Shown in pieces: positions 1 to 64,000 of a DNA stretch of 64,000 nt. Position numbers and translations under genes: made by a program. The stretch covers positions 63,446 through 127,445 of the forward strand of contig DASQIK010000027.1 of NCBI GenBank assembly GCA_035631615.1, written 5' to 3'. The DNA is from Candidatus Dormiibacterota bacterium (GTDB lineage: Bacteria > Chloroflexota > Limnocylindria > Limnocylindrales > CSP1-4). The notes beneath the pieces were generated by a model. That model had not been told where the DNA came from and ran no database searches. It was given only the letters and a program-made list of their open reading frames with translations. Positions within the stretch are counted from its first letter, which is position 1, and each line of letters starts with the position of its first letter.

Positions 1-857
1 TCTCGGAGCTCCTGCACGCCCGCGGCGACGAGCCGCTCGCGGCGTACGGATCATTCGTGCGGATGGACTTCGAGAACGACCAGTGGACGTTCTTCAAGCC
101 GCTCGCGGTCGACATGGAGCAGCTGTACGGCCTCGACATCCACGAGATCCAGCCCTACCGCTCGATTCCGCACCAGGTCGCAGAGCAGATCAGCCTCGGC
201 CGGACGATGACGATCGAGCTCGACGGCTGGTACCTGCCCGATACGGCCGCGACCAGCTACCGCACCGGGCACGTCAAGACGGGCGTCATCGCGGAGGCGA
301 TCGACGTCGACGGCGAGCGCTTCCGCTATTTTCACAACGCGTCGCTGTACGAGCTGGCCGCCGAGGACTTCCGCGGAGCGTTCCGCACCAGCGCGGGTTG
401 GGGCCCGGACGTCCTGCCGCCGTATACGGAGCTGATTCGGTTCGACGCGGGCCCGCGCCTCGAGGGAGGGGCGCTGCGGGCGGCCTCACGCGAGCTGCTT
501 CGGGGCCACGTGCGACGGATCGTGCCGGGGAACCCGTTCGCGCGGTTCGCAGCGCGCTTCGCCGCGGACCTGCCCGGCCTGCTCTCCGGCGACGCCCAGC
601 AATATCACGCCTACACCTTCGCGACGTTCCGGATGGCGGGCGCCGGCTTCGAGCTCCTCGCCTCCCAGGTGGACTGGCTTCTCGGTGACGCAGGCGCTCG
701 CGCGTCGGCTGCCATGATGCGGATCGTGGATGGGTGCAAGGTGCTCGGATTCAAGCTCGCGCGGCGCAAGCCGTTCGATCCATCGGAAGCCATGGATGCC
801 CTGGCGGCTGCCTGGGCGGAGGCGATCGAGTCGGTTGACGACGCAATCGCTCGGTAG
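1..857 (+). CDS. hypothetical protein (5' partial; reading frame open to window start)
   Basis: ORF 57..857 is open upstream to position 3 with no stop; codon usage is typical for this GC content; no recognisable catalytic motif. Confidence 0.45.
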   Translation, partial: SELLHARGDEPLAAYGSFVRMDFENDQWTFFKPLAVDMEQLYGLDIHEIQPYRSIPHQVAEQISLGRTMTIELDGWYLPDTAATSYRTGHVKTGVIAEAIDVDGERFRYFHNASLYELAAEDFRGAFRTSAGWGPDVLPPYTELIRFDAGPRLEGGALRAASRELLRGHVRRIVPGNPFARFAARFAADLPGLLSGDAQQYHAYTFATFRMAGAGFELLASQVDWLLGDAGARASAAMMRIVDGCKVLGFKLARRKPFDPSEAMDALAAAWAEAIESVDDAIAR

Positions 858-909
858 CCCCACTTCGGCCCCGACCGCCACGCGGGCCCGCGTTGTCGGG
901 CATGAGGTC

Positions 910-3444
910 GTGCCGATCAGCCGAGGTTGGGAGGCGGCCGCAGCCGTGGCGGGTGGGCCATCCTCGCCAGCAGGGCTCGACGGCCTGACCTGGCTGCCGG
1001 CGCGGGTACCGGGGACCGCGGCGGGCGCCCTGCGCGACGCGAACCTGGAGCCGGGCGATCTCGATTCCCAGGACTGGTGGTTCCGAACGACCTTCGAAGC
1101 CGCTCCCGCCGCGGCTGGCGAGGAGCTCGTCCTGTGCGTCGGGGGCGTCGCAACCCTGGCCGACGTGTTCGTCAACGGCGAGCTGGTGCTCCGCAGCGAG
1201 TCGATGTTCGCGTCCCACACGATTGACATCGGATCTCGGGCGGCCGGGCGCAACGAGCTCGCGATCCACGTGCGCGCACTGCGACCGGAGCTCGCGACAC
1301 CACGGCGGCCGCGGCCGCGCTGGCGGACCCGGCTCGTTCCGGATAACAGCCTCCGCTGGTTCCGCACGATGCTGCTCGGGCGCATTCCCTCCTTCTCGCG
1401 CGGTCCGGCGGCGGTGGGCCCGTGGCGACCCGTGTGGCTCGAGCGCCGCCGAGGCCTCGTCGTCGAGGCGCTGGAGGTGCGGCCTCGGCTGGACGGCGCG
1501 GACGGCGTCCTGTCGGTTCGAGCGCACCTCCGGACACTGGGCGGGCCGCTTCCGGATGGGGTGGATCTCGAGGTCGACGGGCCATCCGGCCGCCATCGCG
1601 TTTCGCTCCGGATCGCGCCGGGCGACGGTGATCTGACCGCCGATGGCGAGCTCCGTATCCCCTCCGTCGAGCGTTGGTGGCCTCACACCCACGGCGCGCC
1701 TGCGATGCACGCCGTCCGGCTCCTGGTCGGGTCGCGGACGGACGCGACGATCGACGCGGGGCGCGTCGGCTTCCGATCGCTGGCGTCCGGCCCCGCGGGC
1801 CACGACATCGACCGGGACGGCTTGTCAGTCCATGTGAACGGTGTGCCGATCTTCGCGCGAGGCGCGCTCTGGATGCCCGTGGACATCGTGGGCCTCGCCC
1901 CGTCGGTCGCGGAGCTGCGCGAGGCACTCGAGACGGTCATCGCGGCGGGCATGAACATGCTTCGGGTGCCCGGCTTCGGACCATATGAGGGCGATGCCTT
2001 CCACGACCTGTGCGACGAGCTCGGCATCCTCGTCTGGCAGGACCTGATGTTCGCGAGCATGGACTACCCATTCGAGGACGAGGCGTTCGCGCGCATCGCC
2101 GCTGACGAGGTCCGCGATGTGACGCGGCGAATCGCCAGCCGGCCGAGCACCGCAGTGCTGTGCGGCAATAGCGAGGTCGAGCAGCAGGTCGCGATGCTCG
2201 GCCTCGACGTGGGTATGGCCCGCATCCCGTTCTTCGATTCCGTCGTGCCGGAGATCGCAGCGTCGGCCGGCCTTGACGCCGTGTACGTGCCCTCCTCGCC
2301 GTTCGGCGGCGAGCTGCCGATGCGGCCCGATCGTGGGATCACGAACTATTACGGGGTCGGTGGCTACTGGGGCCCGCTCTCCGACGCGCGAACCAGCGGT
2401 GTCCGTTTCGCGGCAGAATGCCTCGCGTTCGCCAACATCCCGGATGACGAGGCCCTGGCAGCGCTCGTGCCGGAGCCCCCGGGCGAGGCGTTCGTGCACC
2501 ATCCGCGGTGGAAGGCCGGCGTCACCCGCGACGCAGGAGCAAGCTGGGACTTCGACGACATGCGCGACCACTACCTCGGGGTGGTCTTCGGGGTCGATCC
2601 GCTCCAGCTCCGACACGACGACTGGGATCGCTATCTCGAGCTGTCGCGGGCCGTGACCGGCGAGGTCATGGCGAGCGTGTTCGGCGAATGGCGCCGTTCC
2701 GGATCCACGTGCCGCGGCGGCCTCATCCTGTGGCTGCGCGATCTTGTCGCCGGCGCGGGCTTCGGCGTGGTCGACAACCGCGGCCGACCAAAGACGCCGT
2801 ATCACCATCTCCGCCGGATCCTGGCGCCCGCCGCCATCTGGCTCGTGGACGAACGGACCGGCGGCGTGATCGCTCACGTGGCCAACGATGCGCCGGCGGC
2901 GCTCCCGGTTCGGCTTCGCGTGAGCCTGTACACGGACCAGGAGATCCCGGTCGGCAGCGGCGAGGAGCGACTCGAGGTGCCGCCGCATGGCAGCGCGACA
3001 CGCGACGTGGAGACCCTGATCGGGCACTTCGTCGATGCGGCGTGGGCCTACCGATTCGGTCCGCCCGCGCAGGACACGATCGTCGCGAGCCTCTTCCGCG
3101 ACGGCGAGCAGGGCGCTGAACTGCTCTCGCAGGCCTTCCATTTCCCGGCAGGCAGGCCAATGTCCGTCGAACCCGAGCGCAGGCTGGGACTCGCGGCGGC
3201 CATCGGCCCGGCTGCCGACGGGACCATTCGCCTGACCGTCGAAAGCCGTCGACTCGCGTACGGCGTGCGAGTCCACGTGCCGGGCTTCGCGCCATCGGAC
3301 GACGCATTCTCGGTCGAGCCGGGTGGTGCCCGCTCGATCGCGCTGCGTGCGATAGGAGATCGTGCCCGCCCATCCCATGGCTGGCTCACCGCGCTGAACC
3401 TGGCCGGCCAGGTGACGATCAAAGGCGCGATGCTGAACCCGTGA
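910..3444 (+). CDS. glycoside hydrolase family 2, beta-mannosidase-like
   Basis: Motifs 'WWFRTTF...LVLCVGGVATLADVFVNGE' and 'NMLRVPGFGPYEGDAFHDLCDELGILVWQDLMFA' are typical of GH2 beta-mannosidases. The ORF-finder start at 730 overlaps the upstream gene; a GTG at 910 is the likely real start (uncertain). Confidence 0.75.
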   Translation: MPISRGWEAAAAVAGGPSSPAGLDGLTWLPARVPGTAAGALRDANLEPGDLDSQDWWFRTTFEAAPAAAGEELVLCVGGVATLADVFVNGELVLRSESMFASHTIDIGSRAAGRNELAIHVRALRPELATPRRPRPRWRTRLVPDNSLRWFRTMLLGRIPSFSRGPAAVGPWRPVWLERRRGLVVEALEVRPRLDGADGVLSVRAHLRTLGGPLPDGVDLEVDGPSGRHRVSLRIAPGDGDLTADGELRIPSVERWWPHTHGAPAMHAVRLLVGSRTDATIDAGRVGFRSLASGPAGHDIDRDGLSVHVNGVPIFARGALWMPVDIVGLAPSVAELREALETVIAAGMNMLRVPGFGPYEGDAFHDLCDELGILVWQDLMFASMDYPFEDEAFARIAADEVRDVTRRIASRPSTAVLCGNSEVEQQVAMLGLDVGMARIPFFDSVVPEIAASAGLDAVYVPSSPFGGELPMRPDRGITNYYGVGGYWGPLSDARTSGVRFAAECLAFANIPDDEALAALVPEPPGEAFVHHPRWKAGVTRDAGASWDFDDMRDHYLGVVFGVDPLQLRHDDWDRYLELSRAVTGEVMASVFGEWRRSGSTCRGGLILWLRDLVAGAGFGVVDNRGRPKTPYHHLRRILAPAAIWLVDERTGGVIAHVANDAPAALPVRLRVSLYTDQEIPVGSGEERLEVPPHGSATRDVETLIGHFVDAAWAYRFGPPAQDTIVASLFRDGEQGAELLSQAFHFPAGRPMSVEPERRLGLAAAIGPAADGTIRLTVESRRLAYGVRVHVPGFAPSDDAFSVEPGGARSIALRAIGDRARPSHGWLTALNLAGQVTIKGAMLNP

Positions 3445-5303
3445 CCCTCCAGCTGCCGCCGCCCCGACCCCTCTATCTCCCCGCCGACCCCGACGTCGTC
3501 TTCGGCATGTTCCACGCTCCCCTCGACGAACCAGCGGCGAGAACCGCCGTCCTCCTCCTGCCGCCGTGGGGCTGGGACGAGATCGCCTCGTATCGGAGTC
3601 GGCGGGCGTGGGCCGAGCACCTCGCCGAACATCGGCACCCAACGCTCCGCATCGACTTCCCAGGGTCCGGCGATAGCGCCGGCGACCCCGGCGATCCCGC
3701 TCGCGTGGAGGCCTGGACGTCGGCGGTCGTCACGGCGGCGTCGTGGCTGGCAACGGCGACGCCCGCCGGTCGGGTGGCGGTCATCGGGCTCGGCCTCGGT
3801 GGGCTCATCGCCGGCCTCGCCATGGGCGAAGGCGCTCCGATCGATGAGCTCGTGCTCTGGGCCGCGCCAACGCATGGCCGGAGCTTCCTTCGAGAGCAGC
3901 GCGCGTTCGGAAAGCTGCAGCGCGACCGGTACGGCCCGACCGAGGGCGCCGACGAGGCGCTGCCCGACGGGTGGCTCGAGATCGGCGGTTTCGTGCAATC
4001 CGCCGAAACGATCGCTGCCGTCGAGCAGATCGACCTTCGCCAGATGCCGATCGGCCCGGTGCAGCGGGTGCTCCTGCTCGGGCGCGACGGGCTGCCCGTC
4101 GATGTCGGCCTGCAGCAGCGGCTTGCGGGGGCCGGCGCGGACGTGACAGTGGCACCCGGGGACGGCTGGGGCGCGATGTGCTTTCACCCGGAGCGCTACC
4201 AACCGCCACTCGATGTCTTCCGGCGTGTCTCCGACTGGCTCGGGGCGAGCGCGCGGCCCATGCCAAAGACCCGTCCGGCCCCCACGGCAGGGACTGGCTC
4301 GCCGGTTCGGCCGGAGGCCGCCCACGGCGACCTCTCGAGCCACGGCGTCGAGATCCGCGAGACGCCGATGGCAGGCGACGGCGCGCACGCCGGATTCTTC
4401 GCGATCGTCGCCGAGCGCGTTGCGCCATCGGCGAGGACGGGACCTGACCTGTGCGTCGTCTTCCTCAACGCGGGAGCGGTCCGGCGGATCGGCCCAAATC
4501 GCATGTGGGTGGAGGCATCCCGGCGCTGGGCAGCCAGGGGCATCCCAACCGCTCGCATGGATGTCGAGGGCATCGGCGACGCCGCCGGCGACGCGGCGAT
4601 GTACTACGACGTCGGGATGTTCTACACGCCCGCTCGCGAGATGCAGGTGACCGCGATCCTCGATGCGCTCGTGAGGCGCGGCCTTGGGCCGCGGTTCGTG
4701 CTGGTCGGTCTGTGCGCCGGCGCCTACTCGGCGTTCAATACCGCCGCCTCGGATGCGCGCGTCGTCGCGGCGCTCGCCGTCAACCCCAGGATTATGATCT
4801 GGGACCCGGCGATCATGGAGCGCCGCAATGCCTTCGCTGTCCGGGAGGTCCTCGAGCTGGGCTCGTGGCAGCGGATCCTGAACGGCGAAACCGCGCCCGC
4901 AAGGGTGCTCGAGATCGGCCGAGCCGCGGTCGCCGAGGCGCCACGGGCCGCGCTCCGGTACGCGAGCCGCCTTCGCGCCGGGAAGCGGCGCGATCCGTGG
5001 ACCGAGCAGCTGGAGCAACGGCTGGACACGTTGCGCGACGCGCGAACGCCGCTGGTGCTCGCGTTCTCCGGCGACGAGCCGATGCACGACGAGCTCAAGG
5101 CCGCGGGGATCCTCGATCGACTCGATCGCTGGCCCAACGTCGTGCTGACGGACCTGCCCGGCGACGACCACACGCTGCGACCGATTGCAGCCCAGCGCGC
5201 GTTCCATCGATTCATCGACGAGGAGCTCGAACGGCTTTCCGGCACGCCGGCGGGAGCGGGACACGGCGCCTCATCGATCGAGCTGGGCCGTCAGCCAGTC
5301 TGA
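3441..5303 (+). CDS. tandem alpha/beta-hydrolase fold protein (two hydrolase-like halves)
   Basis: Both halves show an alpha/beta-hydrolase architecture ('VLLLPPWGWDE...IGLGLGG' and 'VVFLNAGAVRR...LVGLCAGAYS'). The GTG start overlaps the upstream stop (GTGA). Confidence 0.55.
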   Translation: MTLQLPPPRPLYLPADPDVVFGMFHAPLDEPAARTAVLLLPPWGWDEIASYRSRRAWAEHLAEHRHPTLRIDFPGSGDSAGDPGDPARVEAWTSAVVTAASWLATATPAGRVAVIGLGLGGLIAGLAMGEGAPIDELVLWAAPTHGRSFLREQRAFGKLQRDRYGPTEGADEALPDGWLEIGGFVQSAETIAAVEQIDLRQMPIGPVQRVLLLGRDGLPVDVGLQQRLAGAGADVTVAPGDGWGAMCFHPERYQPPLDVFRRVSDWLGASARPMPKTRPAPTAGTGSPVRPEAAHGDLSSHGVEIRETPMAGDGAHAGFFAIVAERVAPSARTGPDLCVVFLNAGAVRRIGPNRMWVEASRRWAARGIPTARMDVEGIGDAAGDAAMYYDVGMFYTPAREMQVTAILDALVRRGLGPRFVLVGLCAGAYSAFNTAASDARVVAALAVNPRIMIWDPAIMERRNAFAVREVLELGSWQRILNGETAPARVLEIGRAAVAEAPRAALRYASRLRAGKRRDPWTEQLEQRLDTLRDARTPLVLAFSGDEPMHDELKAAGILDRLDRWPNVVLTDLPGDDHTLRPIAAQRAFHRFIDEELERLSGTPAGAGHGASSIELGRQPV

Positions 5304-5951
5304 GACCCTGGCGAGGCTCGCGTCCGTCGTCGTGTGGCCCATCTCGAGCTCCTCGTAGGCAACGGTCAGTCCGAGGGATGCCAGCGTGTCGGAGGCGGTC
5401 CGGCCGTACCCGACCCCGAGCGTGTCGTCGTCGCGGCCGTGGACGACCAGCGCGTGCTTGCCCTCGAGTCGGTCCGGGGAGGCACGCCGCGGCAGCACCT
5501 CCGGCGGGAGCCGACCGCTCATGCAGACGACGCCGGCGACCACTTCCGGCGCCGTCAGCAGGCAGATCAGGGCGACGATGCCGCCCTGGCTGAAGCCGGC
5601 GATGAAGACGCGGCTGAGATCGACGGCGTACGCATCGACGGCTTCGTCCAGGAAGCGGATGATCGCCGCGGACACCCCGGAGACCTCGGCCGGGTCGACG
5701 ACCAGGCCGTGGCCGGTGTGGACCTCGTCAAGCCAGCCGAACGCGAACGGCCCGAGCGCCGTCGGCGCCCTCGCGCTGATGACGAGGAACCGCGGATCGA
5801 ACGACCCCGCGATGGATGCCATCGCAAGCTCGTTGCTCCCGACGCCGTGGAGCAGGAGCAGGAGCGGGGGGCCCGCTCCGACGCTGGCGACGACTCCCGG
5901 TCGGCGAACGCGGTGGACGAGCGAGAGCGCCGGTCGCCGGGGTTCAGCCAT
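5271..5951 (-). CDS. phospholipase/carboxylesterase family alpha/beta hydrolase
   Basis: 'LLLLLHGVGSNE...FIAGFSQGG...HGRDDD' gives the GxSxG nucleophile elbow and an esterase-like Ser/Asp/His arrangement. Confidence 0.7.
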   Translation of the reverse strand: MAEPRRPALSLVHRVRRPGVVASVGAGPPLLLLLHGVGSNELAMASIAGSFDPRFLVISARAPTALGPFAFGWLDEVHTGHGLVVDPAEVSGVSAAIIRFLDEAVDAYAVDLSRVFIAGFSQGGIVALICLLTAPEVVAGVVCMSGRLPPEVLPRRASPDRLEGKHALVVHGRDDDTLGVGYGRTASDTLASLGLTVAYEELEMGHTTTDASLARVSDWLTAQLDR

Positions 5952-5991
5952 CAGCCGCGTCGAGCACCGAAGCGGTCAGCTCGGGGGACGC

Positions 5992-7419
5992 TCAGGGCAG
6001 CTCTCGCGCGCGGCGAACGTGCCGCCGTCCGACCTCCCAGTCGAACGACCGGAACACGTGCAGGTCGGCGACATGCTGGGCCGCCGAGTAGAACATCTCG
6101 TACTGGAGCTGGCGACCGGCGAACTCGGTGCCGACGAGGTCCCACAGCAGCTTGAGGAGCGCCACCCGCTCCCTCGAGGGGAGCTTCGCGGAGCGATAGT
6201 ACCGATTGACGTCGTCTGCCGTCTCCGGGGACGCGTAGCTCTCCGCCGACGGCATGGCGATCAACCCGCCGCCGCCGAGCTCTCGCAGCGCGCGCATCAG
6301 GTCGACGACCCAGCGACGCTGCAGGCTCACGCCAGCGTGGACGATGCCGGGATCCGGAAGCATCAGGCCACCGCGCCGCTCCGGGCTGTGCTGCGCGGCC
6401 ATCGTCAGTGCCTCGAGGGCCGCGCAGAAGGCAGCGACGTCGCCTCCGAGCTGGGCTTGCACCGGTGGGATCGCGGACAGCCCGTGCGCATCAGCCAGCT
6501 CGATCGCCAGGCCGGCGGCGAACTCCATCTTCACCAGGAAGCGAACCAGTGCCTGGTAGTTGGCGAGCACGTGGGCGCCAGTCTCGTAGAACTGAGCGCT
6601 GACCAGCCCGATGTCGCGGTGGACGAACACGTGCTCCCACGGAATGAACACGTCCCGGAGCACGACCAGGTTGTCCGATTCGTCGAATCGCGACGACAAC
6701 GGGTAGTCGAACGAGCTCGTTGCCATCGTCCCGTACGGCCGCCTCGGGTAGAGCCGCAGGCCCTCCGCGTTCAGCGGCATCACCACGGAGATCGCGTAGT
6801 CCTCGTCACCGGGCTGGAGCGGCGCGATGTAGCTGAGCAGGAGGTAGTCGGAGATCGCGGCCGAGGTGGCGATCATCTGCGCGCCGCGAATGACGATTCC
6901 GTCGTCACGCTCCGCGACGACGCCCGGGTACAGGAATGGCTCTGGCTGGAGGTGCGCAGGCTTGGACCGATCCACCTGCGGCGGCGTCACCGCATACGAC
7001 ACGAACCAGTCGTTGTCGCGCGCCTTCCGATAGAACGCCTCGACATTGTCGCCGTAGCGAGTCCCCGCGCGGTCGAACACGTCGCGGCGATGCGCGAAGG
7101 CCGTGATGATTGCGGCGACGTGGTCGGGCGTCCGGCCCATCAGCCCGAAGCTGCCCTCGGCCCAGTGGCGGTGGACGAGGCGCCGCGTGTCGAGGTCCTG
7201 GGGCGAACGCGGCGGCAACCACATTGCGCTGTGGGCGATGCGGTCCACCTCGTAGCCGATGTCGAGCTTGTCGAACGCCGAGTCGTACATCGAGGCAATG
7301 ACCCGGGTCGGACCGGCGAATCCGGGATGAGCAGTGACGTCCTCGACCCTCGCGCCGTCGAGGAGGATCGTCCGTCCATCGCGCCTGATCCCCGCGATAT
7401 AGTCCGCTCCGCGCCGCAT
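5992..7419 (-). CDS. hpaB: 4-hydroxyphenylacetate 3-monooxygenase oxygenase component family (HpaB-like two-component flavin monooxygenase)
   Basis: The N-terminus 'DYIAGIRRDGRTILLDGARVEDVTAHPGFAGPTRVIASMYD' aligns with the HpaB N-terminus ([28 protein letters not shown]). Length 475 aa. Confidence 0.85.
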   Translation of the reverse strand: MRRGADYIAGIRRDGRTILLDGARVEDVTAHPGFAGPTRVIASMYDSAFDKLDIGYEVDRIAHSAMWLPPRSPQDLDTRRLVHRHWAEGSFGLMGRTPDHVAAIITAFAHRRDVFDRAGTRYGDNVEAFYRKARDNDWFVSYAVTPPQVDRSKPAHLQPEPFLYPGVVAERDDGIVIRGAQMIATSAAISDYLLLSYIAPLQPGDEDYAISVVMPLNAEGLRLYPRRPYGTMATSSFDYPLSSRFDESDNLVVLRDVFIPWEHVFVHRDIGLVSAQFYETGAHVLANYQALVRFLVKMEFAAGLAIELADAHGLSAIPPVQAQLGGDVAAFCAALEALTMAAQHSPERRGGLMLPDPGIVHAGVSLQRRWVVDLMRALRELGGGGLIAMPSAESYASPETADDVNRYYRSAKLPSRERVALLKLLWDLVGTEFAGRQLQYEMFYSAAQHVADLHVFRSFDWEVGRRHVRRARELP

Positions 7420-7486
7420 CTACCGACCTCGCTCCACGACGAAGGGTCCAGCCACGATACCGAGCGACGAGCCGCAATCGATCGAA

Positions 7487-8020
7487 CTGCTCGGCGAGGC
7501 CGAGCTGTTCCGCCAGGCGTTCCGAAGGCACGCCACGACGGTCGCCATCATCACGTACCTCGACGGGGCGGGCCGGCCATGCGGGATGACGGCAACCTCG
7601 ATGTGCTCGCTGTCGGCTTCACCGCCGTCGCTCCTGGCCTCCATCAGCCGCGCCTCGCGCGCGCACGCCGCCCTATCGGCGCGGGGGCGATTCGGGGTCA
7701 ATCTCCTGTCGATCGGGCAGCGGAGCGTAGCACTCCACTGCAGCGTTCCAGGGCAGGACAAACGCCTTCGCGACGAGTGGCTCGCCTCGGATGCGCCCGT
7801 GGACGCCTCGCCGCGGCTGCGCGGCTCCCTCGCGCATCTTGAGTGCACGGTCGACCGGTCCTTCGAGGTGTTCTCGCACTCGTTGTTCGTGGGGCTGATC
7901 AATGGCGCGTGGCTCAACCCGGTGGAAGCACCGCCACTGCTCTACCACGGCGGCGTGTACAGCCAGCTCGAGTCCGCGATCGAGCGGTCCGAGCGCTTCC
8001 ACTGGGAGTTGCAGGAGTGA
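7487..8020 (+). CDS. hpaC: flavin reductase (HpaC-like NAD(P)H-flavin oxidoreductase)
   Basis: 'FRQAFRRHATTVAIITYLDGAGRPCGMTATSMCSLSASPPSLLASI' matches E. coli HpaC '[45 protein letters not shown]'. The frame is open back to 7403 but no ATG/GTG/TTG exists before Met at 7586, so the start is undefined. Confidence 0.65.
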   Translation: MLGEAELFRQAFRRHATTVAIITYLDGAGRPCGMTATSMCSLSASPPSLLASISRASRAHAALSARGRFGVNLLSIGQRSVALHCSVPGQDKRLRDEWLASDAPVDASPRLRGSLAHLECTVDRSFEVFSHSLFVGLINGAWLNPVEAPPLLYHGGVYSQLESAIERSERFHWELQE

Positions 8021-8051
8021 CGGCCCGGATCCCGCCACGACGGCGGTGGCG

Positions 8052-8966
8052 GTGAGTCGGGCGTCCGGCCGCCATGCCTTGGTCACCGGCGGAGCCGGAT
8101 TCGTCGGGAGTCACCTCGTCGATCGCCTCCTCGCCGAGGGTTGGCGGGTGCTGGTGATCGATGACCTGTCAAATGGTCGGCCCGGGAACGTCGCCGGCGG
8201 GGTGAGGGTCGAAGCTTTCGACATCGCCATCGCGGACATGGATGCCGCGTTTCGAGCGTGGCATGCTCGCGTCGTCTTCCACCTCGCGGCACAGACGAGC
8301 GTGCCCGTCTCGATGCAGGCACCGCTCCGCGACCTCGCGGTCAACGTCACCGGTACCCATCGCGTGGCGGCCGCGGCGCGGGACGCCGGGGCGGAACGGC
8401 TCGTGTTCGTCTCGTCCGCGGGAGCCATCTACGGTGAGACCACCCGGCCGGCAACCGAGGCGACGCTCCCGGCCCCGAGCTCCTACTACGGCGTGCACAA
8501 GCTCGCGGCAGAGGGACAGGTCACGCTGTGCGGGCTGCCCTACGCGATCGCCCGACCGACCAACATCTACGGTCCCCGGCAGGCGAGCGGGCTGGAGGGT
8601 GCGGTCGTGGCGGCCTTCGTCAAGCAGGGGCTTGCCCGCCAGGCGCTCACGATCGACGGCGACGGCCGGCAGACGCGCGACTTCGTCCATGTTCGTGACG
8701 TGGTCGACGCGCTGGTCCGCCTTGGCGACACCACTGGCCCGGTCGGGACCTGGAATGTCGCCTCCGGACGACGGACTTCGATCGAAGACCTGGCCGGCGT
8801 CGTCGAGCGCGGCGTCGGCGTCGAGCTGGGACGCGTCCGCCGTCCGACACGACTCGGCGACGTGCGCCATTCCTCCGCGTCAGCCCTTCGGCTGCGGACG
8901 CTTGGTTGGCGACCCACCGTCTCGCTCGCCGGCGGGATTCGAGAGCTGCTCCACCCGCTTCGCTGA
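8052..8966 (+). CDS. NAD-dependent epimerase/dehydratase (UDP-sugar epimerase-like SDR)
   Basis: Rossmann motif 'ALVTGGAGFVGSHLVDRLL', catalytic 'YYGVHKLAAE' (YxxxK), and 'NIYGPRQ'. GTG start at 8052 follows the hpaC stop. Confidence 0.75.
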   Translation: MSRASGRHALVTGGAGFVGSHLVDRLLAEGWRVLVIDDLSNGRPGNVAGGVRVEAFDIAIADMDAAFRAWHARVVFHLAAQTSVPVSMQAPLRDLAVNVTGTHRVAAAARDAGAERLVFVSSAGAIYGETTRPATEATLPAPSSYYGVHKLAAEGQVTLCGLPYAIARPTNIYGPRQASGLEGAVVAAFVKQGLARQALTIDGDGRQTRDFVHVRDVVDALVRLGDTTGPVGTWNVASGRRTSIEDLAGVVERGVGVELGRVRRPTRLGDVRHSSASALRLRTLGWRPTVSLAGGIRELLHPLR

Positions 8967-9154
8967 GGTCGACGGACTCGGCGGGCAGCACCCGTGCGTC
9001 CCGTCGATGACGGTGGCGCCGACGCAGGACAGGCGAGTCGGAACGGCCGGACCTTCTGCCTACACGATCGGGTCCGATGGTCGGGCTGTTGCCAGAACGC
9101 CCCCGCCCATAAGGTCCAGTGAGCGTCGAGCGCACACCGGTCGGCGGCTTCAAC

Positions 9155-9232
9155 CGAAATAGCACACCCGTCGCGAGGCGGGGCCGCAAAGCCACGGGAC
9201 TCCCCGAGGAGTTAGCCGGGTTGCCGAAAGGG
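9155..9232 (+). ncRNA. candidate c-di-GMP-I (GEMM) riboswitch in the 5' leader of the GH16-like gene
   Basis: 'CCGAAAUAGCACACCCGUCGCGAGGCGGGGCCGCAAAGCCACGGGACUCCCCGAGGAGUUAGCCGGGUUGCCGAAAGGGAG' has a P1 hairpin CCCGUC-GCGA-GGCGGG (GNRA loop), then 'GCCGCAAAGCC' and a 3' 'AGCCGGGUUGCCGA'. These parallel Vibrio Vc2 'GGGCAAACC...GAAA...GGGACGCAAAGCC...AGCGGGGUUACCGA'. A near-identical copy sits at 29005..29085. Confidence 0.55.
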
Positions 9233-9240
9233 AGCATCGA

Positions 9241-10638
9241 ATGCCCTCTCTGCGCGCGCTTGCGCGGCCATTTCAAGGTCCGCGCCACGGTTCGACTCGA
9301 CACTCCCGGTTCGGCCGCGGCGCGGGGCGAATCCTCGCGGTCGCCGGCATGGCCCTGCTCGTGAGCCCGCTCACACTCCACGGCCCGCTGACCCCGACCC
9401 TGGCAATGACGCCCGGTTCGGCCGCCGCGGGAGTCCGGGTCCTGGTCACCGGGACGAACTTCGCGCAGCGAAGACTGGTCCAGCTCACCTGGGATGGATC
9501 GACCGGCGGCATGCCGACCCTGAACACCGGGCGAGATGGCCAGTTCGCCGCGACCATGATCGTCCCGTACACCGCGCCGGGGGCGCATACCCTTGGCGCG
9601 TTGATGGTCCAGACCAGGTCCGCCTTGCCAAGCACCGTGAGCCCCGCCTCCCAGATCGTCCTGGCGTCCGAGACGTTCACGATCACGACCGACGAGGCGT
9701 CTGCGGATCCAAGCGTGCTGCCCACCATCGACCCTGGCCCGACACCGGACCCGACCTTCATGCCGGATCCCACGGCGGCGCCGCTTCCCACGCCGACGCT
9801 CGAGCCGACCGTTACGCCCGCTCCAGATCCGACCGCCCGCCCGACGGCCGCGCCGACCGCCAGGCCGGCGCCCAAGCCCACCCCGCGTCCCACCCCCCGG
9901 CCCACGCCCAGGCCGACGCCTCCGCCGAGTGGCGGCGTCCCGCCGATGCCAGCGGCCGACCTCCTGCGGAAGAACTTCGCGGATGGGTCCCTGTGGCCGT
10001 TCCGCGTCGTCGACTACCCGAATGACCATCCGACCGACCCGATGTCCTGGGCGTGCGATTACAAGACCGACAGCAGCGTGGTCTCGGTCCATGATGGCTA
10101 CCTCCACCTGCGGGCATACCCGAAGGCCGGCGGCCGCTGGAACTGTGGCTTCGTCTCGACGGGCATGGACGCGAACGGACACGGCGCGTCGTTCAGCGTC
10201 AGGTACGGCTACGTGCAGTTCGCCGCCAAGATCAATGTCGGTCACGCAACGTGGCAGGCCCCGCTGTGGCTCCTCAACACGGTCACGGGCTGGAACGCGG
10301 CCGAGATCGACGTGGCCGAGGTCATCGGCGGCCGGCTGACGTACAACCTCCACGGCACGACCGAGCGCCGGGTGGGCTCGGTGGCGCCCCCGAGCAACAT
10401 GGCCTCCGCGTGGCACGTGTTCGGCGTTGCCAAGACGAGCAACCACATCACGTTCGTCATGGACGGCAGGGTCATCGGCCGCTGGTACGGCTCGATGACC
10501 GACCCGATGGCGCTGCTCGCCGACAGCAAGGTCGGCATCAAGTGGGACAACCTCTACCCGAACAGCACCACCCCGTCGCCCACGTGGGTCAAGCTCGCGT
10601 GGATCACCGTCTCCTCGCACATCCCCAGCGGCCTCTAG
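9241..10638 (+). CDS. secreted GH16-like (concanavalin-like glucanase) protein with Pro/Thr-rich linker
   Basis: RBS AAAGGGAG precedes the ATG. The N-terminal hydrophobic segment 'ILAVAGMALLVSPL' is followed by a ~70 aa PT-rich linker (PTPDPT...PRPTPRPTPRPTPPP). The C-terminal domain carries 'WQAPLWLLNTVTGWNAAEIDVAEV' (GH16 ExDxxE-like). It is paralogous to 29094..30428. Confidence 0.7.
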   Translation: MPSLRALARPFQGPRHGSTRHSRFGRGAGRILAVAGMALLVSPLTLHGPLTPTLAMTPGSAAAGVRVLVTGTNFAQRRLVQLTWDGSTGGMPTLNTGRDGQFAATMIVPYTAPGAHTLGALMVQTRSALPSTVSPASQIVLASETFTITTDEASADPSVLPTIDPGPTPDPTFMPDPTAAPLPTPTLEPTVTPAPDPTARPTAAPTARPAPKPTPRPTPRPTPRPTPPPSGGVPPMPAADLLRKNFADGSLWPFRVVDYPNDHPTDPMSWACDYKTDSSVVSVHDGYLHLRAYPKAGGRWNCGFVSTGMDANGHGASFSVRYGYVQFAAKINVGHATWQAPLWLLNTVTGWNAAEIDVAEVIGGRLTYNLHGTTERRVGSVAPPSNMASAWHVFGVAKTSNHITFVMDGRVIGRWYGSMTDPMALLADSKVGIKWDNLYPNSTTPSPTWVKLAWITVSSHIPSGL

Positions 10639-10769
10639 TCACGACGTCGTCCCGAAGGGTGCACCGCGCGTCCACGACGCGTGACGTACCCTTTGGGCGA
10701 TAGCCGTTCGGGAGACCCCGCCAGCCAGGTCGGTCCGGTGACGCCCCGAGGGGTCGAGAAGGACGCGCC

Positions 10770-12248
10770 TTGGCCATTGATCGACATTCGGGCGCCCGTC
10801 TGCTCCTCCTCGTGCTGTCGGTGGCAGGCCTCGCCGGTCTCGCCCTCGCTGCGCGACCACGCAAGGATTCCGTGCCGGTTCTCACCCCGCTCCCGTCCAT
10901 CTCGGTGCCTGCGCCTGCAGCGAGCGATCTATTCGTCTCAACGTCGGGGCACGACGGGTCGGCCGGCTCAGCCTCCGATCCCCTTGCATCCCTCCAGGCC
11001 GCGGTCGATCGCGTCGCGCCTGGAAGCACCGTGTGGGTAGAGCCCGGCAGGTACCAGGGCTTCGGGCTCCGTCGCGGCGGTCTCTCGGGCGCGCCCATCA
11101 CCATCGCGGCCACGACCCCGGGGACCGCCGTCATCACGCCCTTCGGTGTCGACTCCACGATCGACCTCGTCGGCGCTTCACACGTCGATCTGATCAACCT
11201 CGTCGTCGAGGGGCCGACATCCGGAATGCTGAGCGCCGTCTACCTCGAACGGAGCAGCGCGATCACGATCGAGGGCTGCACCCTCCGGGGGACGACCGGC
11301 GGTTTCGGCGTCCAGGTCCGCTTCTCGTCGGACGTGACCATCCGCGACAACGACATCCTCCACAACGCGATGGGAGTGCGCCTGTATGGCGAGGGTGACC
11401 CGAGTTCCGTGCATGACGTCCTGATCGAGGACAACTGGATCCACGACAGCGATTCGATGGTCGTGAACGATGCTGCTCCGAACAACGACTACGGCGCAAA
11501 TGGGATCGTCTGGCACAAGGTCACCGGGACCACTATCGCCCGCGGGAACAAGCTCTGGGCGAACCGCGCGGTGAGCCACGACTACGGATACGACGGCGGT
11601 GCCTTCGAGATCTGGGGCTCGAGCAACGCCCAGATCGTCAGCAACGTCGCCTGGGACAACGAAAACGTGATGGAGACCGGGTCGGATGGGCCGGACTGCA
11701 CGAACATCTCGTTTCTCAGAAACGTGGCGTACGCGCCCAGCTTCGGCGTCGGCCTGATCCTTCGGTGTGCCCGTGACTCGCTCATCGCAAACAACGTCCT
11801 CGACCACCTTCAGTCGTACGCGTTCGAACTCAGTGATCGCTCTGGTGGAAATCAGTTCGCGACATCGATCGACGGCCTCAGGATCGAGAACAACATCGTG
11901 GTCGGATCGCTCGCGTACGCCATTCGCAACGCCCTCCCGGCGACCGTCGTCCTCGACTACAACGTCCTACCGCCTCGACGGGCCATCGCGTCGTTCCCGA
12001 ACGGTGTGGTCAGCGTCTCGGTCGCGGCGTTCACGCGCGCCACTGGCCAGGATTCCCACTCGATCGCGGTCGATCCGGCATTCGTGGCCGCCTCCGCGCA
12101 CGACTACCGGCTTCGGCCCGGATCGCCGGCGATCGACCGCGGCACCGTGGTGATCCCGGGAGAAACGTTCCTCGGTGCCGCGCCGGACATCGGGGCCTAC
12201 GAGGGCGCCGCTGCGCTCCCCTCTCCGTCGCCCGCCGGATCCGGCTGA
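10770..12248 (+). CDS. secreted right-handed parallel beta-helix repeat protein (pectate-lyase/NosD-like fold)
   Basis: TTG start after RBS GAGAAGGA; signal peptide 'ARLLLLVLSVAGLAGLALAA'. Repeated 'VxIxDNxIxxN' beta-helix turns ('VTIRDNDILHN', 'VLIEDNWIHDS', 'LRIENNIVVGS'). Confidence 0.65.
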   Translation: MAIDRHSGARLLLLVLSVAGLAGLALAARPRKDSVPVLTPLPSISVPAPAASDLFVSTSGHDGSAGSASDPLASLQAAVDRVAPGSTVWVEPGRYQGFGLRRGGLSGAPITIAATTPGTAVITPFGVDSTIDLVGASHVDLINLVVEGPTSGMLSAVYLERSSAITIEGCTLRGTTGGFGVQVRFSSDVTIRDNDILHNAMGVRLYGEGDPSSVHDVLIEDNWIHDSDSMVVNDAAPNNDYGANGIVWHKVTGTTIARGNKLWANRAVSHDYGYDGGAFEIWGSSNAQIVSNVAWDNENVMETGSDGPDCTNISFLRNVAYAPSFGVGLILRCARDSLIANNVLDHLQSYAFELSDRSGGNQFATSIDGLRIENNIVVGSLAYAIRNALPATVVLDYNVLPPRRAIASFPNGVVSVSVAAFTRATGQDSHSIAVDPAFVAASAHDYRLRPGSPAIDRGTVVIPGETFLGAAPDIGAYEGAAALPSPSPAGSG

Positions 12249-13483
12249 CGCAGGCGTCCGACGGCGCGAGCCGCAAGGGTCCGGATCGTCTGCACGACCA
12301 TGCGGGCGGCGGGCCTTGGGTCATCGCGCGCGACCCACGCTCGCTCCTCGACGCCCCGGAGGCTCGAGAGGTAGCCGCGAAGCCCGAGCTCTCCGCGCCA
12401 AGCGAGCTTGATGGAGGTCGCGAGATCCTGGTCCTCCACCAGCCAGCGCCGGCCTTCGGGAGCGCGGCCGCCGGGCACGGACTGACCGGTCAGGTCCAGG
12501 TACAGCGCCCGCACGACATCGAGGCCGTTCCGCGCGACGAACAGCCGGAATGAGCTGCCGATGCGCGGATTGACGTCGAGCAACTTGTAGCGGCCGTCGC
12601 GCGCGTCGTACCGGAAGCCGAGGTCGACCATGCCGCGGTAGCCGAGATCACCGAGAAACCGCACCGCGAGCTCACGGACCACCTCGTTGCTCACCACCAC
12701 GCCGAGCGTCGTCGCGCCGGTGCGTGGCGGCGCCTGGCGGATCTTCTGGCCGACGATTCCGATCGGGCTCGCACCATTCCGATCGAAGTAGCCGTTGAAC
12801 ATCCAGATGGAGCGCGCATCGCCGGGGATGAACTCCTGAAGCATGAGATTCGGCTCGCCGGGGTCTTCGATGCGGTCGTACAGCTCGATCGCCTCGTTCC
12901 GGGTGTGGGCGACGGCCACGCTCACCGCCCGGGGGCGGCGCCGCAGGATTCGCGGATCCATGCTCTTCAGGACGATCGGGTAGCCGAGCTCCTCGGCGCC
13001 GGCCAGCATCTCGTCGCGTGAGGTCGGAAACCGCGCCGCCGGCGTTGGGATGCCGGCCCGCAGGCACAGGTTGTGCAGGCGGCCTTTGTCGCTGAGCTCG
13101 AGCGGCAGGCCAGCGGGCTGATCCGGGAGCAGGAACTCCCGTGGCAGCTGGGCGAAGTTGTCGGCCACGAACAGGGCGGCCACGTCGTCAGCGGCAATCA
13201 GCAGCGCTCGCGTGCCGATCCGGGCGGCGACGCGCCGGAGCAGCTCAAGGATCGCCACGTCCCCGGCCTCCGGCGGCGGCATCCCCGTCCGGCTTGCCAC
13301 GTACCGGCTGCGGGCGGGCGGAGCGTCCGGGTCTCGCGTCGCCAAGTGCACGCGAACCCCGAGCCGGCCAAGCGAGCGGGCGATCGCGAGCGTGCCGTGC
13401 TGGAAGGGGTCGCTGGTGAGCTTGAACACGGCGACCGGCGTACCGGCATCGACGAGTGGGCTGGTGAGACGAGCGTCGATCAA
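12197..13483 (-). CDS. ATP-grasp domain ligase
   Basis: Pre-ATP-grasp 'AVFKLTSDPFQHGTLAIARSLGRLGVRVHLA', then 'YPIVLKSMDPRI...LMLQEFIPG...' and 'YRGMVDLGFRYDARDGRYKLLDVNPRIGSSF' (ATP-grasp C-terminal motif). TTG start 2 nt after the comB stop. Confidence 0.7.
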   Translation of the reverse strand: MIDARLTSPLVDAGTPVAVFKLTSDPFQHGTLAIARSLGRLGVRVHLATRDPDAPPARSRYVASRTGMPPPEAGDVAILELLRRVAARIGTRALLIAADDVAALFVADNFAQLPREFLLPDQPAGLPLELSDKGRLHNLCLRAGIPTPAARFPTSRDEMLAGAEELGYPIVLKSMDPRILRRRPRAVSVAVAHTRNEAIELYDRIEDPGEPNLMLQEFIPGDARSIWMFNGYFDRNGASPIGIVGQKIRQAPPRTGATTLGVVVSNEVVRELAVRFLGDLGYRGMVDLGFRYDARDGRYKLLDVNPRIGSSFRLFVARNGLDVVRALYLDLTGQSVPGGRAPEGRRWLVEDQDLATSIKLAWRGELGLRGYLSSLRGVEERAWVARDDPRPAARMVVQTIRTLAARAVGRLRQPDPAGDGEGSAAAPS

Positions 13484-13485
13484 GT

Positions 13486-14205
13486 TCAGCTGGTGGCGCC
13501 CGTGCGCACGACCACCTCGCTGTTGCGCATCTCATAGGTGGTCGTGACGTCGGTCACGTGCTCGAGGATGAACGACAGGTCGTCGAGCTGCCCGGAGTCG
13601 CGCAGGTAGCGCGCGCTCTTGCCCTCCGTGATCGCGGCTGCCGGCGCGTCGCGCCAGGTGTCCACCACTCGGCGCGTCTCGTCATCGGCGTCATAGCCGG
13701 CGTCGATGAGCGGGCCGGCGATCCAGGCGCAGCAGAGCTGGTCCTCCTCGCGGAACTCGCCGCGTGTGCCGGCGCCGAGGAGCACGACCTCCGGGGGTCG
13801 GGCTCGCACGAGTTCCGCGGCCTGCGCCTCCCAGTTCCGCAGGCAGGCAAGGAACGTCGTCGGATGGGCCGCCGCCGCGGTCCGGAGGAGGCGCGTCCCC
13901 GAAGTCGACAGGAGAATCGCCGGGCGACTCGGGTCGCCGGCGCGAGCGATCGCCGCGGGGCTGTTGTTCAGGTCGAAGCCGTAGGGCATGTTCCCGCCGA
14001 GCTCCCCGACCAGCAGCGGGTGCTCGAGGCGAGCCTGGAGCTCTGCGACCTCGTCCAGGTTCGCGGCCACGAAGCACCGACGCCCACCCGCGACCGCGGT
14101 GATCGCCGTGGTCGTGGAGCGGATGACGTCGACGCCGACCACGACCGCGTCACGCGCGTAGCCGCGGAGCTCCGCGAGGTAGACCTCGATCCTGACGGAC
14201 GGCAT
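13486..14205 (-). CDS. comB: 2-phosphosulfolactate phosphatase (ComB family)
   Basis: 'VVVGVDVIRSTTTAITAVAGG' matches the ComB signature (VIDVLRAS/TT). Length 239 aa; sits 3 nt downstream of comA. Confidence 0.75.
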   Translation of the reverse strand: MPSVRIEVYLAELRGYARDAVVVGVDVIRSTTTAITAVAGGRRCFVAANLDEVAELQARLEHPLLVGELGGNMPYGFDLNNSPAAIARAGDPSRPAILLSTSGTRLLRTAAAAHPTTFLACLRNWEAQAAELVRARPPEVVLLGAGTRGEFREEDQLCCAWIAGPLIDAGYDADDETRRVVDTWRDAPAAAITEGKSARYLRDSGQLDDLSFILEHVTDVTTTYEMRNSEVVVRTGATS

Positions 14206-14208
14206 CCC

Positions 14209-15024
14209 TCAGGCGTCGCTCGGGCTGGGGGCAGGCGGCCGCAGGTTCGCGTGGCCGAACGCATCCGAGTGCAGCCCGCGCCGGTAGATCTCCACCCGCA
14301 GGAGCTCCTCGAGGCGCACGTTGCACAGCCGCACCTCCGGACCGAAGTGATTGAGCAGCGCGAACTGGCTGGGCTTGTTCGGGGCCTCGAACATCGTGAT
14401 CCCGAACCCGAACGCCTCGACGAAGCGCTCGGCCAGCGCCGTGTTGAGGTTGCCGTCCATGTCGAACAAGCCGACGCCCTTTGCGCTCTCGCGCGCCTCC
14501 ACGACCAGCTCCTTCGCGCCCGCATCCAACCAGCGTCTGCCCTGCTCGACCAGCTCCTCGGCGACGTCGTTTGTGAACGCGCCGCCGTGCTTCTTGCCGA
14601 GCTCGAACTGGAAGTCGAGGCCACGCGCCGCGGCCAGATGCGCCACCGTCTCGGGTGCGAGCCGCATGTCAGTGAAGCCCTCGCCACACTCGAACCTGTC
14701 GAACCCGATCTCGGCGCAGAGGTCCAGATATGCCTCGAGCTGGCCCTGTGCGACGGCCACCTCGAAGGGGCCACCACCGGTGACGGTGGGCACGCCGTGC
14801 TTCTTTGCCGCCGCGACTTTCGCCCGGGTTGCGCCCTCGTCAGCAATGATCCAGCACGCCATCGAGACCTTCAGGATCGAGATCAGGTGGTGGCTCTGCG
14901 CCAGATGGGATTCGAGGGTGACCGGGTCATAGCCCGGGTCGAACGGGCTTGTCGATGGCTCGAGGCTGCGCACGCCGATCGCGCGCAGGTAGCTGGCGAG
15001 GTAGCCATGGGCATCAGCCGTCAT
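14209..15024 (-). CDS. comA: (2R)-phospho-3-sulfolactate synthase (ComA family)
   Basis: 'AKELVVEARESAKGVGLFDMDGNLN...GITMFEAPNKPSQFALLNHFGPEVRLCNVRLEELLRVEIYRRGLHSDAFG' aligns with M. jannaschii ComA 'ADYVIIEGRESGKGIGLFDKEGKV...[48 protein letters not shown]'. Confidence 0.8.
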   Translation of the reverse strand: MTADAHGYLASYLRAIGVRSLEPSTSPFDPGYDPVTLESHLAQSHHLISILKVSMACWIIADEGATRAKVAAAKKHGVPTVTGGGPFEVAVAQGQLEAYLDLCAEIGFDRFECGEGFTDMRLAPETVAHLAAARGLDFQFELGKKHGGAFTNDVAEELVEQGRRWLDAGAKELVVEARESAKGVGLFDMDGNLNTALAERFVEAFGFGITMFEAPNKPSQFALLNHFGPEVRLCNVRLEELLRVEIYRRGLHSDAFGHANLRPPAPSPSDA

Positions 15025-16310
15025 TCCTCCCGTCCCTCCTGAACCCGCGGGCGTCGAGCCTGGATCTGTGGCCGAATGATTTCACGGTAGATGACCGGCA
15101 GCATCGGCAGCACCTCGAGGCCCATCGCGACTGCCACGCCGATCCCGAGGCCGCGGAGGCCGCCGGCGGTCGCGCCGAGGTATCCGCCGAGGATCTCGAT
15201 CAGGGCCCCAAGCGCAACGAGTCGAGTCGCGGACGAGAGGTGGCCTCGAACGCGCTGGATGGTGATGTACTGGCCCTTGAATACGCCGCCGATGACGGTC
15301 AGCGGCAGGGCGAAGAGGGCTTCCGTGCCCGCGTCCGAGTAGCCGCGTCCGAAGATTCGGAGGACGATCGGCCCGAGGATCCACAGCGCCACGGCACTGC
15401 CGACGCCGGTCACGATCGAGAGCCGGAGCGTCAGCCAGCCCCACCTGGCAAGGGATCCGGGCTCGCGCGACGCTTCCGCAAACAGGATCCACGTGAATGC
15501 CACCTGGACGAAGGCGGCGATGCCGACGAGCTGCCACGCCAGGAAGAAGCCGGCATTCGAGCTGGCCGAGAGCGCGGTGACTGCCACGATCGGCATCGCC
15601 CAGCCCGGAACCTGGATCGCGAGGTTCAGCATGTGATGCTGCAGCGACGCGAGCCACTGCTGGCCGAGAAACTCCCAGTGGAACGGGTAGGCGGCTCGCA
15701 GGTTGCCACGACGCCCCGCGATCAGGGCGAGGACGACGAGCGAGAGCCCCGTCGAGATCACCCACGGGGCGATCATGCCGAGCCCGGCCGAGGCGAGCGC
15801 GAACGACGCAAACATTGCGAGCAACAGGAGGCGCAGCAGGGCCGCGAGCACGTTCCGGAAGAGTTGCAGCCCACTGCGCAGGAGACCGATCAGCGCCTGG
15901 TCGAGGACGAGACTGGCGGCAGTCACGCTCGCGCCGAGGGTCACGAGGACGATGGTGATGAGCGACTCGCGAAGCGGCGCGAAGTCCACCGACAGCAGCG
16001 GCGCGATCAGGACGAATCCCAGGCCCAGGACCCCGCCGACGGCGGCCGAAGCGACGAGCGACGTCGTGACGATCGCGATCTCGCGCCCCGGATGTGCCGG
16101 AATCTCACGGATGAGCAGCGTGCCCAGGCCCATCGCCCCGACCGCACCGACCAGCGACATGCCCGAGGTGACGGCGGACGCGAAGCCGACATCGGACTGG
16201 CTGAAGGTCCGACTCGCGATCAACCAGAAGACGAACCCGACGCCAGCCGTGAGCAGCTGGCTGAGGACCAGCGACGTGCTCGATGCGAGAAAGTCACGGA
16301 CCCGCGGCAT
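15021..16310 (-). CDS. polysaccharide biosynthesis protein, Wzx-like flippase (MOP superfamily)
   Basis: 429 aa polytopic membrane protein from Met 'MPRVRDFLASS...'; the ORF-finder N-terminal extension was rejected. Its stop overlaps the comA ATG (ATGA). Confidence 0.7.
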   Translation of the reverse strand: MPRVRDFLASSTSLVLSQLLTAGVGFVFWLIASRTFSQSDVGFASAVTSGMSLVGAVGAMGLGTLLIREIPAHPGREIAIVTTSLVASAAVGGVLGLGFVLIAPLLSVDFAPLRESLITIVLVTLGASVTAASLVLDQALIGLLRSGLQLFRNVLAALLRLLLLAMFASFALASAGLGMIAPWVISTGLSLVVLALIAGRRGNLRAAYPFHWEFLGQQWLASLQHHMLNLAIQVPGWAMPIVAVTALSASSNAGFFLAWQLVGIAAFVQVAFTWILFAEASREPGSLARWGWLTLRLSIVTGVGSAVALWILGPIVLRIFGRGYSDAGTEALFALPLTVIGGVFKGQYITIQRVRGHLSSATRLVALGALIEILGGYLGATAGGLRGLGIGVAVAMGLEVLPMLPVIYREIIRPQIQARRPRVQEGREE

Positions 16311-17074
16311 CAGGCGCTCCCTGTGCCGGTCGAGTACGTGACCCGCCGGTACACGACGTCCGGCTGCGAGGCGACGTAGACGAGGACCTCGAGTGGCGGT
16401 CCGCCCCGGGCTGGCTGGGGCACGAGCGTGGTCCATCGCTCCCCCATCGCGACCGTGATCGCAGGGAACGACCTCTGGATGATACCGCCGACGGTCACGT
16501 CCACCCGGTACGTCGTCGTCGCGAGCTCCTGGTTGTCGAGACCGATCTTGACCATCCCCGACCCTGCCGGTACGACCCACAGGGCCGAGAACGGCTCCGA
16601 CGGCTGCTTGACACCGGCGCGTGCGATGAGCAGCGAGACCATCATCAGGACGCATGCGGCGACCATCGCAAGCGCCTGCCCGTTCGTCGGCCTGACCCAC
16701 GACTCGCGACGGAGCGGCGGCAGACCGCGACGGGCAAACACGGCGATGGCCAGCAGGAGGACGGCGACGAGCCCGAGCCAGGCGGTCCGGCTGAGGCCGC
16801 CGGGGATCAGGTTGAGGACGAGCCCACCGATCGCGATGCAACCGAGGCTCAGCGCCGAAGCGACGAGGAACAGGTCCAACCGCCGCAGGGACTCGACCGG
16901 GCGGCGGGTGATCGCAAGGACGATCCCCGGGAGAATCAGCACGACCAGCGCCACGGAGGCCAGCACGAACGCGATGATCCCGGCGATCGACGCCGCGAGG
17001 ATCACGGCGAGTGCGACCGCGCCGGTCAGCGCCAGCACCACCAGCGCGGTGCCGGGGGGCGTTCTACCGAGCAC
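16310..17074 (-). CDS. membrane protein (DUF1616-like: N-terminal TM helices plus C-terminal beta-rich domain)
   Basis: Four predicted TM helices followed by a soluble ~90 aa domain. Its stop overlaps the flippase start (TGATG). Confidence 0.5.
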   Translation of the reverse strand: MLGRTPPGTALVVLALTGAVALAVILAASIAGIIAFVLASVALVVLILPGIVLAITRRPVESLRRLDLFLVASALSLGCIAIGGLVLNLIPGGLSRTAWLGLVAVLLLAIAVFARRGLPPLRRESWVRPTNGQALAMVAACVLMMVSLLIARAGVKQPSEPFSALWVVPAGSGMVKIGLDNQELATTTYRVDVTVGGIIQRSFPAITVAMGERWTTLVPQPARGGPPLEVLVYVASQPDVVYRRVTYSTGTGSA

Positions 17075-18980
17075 CGGCGAGCCGCCTCACGTCGTACAGC
17101 TGGATGTCGCCGCTGTCATAGATGCGATCGACCCGCGGGACGCTGTCCCACTTGGCAAGCACAGTCGCGAGGATCGGCGTGGCGTGCCGTCGCTCGAAGA
17201 TCTCGCCCTCCTCGTAGTAGAACGGCACCAGGGGGAGACTCGAAGCCAATCGACGGTCGATCAGGATGTAGTCGATGCGCGCCGCCTTGATTCGGGCGAT
17301 CTCGAGCGGCCCGACGACCGGCGATAGGAAGATCTGCCAGGTTTCGACGTGGCCCGATGTGTAGAAGACCACGTCGGCCTGCCCGTACGAACCCAACAGG
17401 AGCCGATTGACCCGATCCCCGGCAACCCGCCGATTCGGGCCAAGGACGGCAAGCGTCCAGCCGGCCGCGGCGATGCTCTCGTTGTCGATCGACCGCGAAT
17501 CCGCGCCGACGAGGTATGGCCCCGGGAACCTCGTGGCCGGCGCCGTGCCGATCACCGCGCCGCCAAGGATGGCGAGGCACACGATGGCCACGAACGCGCC
17601 CGTCCACACCTGTTGCGACCGGGCCGGCGAGCCACGGATGGTCCACCGAACCGGATCGCGGGTGCCGCGGACGCGCCCCGCGATCGTCTCGGCCGTTGCG
17701 ATCACGCCGAGCGCGACGACGAACGAGAGCCCGAGGAACACGAAGCCGAGGCTTCGTCCGGCGGCCTCGCTGCCCGTAGGCGTGAGTCGCGCGACCAGGC
17801 TCAGGGGATAGGCGAGGGCAAGCAGCCCGAGCAGCAGGGCGAGGGAGTTGTCTCGATACCGCCGGATGAGCGGTGCCAGGCCGATCGGGATCGCCAGGGT
17901 CAGGAGCGCCGCGGTCCCCAGGCCGACCGCCCGCTCCCACACCGGCGCCACCTGGCCCGTCGCCGAGACGAAGGGCGTGCGGCCAACGCCCGTCGTCACC
18001 AGCCGTATGGCCTCGTTGATGGCTGCGGCAATCGGTGGCGCAAGGTAGCCCACGACGACCGGGCCCGCAAACACCAGCCAGAGGGCGGTGGCGCTGAGCA
18101 TGAGGGCGGTCGAGAAGATGATCCCCCATCGTCGGTACCGATCTCTTCGATGCACGATCCGGTTGACGACGATCCAGCCGACCAGGAGGGCAGCCGCCCC
18201 GTAGGTCGACACATGGTGGGTGATCGCCAGCGTCGCCGAGCTCGCCGCCAGCGCTGCGGCAAGGAGGACTCCGCCTCCGCGCTGAGCGCGGATGGCCGTG
18301 ATCAGGAGCACGACCGGGACGAGGGGAAGCGCGAGTGTCTCGTAGGAAAAGCCCGAGTCGAAGAACGTGAAGTTCGGGTTGAGCATGTAGATGGCGGTCG
18401 CCAGTCCGGCGACGCGCTCGGACGACGATGCTTCCCGATACAGCGCGAACAGGCCGATCGCGAACAATATTCTCGCGAACGCGAGCACGACGGCTGCGGC
18501 CGTGAACGGATCGACCCCGCTGATCTGGACCACCGCCGCCGTGACGATCTCGAGGCCCGGGAAGACCGGGCTGACGGGGAGGAGCGGGTTCGGCGTAAAG
18601 AGGTGGCCGGTGCTCAGAATGTCGGTGATCGTGCGGAGGTGGAGCAGCGCGTCGTAGTTCGTGAAGCCGGCGGGCGAGCTGACGAAGTGCACGACCTCGA
18701 GCACGAGACCGAGCACGAGCACGAGACCGACACGCTCCGCGGTTCCGGGTGCCTTCGCAGTCAGGCGCACCGTGATCGGGGCAGCGATCAAGAGGAGCCC
18801 GATCCAGAACAGCGGCTCGGCGTACTGGAACCCGGCGCCGACGAGGGCGAAGGACGAGGAGACAGCGACCACGCCGGCCGCGGCGACCAGCGACAGCGCC
18901 GGAAGCCAGCCCCAGCCGCGCGCGCGGTACGCCGCGGGATCGGGGCGCCCGAGCGGCGAATTCGAGCGCAGGTCTACCAC
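17064..18980 (-). CDS. large polytopic membrane protein, putative GT-C-type glycosyltransferase
   Basis: 638 aa with at least 12 hydrophobic segments across the N-terminal ~450 aa and a ~170 aa C-terminal soluble domain, as in GT-C/oligosaccharyltransferase-like enzymes. Overlaps the downstream gene by 11 nt. Confidence 0.5.
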   Translation of the reverse strand: MVDLRSNSPLGRPDPAAYRARGWGWLPALSLVAAAGVVAVSSSFALVGAGFQYAEPLFWIGLLLIAAPITVRLTAKAPGTAERVGLVLVLGLVLEVVHFVSSPAGFTNYDALLHLRTITDILSTGHLFTPNPLLPVSPVFPGLEIVTAAVVQISGVDPFTAAAVVLAFARILFAIGLFALYREASSSERVAGLATAIYMLNPNFTFFDSGFSYETLALPLVPVVLLITAIRAQRGGGVLLAAALAASSATLAITHHVSTYGAAALLVGWIVVNRIVHRRDRYRRWGIIFSTALMLSATALWLVFAGPVVVGYLAPPIAAAINEAIRLVTTGVGRTPFVSATGQVAPVWERAVGLGTAALLTLAIPIGLAPLIRRYRDNSLALLLGLLALAYPLSLVARLTPTGSEAAGRSLGFVFLGLSFVVALGVIATAETIAGRVRGTRDPVRWTIRGSPARSQQVWTGAFVAIVCLAILGGAVIGTAPATRFPGPYLVGADSRSIDNESIAAAGWTLAVLGPNRRVAGDRVNRLLLGSYGQADVVFYTSGHVETWQIFLSPVVGPLEIARIKAARIDYILIDRRLASSLPLVPFYYEEGEIFERRHATPILATVLAKWDSVPRVDRIYDSGDIQLYDVRRLAGAR

Positions 18981-19507
18981 AGTCGTCGTTCTCCGCGAGT
19001 GCCGGCTCGTCCGTCGACGCTGTGACCTCGGACGGAGATCAGTGGGCCTCGCGCGCGTCCAGCCCGGAGGCTCGGTTACCCGGCTCGAAAGACTCCTGCG
19101 TCGGGTTCATGCTCGCGGCGGATGATAGCAAGGGGGCAATCCGACACGCCGGGTCAGTGGTCGGGTAGGCCTATCCCGTGCGATCGCTCGCGGCCCGGGC
19201 CCCCGCGGGGGGAGTCTCGAGTCGCGCGCTGATCGACCTGGGCAGCGTCACGGGCCGACGCCGGCGTTGATCCGTCGAGTCCCCGAACATACTTCGGTAG
19301 GCCGACGGATAGCCAACGCGCCGGGCGACTCGGTAGAGCTCCGTGGCGTCCTCGATCGAACAGGCGATCTGCTTCGCCAATCGCTCGATGTTCGCGCGGT
19401 CGCCGGACAGGAACGCCGCAGGATGTCTGATGGCTTCAACGAGCGAGGACGACCGAGGAAGACGCACGCGACTCTCCCGAGGCTGACCGACCGCGACCGA
19501 TGTTCGA

Positions 19508-20722
19508 ATGAACGTACACCCGGACGGGAACGCGTCGACCTCCCGATATGACTATTGGCGTTCAGACGAAGGTGCGGGCCGGCGCGGTGAAGGGCGACTG
19601 CCGGCGCTCGCCACTCGTGCCATCCGTACACTCGACCTCGTGCTCATCTCGATACTCTCGGCCCAGCGGACCGCGATGCGCGCGCTCCGCCTGCTCGGCG
19701 ACTGGGCAGGATGGTCGAAGGAGACGTACCTCTACCAGCGGGTGAACGAGTACCGTCTGATCTGGGAGCGCGTCGCCATGGCGGAGGGAGGCACGTTCAC
19801 GGAGCTCGCGTCGGACCTCTGGCAGATCGACGTCGGGCACCATCGAGTCCGTGTCCTGAACTACCAGCTTGAATTCGACAATCCTGTGACCCTTGGCCTT
19901 GCGGGTCGCAAGCGGATCGTCCACGGTCTCCTGGGTGCAGCCGGCGTGTCCGTGCCCGAACATCTCGCGTTCACCCTGGAGACGATGGATGCCGCGCGAG
20001 ACTTCGTGGCGAACCATCCGCTTGGGTGCGTCATCAAACCATCCGGTGGATACGGTGGCAGGGGGGTCACCACACATGTCCAGCTGCCCGGCGAGGTCCG
20101 GTCTGCATCCCTGCGGGCGTCGGTCCACGATCCGGAGCTCCTCGTCGAGGCGATGATCCCCGGTGAATCGTTCCGCCTGCTCGTCCTCGAGGGCAAGGTG
20201 GTCGACGCCGTCTACCGGCGCGGGTCGCGCCTGACGGGCGACGGCGTGTCGACGATTCGGGAGCTGCTCGGCGCCGAAACCCCGGTGGACGGGCGCCGAC
20301 GCGATCCCGGGCTCGACGACGACCGGGACGTGAGCTTTACCCTGGTCGCACAGGGCCTCACCCTCGAATCCCGGCTCGACGCAGGCCGGGTCGTGCTGTA
20401 CCGGAGCACTGACCAGGCTCGGAAGCGCTACGCCGAGGTGCGGACCGTGTACACGGATTCGGCGCGGGATCTGATCTGCGAGTCGATCCGGTCCGACGCC
20501 GAGGCTGCCGCCCGTGTGATCGGGTCCGACTTCCTCGGCGTTGACGTCATCACGCTGGATCCCTCGGTCCCGCTCAGTGAGAGTGGCGGTGTGATCAACG
20601 AGGTGAACACCACGCCGGCGTTGCACCACCACTACGACATGACGCGCGAGCCGTATCCCGAGGCAGCCGTGCTCGCCATCGAGGCCCTCCTGAGGCGGCC
20701 TTCCGCCCTCGTCGATTCGTGA
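19508..20722 (+). CDS. ATP-grasp domain protein (cyanophycin-synthetase/RimK-like ligase)
   Basis: 'CVIKPSGGYGGRGVTTHV' (ATP-grasp Gly-rich loop), 'LLVEAMIPGESFRLLVLEGKVV', and 'GVDVITLDPSVPLSESGGVINEVNTTPAL'. The leader has locally lower GC. Confidence 0.6.
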   Translation: MNVHPDGNASTSRYDYWRSDEGAGRRGEGRLPALATRAIRTLDLVLISILSAQRTAMRALRLLGDWAGWSKETYLYQRVNEYRLIWERVAMAEGGTFTELASDLWQIDVGHHRVRVLNYQLEFDNPVTLGLAGRKRIVHGLLGAAGVSVPEHLAFTLETMDAARDFVANHPLGCVIKPSGGYGGRGVTTHVQLPGEVRSASLRASVHDPELLVEAMIPGESFRLLVLEGKVVDAVYRRGSRLTGDGVSTIRELLGAETPVDGRRRDPGLDDDRDVSFTLVAQGLTLESRLDAGRVVLYRSTDQARKRYAEVRTVYTDSARDLICESIRSDAEAAARVIGSDFLGVDVITLDPSVPLSESGGVINEVNTTPALHHHYDMTREPYPEAAVLAIEALLRRPSALVDS

Positions 20723-20729
20723 GATTCTG

Positions 20730-21908
20730 ATGCGCCCTGAACGAGCGGCGATTGCACCGCACCGCCTACGCGTCGCAGCTGTCGGCGACGTGATGCTGGG
20801 CCGTGAGGTGGGCGTCCATTTCGCATTGTCGCCCGGCGACTTTGCGATGCCGGATATCCGGGCGGCCTTCGCCGGAGCAGACGTCGTGCTGGCCAATCTC
20901 GAGAACCCGGTTGCGAGCACTGGCCGACCCGACCCGGCGCAGGACCCGCACGTCACGTTTCGGGCGGCACCCGAGACCCTGTCCGTGCTCAAGGGGATCG
21001 GCGTGAACGTCGTGGCGCTGGGCAACAACCACATGCTCGACTACGGCGAGGCAGCCCTCATCGAGACGCTCGAGCGGCTGGACGCCGCCGGCATCCGGCA
21101 TGTTGGGGCCGGCCGCGACTACGAAGAGGCGAACGCCCCGGTGCTCCTTGAAGTTCGCGGCCGAAGGATCGCGATCCTTTCCTATGCGTTCATCTACTCC
21201 GCGAACACACGAATGGCTTCACGGACGAGGTCGGGCATCAGCGATCATCGCCTCGACCGGATCCTGCGGCGCATCAGAGGCCTGGTTGCCGAGGGTTGCT
21301 GCGTCCTCGTCACGGCGCACTGGGGGTTCGAATACCGGTTCCATCCACTGCCGTACCAGATGCGCCAGGCACGCGCGATGATCGACGCCGGCGCACGTAT
21401 CGTGCTCGGACACGGGCCCCATATCCCGCAGGGCATCGAAGCGTACAGGGGACGGGACATCGTCTACAGCCTGGGGAACTTCATCTTCGACGAGCCGTAT
21501 ACGTACGCGAAGCGGAGCTTCATCTACCACGCGGAGATCGACGATGACGGGGCGACCATGAACCGACGGATGACGCCGGTCCTGCTCCCGCACCATGTCC
21601 CGTCCCTGATGGCGCACGACGACGCTGAGCGCATGCGGGCGCTCGTCGAAGCACTCAGTCGACGGTACGGGCGAAGGAGCAGTGCGTTCTGGCGGGACCA
21701 CAGCACGCGCTATCTCAACGAGCTCGGCGGACGTGTCGTGCGCAACCGATCGCTCAAGTACCTTCGGGTGCCGCCGATGGGGTTCTACCGGGACGTCGGG
21801 GCGACGGGCATCCTACGCATCGTGCAACGAGCGGTGACGGTTCTGCGACCTGGTGGAACACGTCGGGAATCAGGTGGCTCTCGCCGGCGACCGGAGGGAA
21901 TCTCGTGA
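20730..21908 (+). CDS. CapA/PgsA family protein (poly-gamma-glutamate synthesis-associated metallophosphoesterase fold, PGA_cap)
   Basis: 'LRVAAVGDVMLGREV...VVLANLENP...GVNVVALGNNHMLDYG...ILSYAF...VTAHWGFEY' matches the CapA family pattern. Confidence 0.75.
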   Translation: MRPERAAIAPHRLRVAAVGDVMLGREVGVHFALSPGDFAMPDIRAAFAGADVVLANLENPVASTGRPDPAQDPHVTFRAAPETLSVLKGIGVNVVALGNNHMLDYGEAALIETLERLDAAGIRHVGAGRDYEEANAPVLLEVRGRRIAILSYAFIYSANTRMASRTRSGISDHRLDRILRRIRGLVAEGCCVLVTAHWGFEYRFHPLPYQMRQARAMIDAGARIVLGHGPHIPQGIEAYRGRDIVYSLGNFIFDEPYTYAKRSFIYHAEIDDDGATMNRRMTPVLLPHHVPSLMAHDDAERMRALVEALSRRYGRRSSAFWRDHSTRYLNELGGRVVRNRSLKYLRVPPMGFYRDVGATGILRIVQRAVTVLRPGGTRRESGGSRRRPEGIS

Positions 21909-22987
21909 CCCGGCAAGGCAGCGTGCTGTCGGCCTGGCTACGGGCCACGCGGCACGTGCCCGCGACCTCGATGGCGCGGTTCGCCCGGCCGCAGCCACCC
22001 CGTTTCCCGGCGATCGACGCCCACACGCACCTGAACTCCGTGCACGCCTACGGCTGGCGGGGTCGACCCGTCGGCGACGTGATCCGGGCACTCGATCGCG
22101 CGGGCGTTCAAGGCCTCGTGAACCTCGACGGCGGTCACGGCGAGGCCCTGTCAGCGGAGATCGCCCGAGTCCAGACGCCGAATCCGGATCGGATCGTGGT
22201 CTTCGCCGGGGTCGACCCGGCCGCCTGGAAGCACGACGCACGCTTTGGCGCGATGGAGGCGGCACGTCTCGAGGACTCGGTTCGTCGCGGCGCGAGGGGG
22301 CTGAAGATCTGGAAGGACGTCGGCCTCCATGCGCGCGATCCCGACGGCCGCCTCGTCGCGCTCGATGACGAGCGTCTCGCGCCGATCTGGGAGACCGCGG
22401 GCGCCCTGGGCGTCCCGGTCCTCATTCACGTCGCCGACCCGAAGGCGTTCTTCGAGCGCCTGGACCGCAACAACGAGCGCTGGGACGAGCTGCGCCGCCA
22501 CCCGGATTGGCATTACTCCCCGATCCGGACGGCGCCGGATGGTCCCGGCTTCCCCAGCCACGACGAGCTGATCGGCCAGTTCGAGCGGATGGTGCAGCGC
22601 CACCCCGGGACGAGGTTCATCGGCGCCCACCTGGCCTCGAGCGGCGAGGATCTCGCCCGCTTGTCGGACATGCTCCGGAGGCTGCCAAACCTGTCGGTCG
22701 ACATCGCGGCGCGAATCAATGAGCTCGGGCGACAGCCCGCGGAGGCGAGGTCGTTCATCGAGACGTTCCAGGATCGCGTCCTGCTCGGCACGGACGCGGG
22801 GCCAGATCCGCGCTGGTATCCGATCTACTTCCGGTTCCTCGAAACCGCCGCGCACGACATGAACTACTCCGTCGGCTACCGCGCACCCCAGGGCAACTGG
22901 CGGATCGACGGGTTGAGCCTGTCCGACCGCGCGCTCGTGAAGGTGTATGCCGAAAACGCCTTGCGACTGATCCGATTCGGCCCGTAG
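21905..22987 (+). CDS. amidohydrolase family (TIM-barrel metal-dependent hydrolase, amidohydrolase_2-like)
   Basis: 'FPAIDAHTHL' metal-binding HxH near the N-terminus, plus 'VLIHVADP' and 'GTDAGPD'. GTG at 21905 overlaps the CapA stop; the alternative ATG at 21971 is more likely. Confidence 0.7.
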   Translation: MTRQGSVLSAWLRATRHVPATSMARFARPQPPRFPAIDAHTHLNSVHAYGWRGRPVGDVIRALDRAGVQGLVNLDGGHGEALSAEIARVQTPNPDRIVVFAGVDPAAWKHDARFGAMEAARLEDSVRRGARGLKIWKDVGLHARDPDGRLVALDDERLAPIWETAGALGVPVLIHVADPKAFFERLDRNNERWDELRRHPDWHYSPIRTAPDGPGFPSHDELIGQFERMVQRHPGTRFIGAHLASSGEDLARLSDMLRRLPNLSVDIAARINELGRQPAEARSFIETFQDRVLLGTDAGPDPRWYPIYFRFLETAAHDMNYSVGYRAPQGNWRIDGLSLSDRALVKVYAENALRLIRFGP

Positions 22988-24094
22988 GTGACGGCCACAT
23001 CGCGCCCAAGGCTGCTCTTCGTCAGCGCGCGATTCACGCCCGATGTCGGCGGCATCGAGACGCACGTCGCCGAGGTGGCGCCGCGCCTCGTCGAGATGGG
23101 CTTCGACGTCACGATCCTGACCACGGACCGGACCGGCACGCGAGCGTCAAGCGAGAAGACCAACGGGGTCGAGGTCGTCCGCGTCCCGGCATACCCGAGG
23201 TCGCGCGACTACTACCTCGCCCCGGCGCTGGTGGGCGAGATCCGACGCCACCCGTCCGACCTCATGCACCTGCAGGGCTACCACACCCTGGTGGCGCCCA
23301 TCGCGATGGCCGCCGCAGGGTCGCGCGGGCTCCCGTATGTCGTGTCGTTCCACAGCGGCGGACATCCCTCGAAGCTGCGCAACCGGGCCCGGGCGCTCCA
23401 GCGCCTCCTCCTCCGACCGGGCCTTGTCAGAGCCGACCGTCTGATCGCCGTATCCCGCTTCGAGCTGGACCTCTTTCGGCGGGATCTCCGGCTGTCTGCA
23501 TCACGGTTCAAGCTCATCAGGAACGGGAGCTCGCTGCCGGCCCCGCTGACGACGCGGCGCCCCGGCGCCGGACTGGTCGTATCGATCGGGCGGCTGGAGC
23601 GATACAAGGGCCACCGGCGCGTCGTCGAGGCATGGGGCGCCGTGCTCCGTGAGGTGCCACACGCGCGCCTGCGGATCATCGGCAGCGGGCCCGACGAGGG
23701 TCCCATCCGCGCGCTGATCAGGTCGTCAGGGATGGAGGATCGGATCACGCTGGAGTCGATTCCCGGGGATGATCGCCAGGCGATCGCGGACGCGCTGGGC
23801 GAGGCGAACCTGGTCGTGCTCTTGAGCGACTACGAGGCCCATCCGGTCGCGGTCATGGAGGCGCTCGCGGTCGCGACCCCCGTGCTCGTCGCTCGCACCA
23901 GCGGACTCACGGAGCTCGTCGAGGACGGCCTCGCGGCGGGCATCGATCCGTCGGCGTCGATGGCCCAGGTCGCAGCCGGCGTCGTCGCGGAGCTTCGCCG
24001 GCCGCGCGTGGTCGCGACACCCCTGCCGACGTGGGACGACTGTGCCGTCCAGCTGCGCGACCTCTATCACGAGATCCTCGAGGGCCGGCGGTGA
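22988..24094 (+). CDS. glycosyltransferase family 4 (GT-B fold)
   Basis: 'LLFVSARFTPDVGGIETHVAEV', with C-terminal 'VLLSDYEAHPVAVMEALAVATPVLV' (EX7E-like). Confidence 0.75.
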   Translation: MTATSRPRLLFVSARFTPDVGGIETHVAEVAPRLVEMGFDVTILTTDRTGTRASSEKTNGVEVVRVPAYPRSRDYYLAPALVGEIRRHPSDLMHLQGYHTLVAPIAMAAAGSRGLPYVVSFHSGGHPSKLRNRARALQRLLLRPGLVRADRLIAVSRFELDLFRRDLRLSASRFKLIRNGSSLPAPLTTRRPGAGLVVSIGRLERYKGHRRVVEAWGAVLREVPHARLRIIGSGPDEGPIRALIRSSGMEDRITLESIPGDDRQAIADALGEANLVVLLSDYEAHPVAVMEALAVATPVLVARTSGLTELVEDGLAAGIDPSASMAQVAAGVVAELRRPRVVATPLPTWDDCAVQLRDLYHEILEGRR

Positions 24095-25317
24095 GGATCC
24101 TGATGCTTGCCCAGTGGTATCCGCCGATCCTCGGCGGTGAGGAGCTCCACGTGGCGAACCTGTCGAAGGCACTCGTCGCTCGTGGCCACGAGGTCATCGT
24201 GGCGACGCTCGAGCAGCAGGGCCTGCCGGCCGAGGAGTTCGATGGCGACGTTCGTGTCGTCCGGGTCGCCGGTGGCCTGCAGCGCTTCGAGGCGCTCTTC
24301 GCCGACTCCGCACGCCGGTCGGCGGCACCCATCCCGGACCCGCTCTTGACCATCGCGATCAACCGGATCGTCAGCCGCTTCCACCCGGACGTGATGCACG
24401 CCCACAACTGGCTCGTGCACGCCGCACTACCGATTCGCGCCGCCCGCGGCATCCCGCTCGTGCAGACGCTGCACGACTTCAGCCTTGTCTGCGCCCAGAA
24501 GGTGCTCCTCCGAAATGGGCGGGCGTGCTCCGGTCCAGGCCCAATCAAGTGCCTGACCTGCACCGCAGACCACTACGGAGCCATCAAGGGCCCGATCACG
24601 ACCGTCGCCAACTGGGCCGATGGCCTCGCTCAGCGCCGGCTCGTGGATCGGTTCATCGCAGTGAGTCGCGCCGTCGCGGACGGGACCGGGTTGACCGGCG
24701 AGCGCTCCGAGGTGGTGCCGAACTTCGTGCCGGACGAGACGCCACCGCCGCCGGATGTCGGGATGTACCAGTCGCAGCTCCCCTCTGTGCCGTACTTCCT
24801 GTTCGTCGGGGCCCTCGGTCGCCTGAAGGGCCTCGAGGTGCTCCTGCGCGCCTACCAGACCGACGGATCGCTGCCGCCGCTGGTCCTGATCGGCTATCGA
24901 ACGCGCGAGACTGACGAGCTGCTGCGCGACCTGCCGGCGAACGTGATCGCGCTCGGACAGTGGCCACATCCTGCGGTGCAGCTCGCCTGGACCGGCGCTA
25001 TCGCGGGCCTCCTGCCCTCGATCTGCCAGGAGGCCTGCCCGACCGTCGCAATCGAGGCGATGCGCGCAGGCAGGCCGGTGATCGCCAGCCGGCTCGGCGG
25101 GTCGATCGATCTCGTCGAGGACGGTGGGACAGGCATCCTCGTCCCACCCGAGGATCGGGTGGCCCTCCTGGGCGCCGTCCGCGAGCTGGCCGATCAGCCG
25201 GGCCTCGTGGCAACGATGGGAGCCCGCGCCCGCGAGCGGTCCGCCCGTTACACCGCCTCGGCGGTCGTTCCCCGCATCGAGGCGGTCTACAGGGCGGTGA
25301 CTGCCGGGGCGCGGTAG
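24091..25317 (+). CDS. glycosyltransferase family 4 (GT-B fold)
   Basis: 'ILMLAQWYPPILGGEELHV' and 'CQEACPTVAIEAMRAGRPVIASRLGGSIDLVEDGGTG'. GTG start overlaps the upstream stop (GTGA). Confidence 0.75.
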   Translation: MRILMLAQWYPPILGGEELHVANLSKALVARGHEVIVATLEQQGLPAEEFDGDVRVVRVAGGLQRFEALFADSARRSAAPIPDPLLTIAINRIVSRFHPDVMHAHNWLVHAALPIRAARGIPLVQTLHDFSLVCAQKVLLRNGRACSGPGPIKCLTCTADHYGAIKGPITTVANWADGLAQRRLVDRFIAVSRAVADGTGLTGERSEVVPNFVPDETPPPPDVGMYQSQLPSVPYFLFVGALGRLKGLEVLLRAYQTDGSLPPLVLIGYRTRETDELLRDLPANVIALGQWPHPAVQLAWTGAIAGLLPSICQEACPTVAIEAMRAGRPVIASRLGGSIDLVEDGGTGILVPPEDRVALLGAVRELADQPGLVATMGARARERSARYTASAVVPRIEAVYRAVTAGAR

Positions 25318-25610
25318 CTGTCAGCAAGACTGCCACCGCATGGTGGTTTGCAATGTCGGTGGGATAGCTTGATGCGGTCCAGAGCCGTCTTGTGGAGGTC
25401 GGTCCGGTTAGGCTGAAAAACCTGTGTCGCCTGGACGCACCACGCCACGTTCGGAGCCTCGAATCGAGTTCCGTTGCGCCCTTAGTCCGGTGTTGACGCA
25501 GTACTTTTGGCGGTGCAGACTCGGCGTCCCTGAGGCACCTGCAGGTCCCACAGGCAGCACTTATCTCACTCGGTTTTCTCGTCGGTTCTTGGAGGAAGAC
25601 GGCACAGGGT

Positions 25611-25638
25611 GCGCAGCACGGAACGGTTCCGATCGCGG
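25611..25638. promoter_or_regulatory. tandem palindromic candidate operator GGAACGGTTCC-N6-GGAACGGTTCC
   Basis: Two identical 11-bp palindromes (5-bp arms), 17 bp centre-to-centre, in a 520-bp low-density intergenic region upstream of the GT2 gene pair. Confidence 0.35.
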
Positions 25639-25841
25639 AACGGTTCCGGGAGCATCGCACCCGGTTGCATTGATCGATTCGCCCGTCGCCGACGCACTGA
25701 ACGTGCGTCACCACGATCGCATGTGCCCGCAGTCGCAGTTCGTTTCGGCGACCCTGGAGGTGCGGGCATCTCAACCCAGCGCGGACTCTGAGGAAGCAAT
25801 CCATTGGCACTGAATCTCGAAAATAATAAGGAAGCGTCAGG

Positions 25842-26685
25842 AGTGCGATCGGCCGGCCGCCGTCACCACGCCGTGGCGCCCGAGCATCGCATCCGGGACC
25901 GCGCCCTCGTCGAGTCGACCGCATCCTCCGGGGGCGACCACGCCGACGCCGGCCGCGTCGCGGTCGGGATCAGCGTGGTGATCCCCGCCCGGAACGAGGC
26001 CGACAACATCGCATGGGTCCTGCGCCGTATCCCGAGCTATGTCGACGAGGTCGTGATCGTCGACGGGAGGTCCACCGACGCCACGATCGCCGTGGCCCGG
26101 ATGGTCCGCCCCGACGTCGTTGTCGTGACCGACAACGGCCTCGGCAAGGGCGACGCGATGCGCGTCGGCGCCAAGATGGCTCGCGGCTCGATCGTCGTGA
26201 TGATGGACGCCGACGGGAGCATGGACCCAGCCGAGATCGAGCGGTTCGTGGAGCCCCTGGCCCAGGACTTCGATTTCGTGAAAGGTTCGCGCTTCCTCGC
26301 AGGCGGCGGAACGAGCGATATGACGACCCTGCGAAAGGCCGGGCACTGGGCCCTGCTGACCCTCGCCAACGTGATGTACGGCAGCCGGTGGTCTGACCTG
26401 TGCTACGGGTTCTGCGCCTTCCGCCGGTCCGCCCTCGACGAGCTGGCGCTCGATGCGGACGGGTTCGAGATCGAGACCCAGATGGTTGTCCGCTCGGCGC
26501 GCATCCAGCTGCGAATCACCGAGGTGCCGAGCTATGAGTATCCCCGTAGGTTCGGGAACTCGCAGCTGAACACGTTTCGTGACGGCTGGCGCGTCCTGTG
26601 CACGATCTTCCAGGAGCGGGTGAAGCGTCACCCCGTGGCGGCCATCGACGAACCAGGGATGGCGGACGAGCTCATCGATGCCTGA
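25842..26685 (+). CDS. glycosyltransferase family 2 (polyprenyl-phosphate sugar synthase-like)
   Basis: 'ISVVIPARNEADNI...VVIVDGRSTDAT...VMMDADGSMDP' (GT2 DxD). An AT-rich 'AAAATAATAAGGAAG' RBS region lies upstream; exact start (GTG 25842 or downstream) is uncertain. Confidence 0.7.
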
Positions 26686-27670
26686 GGCTCACCTTGTGAG
26701 CACAGCAGCTGCGATCCCCAGCAGCGTTTCGGTCGTCGTCTGCACCCACACCGTCGCGCGACGGCAGATCCTCGGGCACCTCATCGACTCGATCGCGGCC
26801 GGGACTGTCAAGCCCGTCGAAGTGGTGGTGGTCGTCGACCGCAATCGACCGCTCTTCGAGGCCCTGACCGCAGCGACCTGGCCGCTGTCGCTCCGTGTGA
26901 TCGAGAGCCGCGGGAGCGGTCTCTCGGCCGCCCGGAACGCCGGCTGGCAGACGGTGACCTCGCCACTCGTGGCGTTCATCGATGACGACGCGGTCGCGAC
27001 GCCCGGCTGGCTCGCGGAGCTGACCAACGCCGCGGATCGCCATGGTGCTGACGTCGTCGGTGGCGCCATCGAACCGCTGTGGAACGGCGACGCGCCGGGC
27101 TGGTACAGCCGATACCTCGGCTGGGTGGTCGGGTGCAGCTACGAGGGACTGCCCCGCGAGGCAGCACGCGTACGCAACGTGATCGGCTGCAACATGCTCT
27201 TCCGGCGCGAGCTCCTCGATCGGCTCGAAGGGTTCGACACCACCCTCGGCCGAACCAACAACGGACTCGCTGGTTGCGAGGAGACCGAGCTGTGCATCCG
27301 CGCGAATCGCGCCGGAGCCGCCGTGGTGCTGATCCCCGGGGCGCAGGTCTCGCAGGTCCTGCCGGCGGACCGCCGGCGCTTCCGTTACGCGGTGCGGCGC
27401 GGCTGGGACGAAGGCCGGTCGAAGCGGATGCTCGTTGCCATGCATGGACGGGTACTCGCCACCGAATCGAGCTATGCGCGAGCGCTCCTCCGCCAGGCCC
27501 TCGTCTGGGTCGGCACGGGAATCGTCGGGCGCCATGCATCGGACATCCGGCGCGCGGCCGCCCTGATCGCAGTGCTCACCAGCACGACGGCCTCATACCT
27601 CCTTCACGGGCTGCGCCGACCGACCCCGCGCGTCGTCGCACGGCCGCCCGTCACCGCGATCAACGGGTAA
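26678..27670 (+). CDS. glycosyltransferase family 2
   Basis: 'VSVVVCTHTVARRQ...VVVVVDRNRP...AFIDDDAVATPGWL' (GT2 DDD). Overlaps the upstream GT2 by 8 nt. Confidence 0.7.
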   Translation: MPEAHLVSTAAAIPSSVSVVVCTHTVARRQILGHLIDSIAAGTVKPVEVVVVVDRNRPLFEALTAATWPLSLRVIESRGSGLSAARNAGWQTVTSPLVAFIDDDAVATPGWLAELTNAADRHGADVVGGAIEPLWNGDAPGWYSRYLGWVVGCSYEGLPREAARVRNVIGCNMLFRRELLDRLEGFDTTLGRTNNGLAGCEETELCIRANRAGAAVVLIPGAQVSQVLPADRRRFRYAVRRGWDEGRSKRMLVAMHGRVLATESSYARALLRQALVWVGTGIVGRHASDIRRAAALIAVLTSTTASYLLHGLRRPTPRVVARPPVTAING

Positions 27671-28565
27671 CGCGAACCCAGTCGACCTGCAAGGTCGCGA
27701 CGGCTGGTGTCGTCGCGTCGGTAGCGCCGCAGAACCTGCCGCCAACCGCCTGGTCGAGGACGATCGCCATCTTCATGTCTGGCACATCCCCGTTGTTCGC
27801 GACGGTGAACGTGCTGGTCGCCAGGCCGTCGAAGTAGAACGTGACGTGGTCGGGGCGCCATTCAACCGAATAGACATGCCACGCTCCGGCCAGGTTGTCC
27901 GTGCGATACCCGATTGCGTAGCTCCGTGAACCGTCGGCCCTGTGGACGTAGTGGTGCAACAGGGTGATGTCGTTGCCGTTGTACATGCCTGCGTCGTTCG
28001 CGCAGACTTCCATCGCGTCGATCTCGGCCTGCTGGTGCAGGGCGTTCTGAGGCTGGGCGAGCCAGAACGCCGGCCACAGGCCGTTCCCCGCCTGGATCTT
28101 GATGCGCGCCGAGAAGACCCCGTATCGCTGCGTGAACGTCCCGACGGTATCGATGAGGCCGCCGATGTACCTGGAACCGGACCGGCGCGCCCTGATCGTG
28201 AGCAGGCCGTTTCCCAGAGAGATCTGCGACCGCGAAAAGGTCGTGGTGCCGAACCCGTCCCAGTGACGACCCCACACGGCCCCGAGGGTCTTGCCGTTGA
28301 ACTCGTCCCGAAAGGTGTAGACGGGCGGTGTCGGGATCGGGCTCGGCGCAATGGGGAGCGACGGCGGCGGATCGAACGTCGCCGCGGGCAGGCTCGATCT
28401 CGGCGACGGCACGACGCTCGTGACTGTCGTCGGGGATGGGACATAGCTCGCGAGGCAGGACGACGCGGCGCTGCTGGTGCACGGGCCGGGCCCGGTCTCG
28501 TTCAGGAGCACGACGACGAGCAGCACGGCCACGGCGAGTCCCGCCGCGATCAATCGGGTCTTCAT
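27660..28565 (-). CDS. secreted glycoside hydrolase family 16 (beta-glucanase/laminarinase-like)
   Basis: Start at internal Met 'MKTRLIAAGLAVAVLLVVVLL' (signal/TM). 'NGLWPAFWLAQPQNALHQQAEIDAMEV' gives the canonical GH16 GxWPAxW and ExDxxE motifs. The ORF-finder N-terminal extension was rejected. Confidence 0.75.
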   Translation of the reverse strand: MKTRLIAAGLAVAVLLVVVLLNETGPGPCTSSAASSCLASYVPSPTTVTSVVPSPRSSLPAATFDPPPSLPIAPSPIPTPPVYTFRDEFNGKTLGAVWGRHWDGFGTTTFSRSQISLGNGLLTIRARRSGSRYIGGLIDTVGTFTQRYGVFSARIKIQAGNGLWPAFWLAQPQNALHQQAEIDAMEVCANDAGMYNGNDITLLHHYVHRADGSRSYAIGYRTDNLAGAWHVYSVEWRPDHVTFYFDGLATSTFTVANNGDVPDMKMAIVLDQAVGGRFCGATDATTPAVATLQVDWVRVTR

Positions 28566-29004
28566 CGGCCTTTCGTGTGCTCGCTCAGGCGTTCCCCCGG
28601 CGGCCTGCAATCCTACTGGACGTGCGCATCGCCATCGGGCGAACGCGCAACGATGTGGCGCGTCCGCGCACTCTTGGGCTTCGGCAAGCTCAGCCTCGGG
28701 TCGTCGCGCCGCGGCCGTCGATCTCTCAACCAGGGCTTCTGCAAGCGTCGTTGCCGTCTCCGGAGACCCTGCGCCGCGACCCTGTGGGTCCGCCGGCGCA
28801 TGGATGGCCACCAGGCTGCACCTGCCATGAAGACAGGACCCGTAGGGTCCCCCGGAGTCTGGTGCGGTCTGCGATAGGCCGTTCTCTCCGCGGCAGAGGA
28901 CCATCGACCGGTACGTCGCGGAGATGAAGTCTCCTAGGGTCACGAAGGGACCTGGGGGCGCCCTCCGACGATGCGCGGCCAGCCAGCCTGGGCCCCCAAC
29001 TGGA

Positions 29005-29085
29005 CCGAAACGGCAAACCCGGGGCGACCCGGGGACGCAACGCCACGGGACTCCGCCGAGCGGAGCCAGCCGGGCTGCCGAAGGA
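29005..29085 (+). ncRNA. candidate c-di-GMP-I (GEMM) riboswitch, second copy
   Basis: 'CCGAAACGGCAAACCCGGGGCGACCCGGGGACGCAACGCCACGGGACUCCGCCGAGCGGAGCCAGCCGGGCUGCCGAAGGAG' has a perfect P1 hairpin CCCGGG-GCGA-CCCGGG. 'GGCAAACC', 'GGGACGCAACGCC' and 'AGCCGGGCUGCCGA' match GEMM-I conserved blocks. The RBS AGGAG is embedded in its 3' end. Confidence 0.6.
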
Positions 29086-29093
29086 GTGTTGAC

Positions 29094-30428
29094 GTGTCCT
29101 TTTGGGATGGGACTCGGTGGATCGAAGAGTCGAAGCCGACACGCACTCAGCCTGCCCCGCAGCCCTCGCGTCGAGGAACGACCGCGCGCCTCGGCGACCT
29201 GATCGCCACGACAGGCATGGTCGTCCTGCTGGGCGCGACCTTCATGCCCTTTGCAGCGGCCCAAGCGAGCGCGGCAAGCCTCTCGATCGCTCCGGCGAGC
29301 GGCCCGGCGGGTGCCACCGTCCAGGTCGTCGGCGCGGGCTTTGTCGCAGGAGCTCGTGCACAGCTGACGTGGGATGGCACCGCATCCGGGATGCCGGCGG
29401 TCAAGATCGGTGCAGCCGGCGACTTCCGGATCACGATCACGGTTCCTGCCGCACCGAGCGGTTCACACCACGTCGGTGCGGTGGACTCCGGGCTCCTGCC
29501 AAAGGGCCGTGCGAAGACGACGCAGCAGGTGACCCTCCTCGCAGTGGCGACGTTCGTCGAGGTCGGTGTCGGTCCCGCTCCGACTCCAACCAATCCGGCC
29601 CCTGCGCCGACCCCTCGGTCGACGGCGACGCCGCAATCGACGCCCAACCCAACCCCGACGCAGGCACCGACACCGCCGCCCGCCCCCACTGCGACGGCCG
29701 CCCCGACGGCGGCGCCGGGCACGGGTATCCCCGCGATGCCCCAGGCCGACCTGCTCCAGAAGGACTTCGCGGACGGCTCCCTGTGGCCGTTCAGAGTGAT
29801 CGACTACCCCAACAGCCATCCCGCCGACGCAATGAGCTATGCCTGTGACTACGGCCGGGACAGCAGCGTCGCGTCAGTCCACGACGGCTATCTCCAGCTG
29901 ACCGCCTACCCGCGTTCCGACGGGCGCTGGAACTGTGGCTTCGTGTCGACCGGCATGGACGGCAATGGCAATGGCGCATCGTTCAGCATGACCCACGGCT
30001 ACGTGCAGTTCGCGGCCCGGCTCAATGTCGGCTACGCCACCTGGCAGGCGCCGTTGTGGCTGCTCAACACCGTCACCGGGTGGAATTCCGCCGAAGTCGA
30101 CGTGGCCGAGGTGATGGCTGGAAGGCTGACATGCAACCTGCATGGGGTGGGCGACCTCCAGATCGCCTCGGTGGCGCCCTCGGCCGATCTCGCGACGACC
30201 TGGCACGTGTTCGGTGTCGCCAAGACCAGCGACCACATCACGTTCGTCATGGACGGCAAGATCCTTGGCCGGTGGAATGGTTCGATGCCGGACCCGCTGG
30301 CGCTCCTGGCGGACAGCAAGGTTGGCTACAAGTGGAACAGCGTGTATCCCGACGGCTCGACGCCGGACCCGACCTACGTGAAGATCGCCTGGGTGACCGT
30401 CGCCTCGAGCATCCCGAACGGCCTCTAG
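29094..30428 (+). CDS. secreted GH16-like protein with Pro/Thr-rich linker (paralog of 9241..10638)
   Basis: GTG start 7 nt after AGGAG. Signal 'LIATTGMVVLLGATFMPFAAAQASAASLS', a PT/PA-rich linker, and C-terminal 'WQAPLWLLNTVTGWNSAEVDVAEV'. The C-terminal domain is ~75% identical to the 9241 paralog. Confidence 0.7.
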   Translation: MSFWDGTRWIEESKPTRTQPAPQPSRRGTTARLGDLIATTGMVVLLGATFMPFAAAQASAASLSIAPASGPAGATVQVVGAGFVAGARAQLTWDGTASGMPAVKIGAAGDFRITITVPAAPSGSHHVGAVDSGLLPKGRAKTTQQVTLLAVATFVEVGVGPAPTPTNPAPAPTPRSTATPQSTPNPTPTQAPTPPPAPTATAAPTAAPGTGIPAMPQADLLQKDFADGSLWPFRVIDYPNSHPADAMSYACDYGRDSSVASVHDGYLQLTAYPRSDGRWNCGFVSTGMDGNGNGASFSMTHGYVQFAARLNVGYATWQAPLWLLNTVTGWNSAEVDVAEVMAGRLTCNLHGVGDLQIASVAPSADLATTWHVFGVAKTSDHITFVMDGKILGRWNGSMPDPLALLADSKVGYKWNSVYPDGSTPDPTYVKIAWVTVASSIPNGL

Positions 30429-30752
30429 CTCCGTCAGCGCGCCGTGACCCATCACGGCAGCGCGTGGAGTTGCGCCCAGACCGACCGAACGCCGGGTTCC
30501 GCCCGGCACGTTGCTGCGGCTGGACGAGCCAGCAGCCAGGATGTGCAGCGTTTGCGAGCGCGCCTACCCTGATTGGAGGCCGCTGATCGGGGCCTGTTCA
30601 ACAACGACGCCATCTGCTCCGGGGCCAGAGGTTCGTGACCCGAAGTTGATGTGATCGGGCTTTCGGATTCCCCGGCGGCGGCGCCCGACCGACGGGGCGC
30701 CAGCACCTACGCACGTCGACGGTTTCGACGACTGGATGAAGTGCAGGACCAG

Positions 30753-31283
30753 ATGTCACTCCTTGGTCACGTCGCGATCGGCGTTGCGACGGCGCGGCGG
30801 ATGACGCCGGCCGACCAGCCGCCGGACGTCCTCCCGGCGCGAATGGTGATCCTGTCGACCCTGGCGCTGTTGCCGGATGTCGACTTCCTGCTCCAGGCCC
30901 TCGCGCCGTCGGTTGAATTCCTCGACCATCGCGCTGCGACCCATTCCCTGGCCTTCGCGCTGTGGATCGGGGCGTTCGCGATGATCTTCCTCGTGGCGAC
31001 GGGCCGGCCGCGGCCGCTCGAATGGGGCCTGCTGACGACGGCGGTGGTCGCCAGTCACGGCCTGCTCGACTCGTTCGGGAACACCACGCTCGGCGTCGAG
31101 CTGTTCTGGCCGTTCTCGGATGCGCGCGTCCTCGCGCCGCTGCACGTGCTGCCCAATCCCAACTTCCAGGACCTGTTGACGAGTCGCGGTCTCGCGGACA
31201 TCGGGCTCGAGCTCCTGATCTTCCTTCCGTTCTGGATCTACGCCTTCCTTCCGCGACGGCGGTCGGTACGATCGGCGATGTGA
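30753..31283 (+). CDS. membrane-bound metal-dependent hydrolase (YdjM/DUF457-like)
   Basis: Starts 'MSLLGHVAIG', then 'DVDFLLQ...HRAATHSLAFALW...SHGLLDSFGN' (His-rich motifs of the YdjM family) with multiple TM segments. Confidence 0.5.
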   Translation: MSLLGHVAIGVATARRMTPADQPPDVLPARMVILSTLALLPDVDFLLQALAPSVEFLDHRAATHSLAFALWIGAFAMIFLVATGRPRPLEWGLLTTAVVASHGLLDSFGNTTLGVELFWPFSDARVLAPLHVLPNPNFQDLLTSRGLADIGLELLIFLPFWIYAFLPRRRSVRSAM

Positions 31284-31306
31284 AGCCCGTCGATGCAACG
31301 CCGCCC

Positions 31307-32878
31307 ATGACCGGCGCGATGGACCAATTCCCCGACCAGAATCCGAATCCCGTGCTGCGGATGCATGAGGACGGCACGCTGATCTACGCGAATCGCGCCG
31401 CGGCGCCGATCCTGCGTTCCTGGTCGACGAGCGTCGGCCAGCCGCTGGCCGAGTCGCTCGCGGCCCGGCTCCGCGCCGCCGCAGCCGAGGACCCGCCAGG
31501 GCGCGTCGAGGTCACCGAGGCCCGTCGGACCTTTGACGTCCTGGCCATCGCGCTGCCGGAGCTGGCTGCCTACAACCTGTACGGCACGGACATCACCGCG
31601 GCGAAGGTCGTCGAGCGCTTCCCGGATCGCAATCCGAACCCGGTGCTGCGGATGACGCCCGGCGGCGACCTCTGGTACGCGAACGAGGCGAGCCGGCCGA
31701 TCATCCGGGCCCTCGAGGTCCGCGTCGGGGATCCCCTGCCGCCGCGCCTGCTCGAGCAGCTCCGGGCCGCACTCCGGGACCCCTCGGCGCGGCCGCCCGA
31801 GGTCGCCGGCGAAGGCGGCCTCACCTTCCGGCTGAAGCCGGTCGAGATCCCCGAGTTCGAGTTCGTGAACCTGTACGGGACGGACATCACCGCGGAGCGC
31901 GCCATCGACCGGTTCCCGAACCAGAACCCGAACCCGGTGCTCCGCCTCTCGCGCCGGGGCCGGATGACCTACGCGAATCCCGCCAGCGCGCTCGTACGGC
32001 GCGCGCTCGAGGCCGAGGTCGGCGACGAGCTCCACCCGGCCCTGTTCGCTCGCCTCCTTGCGGCCTCCGAGCACCGGGCCGACCCGACGCTCGAGCTGGA
32101 GGCGGACGGCACGATCTATCGCATCCGCGTCGTCGCCGTCGCCGAGTTCGACTCGATCAACCTGTACGGCACCGACATCACCGCGGCGCGCGAGGTCGAG
32201 GAGCTCGGCGCGGCGAACGAGGCCCTGCTCCTGAACATCCTGCCGGCCTCGATCGCGGCCCGCCTCAGGGCGGGCGAAACCGTGATCGCCGACCGATTCG
32301 ACGACATGGCCGTCCTGTTCGCGGACGTCGTCGGGTTCACGGCGCTGTCATCGCGCCTCGAGCCGACCGACGTGGTCAGCCTGCTCAACGAGGTCTTCTC
32401 GACCTGCGACGAGCTGGCGGACGAGTACGGGCTGGAGAAGATCAAGACGGTCGGTGACGCGTACATGGTGGTCGGCGGGCTCCACCACGACGCGGGCGAC
32501 GGCAACGGCGATGGGAATGGCGGCGAGCACCGGCAGGCGACCCACGCCGAGGATGTCGCCGACATGGGTTTGGCCATGCTCGGCGAGCTGGCGCGGATTC
32601 GGAGCACGTCCGGGATCGGGCTCGAGGTTCGGGTCGGGATGCACGTGGGACCCGCCGTTGCGGGCGTGATCGGCCGCAGGAAGTTCATCTACGACGTGTG
32701 GGGCGACACGGTGAACACCGCGAGCCGAATGGAGTCCTCCGGCGTGCCCGGGCGCCTCCAGGTGACCCGCGAGACCCACGACCGGCTGGTCGGGTCGTTC
32801 GTCACGGAGTCGCGCGGCGTCATCGAGGTCAAGGGCAAGGGCGCGATCGAGACCTGGTTCGTCGTGCGCCGACGGTGA
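31307..32878 (+). CDS. class III adenylate/guanylate cyclase with three tandem N-terminal PAS-like repeats
   Basis: Three ~100-aa repeats each start 'FPDxNPNPVLR' and end 'NLYGTDITA'. The C-terminal cyclase domain shows 'VLFADVVGFTALS...KIKTVGDAYMVVGG...GPAVAGVIGRRKFIYDVWGDTVNTASRMES'. An alternative GTG start at 31280 overlaps the upstream stop. Confidence 0.75.
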   Translation: MTGAMDQFPDQNPNPVLRMHEDGTLIYANRAAAPILRSWSTSVGQPLAESLAARLRAAAAEDPPGRVEVTEARRTFDVLAIALPELAAYNLYGTDITAAKVVERFPDRNPNPVLRMTPGGDLWYANEASRPIIRALEVRVGDPLPPRLLEQLRAALRDPSARPPEVAGEGGLTFRLKPVEIPEFEFVNLYGTDITAERAIDRFPNQNPNPVLRLSRRGRMTYANPASALVRRALEAEVGDELHPALFARLLAASEHRADPTLELEADGTIYRIRVVAVAEFDSINLYGTDITAAREVEELGAANEALLLNILPASIAARLRAGETVIADRFDDMAVLFADVVGFTALSSRLEPTDVVSLLNEVFSTCDELADEYGLEKIKTVGDAYMVVGGLHHDAGDGNGDGNGGEHRQATHAEDVADMGLAMLGELARIRSTSGIGLEVRVGMHVGPAVAGVIGRRKFIYDVWGDTVNTASRMESSGVPGRLQVTRETHDRLVGSFVTESRGVIEVKGKGAIETWFVVRRR

Positions 32879-32984
32879 TCCGCGCTGCAGACGATGGTGA
32901 TGCCGCATCGACCGGTGCGCCGCCCGGGCGGGACCGGATCACCGCGAGGCGTCCTCGTTCGGGCGGCTATGCCACCATCGCCCT

Positions 32985-33509
32985 ATGTGGCAGCTCACGC
33001 TCTCGCCCCTCGAGCTCGTCGCTCGAAGCGCCATCGTGTACCTGCTGTTCCTCGCCGCGCTGCGCCTCTCGGGCAAGCGGGAGCTGGGCCAGTTCACCAT
33101 CTTCGACCTGGCGCTCGTCCTGCTCGCCTCGAACGCGCTGCAGCCGGCGATCACCGGTCCGGACGCCTCGATCCCGGGCGCGCTCATCATCATCGCGACC
33201 CTCTTCGTGCTCAACCACCTGACAGCGTTCGCGCGGAGGCGCTGGGCGTTCGCCCGTCGGATCCTCGACTACTCGCCGACCGTCGTGGCACGGAACGGTC
33301 GATGGATCAAGGCCGCCATCGATCACGACGACCTGGACATGGACGACCTCGAAGCGGCCATCCGTGAATACGGGCTCGAGTCGGTCGACGAGGTCAAGGT
33401 CGCGACCCTCGAGCACGACGGATCGATCAGCGTCGTGCCTGCGAGTGGCCCGAACCTGCACATGCGCCACCGCCGTCGCTACCGACGCCGGTCGAACATC
33501 TCGAACTGA
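32985..33509 (+). CDS. DUF421 domain membrane protein (YetF-like)
   Basis: N-terminal TM segments 'AIVYLLFLAALRLSGKRELGQFTIFDLALVLLASNAL' and a C-terminal 'DLDMDDLEAAIREYGLESVDEVKVATLEHDGSISVV' domain. Confidence 0.55.
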   Translation: MWQLTLSPLELVARSAIVYLLFLAALRLSGKRELGQFTIFDLALVLLASNALQPAITGPDASIPGALIIIATLFVLNHLTAFARRRWAFARRILDYSPTVVARNGRWIKAAIDHDDLDMDDLEAAIREYGLESVDEVKVATLEHDGSISVVPASGPNLHMRHRRRYRRRSNISN

Positions 33510-33511
33510 GC

Positions 33512-34000
33512 GTGAGCCACGCCCCGCAGTCGTGCGGGATCCTGCTCTACCGGCACGTGGGCGACCAGCTCGAGGTGCTGCTCGCCCATCCGGGCGGCCC
33601 GTACTGGAAGCAGCAGGACTACGGCAGCTGGAGCGTCCCGAAGGGGATCGCCGAGGACGGCGAGGCCGTCGAGGCGGTGGCGGCGCGCGAGTTCGCCGAG
33701 GAGACGGGCTTTGACCTCGCGGCGGTGACACGCGAACCCGGCGAGCCGCACCTGGACCTCGGCGAGGTCACGCTCAAGAGCGGCAAGGTCATTCGCGCGT
33801 GGGCGGTCGAGGGCGACCTGGATCCGACCGGCTCCCGGTCGAACGAGATCGAGATCGAGTGGCCGCCGCGGACCGGCCGTCGCCTGGTCATCCCGGAGGT
33901 CGATCGGGTGGCGTGGTTCGGGGTCGAGGAGGCCCGCCGGCGCGCCCATCCGGCCCAGGCCGCGTTCGTGGCGCGCCTCGTGTCCCGGCTGGGCAAGTGA
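33512..34000 (+). CDS. NUDIX hydrolase
   Basis: Nudix box 'GIAEDGEAVEAVAAREFAEETGF' (GX5EX7REUXEEXGU). GTG start. Confidence 0.7.
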   Translation: MSHAPQSCGILLYRHVGDQLEVLLAHPGGPYWKQQDYGSWSVPKGIAEDGEAVEAVAAREFAEETGFDLAAVTREPGEPHLDLGEVTLKSGKVIRAWAVEGDLDPTGSRSNEIEIEWPPRTGRRLVIPEVDRVAWFGVEEARRRAHPAQAAFVARLVSRLGK

Positions 34001-35346
34001 GCGAGATTCGGCACGTATCCGCGGCGGCTGCCCGCCGCTTCCTGGCGCTGCGGCACCTGCTCGCGCCGCCGCGCCAGCTCCCCGCCGAGCCGGAGAGCGT
34101 GCTTCGGGTGATCGACCGGATCGGGAGCCTCCAGTTCGACCCGCTCGAGATCGCCGGTCGCAACCACGACCTCGTCCTGCTCGCCCGCATCGCCGGCTAC
34201 CGGCGGGTCTGGACCGACCGCTGGCTGTACGAGGACCGGCGCCTGTACGAGACCTACAACAAGGGGCTCTCGATCGTGCCCGTCGCCGAGCTGCCGTGGT
34301 ACCGGCACACGTGGGACAGCAGCCACGCCCAGCTGTCCGGCGAGGGCGAGGCGTTCGACGTCCACGGCCCCCTCGTCGAGGAGCTCCTCGGCCGGATCCG
34401 GGACGGCGGCCGCCTGCTGCCGCGCGAGGTCGGCCCACGCGAGGCGATCGACTGGTACTGGCGCCCGACGAACCAGGTGCGGGCCATCCTCGAGGGCCTC
34501 GCCGAGGCGGGGATCCTGGGGATCGCGCGGCGCGAGGGTAACCTCCGGGTCTACGACCTGATCGAGCGGCTCGTGCCCGCCGCCGTGCTCGGGGCGCGCG
34601 TGCCCGAGGAGGAACAGCGGCTGCACCGCCTCCTGTCCAGGTATCGCGCCGGCGGCCTCCTCGGCACCGCCGGCCAGCAGGAGCTGTGGATCGGGACGTA
34701 CCGGCACGCGTCCGAGCGCTCGGACGGGCGCCAGGCGCTCGTGGAGCGCGGCGAGCTCGTCCCGGTGGCGGTCGAGGGCGTCAAGGGCGATCGGTTCGTG
34801 GTCAAGGCGGACCTGTCGATCCTCGCCACCGCGGAGAGCGAGGTCGACGTCGGCGCCGCACCGGGCGGGTTCGCGCCCGGGGTCGCGTTCCTGGCGCCGC
34901 TCGATCCGTTCTGCTGGGACCGCGACCTGTTGCGACGCCTGTTCGGCTTCGACTACCTGTGGGAGGTGTACGTCCCTGCGGCGAAGCGGCGCTGGGGCTA
35001 CTACGTCCTGCCGATCCTGTTCGGCGATCGGCTCGTCGGCCGGATCGAGCCGCGCATCGAGCGCCGCGCCGGCACGCTCCGGATCGCGGGGCTGTGGTGG
35101 GAGCCAGGCTTCGATCCGTTGGACGAGGACGGTTTCGTGGCCGCCTTCGCCGACGCGCTCCGTGCCCATCGCGAGTTCGGCGATCTGCGGCGGATCACGT
35201 TTCCGCGCGTGACGCGTCATCGCCCGATCGTGACCGCCGTGCGAGGCGCGCTCGCAGTTCGCGACCGCGGCCCGCGCGAGGCGCGTGTGGGACGATGTAG
35301 GCCCAGGCGAACGTCCAAGGAGGCACTCGATGGCCGAGGTCCGTAA
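33997..35346 (+). CDS. winged-helix DNA-binding domain protein (YcaQ/AlkZ-like, HTH_42 family candidate)
   Basis: GTG start overlaps the NUDIX stop (GTGA). ~449 aa soluble protein; family assignment is by overall resemblance only. Confidence 0.4.
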   Translation: MSEIRHVSAAAARRFLALRHLLAPPRQLPAEPESVLRVIDRIGSLQFDPLEIAGRNHDLVLLARIAGYRRVWTDRWLYEDRRLYETYNKGLSIVPVAELPWYRHTWDSSHAQLSGEGEAFDVHGPLVEELLGRIRDGGRLLPREVGPREAIDWYWRPTNQVRAILEGLAEAGILGIARREGNLRVYDLIERLVPAAVLGARVPEEEQRLHRLLSRYRAGGLLGTAGQQELWIGTYRHASERSDGRQALVERGELVPVAVEGVKGDRFVVKADLSILATAESEVDVGAAPGGFAPGVAFLAPLDPFCWDRDLLRRLFGFDYLWEVYVPAAKRRWGYYVLPILFGDRLVGRIEPRIERRAGTLRIAGLWWEPGFDPLDEDGFVAAFADALRAHREFGDLRRITFPRVTRHRPIVTAVRGALAVRDRGPREARVGRCRPRRTSKEALDGRGP

Positions 35347-35773
35347 CGCGCAGGTCACGTGGACCGGCGACCTGCAGGCCGGCGGCGGCACGATCGACTA
35401 CGTCTCGAGCGGCGTGTTCAGCCGGATGCCGGTGTCCTGGGCGGCCCGGACCGGCCCGCACAACGGCAAGACCTCGCCGGAGGAGCTCCTGGCCGCCGCC
35501 CACGGCGCTTGCTTCTCGATGGCCTTCTCGGCCCGCCTGGCGAAGAACGGGACGCCGCCGACGAAGCTCACCGTCAAGGCTGAGGTGACCTTCGACAATG
35601 CCTCCGGTGGCTGGAAGGTCACGACCAGCCGGATCGCGGTTGTCGGCGACGTTCCCGGCATCGACCTCGAGACGTTCCGGGCGATCGCCGAGGACGCCAA
35701 GGAGAACTGCCCGATCTCGATCGCACTGAAGGGCAACGTCGAGCTGGTCGTGGACGCCAGCCTCGCCGGCTGA
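35330..35773 (+). CDS. OsmC/Ohr family peroxiredoxin-like protein
   Basis: RBS AGGAGG precedes ATG 'MAEVRNAQVTW'. 'EELLAAAHGACFSMAF' and 'ENCPIS' give the two conserved OsmC cysteines. Confidence 0.7.
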   Translation: MAEVRNAQVTWTGDLQAGGGTIDYVSSGVFSRMPVSWAARTGPHNGKTSPEELLAAAHGACFSMAFSARLAKNGTPPTKLTVKAEVTFDNASGGWKVTTSRIAVVGDVPGIDLETFRAIAEDAKENCPISIALKGNVELVVDASLAG

Positions 35774-35776
35774 CCG

Positions 35777-38113
35777 ATGTTCACTCGCTGGGGCGCCTTC
35801 GTCTACCGCCGCCGCCGCTGGCTCGTGCTGGTCGCCTTCCTGATCGCCGGCGGGCTCGGCTCGCTCGCGGGCGGCGCAGCGTCGCACCTGACGAGCGGTG
35901 GCTGGCTCGACCCCAGCTCCCAATCGGCCCAGGTCGGGGACCGGCTCCAGGCCGACTTCGGTGGCGCACGCACGTCCTTCGTGGCCCTGTTCCGGTCGAG
36001 CGACCCGAATGCCGACGCGACCTCGGCGGCCTTCCAGGCCGCGATCGCGACAACCCTCGCTCCCGTGCGGAAGCTCGCCGGCGTGACCGGCGTCACCGGC
36101 TACGCGGAAACGCACGACGCTCGATTCATCAGCGTGAAGGGCGACGCGGCCTATGTCCTGATCGGGCTCGACGTCGACGAGGACAAGTCCATCTCGCTCG
36201 TCGATCCGGTCAAGCAGGCGCTCGCGACACCGAATGGCTACTCGGTGGCACTGACCGGGTTCGGGCCGGTGCAGCAGGATTCGCAGCGCCTCTCCGAGGC
36301 GGACCTGACGCGCGCGGAGACCGTCTCGCTGCCCATCGCGGCGATCGTGCTGATCCTGGTGTTCACCTCGCTGATCGCCGCGGGGATGCCGCTGCTGGTG
36401 GCGGGCCTCGCGATCCCCTCCTCCGTCGGGCTGATCGGGGTCCTGGCCCAGCGAACCGAGATGAGCATCTACGTCCTGAACATCGCGACGATGCTCGGGC
36501 TCGCGCTCGCGATCGACTACTCGCTCTTCCTGACGAGCCGATTCCGGGAGGAGCTGGCCCGCGGCCGGACCGTCGAGCAGGCCGTCGAGCGCGCCGTGGG
36601 AACCGCCGGCAAGGCGGTGCTGTTCTCGGGCGTGGCGGTCGCGATCGGACTCTCGGGGCTGCTCTGGTTCCGCGCCAGCGCCCTCAGCTCCATCGGCCTC
36701 GGCGGCGCGATCGTCGTCCTCGCCTCGGTGTTCTACAGCCTGACCTTCCTGCCGGCGATCCTCGGGATGCTCGGACCGCGCGTCAACTCGCTGTCCGTCG
36801 GCGGCCTCCTGCTGCGGCTCGGACTGCGGCGGGGCTCGCCCGACACCGCTCGGCGGTCGCGCTGGGAACGCGTCGCGCTCGGCGTGATGCGCCGACCGTT
36901 CGCGGTCCTGATCCCGGTCCTGGCGCTGCTGCTGATCGTCGGCTCGCCGTACCTGCGCCTGGCACAGGGCGTGCCCGACGCGACGGTGTACCCGGCCGGC
37001 GTCGCGAGTCGCGACGCGTGGGTCGCGCTCCAGACCGAGTTCCGCGCCGGCGAGACGACGCCGATCGTGATCCTGCTCGACACCACGGCCGATCCGACCA
37101 GCGCGGCGTCCATCGCCGCTGTCACCGCCGTCGCCGGCCGGCTCGCGGCCGTGGACGGCATCGATCGCGTCGAAGGCCCGTTCTCGATCACCGACCCGGC
37201 CACGGGCCAGCCCATGATGCCCGCCCAGGTGGCGCAGCTGTACGCGGCGCCCGCCGGATCGCTGCCGCCCGATGTCGCGGCGGCGGTGGCGAGACTCCGC
37301 GACGCCTACATTCGCGGCAACGAGGTCCAGCTGAACGCGATCAGCCCCCTGAAGTCATCGGAGCCGGCCGGCACCGAGGTGATCGCGCGCGTGCGGGCCG
37401 TCCCGCTCGACCAGCCGATCAGCCGGATGCAGGTTGGCGGCGCAGCGGCGCTCGGCGAGGACTTCCTGCTCAGCCAGTCGGATCGGATCCCGTGGGCGGT
37501 GGGCACGACCCTCCTTGCCTCCGCGATCATCCTGTTCCTGCTGTTCGGGTCACTGGCGATCCCGATCAAGGCCGTGGTCATGACGCTGCTGTCGCTCACG
37601 GCGAGCTTCGGCGCACTGGTCTGGATCTTCCAGGAGGGCAACCTCCACCAGCTGCTCAACTTCCAGCCGCTCGGCTACACGATCGCGGGCAACCCGGTGA
37701 TCATGTTTGCGGTGCTCATCGGGCTGTCGATGGACTACGAGGTGCTGCTCCTGTCGCGGATCCAGGAGTCGTATCGGCGAACCGGCGACAACGCCGCCGC
37801 CGTCGCCGACGGGCTTGCGCGCACCGCGGGCGTGATCACGGGGGCGGCGCTCATCATGGTCACGGTCTTCGCGGCGTTTGCGCTGGCCGACACGGTCACG
37901 ATCAAGAGCATCGGCGTCGGCATGGCCATCGCCGTGGCGCTCGACGCGACGATCGTCCGCGTGCTGCTCGTGCCCGCCACGATGCGCCTGCTGGGCAGGT
38001 GGAACTGGTGGGCACCCGGACCGCTCGGGCGGCTTGCGGCGCGCTTCGGGTTCAGCCACGTGGAGGACGAGGAGGACCTGGCCGCAGCGGCTGGAGCAAC
38101 CGCGCCGGCATAG
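35777..38113 (+). CDS. MMPL family transporter (RND superfamily)
   Basis: 778 aa with two TM bundles separated by periplasmic domains; N-terminus 'MFTRWGAFVYRRRRWLVLVAFLIAGGLGSLAGG' is typical of MMPL proteins. Confidence 0.75.
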   Translation: MFTRWGAFVYRRRRWLVLVAFLIAGGLGSLAGGAASHLTSGGWLDPSSQSAQVGDRLQADFGGARTSFVALFRSSDPNADATSAAFQAAIATTLAPVRKLAGVTGVTGYAETHDARFISVKGDAAYVLIGLDVDEDKSISLVDPVKQALATPNGYSVALTGFGPVQQDSQRLSEADLTRAETVSLPIAAIVLILVFTSLIAAGMPLLVAGLAIPSSVGLIGVLAQRTEMSIYVLNIATMLGLALAIDYSLFLTSRFREELARGRTVEQAVERAVGTAGKAVLFSGVAVAIGLSGLLWFRASALSSIGLGGAIVVLASVFYSLTFLPAILGMLGPRVNSLSVGGLLLRLGLRRGSPDTARRSRWERVALGVMRRPFAVLIPVLALLLIVGSPYLRLAQGVPDATVYPAGVASRDAWVALQTEFRAGETTPIVILLDTTADPTSAASIAAVTAVAGRLAAVDGIDRVEGPFSITDPATGQPMMPAQVAQLYAAPAGSLPPDVAAAVARLRDAYIRGNEVQLNAISPLKSSEPAGTEVIARVRAVPLDQPISRMQVGGAAALGEDFLLSQSDRIPWAVGTTLLASAIILFLLFGSLAIPIKAVVMTLLSLTASFGALVWIFQEGNLHQLLNFQPLGYTIAGNPVIMFAVLIGLSMDYEVLLLSRIQESYRRTGDNAAAVADGLARTAGVITGAALIMVTVFAAFALADTVTIKSIGVGMAIAVALDATIVRVLLVPATMRLLGRWNWWAPGPLGRLAARFGFSHVEDEEDLAAAAGATAPA

Positions 38114-38143
38114 CCACCACCAGGAGGAGGAGGAGGCCCGGAC

Positions 38144-38701
38144 ATGGACACCCAGGAACAAGGTCAACCGCAGCCCGCCGCGGGGACGCCTCCGCCGGAG
38201 AGCGGCCCCGTCCGGTCGTACCGATGGGAATGGGGCCGCGAGGAGGATCGGCGGCCGCAGCTGCCGTGGATCGGCATCTTCATCCTCGTGTACGGCGTGC
38301 TGCTGCTCGTCGCCCGGCTGGCGCCGCAGTACCTCGTCGGGAGCAACCTGCTCGTCCTCGCCGCCGGCCTGGCGTTCCTGATCGCATGGCTCGTCCGGCG
38401 CGGCACCTTCGCGCTGTATGCCGGCGCGTTCCTCACCGCGTCCGCGGTGCCGGGCCTGGTCGGGAGCCTCGGCTACGACCTCGGCCAGGGATTCGGCACG
38501 CTGTGCTACGGCGTCGCCTTCCTGTTCGTCGCCCTGGTTCGGGTGTCTCGCGGCGGCGGGATCGGGTGGCAGGCGCTGATCGGCGTGCTCCTCGTGGCGC
38601 TCGGCGGCTCGCAGATGGCCCTGCCGGATGCGGCGTCCCTCGTGCTCCCCATCCTGCTCGTGGCGCTGGGCCTGGTCCTGCTCACCCGGGGACGCGGCTA
38701 G
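38144..38701 (+). CDS. hypothetical membrane protein
   Basis: RBS GGAGGAGGAGGAGG precedes the ATG. Polar N-terminus then 4-5 TM helices. Confidence 0.45.
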   Translation: MDTQEQGQPQPAAGTPPPESGPVRSYRWEWGREEDRRPQLPWIGIFILVYGVLLLVARLAPQYLVGSNLLVLAAGLAFLIAWLVRRGTFALYAGAFLTASAVPGLVGSLGYDLGQGFGTLCYGVAFLFVALVRVSRGGGIGWQALIGVLLVALGGSQMALPDAASLVLPILLVALGLVLLTRGRG

Positions 38702-38714
38702 CGCCTCCCGGCGC

Positions 38715-40049
38715 TCAGGCGACGGCGGCCGCCAGAGCGACGTCGATCGCGGTCGCGAGCCGGTCGACGATCGCCGTCAGCTCGTGGTCCGTGACAACGA
38801 ACGGCGGCCCGAGGACGATCGCGTCGCCGTTCGTGCCGTCGGCGAGGCCGGTGCTCGGGTAGAGGAGGACGCCTGCCCTGCGCCCGGCGCGGAGCACGCC
38901 CTCCGTGACCTTTTCGGCGCGCGGGAAGGGGGCGCGGGTCTCTCGATCCGCTACGAGCTCGACGCCGAGCAACAGGCCCCGTCCGCGGATGTCGCCCACG
39001 TGGGGATGGTCGCCGAGGCGCTCGCGCAGGCGTGCGAGCAGGACCTCGCCCTTGTCGGCGGCCGCCTCGACGAGGCCCTCCGACTCGAGGATGCGCAGGA
39101 CCTCGCCGGCGACGGCCGCGCCGACGGCATGGTGGGAGTACGTGAACCCATGCACGAAGCCCGGGCCGTCCATGATCGCATCGAAGACCGCGCCCGATGC
39201 CGCGACCAGCCCGAACGGGATGTAGCCGGATGCACCCCCCTTGGCGCCGACCAGGATGTCCGGGCGGATTCCCCAGTGGTCGATCCCGAACCAGCGGCCC
39301 GTCCGTCCGAAGCCCGTCATGACCTCGTCGGCGATGAGCAGGACGCCGTGGCGGCGGCAGACCTCCGCGATCGCCGCCCAATAGCCGTCCGGCGGGACCG
39401 CGGCGGCGAGCGTCGCGCCGACGATGGGCTCGGCAACGAACGCCGCGACCGTGCCCGGACCGGCGGCGGTGATCGCCTGGTCGAGCTCGGCGGCCAGCTC
39501 GTCGGCGTCCCCGAGGGCGTTCGCGCCGGGCTCGCCCGCGCGGTACGGGTAGGCGGCGGAGACATGCCGGAACCGCCCGAGCCAGGCCTCGTATGGCCTC
39601 CGGAGCGGCTTTCGCCCCGACAGGTCGAGGGCGCCGAGCGTGTTGCCGTGATAGCTCCCCCACCGGGCGATCACGATCCAGCGCTCGGTCTCGCCTCGGG
39701 CGACGTGGTAGGTCCGCGCGAGCTTGAGCGCGGACTCCATCGCCTCGGAGCCGCCGGCGACCGGATAGATCGCCGGATCGTCCATGGGCAGGTGCGGCGC
39801 GAGCGCGGCAGCGTAGCGCTCCAGCGGCTCGGTCGTGAACGCCGTGCCGTGTGCATAGGCGACGCGCGACGCCTGGTCGGCCATCACCCGCGCGATCGAT
39901 TCCCGACCGTGCCCCACCCCGACAACGACCGCCCCACCCGCGGCGTCGAGGTAGGCGTTGCCGTCGGCATCCCAGATCGTCGCGCCCTCGGCGCGGACCG
40001 CGACGGGTTGCGTGGCGTCGGTCGAGCGGCGGAAGACGCGGCCAGTCAT
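38715..40049 (-). CDS. class III (omega) aminotransferase, PLP-dependent
   Basis: 'LIADEVMTGFGRTGRWFG' (PLP-lysine region analogue), 'YHGNTLGAL', and 'FTYSHHAVGAAVA'. Start at internal Met 'MTGRVFRRSTD'; N-terminal extension rejected. Confidence 0.8.
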   Translation of the reverse strand: MTGRVFRRSTDATQPVAVRAEGATIWDADGNAYLDAAGGAVVVGVGHGRESIARVMADQASRVAYAHGTAFTTEPLERYAAALAPHLPMDDPAIYPVAGGSEAMESALKLARTYHVARGETERWIVIARWGSYHGNTLGALDLSGRKPLRRPYEAWLGRFRHVSAAYPYRAGEPGANALGDADELAAELDQAITAAGPGTVAAFVAEPIVGATLAAAVPPDGYWAAIAEVCRRHGVLLIADEVMTGFGRTGRWFGIDHWGIRPDILVGAKGGASGYIPFGLVAASGAVFDAIMDGPGFVHGFTYSHHAVGAAVAGEVLRILESEGLVEAAADKGEVLLARLRERLGDHPHVGDIRGRGLLLGVELVADRETRAPFPRAEKVTEGVLRAGRRAGVLLYPSTGLADGTNGDAIVLGPPFVVTDHELTAIVDRLATAIDVALAAAVA

Positions 40050-40064
40050 CGAGGGCGAAGCATA

Positions 40065-40117
40065 GGTCGCGGCATCGGTCGCGGCGGCGGTCGCGGCATC
40101 GGTCGCGGCGGCGGCGG
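40065..40117. repeat. short tandem repeat (GGTCGCGGCATC/GGTCGCGGCGGC)x2
   Basis: Directly visible 24-nt unit repeated twice in the divergent intergenic region between the aminotransferase and the GT39 gene. Confidence 0.5.
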
Positions 40118-40271
40118 GCCGAGTGGTGCCGGCCTCAGCCCGTGGTCGTCGGTCGATGGGGTGCTGGTCACCGGGGGGATGTACGCCCTGACATCCGATC
40201 GGCGGACAAGCCCAGTCGCAGGGGTTTCTCAGAATCGGGCGCGATCGTGGGCGGCAGCAATTCGGCCGACC

Positions 40272-42362
40272 ATGCCTCCGGGAGTTCCACGCGCAGTGAC
40301 GAGCGAGACCACCGCCCACGTCGCCGACGATCTCGGCCTGACCCTGCCCGGCGCGTGGCCGGGGCTGCGTCCGGCGCCGGAGGAGCGAACGATCGTACCG
40401 AGCCCCCATCCGCTCGGGCTGTCGGTGGCGCAGGAGGTCGTGCTTGGTCGGGCGGCCGTCGCGACACTGCTCCTGGCCACGGGCGTGCTCTACCTGTGGG
40501 ACCTGGGTGCCTCCGGCTGGGCGAATGCGTATTACTCGGCAGCCGCGCTCGCCGGCTCCCAGAGCTGGCTCGCGTTCCTGTTCGGGTCGTTCGACCCCGG
40601 CAACGCGATCACCGTCGACAAGACGCCCGCCGCCCTGTGGGTCATGTCGCTGAGCGTTCGAATCTTCGGGTTGAGCGCATGGAGCATCCTCGTGCCGCAG
40701 GCCCTGATGGGCGTCGGCGCCGTCGGCCTCCTGTACGCGACCGTCTCGCGCGTCGCCGGCAGGCTGGCCGGCCTCGTCGCCGGGGCGACGCTGGCGCTCA
40801 CGCCGGTCGCGACGCTGATGTTCCGGTTCAACAACCCGGACGCGCTGCTCGTCCTGCTCCTGGTCGCCGCCGCGTACGCGCTCACCCGCGCCATCGAGGC
40901 CGGGTCGACTCGGTGGATCGTGCTCGCCGGCACGCTCGTCGGCCTCGGGTTCCTGGCCAAGATGCTCCAGGCGTTCCTCGTGATCCCGGCGTTCACCCTC
41001 GTGTACCTGTGGGCAGCGCCGACCCCGCCGCTCAGGCGTGTCGTGCAGGTCGCGGCGGCCGGCGTCGCCGTGATCGTGTCATCGGGCTGGTTCGTCGCGC
41101 TCGCGGTGCTCTGGCCGGCCGCAAGCCGGCCCTTCATCGGCGGCTCGCAGACCAACAGCATCATCGACCTGATGCTCGGCTACAACGGCCTCGGGCGGAT
41201 CAGCGGCAACGAGGTCGGCCGCGTCGGCGGCGGCAACCCGTTCACGAATGGCGTCGGGCTGCTCCGGCTGTTCCAGGGCGAGGTCGGCACCGAGATCGCG
41301 TGGCTGTTGCCGCTGGCAACGCTGGCTGCCGTCGCGATCGTCGTTGCGCGCCGATCGGCGCCGAGGACCGATGCGATTCGCGCCCAGGCGCTCCTCTGGG
41401 GCGGCTGGCTCGGGGTGACCGGCCTCGTCTTCAGCCTGATGCAGGGCATCTTCCACGAGTACTACACCGTCGCCCTCGCCCCGGCGATCGGCGCGCTGGT
41501 GGGCATCGGTGTCGCCCTTGCGTGGCGCCATCGGGACCGCAACGAGGTCCGAATCGCCAGTGCCGCGGCGCTCGTCGTCTCGTCAGGCTGGGCCATCCAC
41601 GTCCTGTCGCTCAGCCCGACCTGGAACCCCTGGCTCGTGCCACTACTCCTCGGCAGTGCCACCGCGGCGATCGCGCTGGTGCTCCTCGCGCCACTCGTTC
41701 GACCCGCGCTCGCGCCGGTCGCACTGGCGGCGGCTGTCACCGTGCTCCTGCTCGTCCCTGGCGTCGCCTCCGTCGCCACGGCCGCCGAGCCACACAGCGG
41801 CGCGCTGCCGGTGGCGGCGCCGCGGGCGACCGTCGATGTCGGCCGCGCGCTGATTCGACTTTTCGGCAACGGCGGGTTCGGCGGGTTCGGCTCGAACGGG
41901 ACGCCGCCGGGCGGCTTCGGCCAGGGCGGCTCCGGTCCCGGTGCGTTCGGCCAGGGTGGCTTCCCCGGCGGCCCGGGCCAGGGCGGCGTCGGCGGCCTCC
42001 TCGACGCCTCGGCTGCGAGCCCGAGCCTCGTCGCGGCGCTCAAGGCGGATGCCGGCCGGTATATGTGGACCGCCGCGACGACCGGCTCGAACAACGCGGC
42101 CGGGCTCGCCCTGTCCTCGGAAACCTCGGTCATGGCAATCGGCGGTTTCAACGGCTCGGATCCGTCACCGACGCTGGAACAGTTCAAGGCGGACGTCGCC
42201 GCCGGCAGGATCCACTACTACGTCGCGACCCAGGACGCGGCAGGGTTCCGTGGCACGCAGGGCGGCTCCAGCGTGGCCCGCCAGATCGCGACGTGGATCG
42301 AGCAGACGTTTGCGCCGGAGAGGATCGGTGGCGTGACCGTCTACGACCTGTCGGCGCGGTAG
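40272..42362 (+). CDS. glycosyltransferase family 39-like (ArnT/PMT-type polyprenyl-phosphate-sugar transferase) with Gly-rich C-terminal tail
   Basis: N-terminal 'RAAVATLLLATGVLYLWDLGASGWANAYY', ~12 TM segments, and a C-terminal soluble domain. The tail contains 'GNGGFGGFGSNGTPPGGFGQGGSGPGAFGQGGFPGGPGQGGVGG'. Confidence 0.6.
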   Translation: MPPGVPRAVTSETTAHVADDLGLTLPGAWPGLRPAPEERTIVPSPHPLGLSVAQEVVLGRAAVATLLLATGVLYLWDLGASGWANAYYSAAALAGSQSWLAFLFGSFDPGNAITVDKTPAALWVMSLSVRIFGLSAWSILVPQALMGVGAVGLLYATVSRVAGRLAGLVAGATLALTPVATLMFRFNNPDALLVLLLVAAAYALTRAIEAGSTRWIVLAGTLVGLGFLAKMLQAFLVIPAFTLVYLWAAPTPPLRRVVQVAAAGVAVIVSSGWFVALAVLWPAASRPFIGGSQTNSIIDLMLGYNGLGRISGNEVGRVGGGNPFTNGVGLLRLFQGEVGTEIAWLLPLATLAAVAIVVARRSAPRTDAIRAQALLWGGWLGVTGLVFSLMQGIFHEYYTVALAPAIGALVGIGVALAWRHRDRNEVRIASAAALVVSSGWAIHVLSLSPTWNPWLVPLLLGSATAAIALVLLAPLVRPALAPVALAAAVTVLLLVPGVASVATAAEPHSGALPVAAPRATVDVGRALIRLFGNGGFGGFGSNGTPPGGFGQGGSGPGAFGQGGFPGGPGQGGVGGLLDASAASPSLVAALKADAGRYMWTAATTGSNNAAGLALSSETSVMAIGGFNGSDPSPTLEQFKADVAAGRIHYYVATQDAAGFRGTQGGSSVARQIATWIEQTFAPERIGGVTVYDLSAR

Positions 42363-42446
42363 CGTCGCTGCCAGCGCGGGCAGGGAACGGCCCACTGTGC
42401 GATGGTTGCCCGGATCGACATCGCATCGGACGGGAGATCCAGACCC

Positions 42447-42641
42447 ATGAAACGAACCATTGCCATCCTGCTCGCCGTGCTCGGCGCCGTCACCGTCGCA
42501 GGCGTCCTCGTGACGCTCACGCGGACTGGTTCCCTCCAGTCCGGCCTTCGCCGCCTCGATCCCCGGCGGACGGTCGGCCAGGAGATCGCCGACGACCTCG
42601 ACGACGCCGCCAGGTCCGCGGCGAACGAGCTCCAGGCCTGA
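42447..42641 (+). CDS. small single-TM membrane protein (paralog of 56996..57178)
   Basis: RBS GGGAG precedes ATG. 'MKRTIAILLAVLGAVTVAGVLVTLTRTG...' is similar to 'MKRTLTILFAILAAITVTGVFVQLAKSG...' at 56996. Confidence 0.4.
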   Translation: MKRTIAILLAVLGAVTVAGVLVTLTRTGSLQSGLRRLDPRRTVGQEIADDLDDAARSAANELQA

Positions 42642-42648
42642 TCCCGCC

Positions 42649-42665
42649 GCCCGGCACGGCCGGGC
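42649..42665 (+). terminator. candidate stem-loop terminator (GCCCGGC-ACG-GCCGGGC)
   Basis: A 7-bp GC stem starts 8 nt after the stop codon; there is no clear U-tract, so it is weak. Confidence 0.2.
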
Positions 42666-42861
42666 ATTGATCCGCGGCAGGTGCCGGGCGTATGCGTCCT
42701 CGATGCGTCGCCCGGCATCGCGTTTTCGGGTCCCGTGGTACCCCAGGCCGCCGGGCGCACGCCCTGCCGGTCGATCAGGCGATCCGACCGATCCGATTCA
42801 GGCCGGCTGACCCTGTCCGGGACGGCCCGCAGGGTTCAGGCTGGCGGGCGAAGGAGGCGCC

Positions 42862-43359
42862 ATGCACGCCGTAGTGGTGTTCGAATCGCACTGGGGCAAC
42901 ACCGAGGCGGTTGCGCGGGCAATCGCCGAAGGATTGGGAGAGAACGCGCTCGCACTGACGACCGACCAGGCGACGGAAACTGCCCTCGAATGCGCCGACC
43001 TCATCGTCGCGGGCTCGCCGGTGATGATGTTCGGGCTCCCGACGGACAAGGTCGTGGAAGGCCTCGAGGCCGGGTCGGACGACCCGGCGCCGGATGTCAC
43101 CCATCCAACCATTCGCACGTGGCTCTCACGGCTACCACGAGGTTCGGCACGCAGTGCCGCGTTCGAGACGAAGCTCCGCTGGTCGCCGAGCCACGGTGCG
43201 AGCTCGATCGACAAGGCGTTCGAGTCCCTTGGCTACCGCCGCCTGCTGCCGCCGATGAAGTTCCTCGTCGAAGGCAAGCGCGGCCCGCTGAAGAGCGGGG
43301 AGATCGAGCGAGCGCGAGCCTGGGGCACCTCGCTCGCGCGGGCCCTGCCCACAGCCTGA
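42862..43359 (+). CDS. flavodoxin-like fold protein
   Basis: RBS AGGAGG precedes ATG. 'MHAVVVFESHWGNTEAVARAIAEGL' is a flavodoxin-type N-terminal FMN-binding loop. Confidence 0.55.
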   Translation: MHAVVVFESHWGNTEAVARAIAEGLGENALALTTDQATETALECADLIVAGSPVMMFGLPTDKVVEGLEAGSDDPAPDVTHPTIRTWLSRLPRGSARSAAFETKLRWSPSHGASSIDKAFESLGYRRLLPPMKFLVEGKRGPLKSGEIERARAWGTSLARALPTA

Positions 43360-43465
43360 GCCCACCCAGCGCCGAGAGCCGGACCCGGGCGCCATAGCGA
43401 AGTCGAACTTGCGTCCCACAGCGGCGGGTGCGGCTCCGGCGCTCCAGCAGGTGTTTCGTGCCGGA

Positions 43466-44632
43466 TCACACGCGGCCACGTGGAACCGTGTGGAAGTACG
43501 TCTTGTTGAACACGATCTTCCCTAGGTGCCACATGGCGTTCGGCTTGGGCGGCGTCGGCGGATGCTCGTAGTCGAACCGCAGAAGCGTGCCCTTGCCGTC
43601 GCCGACCTCGAAGAAGCACATGACCCGCCCCTCGTAGAAGGCGTGTTTGCCCGTCGGCGCGCGACCCTCGATCGCGGCAGCGATGCCCTCGACCACGACA
43701 GGCGCCTCGAAGTGCGCGGTCGAGCCTGCCTTCGAGAGGGGCAGGTCGGTCGCGTCGCCGAGCGCGAAGACGTTCGGGCGGCCGCCCACCCGGAGGGTGT
43801 GGCGATCGGTTGGGAGCCATCCGCCCGGGGCAGGCGCCAGGCCTGAGTCGATGACGAGCTGCTGGCCCTTGTGCGGCGGCACGAGCACGAGGAGGTCGTA
43901 GGACAGCTCCTCGCCCTCGAGGCTGAGGATCACCTTCCGCTCGGGATCGATCGCCTCGACGTTGAAGAACGTGTGGAGCTCGATGCCCTTCTTCTCGAGG
44001 ATCGGGGTTGCCATCTCCGAGACGCTTTCGATGGTGAACGCACGCCCGATGGGCGAGCAGAAGTGGACCTCGCTCGTGTCGCGCAGGCCGCGCTCGCGCA
44101 GCTCGGACTCGATCAGGAAGGCGACCTCGAGCGGCGCCGGCGGGCACTTGTAGGGCATCGCGGCGATCCCGACGACGACCCTGCCGCCGGTGAACGCGTC
44201 GAGCGCGTGGCGGAGGTGGAGCGCGGCGGCCGCCGTATAGAAGTGCTCGGCCTCCGTGTCGAAGTGCTCGATCTCCTCCGGGACGATCCGGCAGCCGGTC
44301 GCGAGGACAAGATAGTCGTACGGGAGCTGGGTTCCGCTCGCGAGGTGGGCGCAGCGTTGGAACTCGTCGACCCGCGTCGCGGTATCGACGATCAGGTTGA
44401 CCGGCGCGTCGAGGAGCGAGCGCTCGGAGCGCGACAGGCGCTGCTCGCGCTCGCCGCCCATCGCGATGTACATGAAGCCCGGCTGGTAGATGTGCGCGCC
44501 CAGCGCGTCGACGAGCGTCAGGTCGACCTCGCCGCGCGCGATGCGCCTGCCGAGCTTGCGGGCGAGCAGGTTCGCCGTCAGCGTGCCGCCGACGCCGCCG
44601 CCGAGGATGACGATGCGGTCCACTGCGGTCAC
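43466..44632 (-). CDS. sqr: sulfide:quinone oxidoreductase / flavocytochrome-c sulfide dehydrogenase family FAD-dependent oxidoreductase
   Basis: 'RIVILGGGVGGTLTAN' FAD-binding GxGxxG; 'MPYKCPPAPLE' (Cys in the SQR/FccB active-site region); 'VFALGDATD'. GTG start 'VTAVDRIV'. Confidence 0.7.
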   Translation of the reverse strand: MTAVDRIVILGGGVGGTLTANLLARKLGRRIARGEVDLTLVDALGAHIYQPGFMYIAMGGEREQRLSRSERSLLDAPVNLIVDTATRVDEFQRCAHLASGTQLPYDYLVLATGCRIVPEEIEHFDTEAEHFYTAAAALHLRHALDAFTGGRVVVGIAAMPYKCPPAPLEVAFLIESELRERGLRDTSEVHFCSPIGRAFTIESVSEMATPILEKKGIELHTFFNVEAIDPERKVILSLEGEELSYDLLVLVPPHKGQQLVIDSGLAPAPGGWLPTDRHTLRVGGRPNVFALGDATDLPLSKAGSTAHFEAPVVVEGIAAAIEGRAPTGKHAFYEGRVMCFFEVGDGKGTLLRFDYEHPPTPPKPNAMWHLGKIVFNKTYFHTVPRGRV

Positions 44633-44883
44633 CGCGCCTTCTGGACGACGATCTCGTCGTAGCCGTCGAGCGAGTCGACCGAGATGAGCCTGTGCCCGGC
44701 CTTCTCGGCCCACTTCGGGATATCGATCTTCGAGCCCTTGTCCGACGAGCGGACGACGATCACGTCGCCGACCTGGGACTCGCGGATCGCCCGGATCAGC
44801 TCCATCAGGGGTCCGGGGCAGAAGCTGCCACGGGCATCGACGGTGCGGGTGACGACGTGGCTGCTATCGAGGATGGCGGTCAT
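44629..44883 (-). CDS. tusA: TusA-like sulfurtransferase (SirA/YedF/YeeD family)
   Basis: CPxP motif 'GSFCPGPLMEL'; 84 aa; overlaps the sqr start by 4 nt. Confidence 0.7.
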   Translation of the reverse strand: MTAILDSSHVVTRTVDARGSFCPGPLMELIRAIRESQVGDVIVVRSSDKGSKIDIPKWAEKAGHRLISVDSLDGYDEIVVQKAR

Positions 44884-44909
44884 GGCGAGACTCCCTGGTT
44901 CAAGTTCGG

Positions 44910-45503
44910 TCAGATGAAGAGAGGTGCTGCGCCGTTGGCGAGCAGCTCGATGACGGTCGCGGCCCCGACGGGCTCGCCCATGCCCTCGATCATGTCCTCG
45001 CGCTCGAGGCCGAACATGTCCATGGTCATCTGGCAGGGCATGAACTCGACGCCGAGCGCAATCGCCGCCTCGAGCAGCTCCTTGGGCTTGGCGACGCCGT
45101 ACTGCTTGGCGAGCGTGCCCATCATCCACGGGCCCATGCCCAGGAAGTTCATCTTCGAGAGCTTGCGGTGGCTGATGCCCGGGCGCTGCATCACCGAAAG
45201 CATCTTCTGCATCCAGCCCTGGCCGGTGATCCGGACGTCGTCCTTCACGAACGCCTGGAGGCCCCAGAAGGTCAGGAACATCTTGGTCGGCACGCCGCTC
45301 GCGGCGGCGGTGCTCGCGAGGATCAGCGAGGCCCACGTCTTCTCGAGATCGCCGCTGTAGCAGATGATCACGAGGTCGCGGGGCTGCTTGTCGTCGTGGC
45401 GGGCCTGAAAGGCCTCGGTGAAGGCCTCGGGCACGCCCTCGGCGTCGGCGATCGCCTCCGCGATGGGGTTGAACGGGCTGGCGGCTGGCATCACGGGCCT
45501 CAC
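44910..45503 (-). CDS. DsrE/DsrF-like family sulfur-relay protein
   Basis: 'LVIICYSGDLEKTWASLILASTAAASGVPTKMFLTFWGLQAF' shows the DsrE-like fold signature. Start overlaps the upstream tusA stop (ATGA). Confidence 0.6.
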   Translation of the reverse strand: MRPVMPAASPFNPIAEAIADAEGVPEAFTEAFQARHDDKQPRDLVIICYSGDLEKTWASLILASTAAASGVPTKMFLTFWGLQAFVKDDVRITGQGWMQKMLSVMQRPGISHRKLSKMNFLGMGPWMMGTLAKQYGVAKPKELLEAAIALGVEFMPCQMTMDMFGLEREDMIEGMGEPVGAATVIELLANGAAPLFI

Positions 45504-45736
45504 TTTCGGCGAATGACGAAGCGATGGACGGCGCCCTCGGTCGTCTGCTCGACGAGCTCGTGACCGGTCGACCGGGACCAGGCGACGAAGTCGCGCTGCG
45601 ACCCTGGGTCGGTGGCGAGCACCTCGACCAGGGCGCCGGGCGCGAGCGCCCTGACGGCCTGGGCCGTCTTCACGATGGGCATCGGGCAGGACAGGCCGCG
45701 GGCGTCGACCCTGGCGGCGATCTCGAGAACCGGCAT
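45500..45736 (-). CDS. tusA: TusA-like sulfurtransferase
   Basis: 'ARGLSCPMPIVKTAQAV' CPxP motif; 78 aa. Confidence 0.7.
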   Translation of the reverse strand: MPVLEIAARVDARGLSCPMPIVKTAQAVRALAPGALVEVLATDPGSQRDFVAWSRSTGHELVEQTTEGAVHRFVIRRK

Positions 45737-45763
45737 GTCGCGCTCCTTTCGAGCGATCTCAGA

Positions 45764-46177
45764 TCAGATGAAGACCATGTGGCCGGCGCCGGCGTTGAGG
45801 TAGAAGGCGGTCACGCCCTCCACGCCGTCGACCAGCGGGTCGAGGTCGGCCTCATCGATGTGCAGGAGGTCCATCGACAGCGAGCAGGCCTGGATGTCGA
45901 CCTCGCCGAGGTCCTTGGCCTGTCGGAGCACCTCGGCCCAGCTGACCTGGCCCGCGCGGCGGAGGTCGTCGACGTGGACGCGGCCTTCGGAGCCGGCTTC
46001 CGGGGCGAGACCGTGGTCGCGCTCGATCCGGTCGCGACGGAAGGCATCAAGCGCCCAGTACTGCAGGAACACGTGCACTGGCTTGCCGAGGGCCGCAGCG
46101 CCTGCCGTCAGGACCGCGGCGGCCTGGAGCCTGTCGTCGGTGCCGGAGAACAGCACGAGGTTGAGGGGTTCTTCCAT
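45764..46177 (-). CDS. DsrE/DsrF-like family protein
   Basis: 'LNLVLFSGTDDRLQAAAVLTAGAAALGKPVHVFLQYWALDAF'. RBS GGAAGGAA precedes the Met 'MEEPLNL'; an alternative start lies 8 codons upstream. Confidence 0.6.
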   Translation of the reverse strand: MEEPLNLVLFSGTDDRLQAAAVLTAGAAALGKPVHVFLQYWALDAFRRDRIERDHGLAPEAGSEGRVHVDDLRRAGQVSWAEVLRQAKDLGEVDIQACSLSMDLLHIDEADLDPLVDGVEGVTAFYLNAGAGHMVFI

Positions 46178-46197
46178 CGGACGTTCCTTCCCGCTGG

Positions 46198-46542
46198 TCA
46201 TGTCGCTCGGCCGAACCGGGTGACGGACTGGGTGTGGGTGGCAAGACGGGCGAGGCGCGCGAGGCGGCGCTGGAGGACGCGGCGCATGACGTCGCAGGCG
46301 ACGATCACGTCCGGATCGGACAGGGCGTAGCGAATCTCGCGCCCGCGGCGGTCGGCCTCGACAAGGCCGGCGGTGCGGAGGACCGCGAGGTGCTGCGAGG
46401 CGTGGGGCTGGGCGGACCCGAGCGCCGCCGCGATGCGGCTGACCTCGAGCGGCCCGTTCGCCAGGAGATGCAGGATCTCGAGCCGCATCGGGCTCGCGAG
46501 CACCTTCAGGACGTCTGCCTGCATCCTCGTGATCTCGTCCAT
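46198..46542 (-). CDS. ArsR/SmtB family transcriptional regulator (BigR/SqrR-like candidate)
   Basis: 'ADVLKVLASPMRLEILHLLANGPLEVSRIAAALGSAQPHASQHLAVLRTAGLV' is the ArsR winged HTH. It is the first gene of the sulfur operon. Confidence 0.65.
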   Translation of the reverse strand: MDEITRMQADVLKVLASPMRLEILHLLANGPLEVSRIAAALGSAQPHASQHLAVLRTAGLVEADRRGREIRYALSDPDVIVACDVMRRVLQRRLARLARLATHTQSVTRFGRAT

Positions 46543-46620
46543 GACCCGAGCATGCAGGCATGCATGTTTGCGCATGAGTGCCGTCGGGCCCGTTGCGACG
46601 GGCCTTCGGAACCGAAATCC

Positions 46621-47388
46621 CTAGATGGTCTGATTGGCCAGCACCAGCTCGTGCGCGGTGGCATCGCGGAGCGCACCAAGGCGCGGGGCATCGAGCCGCT
46701 CGCACGCCCAGTCCCAGTGGATCGAGACCACGTCACCCTCGGCGAGGTCCTCGACGAACCCGGTACCGTCGACCCAGCCGCGGATGCGCTCGACCCGGGG
46801 CACGCCGAGCTCGAGATGGCCGTCGACCATCTCGAGTGGCACGGCAGACACGACGATGGCATCGGCGTCGCGCTCGAGGACACGGCCCCACCGGATCCGG
46901 CACGAATCCATGACCTGCAGGGCGTTGTCGACCTGGCCTGTCCGCATGAGCCCGACCCTGGGAAACACGTCCATGACGTGGAACGCATGGTTCGGAACCG
47001 CGCCCGCCTCGGGCTTCGAGCCCAGCCAGCGCCAGCCGTCCGGCCGGAGCCGTGGCCGGAACCGGTCCTCCAGCGAGCTCCCGAGCGCCGATGGGCGAAC
47101 GCGGTCGAGCAGCGCGCCACCGAGCCAGTACGCCTCCACGACGTCGGCGGCCAGCGGATCCGGGTTGCCGCTGCTCTCGGCGATCAGGCGCAGGTACGGG
47201 TAGGCGCCCTCGAACTGGCCCGCCAGGTCGCGCAGGCGACGGAGGTCCTTGCCGACCGTGGCCTGCTCGAACAGCTCGCCCGCCTCCTCGGGGCCGCAGT
47301 AGCCCAGCCGGTTCGGCCCGAAGGCGTACCGCGCGAATCGGATCGGTCCCGGCGCCGGGGCGATCGGGCGGTCCCAGCGGGCAGGCAT
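46621..47388 (-). CDS. conserved hypothetical protein
   Basis: 255-aa ORF with coding-like composition, ending at the EamA gene start; no motif recognised. Confidence 0.45.
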   Translation of the reverse strand: MPARWDRPIAPAPGPIRFARYAFGPNRLGYCGPEEAGELFEQATVGKDLRRLRDLAGQFEGAYPYLRLIAESSGNPDPLAADVVEAYWLGGALLDRVRPSALGSSLEDRFRPRLRPDGWRWLGSKPEAGAVPNHAFHVMDVFPRVGLMRTGQVDNALQVMDSCRIRWGRVLERDADAIVVSAVPLEMVDGHLELGVPRVERIRGWVDGTGFVEDLAEGDVVSIHWDWACERLDAPRLGALRDATAHELVLANQTI

Positions 47389-48335
47389 CAGCGGATCGCT
47401 CCGGCGGGTCCGGGAGCGAGCCGCCGGCGGCGGAGCGACGGCGCGGCGAGCGCGACGGCGACGGCCAGCACGAGGAGCTCACCGAGCAGGACGGGCGGCG
47501 CCGGGATCCTGCCGGTGCCCATGGCCTGGAGTGCCGCGGTCACGGGCGCTCCGACGACCAGGACGGCCGTGACGAGGCTCGCCGGAGCGCGCCGGAGCGC
47601 GGCGAACCAGGTACCGACATAGCCGAACAGGAGCACGCCCGTGACCACGACCCAGCGCCACTGCTCAGCGGTCAGCGCAGTCACGGCGCCAAGCTTGCCC
47701 GTCACCGCGAGATACCCGACGAGGACGAGCATCCCGACCGCGAGGCGCGCGGCGCCCACCACGGCCGCCGGGACCGTTCGCAGGACCCGCCGGGCAAGGA
47801 TCGTCTCGACGGCCCACATGACGGTCGCGGCTGCGATCATCGTCTCGCCGGAGCCCCACGTGACACCCGCGGGCGTCAGGATCAGGACCTGGCCCACGAG
47901 CAGGACGGTGAGGGCGCCGAGCTGCGCGAGCCCCAGTCGCTCGCCGAGGAGCGGGACTGCCAGGAGCGCGACCCAGATGAACAGCGTCTTCTGGATGAAT
48001 GCCGCTGATGGCGCGCTGGCCTCCGCCAGGCCCGTGAAGAAGAGGACGAACGGGATGCTGCCGCCGACGATCCCGATCACGGCGAGCCAGCCCCACGAGC
48101 GGCGCGGGACGGCCCGGATCTCGAATGGGCGGACGGTCGCCGCCGCGAGCATGACGAGCAGGATCGCCGCGATCCCGTTCTTGACGGTCGTGTAGACCGC
48201 CGGGTCCGGGAGCGACTTGACGGCGAAGCCGTTGACGTAGATCGAGACGCCGCTGATGACGGCCGTCGCCAGCGCCAGGAGCACGCCCCAGCGCATCGTC
48301 GAGGGAATCCGCGAGTTCGTGCGCGGCGACATCAT
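47388..48335 (-). CDS. EamA/DMT family transporter
   Basis: Ten TM helices in two 5-TM repeats: 'GVSIYVNGFAVKSL...' and 'LLFGYVGTWFAALRRAPASLVTAV'. Confidence 0.7.
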   Translation of the reverse strand: MMSPRTNSRIPSTMRWGVLLALATAVISGVSIYVNGFAVKSLPDPAVYTTVKNGIAAILLVMLAAATVRPFEIRAVPRRSWGWLAVIGIVGGSIPFVLFFTGLAEASAPSAAFIQKTLFIWVALLAVPLLGERLGLAQLGALTVLLVGQVLILTPAGVTWGSGETMIAAATVMWAVETILARRVLRTVPAAVVGAARLAVGMLVLVGYLAVTGKLGAVTALTAEQWRWVVVTGVLLFGYVGTWFAALRRAPASLVTAVLVVGAPVTAALQAMGTGRIPAPPVLLGELLVLAVAVALAAPSLRRRRLAPGPAGAIR

Positions 48336-48589
48336 CGGGGGCCTCCTGGGCTCGGCAGTGCGTCCCGGGCGTCGGTCGACGCCCGAGCGGTGGTCAGCGT
48401 TCGGATGAGCTCGCCGGCCTCGTCGGCGTCGAGCCGCCGGAGCACGTTGCCCGCACCGACGAGCACCCAGTCACCGACGCCGGTCGATGGCTCGAGCAAC
48501 GTCGACGCGCGGCGACGATTCCCGTCGGCCTCGACGACGGCGCCCGCCTCGTCCACGGCGACCACGCGACCGGGGAACGAGATGCACAT
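48332..48589 (-). CDS. hypC: HypC/HybG/HupF family [NiFe]-hydrogenase maturation chaperone
   Basis: N-terminal 'MCISFPGRVVAV' matches the HypC signature MC(L/I)(A/G/S)(I/V/F)P. 85 aa; overlaps the EamA start by 4 nt. Confidence 0.7.
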   Translation of the reverse strand: MCISFPGRVVAVDEAGAVVEADGNRRRASTLLEPSTGVGDWVLVGAGNVLRRLDADEAGELIRTLTTARASTDARDALPSPGGPR

Positions 48590-48753
48590 CGATCAGGTGC
48601 CTCGGGCTGCGTGCGGATTGCACAAGTGCCGGCTCACGCTCCCACTCTCGCGCTACCGGCACTGCCACGGGAGAGCCGACGGTCACTCGGGACGGGCCAC
48701 TGGGCTCGCCCGCGAGGGCCAACCGGCACGTGGCCCGATCAGCCGGGCGCGGC

Positions 48754-51270
48754 TCAGGCGATCCACGCGCGACGGGTCACCGCCCGGGCGACCTGAGCGA
48801 CGACCGCGGGGGCCAGTGCGACGACTGCGACGAGCGCCCAATCGAGTGCCCCGAGCGGCTGCGCGCGGAAGGCGTCGGCCAGTGCCGGGGCGAACGGCAT
48901 CGCCGCCTGGATGGCCACCACCGCGAGGCATGCCGCGAGGAGGAACCCGTTTCGGGAGAGCCGCGTGATCGGCTCGGTGAGGCTCCGGTTGGCGTACGCA
49001 CGCACGGCCTGCGCACACACGAGCGCGGTGTAGGCCAGCCACTGGCCGTGCGCCGGGCCCTGGGGGTCGGAGACAAGCAGCAGCAGCGCCGCGATCGCGC
49101 TGAACGATCCCGCCAGGCTGATGCGCGCCAGTAGCCCCGACGTCAGCAGCGGCGTGGCGACCGATCGCGGCTTGCGCGTCATCACGTCCGGTTCCGCCGG
49201 CTCACGCTCGAATGCGACGGAGGCGGAGAGGTCGATGAACAGCTCGAGCCACAGGATCTGTATGGGCAGGAGGGGGCGCCCGAACCCCGCGAGCGTGGCG
49301 ATGAGGAGGAAACCCAGCAGTGCCACGTGGGTCGACACGAGGAAGACCAGGCCCTTCTGGACGTTGTCGACGATGCGTCGGCCCTCGCGCATGCCGTAGA
49401 CCAACGTGCTGAACGAGTCGTCGCCGAGGACCAGGTCCGACGCCTCGCGTGCCACCGCCGTGCCGCTGCCCATCGCGACCGCGACGTCGGCGGCCTGCAG
49501 CGCCGGAGCGTCGTTGACGCCGTCGCCGGTCACCGCGACGAGGCGCCCGGAGGCGCGCGCCACCTGGACGAGGCGGCGCTTCTGGTCCGGCGTGCTTCGC
49601 GCGATGACCCGCATGCCCGGCAGATGCCCGGCGAGCTCGGCGTCGGACCACCCTTCGAGGTCGGCGCCGAGCACGACGCCGCCATCCCCGAGGCCGGCCT
49701 CGCGAGCGATTGCCAGCGCGGTCGACGGGTGATCGCCGGTGATCATCACGACCTGGATGCCCGCTGCATGCGCGGCGGCAGTCGCGTCGCGAATGCCGGG
49801 GCGAAGCGCGTCCGCGAAGCCGATGAGGCCGCGCAGCGTCCAGGACCCGCCATCGGGACGACGGGCGACGCCGACCACGCGCTCCCCACGGGCCGCGGCA
49901 GCGACGATGGCCTCGTGCCACGTGCCAAGCGCCGCTCCCGTCGTGCCGGCGAGCCGGGCGACGACCTCGGGCGCGCCGATCACCAGCGTCTCCGACGCAC
50001 CCCCCCGTCGGGCGGTCGTCGAGGTGTACGGCCGGCCGTCGGCAAACGGCTCGGTCGAGATGAGATCCGCGACCTCGAGCTCGAGGCTCCCTCCGCCGGC
50101 AGCGACGGCGGCGGCAAGCGCGCCGGTGAACGACGTTGTTCCGGTCCCTTGCTCGTGCGACCACGCGTCGTCCTCCGCGCGGAGCGCGTCGATCAGCAGT
50201 CCGAGGCGCGCATCGTCGACGGCGAGCGGTCCTTCGGGGGTGATGACCGAGGCCACCTCGAGGCGGTTCGCGGTGAGCGTGCCCGTCTTATCGGTCACGA
50301 CCAGATCGACTGCGCCCAGGATCTCCTCGGCGTTGAGGCGCCGGACGAGGACGCCGCGGCGCAGGAGTCGGAACGCCCCGAGGCCGAGGATCACCGCGAG
50401 GAGCACCGGCGGTTCCTCCGGAATCGCGGCGATCGCGGCCGAGATGCCCGCGAGGAGGTTGTCGCCGAGCGGGCTGCCGCGCAGGAAGCCGAGGCCGCTC
50501 GTGATGCTGATCAGCGCGACCGCGACCACGAGGAGGATCCGGACCAACCGGTCGAGCTCGCGCTGCAGGGGCGACCGCCGACGCTCGCGCGTCGCGAGCC
50601 CACCGGCGATCCGCCCGACCTCGGTTCCAGCCCCGATGGCGACGACGATCCCCTCGCCACGGCCGGCGACGACGCTGGTACCGGCGTAGGCCATCGAACG
50701 CCGATCGGCCAGCACGGCATCGGCAGGGTCCGGCGTGATCGCAACCGGCTCGGGCACTGACTCGCCGGTCAACACGCTCCGGTCGATCGTCAGGCGGTCG
50801 GCCCTGACCACGCGCAGATCGGCGGGGACCACATCGCCGACGCGGACGACCGCGATGTCACCTGGGACGATGTCGGCCGCCGCGATCTCGAACACCTGGC
50901 CGGCGCGGCGGACACGCGCCACCGGCGCCGAAGCGGCGCGCAGCGCCTCGAGCGCGCGTTCGCCACGGAACTCGGTGACGACATCCGCGCCGACGATGGG
51001 CACGAGGCCGGCCAGGATCAGGAGCCCATCGCGGATCTCGCCGAGGGCGATCGCACCGAGGCCTGCAATGAGGAGGAGGACGACGAACGGCTCCGTTGCC
51101 GCATCGAGCACCATGCGCCAGACGGACGGCGTCGTGCTGCGCTCGATCGCATTCGGGCCCGATGCGGCGGCGCGCCGCGCGACCTCCTCCCGATCGAGAC
51201 CCACCGCAGGGTCAACCATCAGGCGCTCAGCCACAGCGCCGGCGCTCGAGCTGTGTGGGGAAAGCTGCAT
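48754..51270 (-). CDS. cation-translocating P-type ATPase (P2/P3-type)
   Basis: 'DKTGTLT' phosphorylation motif, 'MITGDHPSTA' (TGD), 'VAVTGDGVNDAPAL' (GDGxND hinge), and 10 TM helices. Start at internal Met 'MQLSPHSS'; N-terminal extension rejected. Confidence 0.8.
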   Translation of the reverse strand: MQLSPHSSSAGAVAERLMVDPAVGLDREEVARRAAASGPNAIERSTTPSVWRMVLDAATEPFVVLLLIAGLGAIALGEIRDGLLILAGLVPIVGADVVTEFRGERALEALRAASAPVARVRRAGQVFEIAAADIVPGDIAVVRVGDVVPADLRVVRADRLTIDRSVLTGESVPEPVAITPDPADAVLADRRSMAYAGTSVVAGRGEGIVVAIGAGTEVGRIAGGLATRERRRSPLQRELDRLVRILLVVAVALISITSGLGFLRGSPLGDNLLAGISAAIAAIPEEPPVLLAVILGLGAFRLLRRGVLVRRLNAEEILGAVDLVVTDKTGTLTANRLEVASVITPEGPLAVDDARLGLLIDALRAEDDAWSHEQGTGTTSFTGALAAAVAAGGGSLELEVADLISTEPFADGRPYTSTTARRGGASETLVIGAPEVVARLAGTTGAALGTWHEAIVAAAARGERVVGVARRPDGGSWTLRGLIGFADALRPGIRDATAAAHAAGIQVVMITGDHPSTALAIAREAGLGDGGVVLGADLEGWSDAELAGHLPGMRVIARSTPDQKRRLVQVARASGRLVAVTGDGVNDAPALQAADVAVAMGSGTAVAREASDLVLGDDSFSTLVYGMREGRRIVDNVQKGLVFLVSTHVALLGFLLIATLAGFGRPLLPIQILWLELFIDLSASVAFEREPAEPDVMTRKPRSVATPLLTSGLLARISLAGSFSAIAALLLLVSDPQGPAHGQWLAYTALVCAQAVRAYANRSLTEPITRLSRNGFLLAACLAVVAIQAAMPFAPALADAFRAQPLGALDWALVAVVALAPAVVAQVARAVTRRAWIA

Positions 51271-51350
51271 CCGTGCAGTCTGGACGACTGACGCCAAGCG
51301 GCCCGCCGGCTTGCGACCGGCGGGCCGTCGGCAGGGAACAGGGATCGCCG

Positions 51351-51665
51351 TCAGATGGCCATGGGTCGAGTCGTGTACCTGCCACCTGTCAGGTACCGGG
51401 TGATCAACTCGACGACGAGTCCGAGGACCAGGCCGCCGACGAGGGCCGGCACGATGGCGAGACCATCCCACACCGGCTCGAAGGTCCGGGCCGAGATGAT
51501 GAACTCGCTGGCGATCACCGCCCCAAGCGCCGCTGCGACACCATCGACGAGCCACTCGTAGCCCGTCCGGGTCTCACCGATGAACTGGGCGAGGACGCCG
51601 AAGAGCAATGCGCCGGCCAGCAGGACCAACCAGCCGCCGACTCCGAGGGTGATGGCAAACTCCAT
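51351..51665 (-). CDS. GlsB/YeaQ/YmgE family stress-response membrane protein
   Basis: 104 aa with three TM helices; 'GWLVLLAGALLFGVLAQFI' is typical of the transglycosylase-associated family. Confidence 0.55.
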   Translation of the reverse strand: MEFAITLGVGGWLVLLAGALLFGVLAQFIGETRTGYEWLVDGVAAALGAVIASEFIISARTFEPVWDGLAIVPALVGGLVLGLVVELITRYLTGGRYTTRPMAI

Positions 51666-51758
51666 GGTTGCCTCCTCCTTTCGACCAGATCCTCGCGAGT
51701 CGCAACGCCCTCCGCCAGAGCCGTGCGGCTCCTGCGGAGAGGAGCTCTGACCCGACGA

Positions 51759-52160
51759 TCAACGGGCGACGATGACCGTGGCGTGGGAGTGCGTCGCGAT
51801 GTGCGCGCTGACGCTCCCCTGCAGGAAACGGGACATCGCGCCGAGGCCGCGCGAGCCGACCACGACCGTGTCGAAGCCACCATCGTTCGCGATGCGCTCG
51901 ATCGTCGCTGCCGGATCGCCGATCGGCTCCAGCAGGTCAGCGACCATGTTGTTCTCGGCGAGGATCTGCTTCGCCTCGGCCAGGGCCTCGGCGTGGACCG
52001 CGGAGTCGTCCCATGGGTCCATCGGAGCGCGTCCGGGGTGGATTGGGACAACGCTCACGACGCTGATCTGCGCCTCGTAGTGTCGGGCGAGGTCGATCGC
52101 CGTCTCGAGAGCGTGATGGGCGGGCTCGCCGCCGTCGTAGGCCACGAGAATTCGCTTCAT
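51759..52160 (-). CDS. universal stress protein (UspA family)
   Basis: Strong RBS GAAAGGAG precedes the ATG. 'MKRILVAYDGGEPAHHALETAIDLA...VVVGSRGLGAMSRFLQGSVSAHIATHSHATVIV' (Usp ATP-binding motif G-x2-G-x9-G-S). Confidence 0.7.
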   Translation of the reverse strand: MKRILVAYDGGEPAHHALETAIDLARHYEAQISVVSVVPIHPGRAPMDPWDDSAVHAEALAEAKQILAENNMVADLLEPIGDPAATIERIANDGGFDTVVVGSRGLGAMSRFLQGSVSAHIATHSHATVIVAR

Positions 52161-52348
52161 GGGTGAGCTCCTTTCAACTTGGCTCACCCTGATCCTCCGG
52201 CGACGCGCGCCAGCGCGGTAGGGCCGGCTCGGCGAGCTATTCGGGACGAGGGTCCTGCCAAACACGGGTCGCACGGCCCTGTGCCTGTCGGCGAGCTGGC
52301 CCCAGCGTCGCCGCGTGGGCGTCCTCGCCGGGCACCCGACATGGAGAT

Positions 52349-54079
52349 GTGCCGACCATGCACCAGCCCGAGCCCGTGGGATCAAGCACGCAAGGCGACG
52401 AACCGATCCCAGTGGGCGAGCGCGGGCGCGCACTGATCGGCCAGCCCCTGCTGAACAAGGGCACCGCCTTCTCCGAGCGCGAGCGTGACGCGTTCGGCCT
52501 GCACGGCCTGCTGCCGCCGCGGGTGAGCACGATCGAGGAGCAGGTGTCGCTCGAGCTGGAGCACGTCCGGCGCAAGGCCGACGACCTCGAGCGGTACATC
52601 GGCCTGGCGGCGCTCCAGGACCGCAACGAGACCCTGTTCCACCGCGTGCTCGCGGAGAACCTCGAGGAGTTCCTGCCGATCGTGTACACGCCGACGGTCG
52701 GCCGCGCCTGCACGGACTACAGCCACATCTTCCGGCGGCCGCGCGGCGTCTGGATCACGCCCGACGACGTCGGCCGCATCGACGACATCCTGGGCGTCGC
52801 CAGCGACCGCCCGATCCGGCTCATCGTCGTCACCGACAACGAGCGGATCCTCGGGCTCGGCGACCAGGGCGCCGGTGGCATGGCGATCCCGGTCGGCAAG
52901 CTCGCCCTGTACAGCGCGGCGGCCGGAATCTACCCGGCATTGACGCTGCCGGTCTCGCTCGACGTCGGAACGGATCGCCGCGAGCTGCTCGACGACCCGC
53001 TCTACCTCGGATACCGCGCGCCGCGGTTGCGCGGCGAGGCCTACGACCACGTGGTCGAGGCATTCGTCGATGCGGTTCGCCGCGTGTTCCCGCGCGCAGT
53101 CGTGCAGTGGGAGGACTTCAAGCAGCACAACGCACTGCGCATCCTCGACCGCTATCGCCACCGCCTACCGAGCTTCAACGATGACATCCAGGGGACCGGC
53201 GCGGTTGTCCTCGCCGGACTGCTGGCGGCGCGGGGCGGCGTCGAGGGCCTTCGGCAGGACCGATTCTTGTTCCTCGGCGCCGGCGCAGCCGGGATCGGCA
53301 TCGCCCGGCTCCTCGCGCGCCAGCTCGACCTCGAGCCCGCCGCACCCGGGCAGCGGCCGGTCATCGCCATGCTCGACAGCCACGGCCTCGTGCATGCAGA
53401 TCGGCACGGTCTCGGCGCGGATCAGCGGCCATTCGCGGCGGATCCGGCCTGGTTCGCCCTTGCCGGCCTGGGCGGAGCAGACCTTGCCGACCCCGTGGCC
53501 GTCGCCCGCGTCTTCCGGCCAACCGTCATGTTCGGCACGACCGGCACACCGGGCGCGTTCTCGGAGGCGCTCATCCACCAGCTCGCGGACCAACCGGCGG
53601 TCCCGATCGTGCTCCCCCTGTCGAACCCGAGCGACCGGTCCGAGGCCAGCCCGGCGCAGCTGCTCGATTGGACGGGCGGCCGTGCGCTGGTCGCGACAGG
53701 GAGCCCGTTTGCCCCTGTCGGGTCCCGGGTGATCGGCCAGGCGAACAACGTGTTCATCTTTCCGGGCGTCGGGCTCGGGGCGCTCGTCGCGGAGGCGCGC
53801 GAGGTCACGGACGAAGCCTTCCTGACCGCAGCGCAGGAGCTCGCGGCTTCGGTGTCCCCCGAGCGACTGGCGACCGGCAGCATCTACCCGCCGATCAGCG
53901 AGCTCCGTTCGATCGCGCGCCGGATCGCGATCGCCGTCGTGCGGCGCCTCCGCGACACCGGCTACGGCCGCCAGTTCCGCGATGAGGAGATCGAGCCGGC
54001 GGTTGGTGCCGCCATGTGGATCCCCGCGTACCGGCCCTACGCGCCCGCGACCGCAGCCGGGCCGACGGAGTCGCGCTAG
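52349..54079 (+). CDS. maeA: NAD(P)-dependent malic enzyme
   Basis: 'LLNKGTAFSERER...LHGLLPP', 'IVYTPTVG', 'FNDDIQGTGAV', and 'FLGAGAAGIGIA' are malic-enzyme signatures and the NAD-binding fold. Confidence 0.85.
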   Translation: MPTMHQPEPVGSSTQGDEPIPVGERGRALIGQPLLNKGTAFSERERDAFGLHGLLPPRVSTIEEQVSLELEHVRRKADDLERYIGLAALQDRNETLFHRVLAENLEEFLPIVYTPTVGRACTDYSHIFRRPRGVWITPDDVGRIDDILGVASDRPIRLIVVTDNERILGLGDQGAGGMAIPVGKLALYSAAAGIYPALTLPVSLDVGTDRRELLDDPLYLGYRAPRLRGEAYDHVVEAFVDAVRRVFPRAVVQWEDFKQHNALRILDRYRHRLPSFNDDIQGTGAVVLAGLLAARGGVEGLRQDRFLFLGAGAAGIGIARLLARQLDLEPAAPGQRPVIAMLDSHGLVHADRHGLGADQRPFAADPAWFALAGLGGADLADPVAVARVFRPTVMFGTTGTPGAFSEALIHQLADQPAVPIVLPLSNPSDRSEASPAQLLDWTGGRALVATGSPFAPVGSRVIGQANNVFIFPGVGLGALVAEAREVTDEAFLTAAQELAASVSPERLATGSIYPPISELRSIARRIAIAVVRRLRDTGYGRQFRDEEIEPAVGAAMWIPAYRPYAPATAAGPTESR

Positions 54080-54624
54080 GCCTCGATCGGCGCCCCGCGC
54101 TCGAAGCCGAGTGCGAATGCCCGAAGGTTCATTGCCACAACCTCCTGGCCACCCTTGGCCGCCAGCTCCAGGAGTGCCGCTCGCATCGATTCCGGGCTGA
54201 CGATGCGACGGCGCGCGAGGGCGCCACCGAGGGCGATGACGCTGATCACCCGCTCGTCACCGACCTCGCGGGCGAGCGCGGAGCACGGCAGCCGGAGGAC
54301 CTCCATGACGGTCCGTCGAGGCTCCGCTTCGATCAGCGAGTCGTTCAGGACGAGCAGGCCGCCGGGCGCGAGCAGGCCTTCGAACCTGGCGAGCGACGGT
54401 GGATTGAGCGCGATCACGATGTCGGCACGGTCGACGACCGGCGACCCGATCGGGGCATCGCTGACGATCACCGTGCAGGAGGCGGTCCCGCCGCGCATCT
54501 CCGGCCCGTACGAGGGCAGCCACGAGACGTGCCGGTCCTCGGCCATCCCGGCATGGGCGAGCACCTGGCCGGCGAACAGGATGCCCTGGCCACCGAAGCC
54601 GCTCAGGATCGTTGCCTGCTCCAC
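54076..54624 (-). CDS. 2-oxoacid:ferredoxin oxidoreductase gamma subunit
   Basis: GTG start 'VEQATILSGFGGQGILFAGQVL' shows the gamma-subunit GFGGQG motif. It follows the beta subunit's stop. Confidence 0.7.
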   Translation of the reverse strand: MEQATILSGFGGQGILFAGQVLAHAGMAEDRHVSWLPSYGPEMRGGTASCTVIVSDAPIGSPVVDRADIVIALNPPSLARFEGLLAPGGLLVLNDSLIEAEPRRTVMEVLRLPCSALAREVGDERVISVIALGGALARRRIVSPESMRAALLELAAKGGQEVVAMNLRAFALGFERGAPIEA

Positions 54625-54626
54625 CT

Positions 54627-55412
54627 TCAGACCTCGCCCATCGCCATCCGCCGTCGATCGACGAGGACTCCAAGCGGGTAGACGCCGGTCACGTCGTTCG
54701 CGACGTGGGCCATCGATTCGGTCGGCGTCATCCCCCACCCGACTGGGCACGTCGACAGGACCTCGACGATCGAGAGGCCCGGCCCGGCGAGCTGGCTCTC
54801 GAATGCCCGCCGGATCATCGCCTTGGTCCTGCCGATCTGGCCGGGGTCCGTGATCGATCCTCGGGCGGCGTACACCACGCCGGGCAGGATGGCAAGCATC
54901 TCGGTGATCGGGATCGGGAAGCCCGTCACGGCCGATTCCCGTCCCCGCGGACTCGAGGTCGTGTGCTGGCCCAGCAGCGTCGTCGGCGCCATCTGGCCAC
55001 CGGTCATGCCGTAGATCCCGTTGTTCACGAATACGACGGTGATCCGCTCGCCGCGCGCGGCGGCATGCACGATCTCCGCGGTGCCGATGGCGGCGAGATC
55101 GCCGTCGCCCTGGTAGGTGAACACGAAGGCGTCGGGCCGGGCGCGCCGGACGCCGGTCGCGACGGCGGGCGCCCGCCCGTGGGGCGACTCGACGAAGTCG
55201 ATCCCGAGGTAGTCGTAAGCGAACACGCTGCACCCGACGGACGCGACCCCGATCGTCTTCGGACCGAGGTGCAGCTCGTCGAGGAGCTCCGCGATCAGGC
55301 GATGGATGATCCCGTGGCCGCAGCCGGGGCAGTAATGCGTCGACCGGTCCGTGAGCAGCGCGGGGCGCCCGTACACGACTCGGCGGTCATCGGTGCGCAG
55401 CCCGGCGGTCAT
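54627..55412 (-). CDS. 2-oxoacid:ferredoxin oxidoreductase beta subunit (TPP-binding)
   Basis: 'HYCPGCGHGII' and 'FTYQGDGDLAAIG...VVFVNNGIYGMTGGQ' form the TPP-binding GDG...NN motif. Its ATG overlaps the alpha stop (ATGA). Coordinates were derived from ORF-table arithmetic. Confidence 0.8.
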   Translation of the reverse strand: MTAGLRTDDRRVVYGRPALLTDRSTHYCPGCGHGIIHRLIAELLDELHLGPKTIGVASVGCSVFAYDYLGIDFVESPHGRAPAVATGVRRARPDAFVFTYQGDGDLAAIGTAEIVHAAARGERITVVFVNNGIYGMTGGQMAPTTLLGQHTTSSPRGRESAVTGFPIPITEMLAILPGVVYAARGSITDPGQIGRTKAMIRRAFESQLAGPGLSIVEVLSTCPVGWGMTPTESMAHVANDVTGVYPLGVLVDRRRMAMGEV

Positions 55413-56455
55413 GGCGTCGGTGCCGTCAGGGCCCACGCGATGCTCAGCCGATCGACGACCTCCCCCGGCGTGGGCACCATGCCGCCGGTGCGGCCGTGGA
55501 AGAACACCGGGGCCGTGTCCACGGCCAGGCGCACGTCCTCGACCATCTGCCCGGCGGACAGCTCGAGCGCGACGATTGCGCGGGCTCGCCGTGCGGCGAT
55601 TGCAAGGGCTGCCGTCGGGAACGGCCACAGGCTGATCGGCCGGAACAACCCGGCTCGGAGGCCGGCGGCGCGCGCTCGCTCGATCGCGGTCCGGGCGACC
55701 CGGGCCGCCGTGCCGTAGGCGACGACCACGATCTCTGCGTCGTCGAGCTGCTCGCCCGCCCACCGAGTCTCGCGCTCCGTGATCGCCGCGAACTTGGCCT
55801 GCAGGTGGCGGTTGTGGGCCTCGAGGTCCTCGGGCAGCAGGTGGAGCGAGCGCACCACCCTCGGGGAGCGGCCGTCCGCTCCCGTGAGCTCCCACGCCGA
55901 GGCATCCCAGGCGGGTGTTCGGAACGCCGGCACGACCGGCTCCATCGCCTGGCCCATGATCCCGTCCGCGAGGAGGATGACCGGGGTCCGGTAGCGTGCG
56001 GCGATCTCGAACCCGTCGGCAACGAGTGCGACCGCCTCGGCGATGGAAGCCGGCGCCAGCACCGGCACCCGGTAGTCCCCGTGGCCGTGGCCCTTGGTCG
56101 CCTGGAAGTAATCGGACTGCGATGGGCCGATGCTGCCGAGGCCGGGACCACCACGCATCACGTTGATGAGGAGCATCGGCAGCTCCGAGCCGGACATGTA
56201 GCTCATCGCCTCGGCCATGAGGCTCATGCCGGGACTCGAGGTGGACACGAGGACGCGCGCTCCGGTGGCCGCCGCGCCCAGGGCCATGTTGATCGCCCCG
56301 ATCTCGCTCTCGGCCTGGATGAAGACCCGGCCGAGCTCGGGCATCCGCCGGGCGAGGCGCTCGAGCAGCTCGGCCTGGGGGGTGATCGGATAGCCGAAGT
56401 AGGCGTCACAGCCGGCCTCGATGGCGGCGTCGGCCATCGCCTCGTTGCCCTTCAT
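55409..56455 (-). CDS. 2-oxoacid:ferredoxin oxidoreductase alpha subunit
   Basis: 'MKGNEAMADAAIEAGCDAYFGYPITPQAEL' is the canonical KorA/PorA N-terminus. The internal Met was chosen over the ORF-finder extension. Confidence 0.8.
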   Translation of the reverse strand: MKGNEAMADAAIEAGCDAYFGYPITPQAELLERLARRMPELGRVFIQAESEIGAINMALGAAATGARVLVSTSSPGMSLMAEAMSYMSGSELPMLLINVMRGGPGLGSIGPSQSDYFQATKGHGHGDYRVPVLAPASIAEAVALVADGFEIAARYRTPVILLADGIMGQAMEPVVPAFRTPAWDASAWELTGADGRSPRVVRSLHLLPEDLEAHNRHLQAKFAAITERETRWAGEQLDDAEIVVVAYGTAARVARTAIERARAAGLRAGLFRPISLWPFPTAALAIAARRARAIVALELSAGQMVEDVRLAVDTAPVFFHGRTGGMVPTPGEVVDRLSIAWALTAPTP

Positions 56456-56508
56456 CAGCTGCGGCCTGGGCGCGGCCGCGGGGCGCTCGACAGTCACCCT
56501 CGGGACGC

Positions 56509-56784
56509 TCATCCGACGATCCTCGCTCGCGCGTAGACCGTGAAGACGGCGTCGGGACAGACCCGCGCGCAGAGCGCGCAGCTCGTGCACGCCGCGGCGT
56601 CGGTGAGGCGGATCGGATGATGGCCAAGGGCGTTCACGGCACCGGTGGAGAGCTCGAGCACGTGCTTCGGGCAGGCGGCGACGCAGAGCTCGCAGCCCTT
56701 GCAACGGTCGCGCGCGATGTCGAGTGGTTGAAATGACGGTGCCGCTCTGGCGCCGGTGCGACTCGGCTGGACGCCGATGGTCAT
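56509..56784 (-). CDS. 4Fe-4S dicluster ferredoxin (oxidoreductase delta subunit)
   Basis: Two CxxCxxCxxxCP motifs: 'CKGCELCVAACP' and 'CTSCALCARVCP'. Confidence 0.7.
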   Translation of the reverse strand: MTIGVQPSRTGARAAPSFQPLDIARDRCKGCELCVAACPKHVLELSTGAVNALGHHPIRLTDAAACTSCALCARVCPDAVFTVYARARIVG

Positions 56785-56995
56785 CGACCACCTCCGACAC
56801 CCACGCTATGTCCCGATCGACACGGTCACGAGTGCCGAACGGCGCTCCCGGGCAGGCCGTTCGGCTGCCACGAGGCGGCTGCGCCGGTTCGGGACCGGAG
56901 GCCTGCGCGCCGGGTGCCGATGGCACTTCCGGGATCCGCGCGCCTGCGGTTGCATGAGGTCGTCGATTCGTGCACACGTCCTGGAGGTCCCTCTC

Positions 56996-57178
56996 ATGAA
57001 GCGAACCCTCACGATCCTGTTTGCCATCCTTGCCGCGATCACCGTCACCGGCGTCTTCGTCCAGCTCGCGAAGTCGGGGCCGATCCCGGCGAACGTCCGC
57101 GATCTCGACTGGCGCCGAATCGTCAAGTCCCGGATCGCCGATCCCGTCGGTGCGATCGCGGAGGAGCTGCCGGCGTGA
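56996..57178 (+). CDS. small single-TM membrane protein (paralog of 42447..42641)
   Basis: RBS GGAGG sits 8 nt upstream of the ATG. 60 aa: 'MKRTLTILFAILAAITVTGVFVQLAKSG...'. Confidence 0.4.
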   Translation: MKRTLTILFAILAAITVTGVFVQLAKSGPIPANVRDLDWRRIVKSRIADPVGAIAEELPA

Positions 57179-57582
57179 TCGCGCGACTGCTCGTCGTGGG
57201 TTTGCTGCTCGGCCATGGGCTCATCCACGCCGCGTACCTCGCGCCGCACCCGCCGGTCACTGCGGGCGGCCCAGCGTGGCCGTTCCAGCTCGGCCACTCG
57301 TGGCTCCTCGGCTCGCTCGGCATGCCGGCCGAGACCAACCGGGTCATCGGGCTGGGCCTGGTGACCCTGACGATCGCGGGCTTCGGGCTCGCCGCGGTTG
57401 CCGCGCTCGGCATTGCGCCGGCGGCACTGTGGGCTCCGGCCATCGCCGTCGGCGCCGCTGCGTCGCTCGGGTTGCTGGTGGTCTTCTTCCACCCCTGGCT
57501 CGCGCTCGGTGTCGCCATCGATATCGCGCTGCTCTGGGTCGCGCTCATCATCGGGTGGACGCCAGGGCAGCTCCCGCGATAG
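57175..57582 (+). CDS. hypothetical membrane protein (4 TM)
   Basis: GTG start overlaps the upstream stop (GTGA); 135 aa and strongly hydrophobic. Confidence 0.4.
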   Translation: MIARLLVVGLLLGHGLIHAAYLAPHPPVTAGGPAWPFQLGHSWLLGSLGMPAETNRVIGLGLVTLTIAGFGLAAVAALGIAPAALWAPAIAVGAAASLGLLVVFFHPWLALGVAIDIALLWVALIIGWTPGQLPR

Positions 57583-57658
57583 GCCGCACGCGCACCCGGA
57601 ATCCTCGGGCGCCGCCTCTTCGGCGGCGCCCAAGGGGCAGCCAGCGAGGCCGGCCCGC

Positions 57659-58261
57659 TCAGGCAGGCGGGCCCCCTGGTCCTGCCGGGCGGTGCGCGGT
57701 GGGGCGCGGTGGAGCGAGGATCGCGCGCGCCATCACGAGCGCGCCGATGACGATCAGCACGGCAGGCCACCAGCTGCCGAGATCCGTGGGCCGTGGCTCG
57801 CCTGCAAACACGCCCTCGAAGAACCAGAGGCCGGCTGCGAACAGGCTGGCCGCGGCGGCGCCCAACCAGAGGCCGCTCCGGACGAGGCCCGCGGCGTGCG
57901 CAAGGCGGCCGTAGACCACCAGCGCAAGGCCGGCGGCCAGCGGAAGCAGCGCCCAGGCGTACGCCCAGCTCTCCCAGTGGGCCGTCTGCGACTGGTACAG
58001 CAGCAGGCCGCCGACGGTCGTGACAACCGCGCCGGCGATCGCGAAGCCGATCCCGCGCGGCGGCGCAGGCACGAGCGACGCGCCGAGCAGGACGACGCCG
58101 GGCACGATCACGAGGAACGGCCACCAGCCGGACCCCATGGCCTCGAACACGCTGGAGCCGGCGATCTCGCGCAGGACGAGCGCGATGGCGCCGACGGCGA
58201 TCAGGAGCACGCCGATCACGGCGCCCGCCGTCGACGGGCGCCCTCCGATGGATTGCTGCAT
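57659..58261 (-). CDS. hypothetical membrane protein
   Basis: 200 aa with six predicted TM helices; Trp-rich 'WWPFLVIVPGV' and 'WWPAVLIVIGALV'. Confidence 0.45.
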   Translation of the reverse strand: MQQSIGGRPSTAGAVIGVLLIAVGAIALVLREIAGSSVFEAMGSGWWPFLVIVPGVVLLGASLVPAPPRGIGFAIAGAVVTTVGGLLLYQSQTAHWESWAYAWALLPLAAGLALVVYGRLAHAAGLVRSGLWLGAAAASLFAAGLWFFEGVFAGEPRPTDLGSWWPAVLIVIGALVMARAILAPPRPTAHRPAGPGGPPA

Positions 58262-58374
58262 GGGCGGATCCTCCGTGCGTGGGCATCAGTGCCCGGCCCA
58301 ATGACACGCCCATCAGCCGGCTCGGAGAAGTGCCATGCGCCCCGATCCCCTCGGGCCGGGCGTCGCCACCGGTG

Positions 58375-60081
58375 CTAGCGGATGCCGGCGAGCTCCTGGA
58401 GACCGCGCCAGTTCGCGAGCCGATCCTCGCGAGTCGCGAGGATCTCCGGTGACGGAGGCCCGTCGGCCGGGAAGTGGCCGCCGAAGCGACCTTCGGAGCG
58501 GGCGAAGTCGAGGAAGTCGATCGCCAGCCCGTCCGGTGTCGCCGCCCAGTCCTCCCGGAGCGCGGGATTGCCCTGGAGTGACAGCCGCTCGGCGTACGAC
58601 TCCCCACGGCGTGGGTCATAGGTGAACAACGGGTATGCCCTCGACTCGACCGCGAGCTTCGCCTGCCGGCTGGCGGCGTCATCGGCGATGCCGTGCTCAG
58701 GCATGCACGCGGCGTACACGATCACGACGGCCGGCCCGGGATAGCTGTTGGCCTCGAGGATCGCTCGGTAGAAGTGGTTCAGGTGGGCGGGTGTCGTCTG
58801 TGCCACGTAGACCTCGCCGTGGGCGAGCAGGATCCGGCCCAGCTCCTTGCGCCGCTCCGGGCGGCCGTGGACCACCTTGCCGAACGCCGACATCTTCGTG
58901 ACCTGGCCACCGAACGTTGCCGTCGACGCCTGCCCACCGGTGTTCGAGTAGACCTGTGTGTCCAGCACGAGCACCTTGACGTCGGCGCCCGAGGCGACCA
59001 TCCGGGACAGCGACTGGAAGCCGATGTCGTACATCGCGCCGTCACCGCCGACGACCCACAGCCGCCGGTCCTGGTGGCCGGCAGCGTCCCATCGCGCCCG
59101 GACGCCCAGCGCGACCGCCGGGGCGTTCTCGAACAGGGAGTTCGTCCACGGCACGCGGTATGGGTTGAACGGGTAGGTGCTGCCGAAGACGGTGTTGCAG
59201 CCGGTGGCGGCCACGATGCCCATCGATTCCGGGCCATGGACCTGGCGGGTCGCCGCGACGAGCATCCGGATCGCCGTCGCCTCGCCGCAGCCCGCGCAGG
59301 AGCCGGCACCGCCGACGTAGCCGATGGCGTCCTCGCCCAGCATCAGGTCCGCGAGCGCCTTCTCGTTGCGGTACTCGGGCGGGGTGACGGGCAGGGACCG
59401 GAAGAACGCGATGTCGCGCCGGAACCGCTCGAGCGTTGCCTCACCGGCGATCGGGGCGGCTCCCGCGGCCGTGGCGGGGACGGCCGGGTTGCCCTCCACG
59501 GCGACCTTCTCGCGCATGAACAGCGCGTCGTGCCCGAGCGCCGTGCAGACCTCGACGCACTCGCCGCAGCCCTTGCAGTGGGCAGGATCGACGAAGATGC
59601 CGAACATCCCGCGATCCAGGCCGCGCCGGGCGGGCACCTCGCCGTACTTCTGCGTGTCGACGAAGTGCGATCGCGCCGTCACCGCCGCGAGCGCCGGCTG
59701 GTCGGCGGCGGCCGCGAATGCCTCGATGCGCTCGTCGAGCTGCGGCGCCGGCACGACCGTACCGAGGATCGCCGTGTCGGGACAGGCGTTGACGCAGGCC
59801 ATGCACCCGACGCAGCGCTCCGCGAGCAGCTCGGGGATGCGCGGCGCGAGGTGGCTGAAGTCGCGCGCGGCCGCCGTCGCCGGCGGGATCACGCTCCGCG
59901 CCAGCCCGATGTCGGCGGGCAGCTCCCGGTCGGCGATTCCCCGCCGGTACGCCGGAACCACGGATCGCCCGAACTCCTCGACGTAGAGGTCCATGTCGAG
60001 CAGTGGCGGGGCGACGGTCATGAGGCCGACCTCGTGGCCCTCCTTGAGCTCACCCGGGACCTTGTTCAGCAGGTCGGTCAT
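58375..60081 (-). CDS. pyruvate/2-oxoacid:ferredoxin oxidoreductase, C-terminal half (ferredoxin domain plus TPP-binding domain VI)
   Basis: 2x[4Fe-4S] 'CVGCMACVNACP' and 'CKGCGECVEVC', then 'GCNTVFGSTYPFNPYRVPW' and 'WVVGGDGAMYDIGFQSLSRMVASGADVKVLVLDTQVYSNTGGQ' (PFOR domain VI TPP motif). Start at internal Met 'MTDLLNKV'. Confidence 0.8.
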   Translation of the reverse strand: MTDLLNKVPGELKEGHEVGLMTVAPPLLDMDLYVEEFGRSVVPAYRRGIADRELPADIGLARSVIPPATAAARDFSHLAPRIPELLAERCVGCMACVNACPDTAILGTVVPAPQLDERIEAFAAAADQPALAAVTARSHFVDTQKYGEVPARRGLDRGMFGIFVDPAHCKGCGECVEVCTALGHDALFMREKVAVEGNPAVPATAAGAAPIAGEATLERFRRDIAFFRSLPVTPPEYRNEKALADLMLGEDAIGYVGGAGSCAGCGEATAIRMLVAATRQVHGPESMGIVAATGCNTVFGSTYPFNPYRVPWTNSLFENAPAVALGVRARWDAAGHQDRRLWVVGGDGAMYDIGFQSLSRMVASGADVKVLVLDTQVYSNTGGQASTATFGGQVTKMSAFGKVVHGRPERRKELGRILLAHGEVYVAQTTPAHLNHFYRAILEANSYPGPAVVIVYAACMPEHGIADDAASRQAKLAVESRAYPLFTYDPRRGESYAERLSLQGNPALREDWAATPDGLAIDFLDFARSEGRFGGHFPADGPPSPEILATREDRLANWRGLQELAGIR

Positions 60082-60533
60082 GCGCGTGGCTCCCGGAGCC
60101 GCTCGGCGGTCTCCTCGGCGAGGGCGTGGACCAGGTCGGTCGTCGACAGGACGCCGATCGGGGTCGCCTCGTCGCCGTCCTCGACGACGATCAGGCGGTG
60201 GATCTGGAGGCGCGCCATCTTGCGTGCGGCGATGATCAGCGGCGTCGATCGGTGGACGGTCTGCGCCGGGCTCGTCATCAGGTGCCGAACGGCCAGGCCC
60301 GGCCAGTTCGACCACAGGTACTCGGTGCTCCGGGCCCGGTTGAGGTCGGTCTGGGACAGGACGCCGACGAGGGCGCCGCTCGCGTCGACGACCGGCAGTC
60401 CATGGACGCGGTGGCGGTCCATCAGCGCCGCCGCGTCGCTCAGCGAAGCATCCGCGCGGATGAGGACGGGGTCTCCGTGCATGCGGTCGGCGACGACCGC
60501 GCCGGTGATCGCATCGTGGTTGGCCAGGTTCAT
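60078..60533 (-). CDS. CBS domain pair protein
   Basis: Two CBS repeats: 'VLIRADASLSDAAALMDRHRVHGLPVVDASGALVGVLSQTDL' and 'HRSTPLIIAARKMARLQIHRLIVVEDGDEATPIGVLSTTDL'. Its stop overlaps the PFOR C-half ATG (ATGA), and the upstream PFOR N-half stop overlaps its own start region. Confidence 0.65.
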   Translation of the reverse strand: MNLANHDAITGAVVADRMHGDPVLIRADASLSDAAALMDRHRVHGLPVVDASGALVGVLSQTDLNRARSTEYLWSNWPGLAVRHLMTSPAQTVHRSTPLIIAARKMARLQIHRLIVVEDGDEATPIGVLSTTDLVHALAEETAERLREPRA

Positions 60534-62473
60534 GCGAGGACTCCCTCGGCCGCGGGCGCAGGAGCCGGAACGGGGCTCCCGATGGCGGCGGTGACGTCGA
60601 TCAGGCCGTCCCACGCCTCGGCGATGACGGCGAGGTTCGCGGCGATCACGCTCGAGCCACGCTTGCCGAAGAATCGGCCGAGGCGGTCACCGACGGCCTC
60701 GAGGACCTGGCCGCGGTCCATGCCTGCGCGCGCGGCGAATGGCGCGACCCGCAGGAACACGCCGACGAGCGCGACGCCCTGCATCCGCAGCTGGAGATCG
60801 GGCCTCGGCGCGTGACGGAGCGCGACCGCGGCCGTATCCAGCGCCGTGACGCGGATCCGTCGGGCGTCCACCTCGGCGCGCGCAGCGGCCGGCATCGATG
60901 CCCAGATCCCCTCGGCCGTCGGCAGCGGCGACTGGATGAACAGGTCGCCGCCGTCCACGAGGCCCGCGAGGGGGTCGCCAAGGTCGAACGCGGACACATC
61001 GTGCAGCGGCACGAAGTCGACCCGGTCGAGCTCGGCGTGGACGCGGATCGGGGCGTCGGCGATGGTCAGGTAGTAGGTCGTCGGCAGGCCCTTCTTCTCG
61101 GAGCCATAGCGCGGATACGCCTGCACCTGCTTGTGGAAGACCTCGCCGACGAGGGTCGCGACGAGCTTGTTCGTGGTGACGCTGCCGAAGCCGCCGATCG
61201 AATGGCCGCGCAGCGAGTAGGCGCCCGGCGGCCGCACGTCGAGCGGCGTCGCGGACAGCGCCAGCGGGTGGCGGATCCCGAGCACGCGCACCGGCCCGGT
61301 CGGCTCGGCACGATCGGCGAGCTCGTCGAACACCGCGACGAGGTCGCCCGCGCCGACGTCGCGCGAGCCCAGGCCCGCGACGAAGGATCTGACCCTGGGC
61401 ACCATCTCACCCTCGGCCGCGGCGTCGTACAGGGCCGCGCGGATCTCGCGGGTGAGCGGGTTGGCGCTCGCGAGCGGCTCGTCGGTCCGCTCGACGACGC
61501 CGACCGCCCGCGCATTTCGCAGTGCATCGAGCACAGCGCGGGAGGGGAACGGTCGGAAGGCCGTGAGACCCACGCAGCCCACCGGCCGACCCAGGGCTCG
61601 GAGATGATCGACGACCGCGATCGCCGTGTCGGCGATCGTGCCCATCGCGACGAGGATCTCGCGGGCGTCCTCGGTGCGATAGGTCGCGACCGGGGTGATC
61701 GGGCGGCCCGTCAGCGAGGTCCACTCCTCCATGGCCTCGCCGAGGGCGCCCGGGATCCGATCGCTGTAGGCCCGCTGGCCGATGCGACCCTTCATGTAGC
61801 TGTCCTGGTTCTGGACGACGCCGGTCATCAGCGCCTCGGCCGGGTCGAACAGGTCGCGGACATGCGCGCGGGGGTCGCCCACGAACTCGCGGAGCAGCTC
61901 GTCCTCCGGGAGGAGCACGTTCTCGAGCGTGTGCGTCGTGAGGAATCCGTCCTGGGCGACCATGAACGGCGTCTCCGTCGCCTCCGCAACCCGGCGGGCG
62001 ATGGCGGCGAGATCGGCGGCCTCCTGGGCGTTGCGTGCGAACAGGATTCCCCAGCCGCAGTCGGCGACGGCCATCACGTCGTCGTGGCCGGCGTGGATGT
62101 TGAGCGCCTGGCTGGTGAGCGCCCGGGCGCCGACGTGAAACACCGCCGGCAGGCGCTTGCCGCTGATGACGTACAGGACTTCCTTCATCAGTACGAGGCC
62201 CTGGCCCGCGGTGAAGTTCGTGACCCGCGCGCCCGCGAGTGCCGCGCCCTCGGCCGCCGAGGCGGACGAATGCTCGGACTCAGGCTCGATGAACCGGAGG
62301 GGCGTTCCCCACAGGTCCGTCCGGCCGTCGGCGACTGCCGCCTGGTAGATCGCGGCCATCGTCGTGGACGGCGTGATCGGGTAGACACAGGCGACCTCGG
62401 CGAGCCGCGATTCCACGTGGGCGACGGCCTCCGAGCCATCGACGATCGCGGGGATGCCGGGGAACCGGGTCAT
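60530..62473 (-). CDS. pyruvate/2-oxoacid:ferredoxin oxidoreductase, N-terminal half (domains I-III)
   Basis: 'IVDGSEAVAHVESRLAEVACVYPITPSTTMA' (domain I), through to 'RGHSIGGFGSVTTNKLVATLVGEVF...' (domain III gamma-like). Start at internal Met 'MTRFPGIP'. Confidence 0.8.
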   Translation of the reverse strand: MTRFPGIPAIVDGSEAVAHVESRLAEVACVYPITPSTTMAAIYQAAVADGRTDLWGTPLRFIEPESEHSSASAAEGAALAGARVTNFTAGQGLVLMKEVLYVISGKRLPAVFHVGARALTSQALNIHAGHDDVMAVADCGWGILFARNAQEAADLAAIARRVAEATETPFMVAQDGFLTTHTLENVLLPEDELLREFVGDPRAHVRDLFDPAEALMTGVVQNQDSYMKGRIGQRAYSDRIPGALGEAMEEWTSLTGRPITPVATYRTEDAREILVAMGTIADTAIAVVDHLRALGRPVGCVGLTAFRPFPSRAVLDALRNARAVGVVERTDEPLASANPLTREIRAALYDAAAEGEMVPRVRSFVAGLGSRDVGAGDLVAVFDELADRAEPTGPVRVLGIRHPLALSATPLDVRPPGAYSLRGHSIGGFGSVTTNKLVATLVGEVFHKQVQAYPRYGSEKKGLPTTYYLTIADAPIRVHAELDRVDFVPLHDVSAFDLGDPLAGLVDGGDLFIQSPLPTAEGIWASMPAAARAEVDARRIRVTALDTAAVALRHAPRPDLQLRMQGVALVGVFLRVAPFAARAGMDRGQVLEAVGDRLGRFFGKRGSSVIAANLAVIAEAWDGLIDVTAAIGSPVPAPAPAAEGVLA

Positions 62474-62976
62474 GATCGTGCTCCCATCGAGGCCGGCTGG
62501 GCGAGGTCGCGGATCGCGCCCTCGATCGTCTGCTCGAATGCAGCCATCCCGGCGCGCAGCGCCCGCGACCGCATCGAGCCATAGCCGAACCACTTGCCGC
62601 CGATCCCGACCAGGCGGCCCCGCGGCACCTGGCCGCGAATCGCCTCGGTGATCCCGAGGACCTGGGCGATCGGCAGCGCATGGGACGAGCGCGGAGCTGC
62701 CGCCTCCATGCGGGTCAGCTCGTCCAGCGAGATCTCGACGATCGAACCGGGCTCGACCCCGATGACCGTGTCGAGCACGAGGCACGCCTCGCCGTCGGCC
62801 ACGTCGATGAGGTCTGATGCATCGAGCTGGACGCAGCGTCGGACCTCGACGCGCTGGCGCAGGTCCGGCTCGAGGCGCGGCAGGACGTGGGCCACCGCAT
62901 TCAGCGCCGCACCATCGTCGCCGCGCTCGGCGCTGCCGCAGACGAGCACCCGAACCGTCGGCGCGGCGAGGGTCAT
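62470..62976 (-). CDS. hydrogenase maturation protease (HybD/HycI/HoxW-like) candidate
   Basis: 'VRVLVCGSAERGDDGAALNAVAHVL' resembles the endopeptidase N-terminus 'ILVLGxGNxLxxDDGxG'. It lies immediately after the large-subunit gene and overlaps the PFOR N-half start. Confidence 0.55.
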   Translation of the reverse strand: MTLAAPTVRVLVCGSAERGDDGAALNAVAHVLPRLEPDLRQRVEVRRCVQLDASDLIDVADGEACLVLDTVIGVEPGSIVEISLDELTRMEAAAPRSSHALPIAQVLGITEAIRGQVPRGRLVGIGGKWFGYGSMRSRALRAGMAAFEQTIEGAIRDLAQPASMGARS

Positions 62977-64000
62977 GACGGCGCCTGCTGGATGGACAGG
63001 TCGAGGAAGTGGGTCGCGCACGAGATGCACGGGTCGTAGGCGCGGATCAATTGCTCGAGCTGGTGCGTGGCCGCGTCCATCGGGAGGTCGAGGACGCGCG
63101 GCGCGAACGCTGCGACGTCGGCCTCGATCGCCGCCTGGTTCTGGGAGGTCGGCGGCACGATCACCGCGGCCGCCACCTTGCCGTCGTCGCCGAGCTGGTA
63201 GCGGTGGAACAGCAGCCCTCGCGGCGCCTCGGTGGCCCACGCGGCGGTGCCGGGCCGCGCCTCCCACTCGACGGCCGGCCGATCCGGCGGCTCGTACGCG
63301 TCCACGATGTCGATCGCGTCGGCCGTCGCGTGCACGAGCTCGATGGCCCGCGCGACGATGCTCCGGTACGGATTGCGCCGGATCGATTCGAGTGCCCCGC
63401 TCGCCTGCAGCGCCTCCCGCGCCAGCGGGTGCAGCTGCTCCGCGTCAAGCACGATCCGCGCCGCCGGGCCGAGGAGATAGGGCAGGTCGTCGGCGCCGCG
63501 CGCCTGGAGGGCGTTGGACCACGGCACCTGGACCTCGTGGAACGCCTCGCCCCACGCCTGGGGCGCAAGATTGAGGCCGTCGTTCGAGACGATCCGGCCG
63601 TCGTTCATCGGGTACTCGCGAGGGTTGTGGAGCGCGACGAGCCGCGGCTCGCGCTCGAACGCAGGTGGGGTCAGCCCGAGGGCAATGTCGACGGTCGCCC
63701 GAGCGAGCCGGAGCGCCTCGTGGAGTGCCGGCTGGAGGGCGCTCAGCTGCGCCTTTCGAGGCGCCCGCGACCAGCCGCCGACCCGCACGCTCACGGGGTG
63801 GATCGCGCGGCCGCCGAGGGTCGCGAGCAGGTGGTTGCCGATCTGCTTGAGCCGCAGTCCGTCGGCCACGAGCTGGCGATGGTCCTTCGCCATCTCGACC
63901 GCGCTCGGGTAGCCGAGGAAGTCCGGCGCGTGCAGCAGGTAGATGTGCAAAGCGTGGCTCTCGATCCACTCGGCGCAGTACATGAGTCGTCGCAGCGCGC
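62973..64000 (-). CDS. [NiFe]-hydrogenase large subunit, C-terminal portion (5' end beyond window)
   Basis: The C-terminal 'DPCISCATHFLDL' (DPCxxCxxH Ni-Fe ligand motif) and 'HALHIYLLHAPDFLGY' are present. The frame is open to the window edge. Confidence 0.8.
   Translation of the reverse strand, partial: ALRRLMYCAEWIESHALHIYLLHAPDFLGYPSAVEMAKDHRQLVADGLRLKQIGNHLLATLGGRAIHPVSVRVGGWSRAPRKAQLSALQPALHEALRLARATVDIALGLTPPAFEREPRLVALHNPREYPMNDGRIVSNDGLNLAPQAWGEAFHEVQVPWSNALQARGADDLPYLLGPAARIVLDAEQLHPLAREALQASGALESIRRNPYRSIVARAIELVHATADAIDIVDAYEPPDRPAVEWEARPGTAAWATEAPRGLLFHRYQLGDDGKVAAAVIVPPTSQNQAAIEADVAAFAPRVLDLPMDAATHQLEQLIRAYDPCISCATHFLDLSIQQAPS

Follow-up and report, generated by a model that had tools for sequence, protein, structure and literature searches.

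GEMM-I aptamers ahead of GH16-like genes in an uncultured Chloroflexota lineage: probable translational switches with A or G at the specificity base

Does the leader of a GH16-like gene from an uncultured member of the Chloroflexota contain a riboswitch, and if so, what does it sense, and in which direction does it act? A preliminary description of this stretch of DNA (64 kb, hereafter the window) had proposed a c-di-GMP-I (GEMM-I) aptamer just upstream of a secreted GH16-like gene, and had suggested a covariance-model search with RF01051. We searched the whole window, on both strands, with cmscan and 4227 Rfam families. RF01051 (c-di-GMP-I) matched positions 9151-9228 of the + strand with a score of 62.4 bits (E = 8e-10), which is above its gathering score of 35 bits, and the alignment covers model positions 1-87 of 87. 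This match is far beyond chance. At gathering thresholds, the only Rfam hits in the window were to RF01051: the aptamer at 9151-9228 (copy 1) and a second one (copy 2). The other class of c-di-GMP aptamer, c-di-GMP-II (RF01786), had no match anywhere in the window, even at E ≤ 1.

The preliminary description had matched four blocks of sequence to the aptamer. All four are in the leader, and in the proposed order: GCACACCC (9162-9169), the hairpin CCCGUC-GCGA-GGCGGG (9167-9182), GCCGCAAAGCC (9183-9193), and AGCCGGGUUGCCGA (9214-9227). The parts of copy 1 are:

9151-9228, + strand: GEMM-I (c-di-GMP-I class) aptamer, copy 1 (W1), A20 type; RF01051, 62.4 bits, E = 8e-10
9155-9156, + strand: 5' strand of proximal P1, CG, with pairs C9155-G9226 and G9156-C9225; CG/CG in 10/10 leaders
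9157-9161, + strand: J1/2; A9161 is equivalent to G20 of Vc2
9162-9187, + strand: P2, which runs from a GC/GC base through a 3x3 internal loop and a 6-bp stem to a GCGA tetraloop at 9173-9176
9188, + strand: A9188, equivalent to A47 of Vc2
9190-9222, + strand: P3, a single uninterrupted hairpin without a tetraloop receptor
9223-9224, + strand: J1/3, G9223-C9224; C9224 is equivalent to C92 of Vc2

In the pair list from the RF01051 alignment, P2, P3, and the proximal pairs of P1 form a three-way junction. The equivalents of G20, A47, and C92 come from mapping these bases of Vc2 onto positions 11, 38, and 83 of the model. Copy 1 keeps a GNRA tetraloop on P2 (GCGA). The tetraloop receptor (CUAA...UAU in the Rfam consensus) is absent and appears in the alignment as gaps of 4 nt and 3 nt. 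By every feature of the sequence that can be tested, copy 1 belongs to the GEMM-I fold family, and the central proposal held up: the aptamer is full length, on the sense strand, in the 5' UTR, and adjoins the Shine-Dalgarno sequence (SD).

The second aptamer in the window, at 29002-29082, was overlooked in the preliminary description. Its features are:

29002-29082, + strand: GEMM-I aptamer, copy 2 (W2), G20 type; RF01051, 49.8 bits, E = 1e-6
29012, 29039, and 29078, + strand: G29012, A29039, and C29078, the equivalents of G20, A47, and C92 in the model alignment
29083-29086, + strand: SD of copy 2, GGAG
29094-30428, + strand: paralogous GH16-like coding sequence with a GTG start at 29094

The layout of copy 1 recurs in copy 2: the aptamer, an adjoining SD, and then the start codon.

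Might these aptamers be evolutionary relics, or chance look-alikes, without a regulatory role? The two non-standard pairs in P3 of copy 2 could be read in this way. Against it, the E value of 8e-10 for copy 1 is over the full model, and the aptamer has been retained in related genes. Relatives of the GH16-like protein are few (41 hits, the best at 73% identity). We retrieved 18 loci, of which 1 came from a scan of species-representative genomes and 4 from a scan of metagenomes, and most were found by looking up the exact protein. (The sole match among the species-representative genomes was from an "uncultured Chloroflexia" MAG. Housekeeping genes of the window also indicate uncultured Chloroflexota: the malic enzyme is 74-76% identical to MAG proteins of Ca. 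Limnocylindrales and Chloroflexota.) Among the related loci that cover the 5' end of the gene, 17/17 have the aptamer at the same position, even though the proteins are just 28-73% identical. This includes all of the close relatives (14/14, with RF01051 scores of 47-63 bits) as well as three loci (L016, L017, and L018; 3/3) where protein identity falls to 28-46%. In those aligned leaders that have a clear start codon, about 10-15 nt separate the end of the aptamer from this codon, and the SD is 0-2 nt downstream of the aptamer in 13/13 distinct leaders.

The preliminary description had also raised the question of whether P1 and P2 can form. Across 10 distinct leaders, 98.3% of positions in the helices of the model are paired, as compared to 23-46% in controls with the 3' partners shifted by 1-3 columns. 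Double-sided changes, which are compensatory, occur at 3 pairs, in P2 and distal P3, but these 10 leaders are closely related and can show limited covariation, so it is chiefly the family model that supports the structure. Finally, the ligand-contact positions are all kept, apart from an alternation between A and G at the equivalent of G20. This conservation effectively refutes the relic reading, to which we would give almost no weight.

The gene downstream of copy 1 is:

9241-10638, + strand: GH16 gene, 465 amino acids, with an ATG start at 9241
Protein of this gene: N-terminal hydrophobic segment; Ig-like beta domain at about 50-150; Pro/Thr linker at about 150-230; GH16 domain at about 235-465

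Its start codon is backed by the conserved peptide MPSLRALAR, whose codons show synonymous changes at third positions. The proteins encoded at 9241-10638 and 29094-30428 are 53% identical and have the same order of domains (hydrophobic N-terminal signal or TM segment, beta-rich region, Pro/Thr-rich region, GH16). Both match Pfam PF00722, at 29.6 bits for the copy-1 protein and 24.2 bits for the copy-2 protein, where the cut-off is 22. The catalytic motif ExDxxE (E355/D357/E360) is invariant in 14 sequences, and a profile search gave weak matches of the GH16 proteins to laminarinases. When the AlphaFold model of the protein was compared to known structures with Foldseek, the top matches were endo-beta-1,3-glucanases (2hyk at E = 2.5e-12, with a TM-score of 0.73 relative to the target). 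Confidence in the model is moderate, with a mean pLDDT of 63.9, and most of the GH16 domain is at about 65-89 (means of 10-residue blocks). As judged from these matches and the predicted structure, the copy-1 gene product is a GH16-fold protein, a beta-jelly-roll with the catalytic ExDxxE motif. The N-terminal segments suggest that the GH16 proteins are secreted. The proposal of a secreted GH16-like gene downstream of the aptamer thus agrees with the domain match, the invariant motif, the predicted fold, and the hydrophobic N-terminus.

The neighbors of these genes encode an NAD-epimerase, a Pel9A-like beta-helix protein, an ATP-grasp enzyme, ComA/ComB-like enzymes, DUF6541 membrane proteins, and glycosyltransferases (GT4/GT1 and two GT2). 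There is also a third GH16 protein, which is similar to ExoK/EglC. By its predicted gene content, this is a cell-envelope or exopolysaccharide neighborhood. As for genes that would make or degrade the signal, the GG[DE]EF motif is absent from all frames across the 64 kb of the window, and we found no diguanylate cyclase, phosphodiesterase, EAL protein, or CD-NTase/cGAMP synthase among the 29 proteins from the window that we scanned. We considered a PAS-cyclase at 30962-32878 as a cyclic-dinucleotide enzyme and ruled it out: it is a class III mononucleotide cyclase.

Which ligand would the aptamers bind? In Vc2, G20 forms a Hoogsteen pair with G-alpha of c-di-GMP, C92 forms a Watson-Crick pair with G-beta, and A47 intercalates in the ligand. 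In the GEMM-Ib riboswitches, which sense cGAMP, G20 is replaced by A, and this is the single known determinant of specificity. In Gs1761, a GEMM-Ib aptamer, J1/2 is A9-A14 and P2 starts with C15-G40, so the specificity base is the nucleotide 5' of the first pair of P2, which is position 11 of the RF01051 model. Copy 1 has A9161 at this position, and copy 2 has G29012. In terms of sequence, copy 1 thus has the GEMM-I fold with A for G20, as GEMM-Ib aptamers do.

The base at position 11 separates two lineages of aptamers. All 10 of the distinct aptamers in the lineage of copy 1 have A at this position, even though the neighboring bases of J1/2 vary (GAAAU, ACAAG, GAAAG, or GAACG), and the A is accompanied by C at position 15 and by C or U at position 34. 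The other lineage (copy 2, L017, and L018) has G, A, and A at positions 11, 15, and 34, as well as a different P2 stem. Aptamers of the A20 lineage are 81-97% identical to each other and those of the G20 lineage are 86% identical, as compared to 69-82% between the lineages. For example, copy 2 is 86% identical to L017/L018 and 74-80% identical to the A20-type aptamers. The window contains one aptamer from each lineage, each of them ahead of a paralogous gene.

An A at this position might mean that copy 1 is a GEMM-Ib-like aptamer for 3',3'-cGAMP, or is deliberately bispecific, and acts on translation outside of the Deltaproteobacteria, while copy 2 senses c-di-GMP. The alignment of A9161 with G20 of Vc2 and A14 of Gs1761 fits this idea, and so does the invariance of A11 (10/10) together with C15 and C/U34, despite the variable J1/2, where the other lineage has G/A/A. 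Also, the G20A variant of Vc2 binds cGAMP at 120 nM, as compared to 10 uM for the wild type. On the other hand, some natural A20 aptamers are bispecific. Vc2 G20A binds c-di-GMP at 53 nM, and for both this variant and the natural aptamer Cbe 1-2, binding of c-di-GMP equals or exceeds that of cGAMP. An A for G20 is necessary, and not sufficient, for selectivity for cGAMP. The known selective cGAMP riboswitches govern genes for exoelectrogenesis and are not known to govern glycanases. The Hammond laboratory explicitly expects that there are cGAMP riboswitches beyond Geobacter, which favors the idea, but the known selective ones are concentrated in that genus (PMC8835794). Nor did we find genes for a Hypr-GGDEF or a CD-NTase within the window. 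We consider it unlikely that copy 1 is dedicated to cGAMP or deliberately bispecific.

Instead, the most likely ligand of both copies, as predicted from their contact bases, is c-di-GMP. Because its specificity base is A, copy 1 probably has a weaker affinity for c-di-GMP than copy 2 has, and it may bind 3',3'-cGAMP as well. The preliminary description had put the gene under the control of c-di-GMP. We confirmed that an aptamer of the GEMM-I class precedes the GH16 gene, but c-di-GMP is a likely ligand for copy 1 and not a certain one, because the equivalent of G20 is A9161.

How would binding affect the gene? The features around the aptamer that bear on this are:

9089-9115, + strand: promoter-like element, with TTGCCA (9089-9094), a 15-nt spacer, and TAAGGT (9110-9115)
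9147-9151, + strand: 5' flank rich in pyrimidines, GCUUC, proposed as the anti-SD strand of distal P1, complementary to GGAGC (9231-9235)
9230-9234, + strand: SD, GGGAG, 2 nt past the aptamer and 6 nt before the ATG

A scan for consensus sigma-70 promoters had no match at 9089-9115. It is conservation that points to a promoter-like element here: the pattern TTGCnn-15-TA(A/G)GGT is common to three leaders of group A (copy 1, L006, and L016), and L015 has a variant of it. The implied start of transcription would be near 9122, which would give a 5' UTR of about 120 nt, up to the ATG at 9241.

The preliminary description had the aptamer abutting the SD. This is the case, as the aptamer ends at 9228, the SD begins at 9230, and the ATG is 12 nt past the aptamer. 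We searched the + strand between the aptamer and the start codon for terminator-like sites and found none. A terminator-type platform can be discarded, given the 12 nt from the aptamer to the ATG and the lack of a terminator-like site on the + strand. With the SD next to the aptamer and no space for a terminator, control would have to be at the initiation of translation, or at mRNA stability linked to initiation.

The geometry of P1 suggests how this could work. The 3' strand of P1 reads CG-AA(A)-GGAG..., begins 1 nt past the equivalent of C92, and reaches the SD 6 nt later, so if P1 extends beyond a few pairs, it takes in the SD. An adequate length of P1 is needed for stable binding of the ligand, and Vc2 itself is an OFF switch, in which the formation of P1 in the ligand-bound state represses translation (PMC11705072). 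By this model, binding of the ligand at the three-helix junction would stabilize P1, which would consist of the conserved CG/CG pairs, an A-rich internal loop, and a helix of the GCUUC flank with GGAGC. P1 would mask the SD and lower translation, so that the leader would be a ligand-OFF switch, as Vc2 is. If the ligand is c-di-GMP, then high c-di-GMP would shut down a secreted enzyme that cuts polysaccharides, amid genes for exopolysaccharide synthesis.

Other leaders also have matches between the 5' flank and the region of the SD: CGCUUC/GAAGCG in L006, GCGCUUU/GGAGCGC in L003, CCCA/UGGG in L001, and UCCA/UGGA plus GCGC/GCGC in L012. Helices between the flank and the SD are predicted by RNAduplex at -7 to -15 kcal/mol. 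These leaders are in a GC-rich context, and depending on the locus, 0.8%-92% of shuffled 5' flanks reach the observed duplex energy. Furthermore, in a matrix test, cognate pairs of flank and SD were no better than non-cognate pairs. Since both the shuffling and the cognate/non-cognate tests were weak, we dropped the idea of a statistical proof, and we infer the flank-SD helix from the complementarity.

Folding predictions give a modest indication of the direction. In three transcript models, the mean unpaired probability of the SD was 0.17-0.23 if the junction was enforced and 0.21-0.38 if it was forbidden. Overall, the comparison of free to constrained folding favors OFF by a small margin. 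In the holo-like and apo-like ensembles alike, most of the SD is predicted to be paired, and the pairing that persists when the junction is forbidden could point to the opposite direction. In an ON switch, the SD would be held by the 5' flank or by codons 2-4, and the ligand would re-partner the flank or the 3' strand of the aptamer and free the SD. In group A, there is complementarity to the SD within codons 2-4 (GGGAG/CUCUCU in copy 1 and GGAAG/CUUC in L006). GEMM-I switches of both the ON and OFF types are known, and the gene's place among genes for exopolysaccharide (EPS) synthesis would suit an ON switch, as processing glycanases like ExoK are often co-expressed with such genes. The ON direction, which we view as doubtful but a real possibility, has to contend with a P1 that must reach the SD if it is long enough for binding, and with the prediction, in each of the three transcript models, that enforcing the junction makes the SD less accessible. 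If the switch is ON, the glycanase might be made alongside the exopolysaccharide, like the hydrolases of many EPS operons, and we hold this as tentatively as the direction itself. We also considered whether the 5' strand of P3, CUCC, could be an internal anti-SD for an ON switch. This candidate fails on conservation, as the sequence is CUCA or CUCG in L006, L011, and L015, and we rejected it.

We lean somewhat towards the OFF direction. We are considerably more confident in the broader picture, which is also read from the sequence: very probably, this is a functional GEMM-I aptamer in a 5' UTR that controls translation, with c-di-GMP as the likeliest ligand.

The riboswitch class is well known. 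What is modestly new is that it occurs in this lineage, that it is consistently associated with GH16 genes, and that one genome has a pair of A20 and G20 aptamers. The preliminary description had argued that annotation would miss the aptamer, which is true for pipelines that consider only open reading frames, but any pass with Rfam and Infernal finds it. These leaders would place secreted GH16 glycanases, located by exopolysaccharide genes, under the direct control of a cyclic dinucleotide, in a lineage of uncultured Chloroflexota from soil and freshwater without known signaling biology. This gives a concrete and testable link between the level of a second messenger and the remodeling of the matrix. 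The A/G pair of aptamers is a natural experiment on how GEMM-I aptamers choose their ligand or set their affinity. For example, a lower affinity of the A20 type would suit a translational switch under thermodynamic control, and the paralogues might respond at different thresholds. If copy 1 does sense cGAMP or is bispecific, then near-identical folds would separate two signals, or two thresholds, over matrix-cutting enzymes in one cell; and if copy 1 senses cGAMP and copy 2 senses c-di-GMP, the paralogous glycanases would answer to different second messengers. The switches are also compact (about 95 nt) and translational, which makes them candidates for use as sensors.

Among known systems, Vc2, from the tfoY leader of Vibrio cholerae, is similar to the leaders described here in that it belongs to RF01051 and has the three-helix junction, A47 and C92, and translational control. 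However, the specificity base of Vc2 is G20, its tetraloop is GAAA, and its P3 contains an 11-nt receptor, whereas the specificity base of copy 1 is A, its loop is GCGA, and its P3 is uninterrupted and lacks the receptor. Also, the ribosome binding site that is masked in Vc2 is distant from the aptamer, according to a study cited in PMC11705072, while here it adjoins the aptamer.

The GEMM-Ib riboswitches of Geobacter (Gs1761, Gm0970, and pilM) have the same fold as copy 1 and A at the equivalent of G20 (A14 in Gs1761), and as in the leaders here, a CG/CG pair tops P1. The J1/2 of group B, ACAAGA, places an A at each of the ligand-contacting positions A9, A11, A12, and A14 of Gs1761. GEMM-Ib riboswitches of Geobacter precede genes for cytochromes and pili in Deltaproteobacteria, and the pilM riboswitch is a transcriptional ON switch. 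In contrast, copy 1 has a translational platform, precedes a glycanase gene, and is from the Chloroflexota.

RF01051 shares clan CL00126 with two other families, RF03168 (c-di-GMP-I-UAU) and RF03167 (c-di-GMP-I-GGC). In permissive mode, RF03168 gave copy 1 a score of 63.0 bits, which is below its gathering score of 65.9, and both have an uninterrupted P3. We rejected membership in RF03168 because of this score and because the equivalents of G20 and C92 are A and C in copy 1 but are both U in the consensus. RF03167, whose model annotates the same CG/CG pairs as P1, gave scores of 54-66 bits for L016-L018, also in permissive mode, and L017 passes its threshold (66 vs. 59). Membership in RF03167 was rejected as well, as its consensus has G at the equivalent of A47 (GCGAA) and all of the aptamers here have GCAAA or GCAAC. 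The high scores for both families are due to the shared P3 without a receptor, and the nucleotides that define these families are absent.

There is also a parallel by function in Clostridioides difficile, whose c-di-GMP riboswitches control the secreted protease ZmpI/PPEP-1 along with the adhesins that are its substrates. There, a riboswitch turns down a secreted enzyme that dismantles the cell surface or matrix when c-di-GMP is high. The analogy is of function only: in C. difficile, a Firmicute, the target is a protease and regulation is at the level of transcription.

The gene order around the riboswitch-associated gene of copy 1, the aptamer that precedes the first GH16-like gene, is kept between the window (7902-15024) and its relatives L006, L008 and L011, with the NUDIX gene missing from the window:
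epimerase
NUDIX
aptamer and GH16-like
Pel9A-like beta-helix
ATP-grasp (minus strand)
2-phosphosulfolactate phosphatase-like (minus strand)
phosphosulfolactate synthase (ComA)-like (minus strand)
This conserved order hints at a pathway for a sulfonated or otherwise modified glycan. Two adjacent ORFs at 16310-18980 (minus strand) have matches to DUF6541 that are below threshold, and they probably represent a single glycan-assembly-type membrane protein. The DUF6541-matching family also adjoins the GH16/beta-helix pair in locus L010. The copy-1 gene's stop codon is followed directly by a long and very stable hairpin (about 10640-10720, plus strand; -80.6 kcal/mol for a 166-nt fold, z = -3.45 relative to shuffles). 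It has no U tract. The hairpin separates the GH16 gene from the beta-helix gene, and its possible roles are those of a terminator, a site of processing, or a stabiliser of the mRNA.

In the copy-1 leader, codons 1-4 (AUG CCC UCU CUG, 9241-9252) are complementary to the Shine-Dalgarno sequence, and there are equivalent sites in L006, L011, and L015. Across the group A leaders, to which copy 1 belongs, the Shine-Dalgarno sequence and the first codons co-vary: GGGAG occurs with CUCUCU or CCCUCCC, while GGAAG occurs with CCUUC. It is possible that the first codons are a second partner that sequesters the Shine-Dalgarno sequence. Farther 5', there are conserved blocks in the window (9048-9115 and 28898-28950) and in the upstream regions of the related loci L001-L018. 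Group A leaders have a promoter-like TTGCnn-15 nt-TA(A/G)GGT, and a GGACC(A/T)TC block farther upstream is common to all three leader groups. The copy-1 version of this block makes up an inverted repeat (GGACC...GGTCC), possibly an operator or else the terminator of the upstream gene.

The second aptamer lies among these features:
27660-28661, minus strand: third GH16 gene (PF00722, 73.7 bits)
29002-29082, plus strand: GEMM-I aptamer copy 2 (RF01051, 49.8 bits)
29094-30428, plus strand: paralogous GH16-like coding sequence behind the copy-2 aptamer

The copy-2 aptamer is from a different lineage than copy 1; its specificity base is the canonical G, and its P3 contains two non-standard pairs. 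The third GH16 gene is transcribed divergently from copy 2 and has weak NCBIfam similarity to ExoK/EglC endo-1,3-1,4-beta-glycanases. Upstream of it, we found no riboswitch match, even at E ≤ 1. A coding sequence just 3' of the copy-2 gene (30962-32878, plus strand) specifies a large protein that has a class III adenylate/guanylate cyclase domain (PF00211, 199 bits) and PAS-domain matches below threshold. This cyclase is a second nucleotide-signalling component adjoining a gene with predicted cyclic-dinucleotide control.

At 55409-63983 (minus strand), the window also encodes 2-oxoacid:ferredoxin oxidoreductase subunits and the large subunit of a NiFe-hydrogenase (C-terminus only), which say something about the metabolism of this uncultured lineage.

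G20-type aptamers also precede distant GH16 homologues in L017 (2163-2243) and L018 (2412-2489). These homologues are in GH16(-GH16)-GH26 operons (one GH16 gene in L017 and two in L018) that adjoin polysaccharide-synthesis genes. The L017 aptamer scores 66 against the variant family c-di-GMP-I-GGC, which is above the gathering score of 59, yet it lacks the variant's defining G, so automated annotation calls for caution.

Follow-up and report, generated by a model that had tools for sequence, protein, structure and literature searches.

ORF A and ORF B, two paralogous genes found in a 64-kb stretch of DNA (hereafter the window) from a MAG of Candidatus Dormibacteraeota, a group with, to our knowledge, few or no cultured members, probably encode EPS-processing endo-glycanases that are gated at the level of translation. 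Both proteins contain a C-terminal GH16 domain with a canonical catalytic motif. Both genes lie directly behind a GEMM-I aptamer that adjoins the Shine-Dalgarno (SD) sequence, and this arrangement is conserved at other loci. The coupling of riboswitch and gene, together with an A/G difference at position 20 of the two aptamers, is the most informative feature. As the substrate of A and B we infer the polysaccharide made by the gene cluster that the two paralogs bracket.

Architecture and catalytic domain of the two paralogs

ORF A (forward strand, ATG at 9241, end at 10638) encodes a protein of 465 amino acids composed of a basic N-region and hydrophobic leader (residues 1 to about 55), an Ig-like domain (about 50-150), a PT linker (153-235) and a GH16 domain (236-465). 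ORF B (forward strand, GTG at 29094, end at 30428) encodes 444 amino acids with an N-terminal MSFWDGTRW motif, a hydrophobic leader, an Ig-like domain, a PT/PA linker and a GH16 domain (residues 215-444). The common plan and the paralogy proposed in the initial annotation are borne out, since the C-terminal domains are identical at 167 of 230 positions (73%); the N-terminal domains share about 34% identity. The linker, previously given as about 70 residues, measures 83 residues in A and about 59 in B. For the start of ORF B, the mechanical ORF extends back to 28971 and the NCBI protein HYK95046.1, identical to residues 42-444, begins at 29217. The GTG at 29094 is also the start used by a 444-residue cluster member, and an N-terminus of the type M-x-(F/Y)-WDG is common to many homologs. 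A relation of this FWDGxxW motif to DUF2510 was considered and dropped, as it had no Pfam support. Proteins consisting of a stand-alone catalytic domain of "230 aa" were likewise not retained as a separate architecture, several of them being truncated by contig ends or gene calls.

The N-terminal domain had been described as Ig/TIG-like. A generic Ig-like beta-sandwich is upheld, with an AF2 pLDDT of 86 to above 90 in A, whereas the TIG assignment is not (no match to Pfam PF01833 at E-values up to 1). Foldseek matches of this domain are weak (CARDB, neocarzinostatin, KIR and intimin), and the match of ORF B to the NCBIfam "PGS family Ig-like" is sub-threshold. We also considered whether the Pro/Thr-rich linker could be the translation of a wrong frame. 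The frame is sound: a single ORF spans two independently supported domains, GC3 amounts to 0.89 to 0.94 in the domains of A and to 0.77 and 0.89 in those of B, and equivalent PT linkers are present in homologs. The linker of A is disordered in the AF2 model.

The GH16 assignment was checked with the Pfam profile PF00722 (gathering score 22 bits), which is passed marginally by A (29.6 bits) and B (24.4 bits) and clearly by a third protein of the window, C (74.1 bits). The predicted structure confirms the concanavalin-like fold, a beta-jelly-roll, in residues 232-465 of A (AF2 pLDDT above 90). All of the top 50 PDB matches retrieved by Foldseek with this model are GH16 enzymes; the best are laminarinases of GH16_3, with E-values of about 1e-12 and target-normalised TM-scores of 0.70-0.76, at an identity of just 17-22%. 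With the solved laminarinases (3azx from Thermotoga maritima, 2hyk from Nocardiopsis, 3atg from Cellulosimicrobium) A and B share the beta-jelly-roll, the EXDXXE strand and a W-x-A-x-W-L strand ahead of it. His371, located after the catalytic strand and invariant in an alignment of 14 sequences, is a putative counterpart of the conserved GH16 histidine. On the other hand, A and B carry an N-terminal Ig-like domain and a PT linker, unlike the laminarinases compared.

The motifs quoted previously were all located, namely GWNAAEIDVAEV in A, GWNSAEVDVAEV in B and GNGLWPAFW...EIDAMEV in C. The catalytic motif is E355-I-D357-V-A-E360 in A (nucleotides 10303-10320, forward strand) and EVDVAE in B (residues 334-339, nucleotides 30093-30110, forward strand). 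Its context had been judged atypical, a view that the data do not sustain. The catalytic strand of GH16 enzymes carries either EXDXXE, with a beta-bulge, or EXDXE (PMC6827312), and EIDVAE and EVDVAE are of the canonical beta-bulge type. In a phmmer alignment EIDVAE of A falls residue for residue on EIDIME of the Thermotoga enzyme 3azx. E355, D357 and E360 are moreover invariant across 54 homologs covering a range of 25-87% identity.

These observations bear on the proposal that A and B no longer hydrolyse and instead function as lectins, or as transglycosylases that remodel the polymer. Their marginal Pfam scores would fit such a loss, as would the C-terminal third, where strands diverge and "LLADSKVG..." stands in place of the "LNLAVGG" of C and of the laminarinases; GH16 moreover includes transglycosylases (PMC6827312). 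However, nucleophile, helper Asp and acid/base are kept throughout the homologs in a standard motif that aligns with a solved laminarinase, and we regard this proposal as quite improbable. Its lectin part finds no support and is unlikely because retention of the catalytic triad would be unexpected in a non-catalytic lectin. By sequence the domains would be compatible with either hydrolase or transglycosylase activity, although nothing speaks positively for transglycosylation. A and B are thus predicted, from sequence and structural models, to be exported, catalytically competent endo-glycanases forming a small divergent branch of GH16.

The polysaccharide cluster and the third GH16 enzyme

As previously proposed, A and B flank a glycosyltransferase cluster. 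This polysaccharide biosynthesis cluster of roughly 15 kb (12197-27670) encodes two GT4 and two GT2 glycosyltransferases, a Wzx-like flippase, an ATP-grasp protein, ComB, ComA, two DUF6541 membrane proteins, a cyanophycin-synthetase-like ATP-grasp protein, CapA and an amidohydrolase. Between ORF A and the cluster lies the gene of a secreted right-handed beta-helix protein (10770-12248, forward strand) related to NosD, Pel9A-like proteins and disaggregatases. This gene may be co-transcribed with A, and it always comes after the A-type gene, in the same order in loci L001, L002, L010 and L011. Synteny of the A-type gene with the beta-helix, ATP-grasp, ComA/B, Wzx and DUF6541 genes is found in L001, L002 and L010, the A-proximal part of the cluster being syntenic in L001.

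In GH16 C (27660-28565, reverse strand; 301 amino acids) a short PT/PS linker joins a signal or anchor sequence to a laminarinase-like domain, whose EIDAME motif occupies residues 181-186 (nucleotides 28008-28025). Its description as a canonical GH16 enzyme beside paralog B that lacks a GEMM leader holds: the Pfam score is high and there is no Rfam match upstream. The best solved relatives of C are the beta-1,3-glucanases 9vmv, 3atg and 2hyk (E-values of about 1e-20), and by sequence its membership of GH16_3 is plausible.

In the reading that we favour, the hydrophobic leader would export A and B or anchor them, and the Ig-like domain with its disordered linker would hold the GH16 jelly-roll off the cell. 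The most likely role of A and B, together with C and the secreted beta-helix protein, would be to cleave or shorten the polymer produced by the bracketed Wzx-type cluster. A functional analogy is offered by ExoK and ExsH of Sinorhizobium meliloti, GH16 endo-glycanases that are also encoded with the genes of a Wzx/Wzy-type heteropolysaccharide and that act in this way on succinoglycan. The likeness is one of function only: by NCBIfam score none of A, B and C is an ExoK equivalog, C scoring 33 bits where 350 are required and A and B giving no match. The NCBIfam family EglC is matched by C and weakly by A, far below its cut-off (25 bits for A against 700). We know of no riboswitch control of ExoK.

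Alternatively, A and B could be foraging beta-glucanases, secreted to digest foreign glucans of fungi, plants or neighbouring biofilms as a carbon source, and lie next to EPS genes by coincidence. The laminarinases are indeed the closest structures of A, C is a typical beta-1,3-glucanase, and a protein with a GH2_N2 domain is encoded upstream in the window. The homologs of L012 and L013 are found outside EPS clusters, that of L013 beside GH2-like and GH26 genes; the association with EPS genes, which also underlies our favoured reading, is therefore not universal, whereas the riboswitch is constant. The chitin-utilisation genes of Vibrio, which are under cyclic-dinucleotide control, provide a precedent. 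Against this, sugar transporter and catabolic genes are absent beside A and B, four independent contigs show the A-type gene in synteny with genes of EPS biosynthesis, and one cluster is bracketed by two paralogs; we therefore hold a foraging role to be unlikely.

A further explanation, which we consider very improbable, is that A and B remodel a polysaccharide of the producer's own envelope or sheath, in the manner of autolysins and independently of the cluster. Anchoring in the membrane is suggested by the MxFWDGxxW segment together with a hydrophobic run. Phage-like contigs, including one from IMG/VR, carry remote homologs that possess signal peptides, which fits a polymer of the host surface as target. 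These phage homologs would also be explained if the target were a surface EPS synthesised by the adjacent cluster, and no cell-wall genes lie beside A or B. The phage-borne homologs have no aptamer, and no PHROGs family was found for A, B or these homologs. Processing of the EPS of the bracketed cluster remains our preferred reading.

GEMM-I aptamers and the ribosome-binding sites

An Rfam scan of the window detected exactly two c-di-GMP-I aptamers (RF01051, GEMM-I; gathering score 35 bits), one before A (9151-9228, forward strand; 62.4 bits) and one before B (29002-29082, forward strand; 49.8 bits). Both start codons lie 12 nt past the end of the aptamer. In leader A the SD sequence GGGAG (9230-9234, forward strand) is located 1 nt past the CCGAA of the aptamer and 6 nt before the ATG, and in leader B the SD sequence GGAG (29083-29086, forward strand) abuts the aptamer and precedes the GTG by 7 nt. 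The aptamer tetraloop is GCGA, of the GNRA type, and helices P2 and P3 are retained with compensatory changes across five loci.

Homologous loci were gathered by exact-protein look-ups. A GEMM-I aptamer is present directly 5' of the homologs in L001, L002, L004, L006 (truncated at the end of its contig), L010, L011, L012 and L013. The coupling is found in all ten loci with upstream DNA, down to a protein identity of 38% (L013), and in every locus both the SD sequence and the start codon fall within 12-15 nt of the end of the aptamer. Two scans of GTDB species representatives revealed no close relative; the sole match was an Actinomycetota protein of just 28% identity that has no riboswitch (L003). 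A metagenome scan yielded L002 only.

This placement suggests that ORF A and ORF B would each be gated at translation by their own cyclic-dinucleotide riboswitch. We infer both the direction of switching and the identity of the ligand. The closest model is Vc2, a translational OFF switch located upstream of tfoY in Vibrio cholerae, which belongs to the same aptamer family and in which P1 closes the three-way junction. The top P1 pairs of Vc2 are G14-C93 and C13-G94, and translation is repressed when P1 forms in the ligand-bound state (PMC11705072); for the pilM riboswitch, formation of P1 requires the ligand (PMC9262584). The coupling of a ligand-dependent P1 to masking of the ribosome-binding site, established for Vc2 (PMC11705072, PMC9262584), is proposed here for the A and B leaders. 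In A-type leaders the SD sequence may pair with a conserved 5' GCUUC to form the lower part of P1. In leader A this candidate anti-SD, read from the sequence, occupies 9147-9151 (forward strand) and is the complement of the SD segment GGAGC. Binding of the ligand would induce P1 and mask the ribosome-binding site, so that A and B would be made at low levels of the second messenger, for dispersal or loosening of the matrix, and no longer at high levels. The A and B leaders differ from Vc2 in that their SD sequence adjoins the aptamer, whereas that of Vc2 is distant; in addition, most A/B-type aptamers have A20 rather than G20, and their tetraloop is GCGA.

The MFE structures of L001 and L010 contain the pairing of GCUUC with the SD sequence, and in L004 and L010 this pairing is kept although GGAGC is changed to GAAGC. 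A shuffle test of this pairing was weakly significant in A-type loci (p from 0.006 to 0.23) and failed for leader B (winB) and L012, where the helix is absent or limited to 3-4 bp. RNAalifold favours a competing hairpin between the SD sequence and the start codon. The accessibility of the SD sequence is nearly the same in aptamer-constrained and unconstrained ensembles, so that ON and OFF states are not separated thermodynamically. An ON model relying on an internal CUCC anti-SD in P3 was dropped, this CUCC being absent in L001, L004 and L010. No terminator was detected between aptamer and start codon, a gap that is too short for one. Scans for sigma-70 promoters and intrinsic terminators around A and B gave nothing usable, as expected with 70% GC.

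Position 20 and the nature of the ligand

The nucleotides of c-di-GMP-I riboswitches that contact the ligand are G20, A47 and C92 in Vc2 numbering (PMC6140456). A47 and C92 are present in both leaders, whereas at position 20 leader A has an A (nucleotide 9161) and leader B a G (nucleotide 29012). A20 is also found in L001, L002, L004, L010, L011, L012 and L013. The GEMM-Ib riboswitches of Geobacter that recognise 3'3'-cGAMP (Gs1761, Gmet_0970) have the same A20 in a GEMM-I scaffold as leader A; they are transcriptional ON switches placed before cytochrome, pilus and polysaccharide genes, in contrast to the translational gating proposed for the A and B leaders. In Gmet_0970 the mutation A20G turns cGAMP selectivity into c-di-GMP selectivity (PMC6456294). 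A20 alone may nevertheless give bispecific binding, as with Vc2 G20A and Cbe 1-2 (PMC6140456), and cGAMP riboswitches outside Geobacter are expected by workers in the field (PMC8835794). No GGDEF or CD-NTase genes were found within the window. It is a tentative and rather doubtful proposal that the A20 leaders (leader A and seven loci) are sensors of 3'3'-cGAMP, or dual sensors of cGAMP and c-di-GMP, with leader B as a c-di-GMP-specific derivative carrying G20.

If this proposal were true, one Dormibacterota genome would place two paralogous matrix glycanases, encoded at the two ends of one EPS cluster, under the control of two different cyclic dinucleotides, and riboswitch-based cGAMP signalling would extend past Geobacter into an uncultured soil phylum. 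The A/G difference at the selectivity position, between paralogous leaders of one genome, constitutes a natural experiment on ligand specificity. The A/B-type enzymes represent an uncharacterised branch of GH16 with phage-borne relatives and are candidates for new polysaccharide specificities, and their coupling to GEMM-I aptamers offers a testable handle on the control of matrix turnover by second messengers in these soil bacteria.

The GH16 proteins and their family

The three GH16 genes proposed in the initial annotation were translated from the sequence (G+C content of the window, 70%). All are real ORFs, and every motif quoted for them was recovered: gene A (9241-10638, + strand, 465 aa), its paralog B (29094-30428, + strand, 444 aa, GTG start) and gene C (27660-28565, minus strand, 301 aa). 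As predicted, a search with Pfam PF00722 assigned their C-terminal domains to GH16 (29.6, 24.4 and 74.1 bits for A, B and C, respectively; cut-off 22). A and B are 73% identical across the 230-aa C-terminal domain and ~34% identical across the N-terminal domain. The Pro/Thr-rich linker, previously put at ~70 aa, measures 83 aa in A (31 Pro and 15 Thr) and ~59 aa in B. It is not the product of a wrong frame, since a single ORF spans two independently supported domains and comparable linkers are present in homologs. From residue 42 to its end at 444, B matches HYK95046.1 (NCBI) exactly; this record, annotated as [quoted passage not shown], comes from a 221-kb contig of a metagenome-assembled genome and thereby gives the origin of the window. 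The entry starts at the internal ATG 29217 and loses 41 residues, among which are the basic N-region and the conserved motif MSFWDG. The placement of the Shine-Dalgarno (SD) sequence and the MxFWDG start common to other loci support starts at 9241 for A and 29094 for B rather than NCBI's 29217, and a 444-aa cluster member also backs 29094.

The AlphaFold2 model of A, obtained from an alignment of 54 sequences, displays pLDDT values above 90 at residues 50-150 and 232-465, with residues 154-230 disordered between these two domains. The C-terminal domain superposes on the GH16 laminarinases 3b01, 2hyk and 3atg (Foldseek: E ~1e-12, target-normalised TM 0.70-0.76, 17-22% identity), and phmmer aligned GWNAAEIDVAEV of A with GWPTCGEIDIMEM of the Thermotoga laminarinase 3azx. 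GH16 active sites exist in two forms, the beta-bulge EXDXXE and the beta-strand EXDXE (PMC6827312). The motifs EIDVAE (A) and EVDVAE (B) are of the ordinary beta-bulge type, and the residues E355, D357 and E360 are unchanged across 54 homologs spanning 25-87% identity; the idea of an atypical, perhaps lectin-like, site is therefore unsupported. Such a sequence would fit a hydrolase or a transglycosylase. Of the N-terminal "Ig/TIG-like" assignment only the first half was retained: modelled by itself, this domain is a generic Ig-like sandwich (pLDDT 86; weak structural neighbours CARDB, neocarzinostatin, KIR and intimin), Pfam gives no TIG match, and B matches the NCBIfam model "PGS Ig-like" below threshold. 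C is a conventional beta-1,3-glucanase-like GH16 (E ~1e-20 to 9vmv, 3atg and 2hyk).

The branch containing A and B is rare. Among 5.8 billion clusters, a word-indexed search with one sequence recovered 12 proteins; HMMER, run in full over 1.84 billion representatives, recovered 19 clusters with E below 1e-30 and 54 with E below 1e-10; and a profile search gave ~20 close homologs (60-87% identical) and ~35 distant ones (30-42%). In most full-length members, an initial M-x-(F/Y)-W-D-G-x-(R/K)-W precedes a hydrophobic segment, after which come the Ig-like, PT linker and GH16 regions; in A and its nearest relatives, P0161 and P0165, the N-terminus is instead basic (MPSLR...). The M-x-(F/Y)-W-D-G-x-(R/K)-W start is coded directly 3' of the riboswitch in B (29094-29125) and in most family members (L002 ~2467, L012 ~938, L013 10001).

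Shorter homologs, 291-295 aa long, with 30-40% identity and an intact triad, are found on phage-like contigs (L014 6001-6888, L017 6001-6876, L018 6001-6888, L021 3001-3885), next to genes for terminase, integrase, Prim-Pol and Gp80. Of three such proteins, P0042 and P0196 have both an N-terminal signal peptide and a PT linker, P0192 does not, and one short homolog is present in IMG/VR with 100% identity. A search upstream of the phage-borne genes found no riboswitch. These proteins may be phage depolymerases against the same polymer.

Riboswitch leaders and ligand specificity

An Rfam scan of the window revealed exactly two c-di-GMP-I (GEMM-I, RF01051) aptamers (gathering score 35), at 9151-9228 upstream of A (62.4 bits) and at 29002-29082 upstream of B (49.8 bits); C indeed has no such leader. 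In both cases 12 nt separate the aptamer end from the start codon. The SD (GGGAG, 9230-9234 in A; GGAG, 29083-29086 in B) lies 0-1 nt past the conserved aptamer 3' end CCGAA, with the start codon 6-7 nt further. Among homologous loci, the aptamer is found directly 5' of the gene wherever upstream DNA existed (L001, 62.8 bits; L002, 60.4; L004, 60.8; L010 and L011, 61.7; L012, 58.7; L013, 56.2); L006 has only the 3' half because the contig ends there. The L013 protein is 38% identical to A, yet the aptamer is kept, and compensatory changes are observed in P2 and P3 across loci.

At position 20 (Vc2 numbering), leader B has G (nt 29012) and leader A has A (nt 9161), as do all seven of the other loci whose aptamer is complete (L001 9556-9633, L002 2375-2454, L004 318-394, L010 5000-5076, L011, L012 850-924, L013 9915-9989). 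On this distribution the ancestral leader of the family would be an A20 variant. J2/3 also differs, being CGCAACGCC in leader B versus CGCAAAGCC in the others; leader B displays the canonical GCAAA and GAC where A-type leaders have GCACA and GCC. G20 reads one guanine of c-di-GMP, and GEMM-Ib cGAMP riboswitches have A at this position. Vc2 G20A is bispecific (Kd 53 nM, c-di-GMP; 120 nM, cGAMP; PMC6140456). A20G turns Gmet_0970 from cGAMP-selective to c-di-GMP-selective (PMC6456294). By analogy, the A20 leaders could sense cGAMP, or cGAMP and c-di-GMP, and leader B looks like a c-di-GMP-specific version.

Proposed mode and direction of control

Control is most likely translational, since the 12-nt gap is too short for a terminator and none was detected. 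In Vc2, G14-C93 and C13-G94 form the top of P1, and translation is repressed by ligand-dependent P1 formation (PMC11705072); the pilM riboswitch also requires ligand for P1 formation (PMC9262584). CG/CG pairs equivalent to the top P1 pairs of Vc2 are present in these leaders. In A-type leaders, the conserved 5' GCUUC (9147-9151) and the SD GGAGC can form a helix below an internal loop. It appears in the MFE folds of L001 and L010, persists where GAAGC replaces GGAGC (L004 and L010), and is longer in L002. Stabilisation of P1 by ligand would mask the SD, giving an OFF switch. Support is modest: p-values from shuffling range from 0.006 to 0.9 across loci, the helix is limited to 3-4 bp at the B locus and in L012, and the SD may alternatively form a hairpin with the start codon. 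We infer that the OFF direction is somewhat favoured. At the M-x-(F/Y)-W-D-G-x-(R/K)-W start the nucleotides UCCUUUUGGGAUGG are likewise conserved; since they are able to base-pair with AAGGA in the SD region, they may belong to the expression platform.

Gene neighbourhood

A and B flank a glycosyltransferase cluster, as initially described, with two GT4 and two GT2 genes between them. The interval also codes for an ATP-grasp ligase, ComB and ComA (sulfolactate synthesis), a Wzx-like flippase, two DUF6541 membrane proteins, a cyanophycin-synthetase-like ATP-grasp protein, CapA and an amidohydrolase. ComA and ComB lie inside the polysaccharide cluster, and their neighbours are both ATP-grasp ligases, the cyanophycin-synthetase-like one included, CapA and the amidohydrolase (12197-13483, -, 13486-15024, - and 19508-22987, + for the whole set); this set hints at a polymer decorated with an acid or amino acid; ComA, ComB and one ATP-grasp are syntenic in L001. 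An NAD-dependent epimerase gene is located upstream of A. Downstream of A, a secreted right-handed beta-helix protein (NosD / Pel9A-like / disaggregatase-related; 10770-12248, +) is a candidate second polysaccharide-cleaving enzyme whose gene may be on the same riboswitch-controlled transcript; it is also found 3' of the A-type gene in L001, L002, L010 and L011. The order A, beta-helix, ATP-grasp, ComB, ComA, Wzx, DUF6541 is seen again in L001 and in part in L002, L010 and L011; the homologs of L012 and L013 have different neighbourhoods.

A GH2_N2-domain protein (~900 aa) and a large alpha/beta-hydrolase (Hydrolase_4) are present in both the window and L013, and a DUF1839 gene in L013 and L001 (window 730-5303, +; L001 1-877; L013 1468-6808), which suggests that the riboswitch-GH16 gene belongs to a wider conserved neighbourhood. 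Just 3' of B lies the gene for a YdjM-family membrane hydrolase (30651-31283, +), followed by one for a PAS-repeat protein (30962-32878, +) that carries a class III adenylate/guanylate cyclase domain and represents a second nucleotide-signalling enzyme next to a cyclic-dinucleotide-controlled gene. No GGDEF, EAL or CD-NTase gene occurs within the 64-kb window.

A and B are best described as paralogous, riboswitch-gated, putative exported GH16 endo-glycanases bracketing an exopolysaccharide cluster in a Dormibacterota metagenome-assembled genome, and C, next to them, as a canonical third GH16 that is unregulated. Protein fold, catalytic motif and RNA family each belong to a known kind. Full-text literature searches found no paper on riboswitches in Dormibacterota, and a GEMM-GH16 pairing is described in none of the hits listed. 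The noteworthy parts are the conserved coupling of riboswitch and GH16 gene and the A20/G20 split between the leaders.

Follow-up and report, generated by a model that had tools for sequence, protein, structure and literature searches.

Sulfolactate is formed in the coenzyme M biosynthesis of methanogens (ComA, ComB, ComC, and ComDE), in which the first two enzymes convert phosphoenolpyruvate and sulfite to phosphosulfolactate and then to sulfolactate, and in Bacillus subtilis, where a bacterial ComB/ComA pair (yitC/yitD) makes sulfolactate without coenzyme M and the product has its role in spores. Sugar amines are acylated in the mycothiol (MshB/MshC) type of pathway, in which a deacetylase and a ligase together exchange the N-acyl group on GlcNAc units. 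[quoted passage not shown] The Dormibacterota locus described here, from a soil bacterium, encodes ComA and ComB homologues together with an ATP-grasp ligase among glycan genes. Judged from sequence comparisons, these three genes may form a glycan-decoration cassette within an exopolysaccharide or cell-envelope polysaccharide locus, a reading to which we assign a probability of roughly 55%.

Organization of the locus

Six minus-strand genes at 12197-18980 of the window (the whole 64-kb stretch of DNA analyzed here) encode a GT-C-fold protein, a small membrane protein, a Wzx-type flippase, ComA, ComB, and an ATP-grasp ligase (Table 1). The translational coupling proposed in the original prediction was confirmed for all six open reading frames by reading the junctions in the sequence. 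The stop of the GT-C-like gene and the GTG start of the small membrane protein gene overlap by 11 nt (17064-17074), and the following junctions are TGATG (small membrane protein/Wzx; 1-nt overlap at 16310), ATGA (Wzx/ComA; 4-nt overlap), TGA-ggg-ATG (ComA/ComB; 3-nt gap), and TGA-ac-TTG (ComB/ATP-grasp; 2-nt gap). The true start of the Wzx gene is the ATG at 16310, as against the TTG at 16841 in the longest open reading frame, and the TTG start of the ATP-grasp gene is consistent with the N-termini of its homologues. For five of the six genes, the model agrees residue for residue with an NCBI protein from a Candidatus Dormibacteraeota MAG, among them HYK95033-HYK95036 for ComB, ComA, Wzx, and the small membrane protein; the ATP-grasp ligase matches a protein of this MAG with 100% identity and coverage.

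While the coupling of the six genes stands, the unit is larger than first proposed and takes in a divergent operon and glycanases controlled by c-di-GMP riboswitches. When gene neighborhoods were compared, as had been suggested, the whole window operon was found again in loci L001, L005, L085, and L086 with its glycan genes kept. The region between the two operons is the presumed promoter region; a search of it for a sigma-70 consensus promoter found none. A sequence comparison detected no similarity between the two ATP-grasp proteins; homologues of the second recur beside the cassette in Gemmatimonadota, Ignavibacteria, and Gaiellaceae. The Amidohydro_2 gene, a candidate de-N-acetylase, and the GT4 pair are kept in L001, L005, L085, and L086, with the GT4 orthologues of L001 and L005 being 66-83% identical.

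Both riboswitches were identified with an Rfam model whose gathering score is 35. The beta-helix gene is convergent with the ATP-grasp gene, the 3′ ends overlapping by 52 nt, and this neighbor is kept in L001, L005, and L088. The second GH16-like protein is 72% identical to the first over its C-terminal 226 aa. The GH16-domain and beta-helix proteins are probably glycan-processing enzymes.

Table 1. Features of the window, in order of position.
Feature	Position	Strand	Basis
c-di-GMP-I riboswitch, upstream of GH16-like and beta-helix genes	9151..9228	+	Rfam RF01051, 62.4 bits
Secreted GH16-domain protein	9241-10638	+	Pfam; N-terminal hydrophobic segment
Right-handed beta-helix protein	10770-12248	+	Pfam; N-terminal hydrophobic segment
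ATP-grasp carboxylate-amine-type ligase, 428 aa, cassette-specific	12197..13483	-	CPSase_L_D2, AF2 fold
ComB, 2-phosphosulfolactate phosphatase homologue, 239 aa	13486..14205	-	PF04029, PDB relatives
ComA, (2R)-phospho-3-sulfolactate synthase homologue, 271 aa	14209..15024	-	PF02679, 1qwg match
Wzx/MOP-type flippase, 429 aa, ~12 TM segments	15021..16310	-	PF01943, TM prediction, orthologues
Small membrane protein, 254 aa, ~4 TM segments and ~100-aa soluble C-terminus	16310..17074	-	TM prediction
GT-C-fold integral membrane protein, 638 aa, ~13 TM segments and C-terminal soluble domain	17064..18980	-	AF2 model
Divergent intergenic region between the two operons, 527 nt	18981..19507		Sequence reading
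Second ATP-grasp (cyanophycin-synthetase G domain/RimK/GshAB-like), first gene of divergent operon	19508..20722	+	PDB 7txv/7lg5, E 2e-20
PGA_cap (CapA-like) protein	20730..21908	+	PF09587, E 1e-67; PDB 8gq9, E 1e-18; kept in L001
Amidohydro_2-family metal hydrolase	21905..22987	+	PF04909, E 9e-18
Two GT4 glycosyltransferases	22988-24094, 24031-25317	+	Pfam Glyco_transf_4/Glycos_transf_1
Two GT2 glycosyltransferases	25804-26685, 26678-27670	+	PF00535, E 5e-25 and 3e-21
Second c-di-GMP-I riboswitch, upstream of second GH16-like gene	29002..29082	+	Rfam RF01051, 49.8 bits
Second GH16-like gene, probable GTG start	29094-30428		Start-codon scan

Protein families of the operon

The GT-C-fold protein has only a weak DUF6541 match in Pfam. 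Its AlphaFold (AF2) model is confident (pLDDT 86.6), and the top 27 Foldseek matches in the PDB are all GT-C enzymes (E 3e-9 to 5e-4, TM 0.45-0.56), including STT3/AglB/PglB, AftA, DPY19, ArnT, AftD, and ALG9/12, in agreement with the GT-C-like label it was first given. Across 34 homologues, no variation is seen at E82, D110, and H114 and almost none at E111. Members of the family come mostly from Dormibacterota/Chloroflexota; one is a fusion with a GT4. The protein probably transfers or polymerizes lipid-linked glycans at the outer face of the membrane. The small membrane protein had been labeled DUF1616-like, a label that is not supported: a Pfam search gave no match to PF07760 (DUF1616) in the window protein, which has a sub-threshold N-terminal DUF6541 match alone, and one orthologue, that of L001, gave a “faint” one. 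As its gene also immediately follows that of the GT-C protein in L001, L005, and L085, the small membrane protein is, as far as gene order tells, a conserved partner of the GT-C protein. The predicted Wzx-like flippase has ~12 predicted TM (hydrophobic) segments and orthologues that match PF01943 at E ≤ 1e-5, although the window protein itself scores 26.1 bits, slightly below the cut-off of 28.2.

The ComA and ComB assignments both held in profile searches. ComA matches PF02679 over profile positions 16-243 of 243 (E 4e-45, 154.7 bits, cut-off 25.2), and ComB matches PF04029 (E 1e-33, 116.4 bits, cut-off 26.4), with 2z0j, 1vr0, and 2yyv as its PDB relatives. ComA can be aligned over its full length with the M. 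jannaschii enzyme of known structure, 1qwg (E 6e-29, residues 27-258 against 18-250), and the two have the charged motifs E-x-G/S-x-G, GKK, E-x-RE, and EAP-x-K in common (aligned as ECGEG/EISDG, ELGKK/EVGKK, EARES/EGRES, and EAPNK/EAPQK). Bacillus YitD (1u83) is also detectable as a solved ComA homologue, with a much weaker match (E 1e-16). ComA scores 146.2 bits against the NCBIfam equivalog TIGR03849 (arch_ComA), under its cut-off of 280, and is by these profiles a family member, though not an equivalog call; ComB likewise lies below the equivalog cut-offs (best 77.1 bits against 330; TIGR00298 65.1 against 175). The exact substrate identity of the two enzymes is therefore not guaranteed. 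In one rival reading, the ComA-like enzyme of this clade takes another nucleophile or enol-phosphate, so that the attached acid would be some other 3-substituted lactate and not a sulfonate, as the sub-equivalog ComA score and the divergence of the clade (~35% identical to the archaeal enzyme but 63-90% identical within itself, across phyla) might suggest. We regard this as the least probable of the readings considered, because the protein aligns with a solved ComA over its full length and keeps the conserved acidic and lysine motifs, and because its ComB partner is specific to 2-phospho-hydroxyacids. It is also at odds with locus L083, in which the cassette lies among five sulfotransferase-domain proteins, GT4s, and a polysaccharide deacetylase, a setting that suggests a sulfur-rich anionic polymer.

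The ATP-grasp ligase, as originally assigned, matches CPSase_L_D2 above the cut-off (26.8 bits against 19.8), and its AF2 model, with a pLDDT of 90.6, has the three-domain fold of the superfamily. The nearest folds are the L-amino-acid ligases 3vot/4wd3, PurK, and biotin carboxylases (Foldseek probability 1.0), so that the modeled fold is nearest to carboxylate-amine ligases; the NCBI label is “carboxylate--amine ligase.” K173, D303, N305, and R307 are invariant across 39 homologues. Some members of the family are fused to a methyltransferase and others to Lys/Orn-monooxygenase-like flavoenzymes, while one, in an exosortase EPS locus, is a GT4-ATP-grasp-ATP-grasp-GT4 fusion.

The cassette across phyla and its neighborhoods

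The order and spacing of ComA, ComB, and ATP-grasp genes are fixed (0/+0.8/+1.6 kb, same strand) in 62 of the 77 loci retrieved with ComA, and ComB adjoins ComA in 71-77 of the 77. Reciprocally, among the 50 metagenome loci that were retrieved with the ATP-grasp profile and have enough upstream sequence, 43 carry both ComA and ComB and four carry one of the two. This linkage supports a ligase that uses the ComA/ComB product, and by its gene order the trio is a fixed cassette. Its carriers, all uncultured MAGs, span more than 10 phyla, including Acidobacteriota, Chloroflexota (Chloroflexia), Actinomycetota (Gaiellaceae/Solirubrobacterales/Acidimicrobiales), Gemmatimonadota, Ignavibacteria, Bacteroidota, Binataceae, Nitrospira, and delta-proteobacteria. 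Genes for ComC (Ldh_2) and ComDE (sulfopyruvate decarboxylase-type) were absent from the scanned open reading frames of the window and from the annotated orthologous loci, and no sulfolactate-catabolism genes (Suy, sulfolactate-lyase) were found in the window or beside the cassette in annotated contexts. The annotated surroundings are thus not those of coenzyme M biosynthesis or sulfolactate catabolism, and in other phyla the trio sits in different glycan clusters.

It is rather improbable that ComA and ComB serve only to provide sulfolactate in free form, as happens in Bacillus spores, or to provide a coenzyme M precursor, next to a ligase of unrelated chemistry that, for example, amidates a uronic acid with an amino acid. 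Glucuronate-amidating ATP-grasp enzymes are known from capsule loci (PMC11800379), and YitD provides a solved ComA homologue from Bacillus. However, such a division of labor is difficult to reconcile with an ATP-grasp family that almost never occurs without ComA/ComB (43 + 4 of 50), with the order and spacing fixed across phyla, with the absence of ComC/ComDE from every annotated context, and with a Pfam profile search in which the window ligase had no ATPgrasp_TupA match at E ≤ 0.01.

In at least three unrelated glycan-assembly architectures, the cassette reads in the same direction as the cluster and occupies its 3′ end, and recognizable glycan genes lie mostly upstream of ComA (223 upstream against 14 downstream). 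In Bryobacterales and relatives it closes a different cluster, which has Wzx, Wzy, GT4, GNAT, a PglC-like Bac_transf, two DegT proteins, a PglF-like dehydratase, and a CE4-like deacetylase. Frequent partners of the cassette are a methyltransferase (21 of the 62 genome cassette loci), a LarA-like 2-hydroxyacid racemase, whose recurrence fits a free 2-hydroxyacid intermediate, deacetylases, and sulfotransferases. On the other hand, 19 of the 62 genome loci with the full cassette, as well as many metagenome loci, have no glycan gene within 8-10 kb that the seed set used could recognize, and a Pfam scan of 127 neighbors at 13 such loci found methyltransferases and sigma-54 regulators more often than glycosyltransferases.

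These neighborhoods bear on an alternative that we consider unlikely but not negligible, in which the product is a soluble sulfolactate conjugate (an N-sulfolactyl amino acid or methylated derivative acting as an osmolyte, signal, or metallophore) and the adjacency to glycan genes is incidental or regulatory. The roughly one third of cassette loci that have no recognizable glycan gene nearby would fit such a conjugate, as would L-amino-acid (dipeptide) ligases being the nearest structural relatives of the ligase. Moreover, the methyltransferase, which is also found fused to the ligase, and the LarA-like racemase are the commonest extra partners and suit a small-molecule pathway as well, and the flavoenzyme fusions recall siderophore pathways. 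Against it stand the translational coupling of the window cassette to Wzx and the GT-C enzyme, the co-oriented 3′ position in unrelated glycan-assembly architectures with its strong upstream bias, the existence of the GT4-ATP-grasp-GT4 fusion, and the lack of recurring exporter or NRPS-type genes.

Proposed pathway and comparison with known systems

Under the glycan-decoration reading, ComA would condense sulfite, its presumed co-substrate here, with phosphoenolpyruvate to (2R)-phosphosulfolactate, and ComB would remove the phosphate to give (R)-sulfolactate. We infer that sulfolactate, not phosphosulfolactate, is the ligase substrate; the ATP-grasp enzyme may convert its carboxylate to an acyl phosphate and, in the cytoplasm, couple the acid to a glycan building block. 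The likeliest product would be an N-(3-sulfolactyl) amide at a free amine of a sugar linked to a nucleotide or a lipid, with the acceptor, the choice of amide over ester, and the order of steps being likewise putative. A recognizable amine-generating partner (DegT, CE4-like, or Amidohydro_2) occurs in only 28 of 64 cassette loci and no sugar aminotransferase was found in the window, which leaves an amide bond to an amino sugar less than certain. The coupled Wzx flippase would then export the decorated lipid-linked unit, and the GT-C-fold protein and its small partner would transfer or polymerize it outside the membrane. The divergent operon (two GT4s, two GT2s, Amidohydro_2, the CapA-like protein, and the second ATP-grasp) may build the backbone, and the riboswitch-controlled secreted GH16 and beta-helix enzymes may remodel the polymer.

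The original idea that sulfolactate is ligated onto a glycan or envelope polymer is thus supported by comparative genomics, from which its chemistry is deduced, and the literature searched held no described equivalent of such a sulfonate (sulfolactate) decoration, in keeping with the suggestion that the modification is undescribed. At somewhat less than even odds, the trio could be a widespread, horizontally shared cassette that installs a carbon-bonded sulfonate (3-sulfolactyl, sometimes racemized and methylated) on the exopolysaccharides of Acidobacteriota, Chloroflexota/Dormibacterota, Actinomycetota, Gemmatimonadota, and others. If so, polymers that are anionic and resist sulfatases would be made by a route independent of PAPS, and the sulfonate sulfur of soil organic matter would have a biological source not recognized before.

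Compared with coenzyme M biosynthesis, the locus has the first two enzymes in common, but the window and annotated orthologous loci are without ComC/ComDE, and ComA-ComB are joined with an ATP-grasp ligase inside glycan operons. The yitC/yitD pair is likewise a bacterial ComB/ComA pair, but it is without ligase, flippase, or glycosyltransferase partners, and its product builds up as a free solute. Mycothiol biosynthesis offers an analogy, as a sugar amine is exposed and then acylated in an ATP-dependent manner, comparable to the CE4-like, Polysacc_deac_1, and Amidohydro_2 partners seen here; MshC is a Cys-tRNA-synthetase-like ligase and not an ATP-grasp enzyme, and the likeness meant is one of logic. 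The misaugamycin cluster also has a ComA homologue whose predicted role is to provide a sulfonated acyl group, 2-sulfoacetyl, for attachment to a larger molecule (PMC9136965), but it belongs to Streptomyces secondary metabolism, not glycan loci, and uses adenylating-ligase/ACP activation on an NRPS glycopeptide, without ComB or ATP-grasp. As in the C. jejuni capsule, a polysaccharide-locus ATP-grasp enzyme would attach a small non-sugar substituent provided by adjacent enzymes, one of which is a phosphatase (PMC11800379). In C. jejuni, however, a TupA-like ligase activates the sugar carboxylate (GlcA) and adds the amine serinol-P or ethanolamine-P as the substituent, whereas the window ligase has no TupA match and the substituent proposed here would itself bear the carboxylate, together with a sulfonate.

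Gene content and junctions of the operon

Six minus-strand open reading frames fill the region 12197-18980 of the window, which has a G+C content of about 70%, and both the six-gene unit and the tight linkage claimed in the original prediction are borne out by the junctions read from the sequence. The GT-C-like gene overlaps the GTG start of the following gene by 11 nt, the TGA of the small membrane protein gene and the ATG of the flippase gene have one base in common (TGATG at 16310), and the flippase and ComA genes overlap in ATGA. The ComA and ComB genes meet at TGA-ggg-ATG, and the ComB and ATP-grasp genes at TGA-ac-TTG. Because of the TGATG coupling, the flippase is taken to be the 429-aa product and not the longest open reading frame of 606 aa. 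The gene models agree with the proteins that NCBI lists for a Candidatus Dormibacteraeota MAG; HYK95033-HYK95036 match four operon proteins exactly, and the ligase and GT-C protein have 100%-identity matches, both on the same 221-kb contig. A scan of 11900-19700 found 0 promoter-like sites, and terminator-like sites there were no commoner than in shuffled sequences. The ATP-grasp gene and the convergent beta-helix gene overlap at their 3' ends by 52 nt (12197-12248), where no terminator-like structure was found.

The predicted ComA and ComB assignments also hold in profile searches (PF02679, E 4e-45; PF04029, E 1e-33; Pfam). Both proteins fall under the NCBIfam equivalog cut-offs, so that sequence places them in their families but does not certify them as equivalogs; a substrate other than sulfite is a minor possibility for this ComA clade. 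ComA aligns end to end with Methanocaldococcus jannaschii ComA (1qwg, E 6e-29), conserved charged motifs included, and ComB matches 2z0j, 1vr0, and 2yyv in the PDB. The ligase is above the Pfam cut-off for CPSase_L_D2. Its fold was predicted because a PDB sequence search gave weak, generic matches only; the model (pLDDT 90.6) is closest to L-amino-acid ligases (3vot, 4wd3), PurK, and biotin carboxylases. The two ATP-grasp genes of the window are not paralogues, as their products have no meaningful BLASTP similarity, and the second resembles the G domain of cyanophycin synthetase.

The flippase has about 12 transmembrane segments and scores slightly under the PF01943 cut-off, and PF01943 matches are present among its orthologues. 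For the 638-aa protein, Pfam gives no more than a weak DUF6541 match; the top 27 PDB matches of its predicted model (pLDDT 86.6) are all GT-C enzymes (STT3/AglB/PglB, AftA, DPY19, ArnT, AftD, and ALG9/12). The DUF1616 label proposed for the 254-aa membrane protein was not reproduced in the profile search.

Surroundings of the operon in the window

The divergent operon and the flanking genes (see the table) add further glycan-related functions. PDB sequence searches with the Amidohydro_2 and PGA_cap proteins gave no functional lead beyond CapA. Two c-di-GMP-I riboswitches precede flanking GH16-like genes and thereby tie the glycan locus to c-di-GMP-controlled matrix biology. The second falls within the longest open reading frame at 28971-30428, so the true start of that GH16 gene is probably the GTG at 29094. 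Three GH16-domain proteins surround the cluster, the first and third being 72% identical across the C-terminal 226 aa. A plus-strand frame at 27942-28877 was rejected because it shadows the GH16 gene on the minus strand. The long frame after the MMPL transporter encodes a second GT-C-type glycosyltransferase, unrelated to that of the operon.

Features of the window discussed in the text
Feature	Position	Strand	Remarks
c-di-GMP-I riboswitch	9151-9228	+	RF01051, 62.4 bits; directly upstream of GH16-domain gene
GH16-domain protein	9241-10638	+	Convergent with operon; N-terminal hydrophobic segment
Beta-helix protein		+	Other convergent gene; N-terminal hydrophobic segment
NAD-dependent sugar epimerase/dehydratase			Beyond GH16 and beta-helix genes
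ATP-grasp ligase	12197-13483	-	Operon
ComB	13486-14205	-	Operon
ComA	14209-15024	-	Operon
Wzx flippase	15021-16310	-	Operon; 429 aa
Small membrane protein	16310-17074	-	Operon; 254 aa
GT-C-like protein	17064-18980	-	Operon; 638 aa
Divergent intergenic region			527 nt, upstream of operon, between the two operons
Second ATP-grasp, cyanophycin-synthetase-like	19508-20722	+	First gene of divergent operon; PDB sequence matches
CapA-like PGA_cap protein		+	Divergent operon; Pfam; pair with second ATP-grasp spans 19508-21908
Amidohydro_2 hydrolase		+	Divergent operon; Pfam
Two GT4 and two GT2 glycosyltransferases		+	Divergent operon; Pfam
GH16-domain protein	27660-29264	-
c-di-GMP-I riboswitch	29002-29082	+	RF01051, 49.8 bits; directly upstream of GH16-domain gene
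GH16-domain protein	29094-30428	+	Probable GTG start
MMPL transporter, then long ORF	35774-42362	+	Length of ORF up to 1260 aa; PMT_2 and YkcB_C domains
Sulfur-related mini-cluster	43466-48470	-	Pyr_redox_2/FCSD-like flavoprotein, DsrE-like protein, ArsR regulator, DUF6390, EamA transporter; may be linked to the handling of sulfite or sulfide

Conservation and genomic context of the ComA-ComB-ligase cassette

Among 77 loci found via ComA, the great majority carry, in the same orientation, ComB at +0.8 kb and the ATP-grasp gene at +1.6 kb (cluster counts of 73, 71, and 60 loci), and 62 have the complete cassette within 3.5 kb. Across phyla, the ComA relatives share 63-90% identity. The hosts are mostly Acidobacteriota, and also include Chloroflexia, Gemmatimonadota, Gaiellaceae, Solirubrobacterales, Acidimicrobiales, Ignavibacteria, Bacteroidota, Chlorobiaceae, Binataceae, Nitrospira, delta-proteobacteria, and one Patescibacteria-labelled bin. 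The cassette is present in more than 10 phyla that dominate soils, and all carriers found are uncultured MAGs. Four Solibacteraceae/Bryobacteraceae loci (L074-L077) have a remoter ComA (52-53% identical) within a Wzy/GT4/DegT cluster, flanked upstream by a CE4-like gene and, in three of these loci, downstream by a GH123-like gene. Since both ComB and the ATP-grasp are absent, these loci represent a variant use of ComA.

The ligase family comprises 2,179 representatives at 50% identity (E <= 1e-30). In a reciprocal test, 80 metagenome loci were found with the ATP-grasp profile, of which 50 had 1.7 kb or more of upstream sequence and were counted: 43 have both ComA and ComB, 4 have one of the two, and 3 have neither, two of these last contigs ending almost at once downstream of the ligase. 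This linkage supports a ligase family dedicated to the ComA/ComB product and contradicts the alternative in which ComA and ComB yield free sulfolactate and the ligase is unrelated.

The window architecture (Amidohydro_2, GT4, GT4, GT-C, small membrane protein, Wzx, ComA, ComB, and ligase) recurs in full in three loci from other genomes or metagenomes (L001, L005/L002, and L085) and partially in L086, where the GT-C gene was not detected, so that the orthologous operons keep their glycan genes. The cassette of Bryobacterales and of other Acidobacteriota lies at the end of a different glycan cluster, composed of Wzx, Wzy, GT4, GNAT, a PglC-like phosphoglycosyl transferase, DegT, a PglF-like dehydratase, an uncharacterised protein, a further DegT, and a CE4-like protein with an HSxxH motif. 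In Gaiellaceae it adjoins Wzx, GT4, GT4, and GT2, and in locus L083 it sits amid five sulfotransferase-domain proteins, three GT4s, and a polysaccharide deacetylase. At least one recognisable glycan gene occurs in 43 of the 62 full-cassette loci, and such genes number 223 upstream of ComA versus 14 downstream, this internal asymmetry being the only control for glycan-gene density. At loci missed by the seeds, a Pfam scan found GT4, Bac_transf, Polysacc_deac_1, FemAB-like GNAT, and AsnB-like genes, with numerous methyltransferases and sigma-54 regulators. Coenzyme M biosynthesis and sulfolactate catabolism were rejected as contexts, as ComC, ComDE, and Suy-type genes are absent from the window and the annotated orthologous loci; the rest of the window likewise yielded no ComC, ComDE, or sulfolactate-lyase genes. 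The original prediction of sulfolactate on a glycan, which could have failed on the profiles or on such neighbours replacing the glycan genes, failed on neither and is strengthened by the cross-phylum conservation.

Other partners recur. A SAM methyltransferase adjoins the ligase or is fused to it in either order, and LarA-like (Lar_N) homologues of nickel-pincer 2-hydroxyacid racemases lie beside the cassette in L005 (16809-18131), L083 (11360-13363), L085 (16345-17664), and others, one being fused to a sulfotransferase domain; their recurrence predicts a sulfolactate racemase. A cyanophycin-synthetase-like second ATP-grasp is found beside the cassette in several phyla (L008, L026, L039, and L079), as in the window, and hints at an extra amino-acid ligation step on the same polymer. 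Ligase-family proteins with fused domains (P0369, P0390, P0409, P0496, P0510, and P0497) include ones joined to a SAM methyltransferase in either order, to a FemAB-like GNAT, to Lys/Orn-monooxygenase-like flavoenzymes, and to two GT4 modules. One member is a GT4-ATP-grasp-ATP-grasp-GT4 fusion within an exosortase EPS locus, on a contig that gives 2.2 kb of upstream sequence in which to look for ComA/ComB. The main alternative, in which the cassette makes a soluble sulfolactyl metabolite, would account for the partners of the methyltransferase and racemase types and for those loci where no glycan genes are seen. It leaves unexplained why the cassette is translationally coupled to Wzx and GT-C, why glycan genes lie so predominantly upstream, why unrelated glycan architectures repeatedly contain the cassette, and why a GT4 fusion exists.

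Proposed pathway and comparison with known systems

The most economical reading of the locus has four steps, namely synthesis, racemisation at loci with a LarA-like enzyme, ligation to a glycan precursor, and flipping with transfer or polymerisation, and the full mechanism is held at slightly better than even odds (roughly 0.55). By established family chemistry, ComA and ComB would convert PEP and sulfite to (R)-sulfolactate, which a LarA-like enzyme, where present, would racemise. In the cytoplasm, with its supply of ATP, the ATP-grasp ligase would form an acyl phosphate and couple sulfolactate to the precursor. Translational coupling and the GT-C fold suggest that Wzx would flip the decorated lipid-linked unit and that the GT-C enzyme would transfer or polymerise it outside the membrane.

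The favoured linkage is an amide that joins the carboxylate of sulfolactate to the amine of a sugar, since the ligase is similar to carboxylate-amine ligases, partners of the aminotransferase or deacetylase type occur commonly (28 of 64 loci), and amino sugars are known to vary in their N-acyl groups. Alternatively, by analogy with VanA-type D-Ala-D-Lac ligases, the 2-hydroxyl of sulfolactate could form an ester with an activated uronic or amino-acid carboxylate. Phosphosulfolactate might also be ligated first and dephosphorylated afterwards, as in the Campylobacter jejuni Cj1438/Cj1435 pair (PMC11800379). As the window has no sugar aminotransferase, the amine for the favoured amide, if any, would have to come from de-N-acetylation, for which Amidohydro_2 is a candidate.

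The cassette is classified as one that would decorate a polysaccharide; its predicted substituent would be new, and its dedicated ligase family is large and uncharacterised. Each of the enzyme families is already known; it is their combination and the predicted sulfolactyl-decorated polysaccharide for which no description was found. The full texts searched, which lay outside subscription journals, describe neither sulfolactate attached to a glycan nor the ComA-ComB-ATP-grasp trio. That the chemistry has gone unseen would follow from all carriers found being uncultured. If the prediction holds, bacterial glycans gain a new non-carbohydrate substituent, many bacterial "CoM-like" comA/comB annotations outside methanogens gain a function, a LarA-type sulfolactate racemase is predicted, and part of the soil sulfonate-sulfur pool, which is large and poorly explained, gains a testable microbial origin.

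Work on (phospho)sulfolactate in SAR11, peatland Acidobacteria, and Bradyrhizobium concerns catabolism or transport only and was set aside. The methanogen coenzyme M pathway and Bacillus YitC/YitD have only the first two steps in common with the cassette, whereas the misaugamycin sulfoacetyl cassette (PMC9136965) and the Campylobacter capsule amidation module (PMC11800379) resemble it in logic but not in homology.
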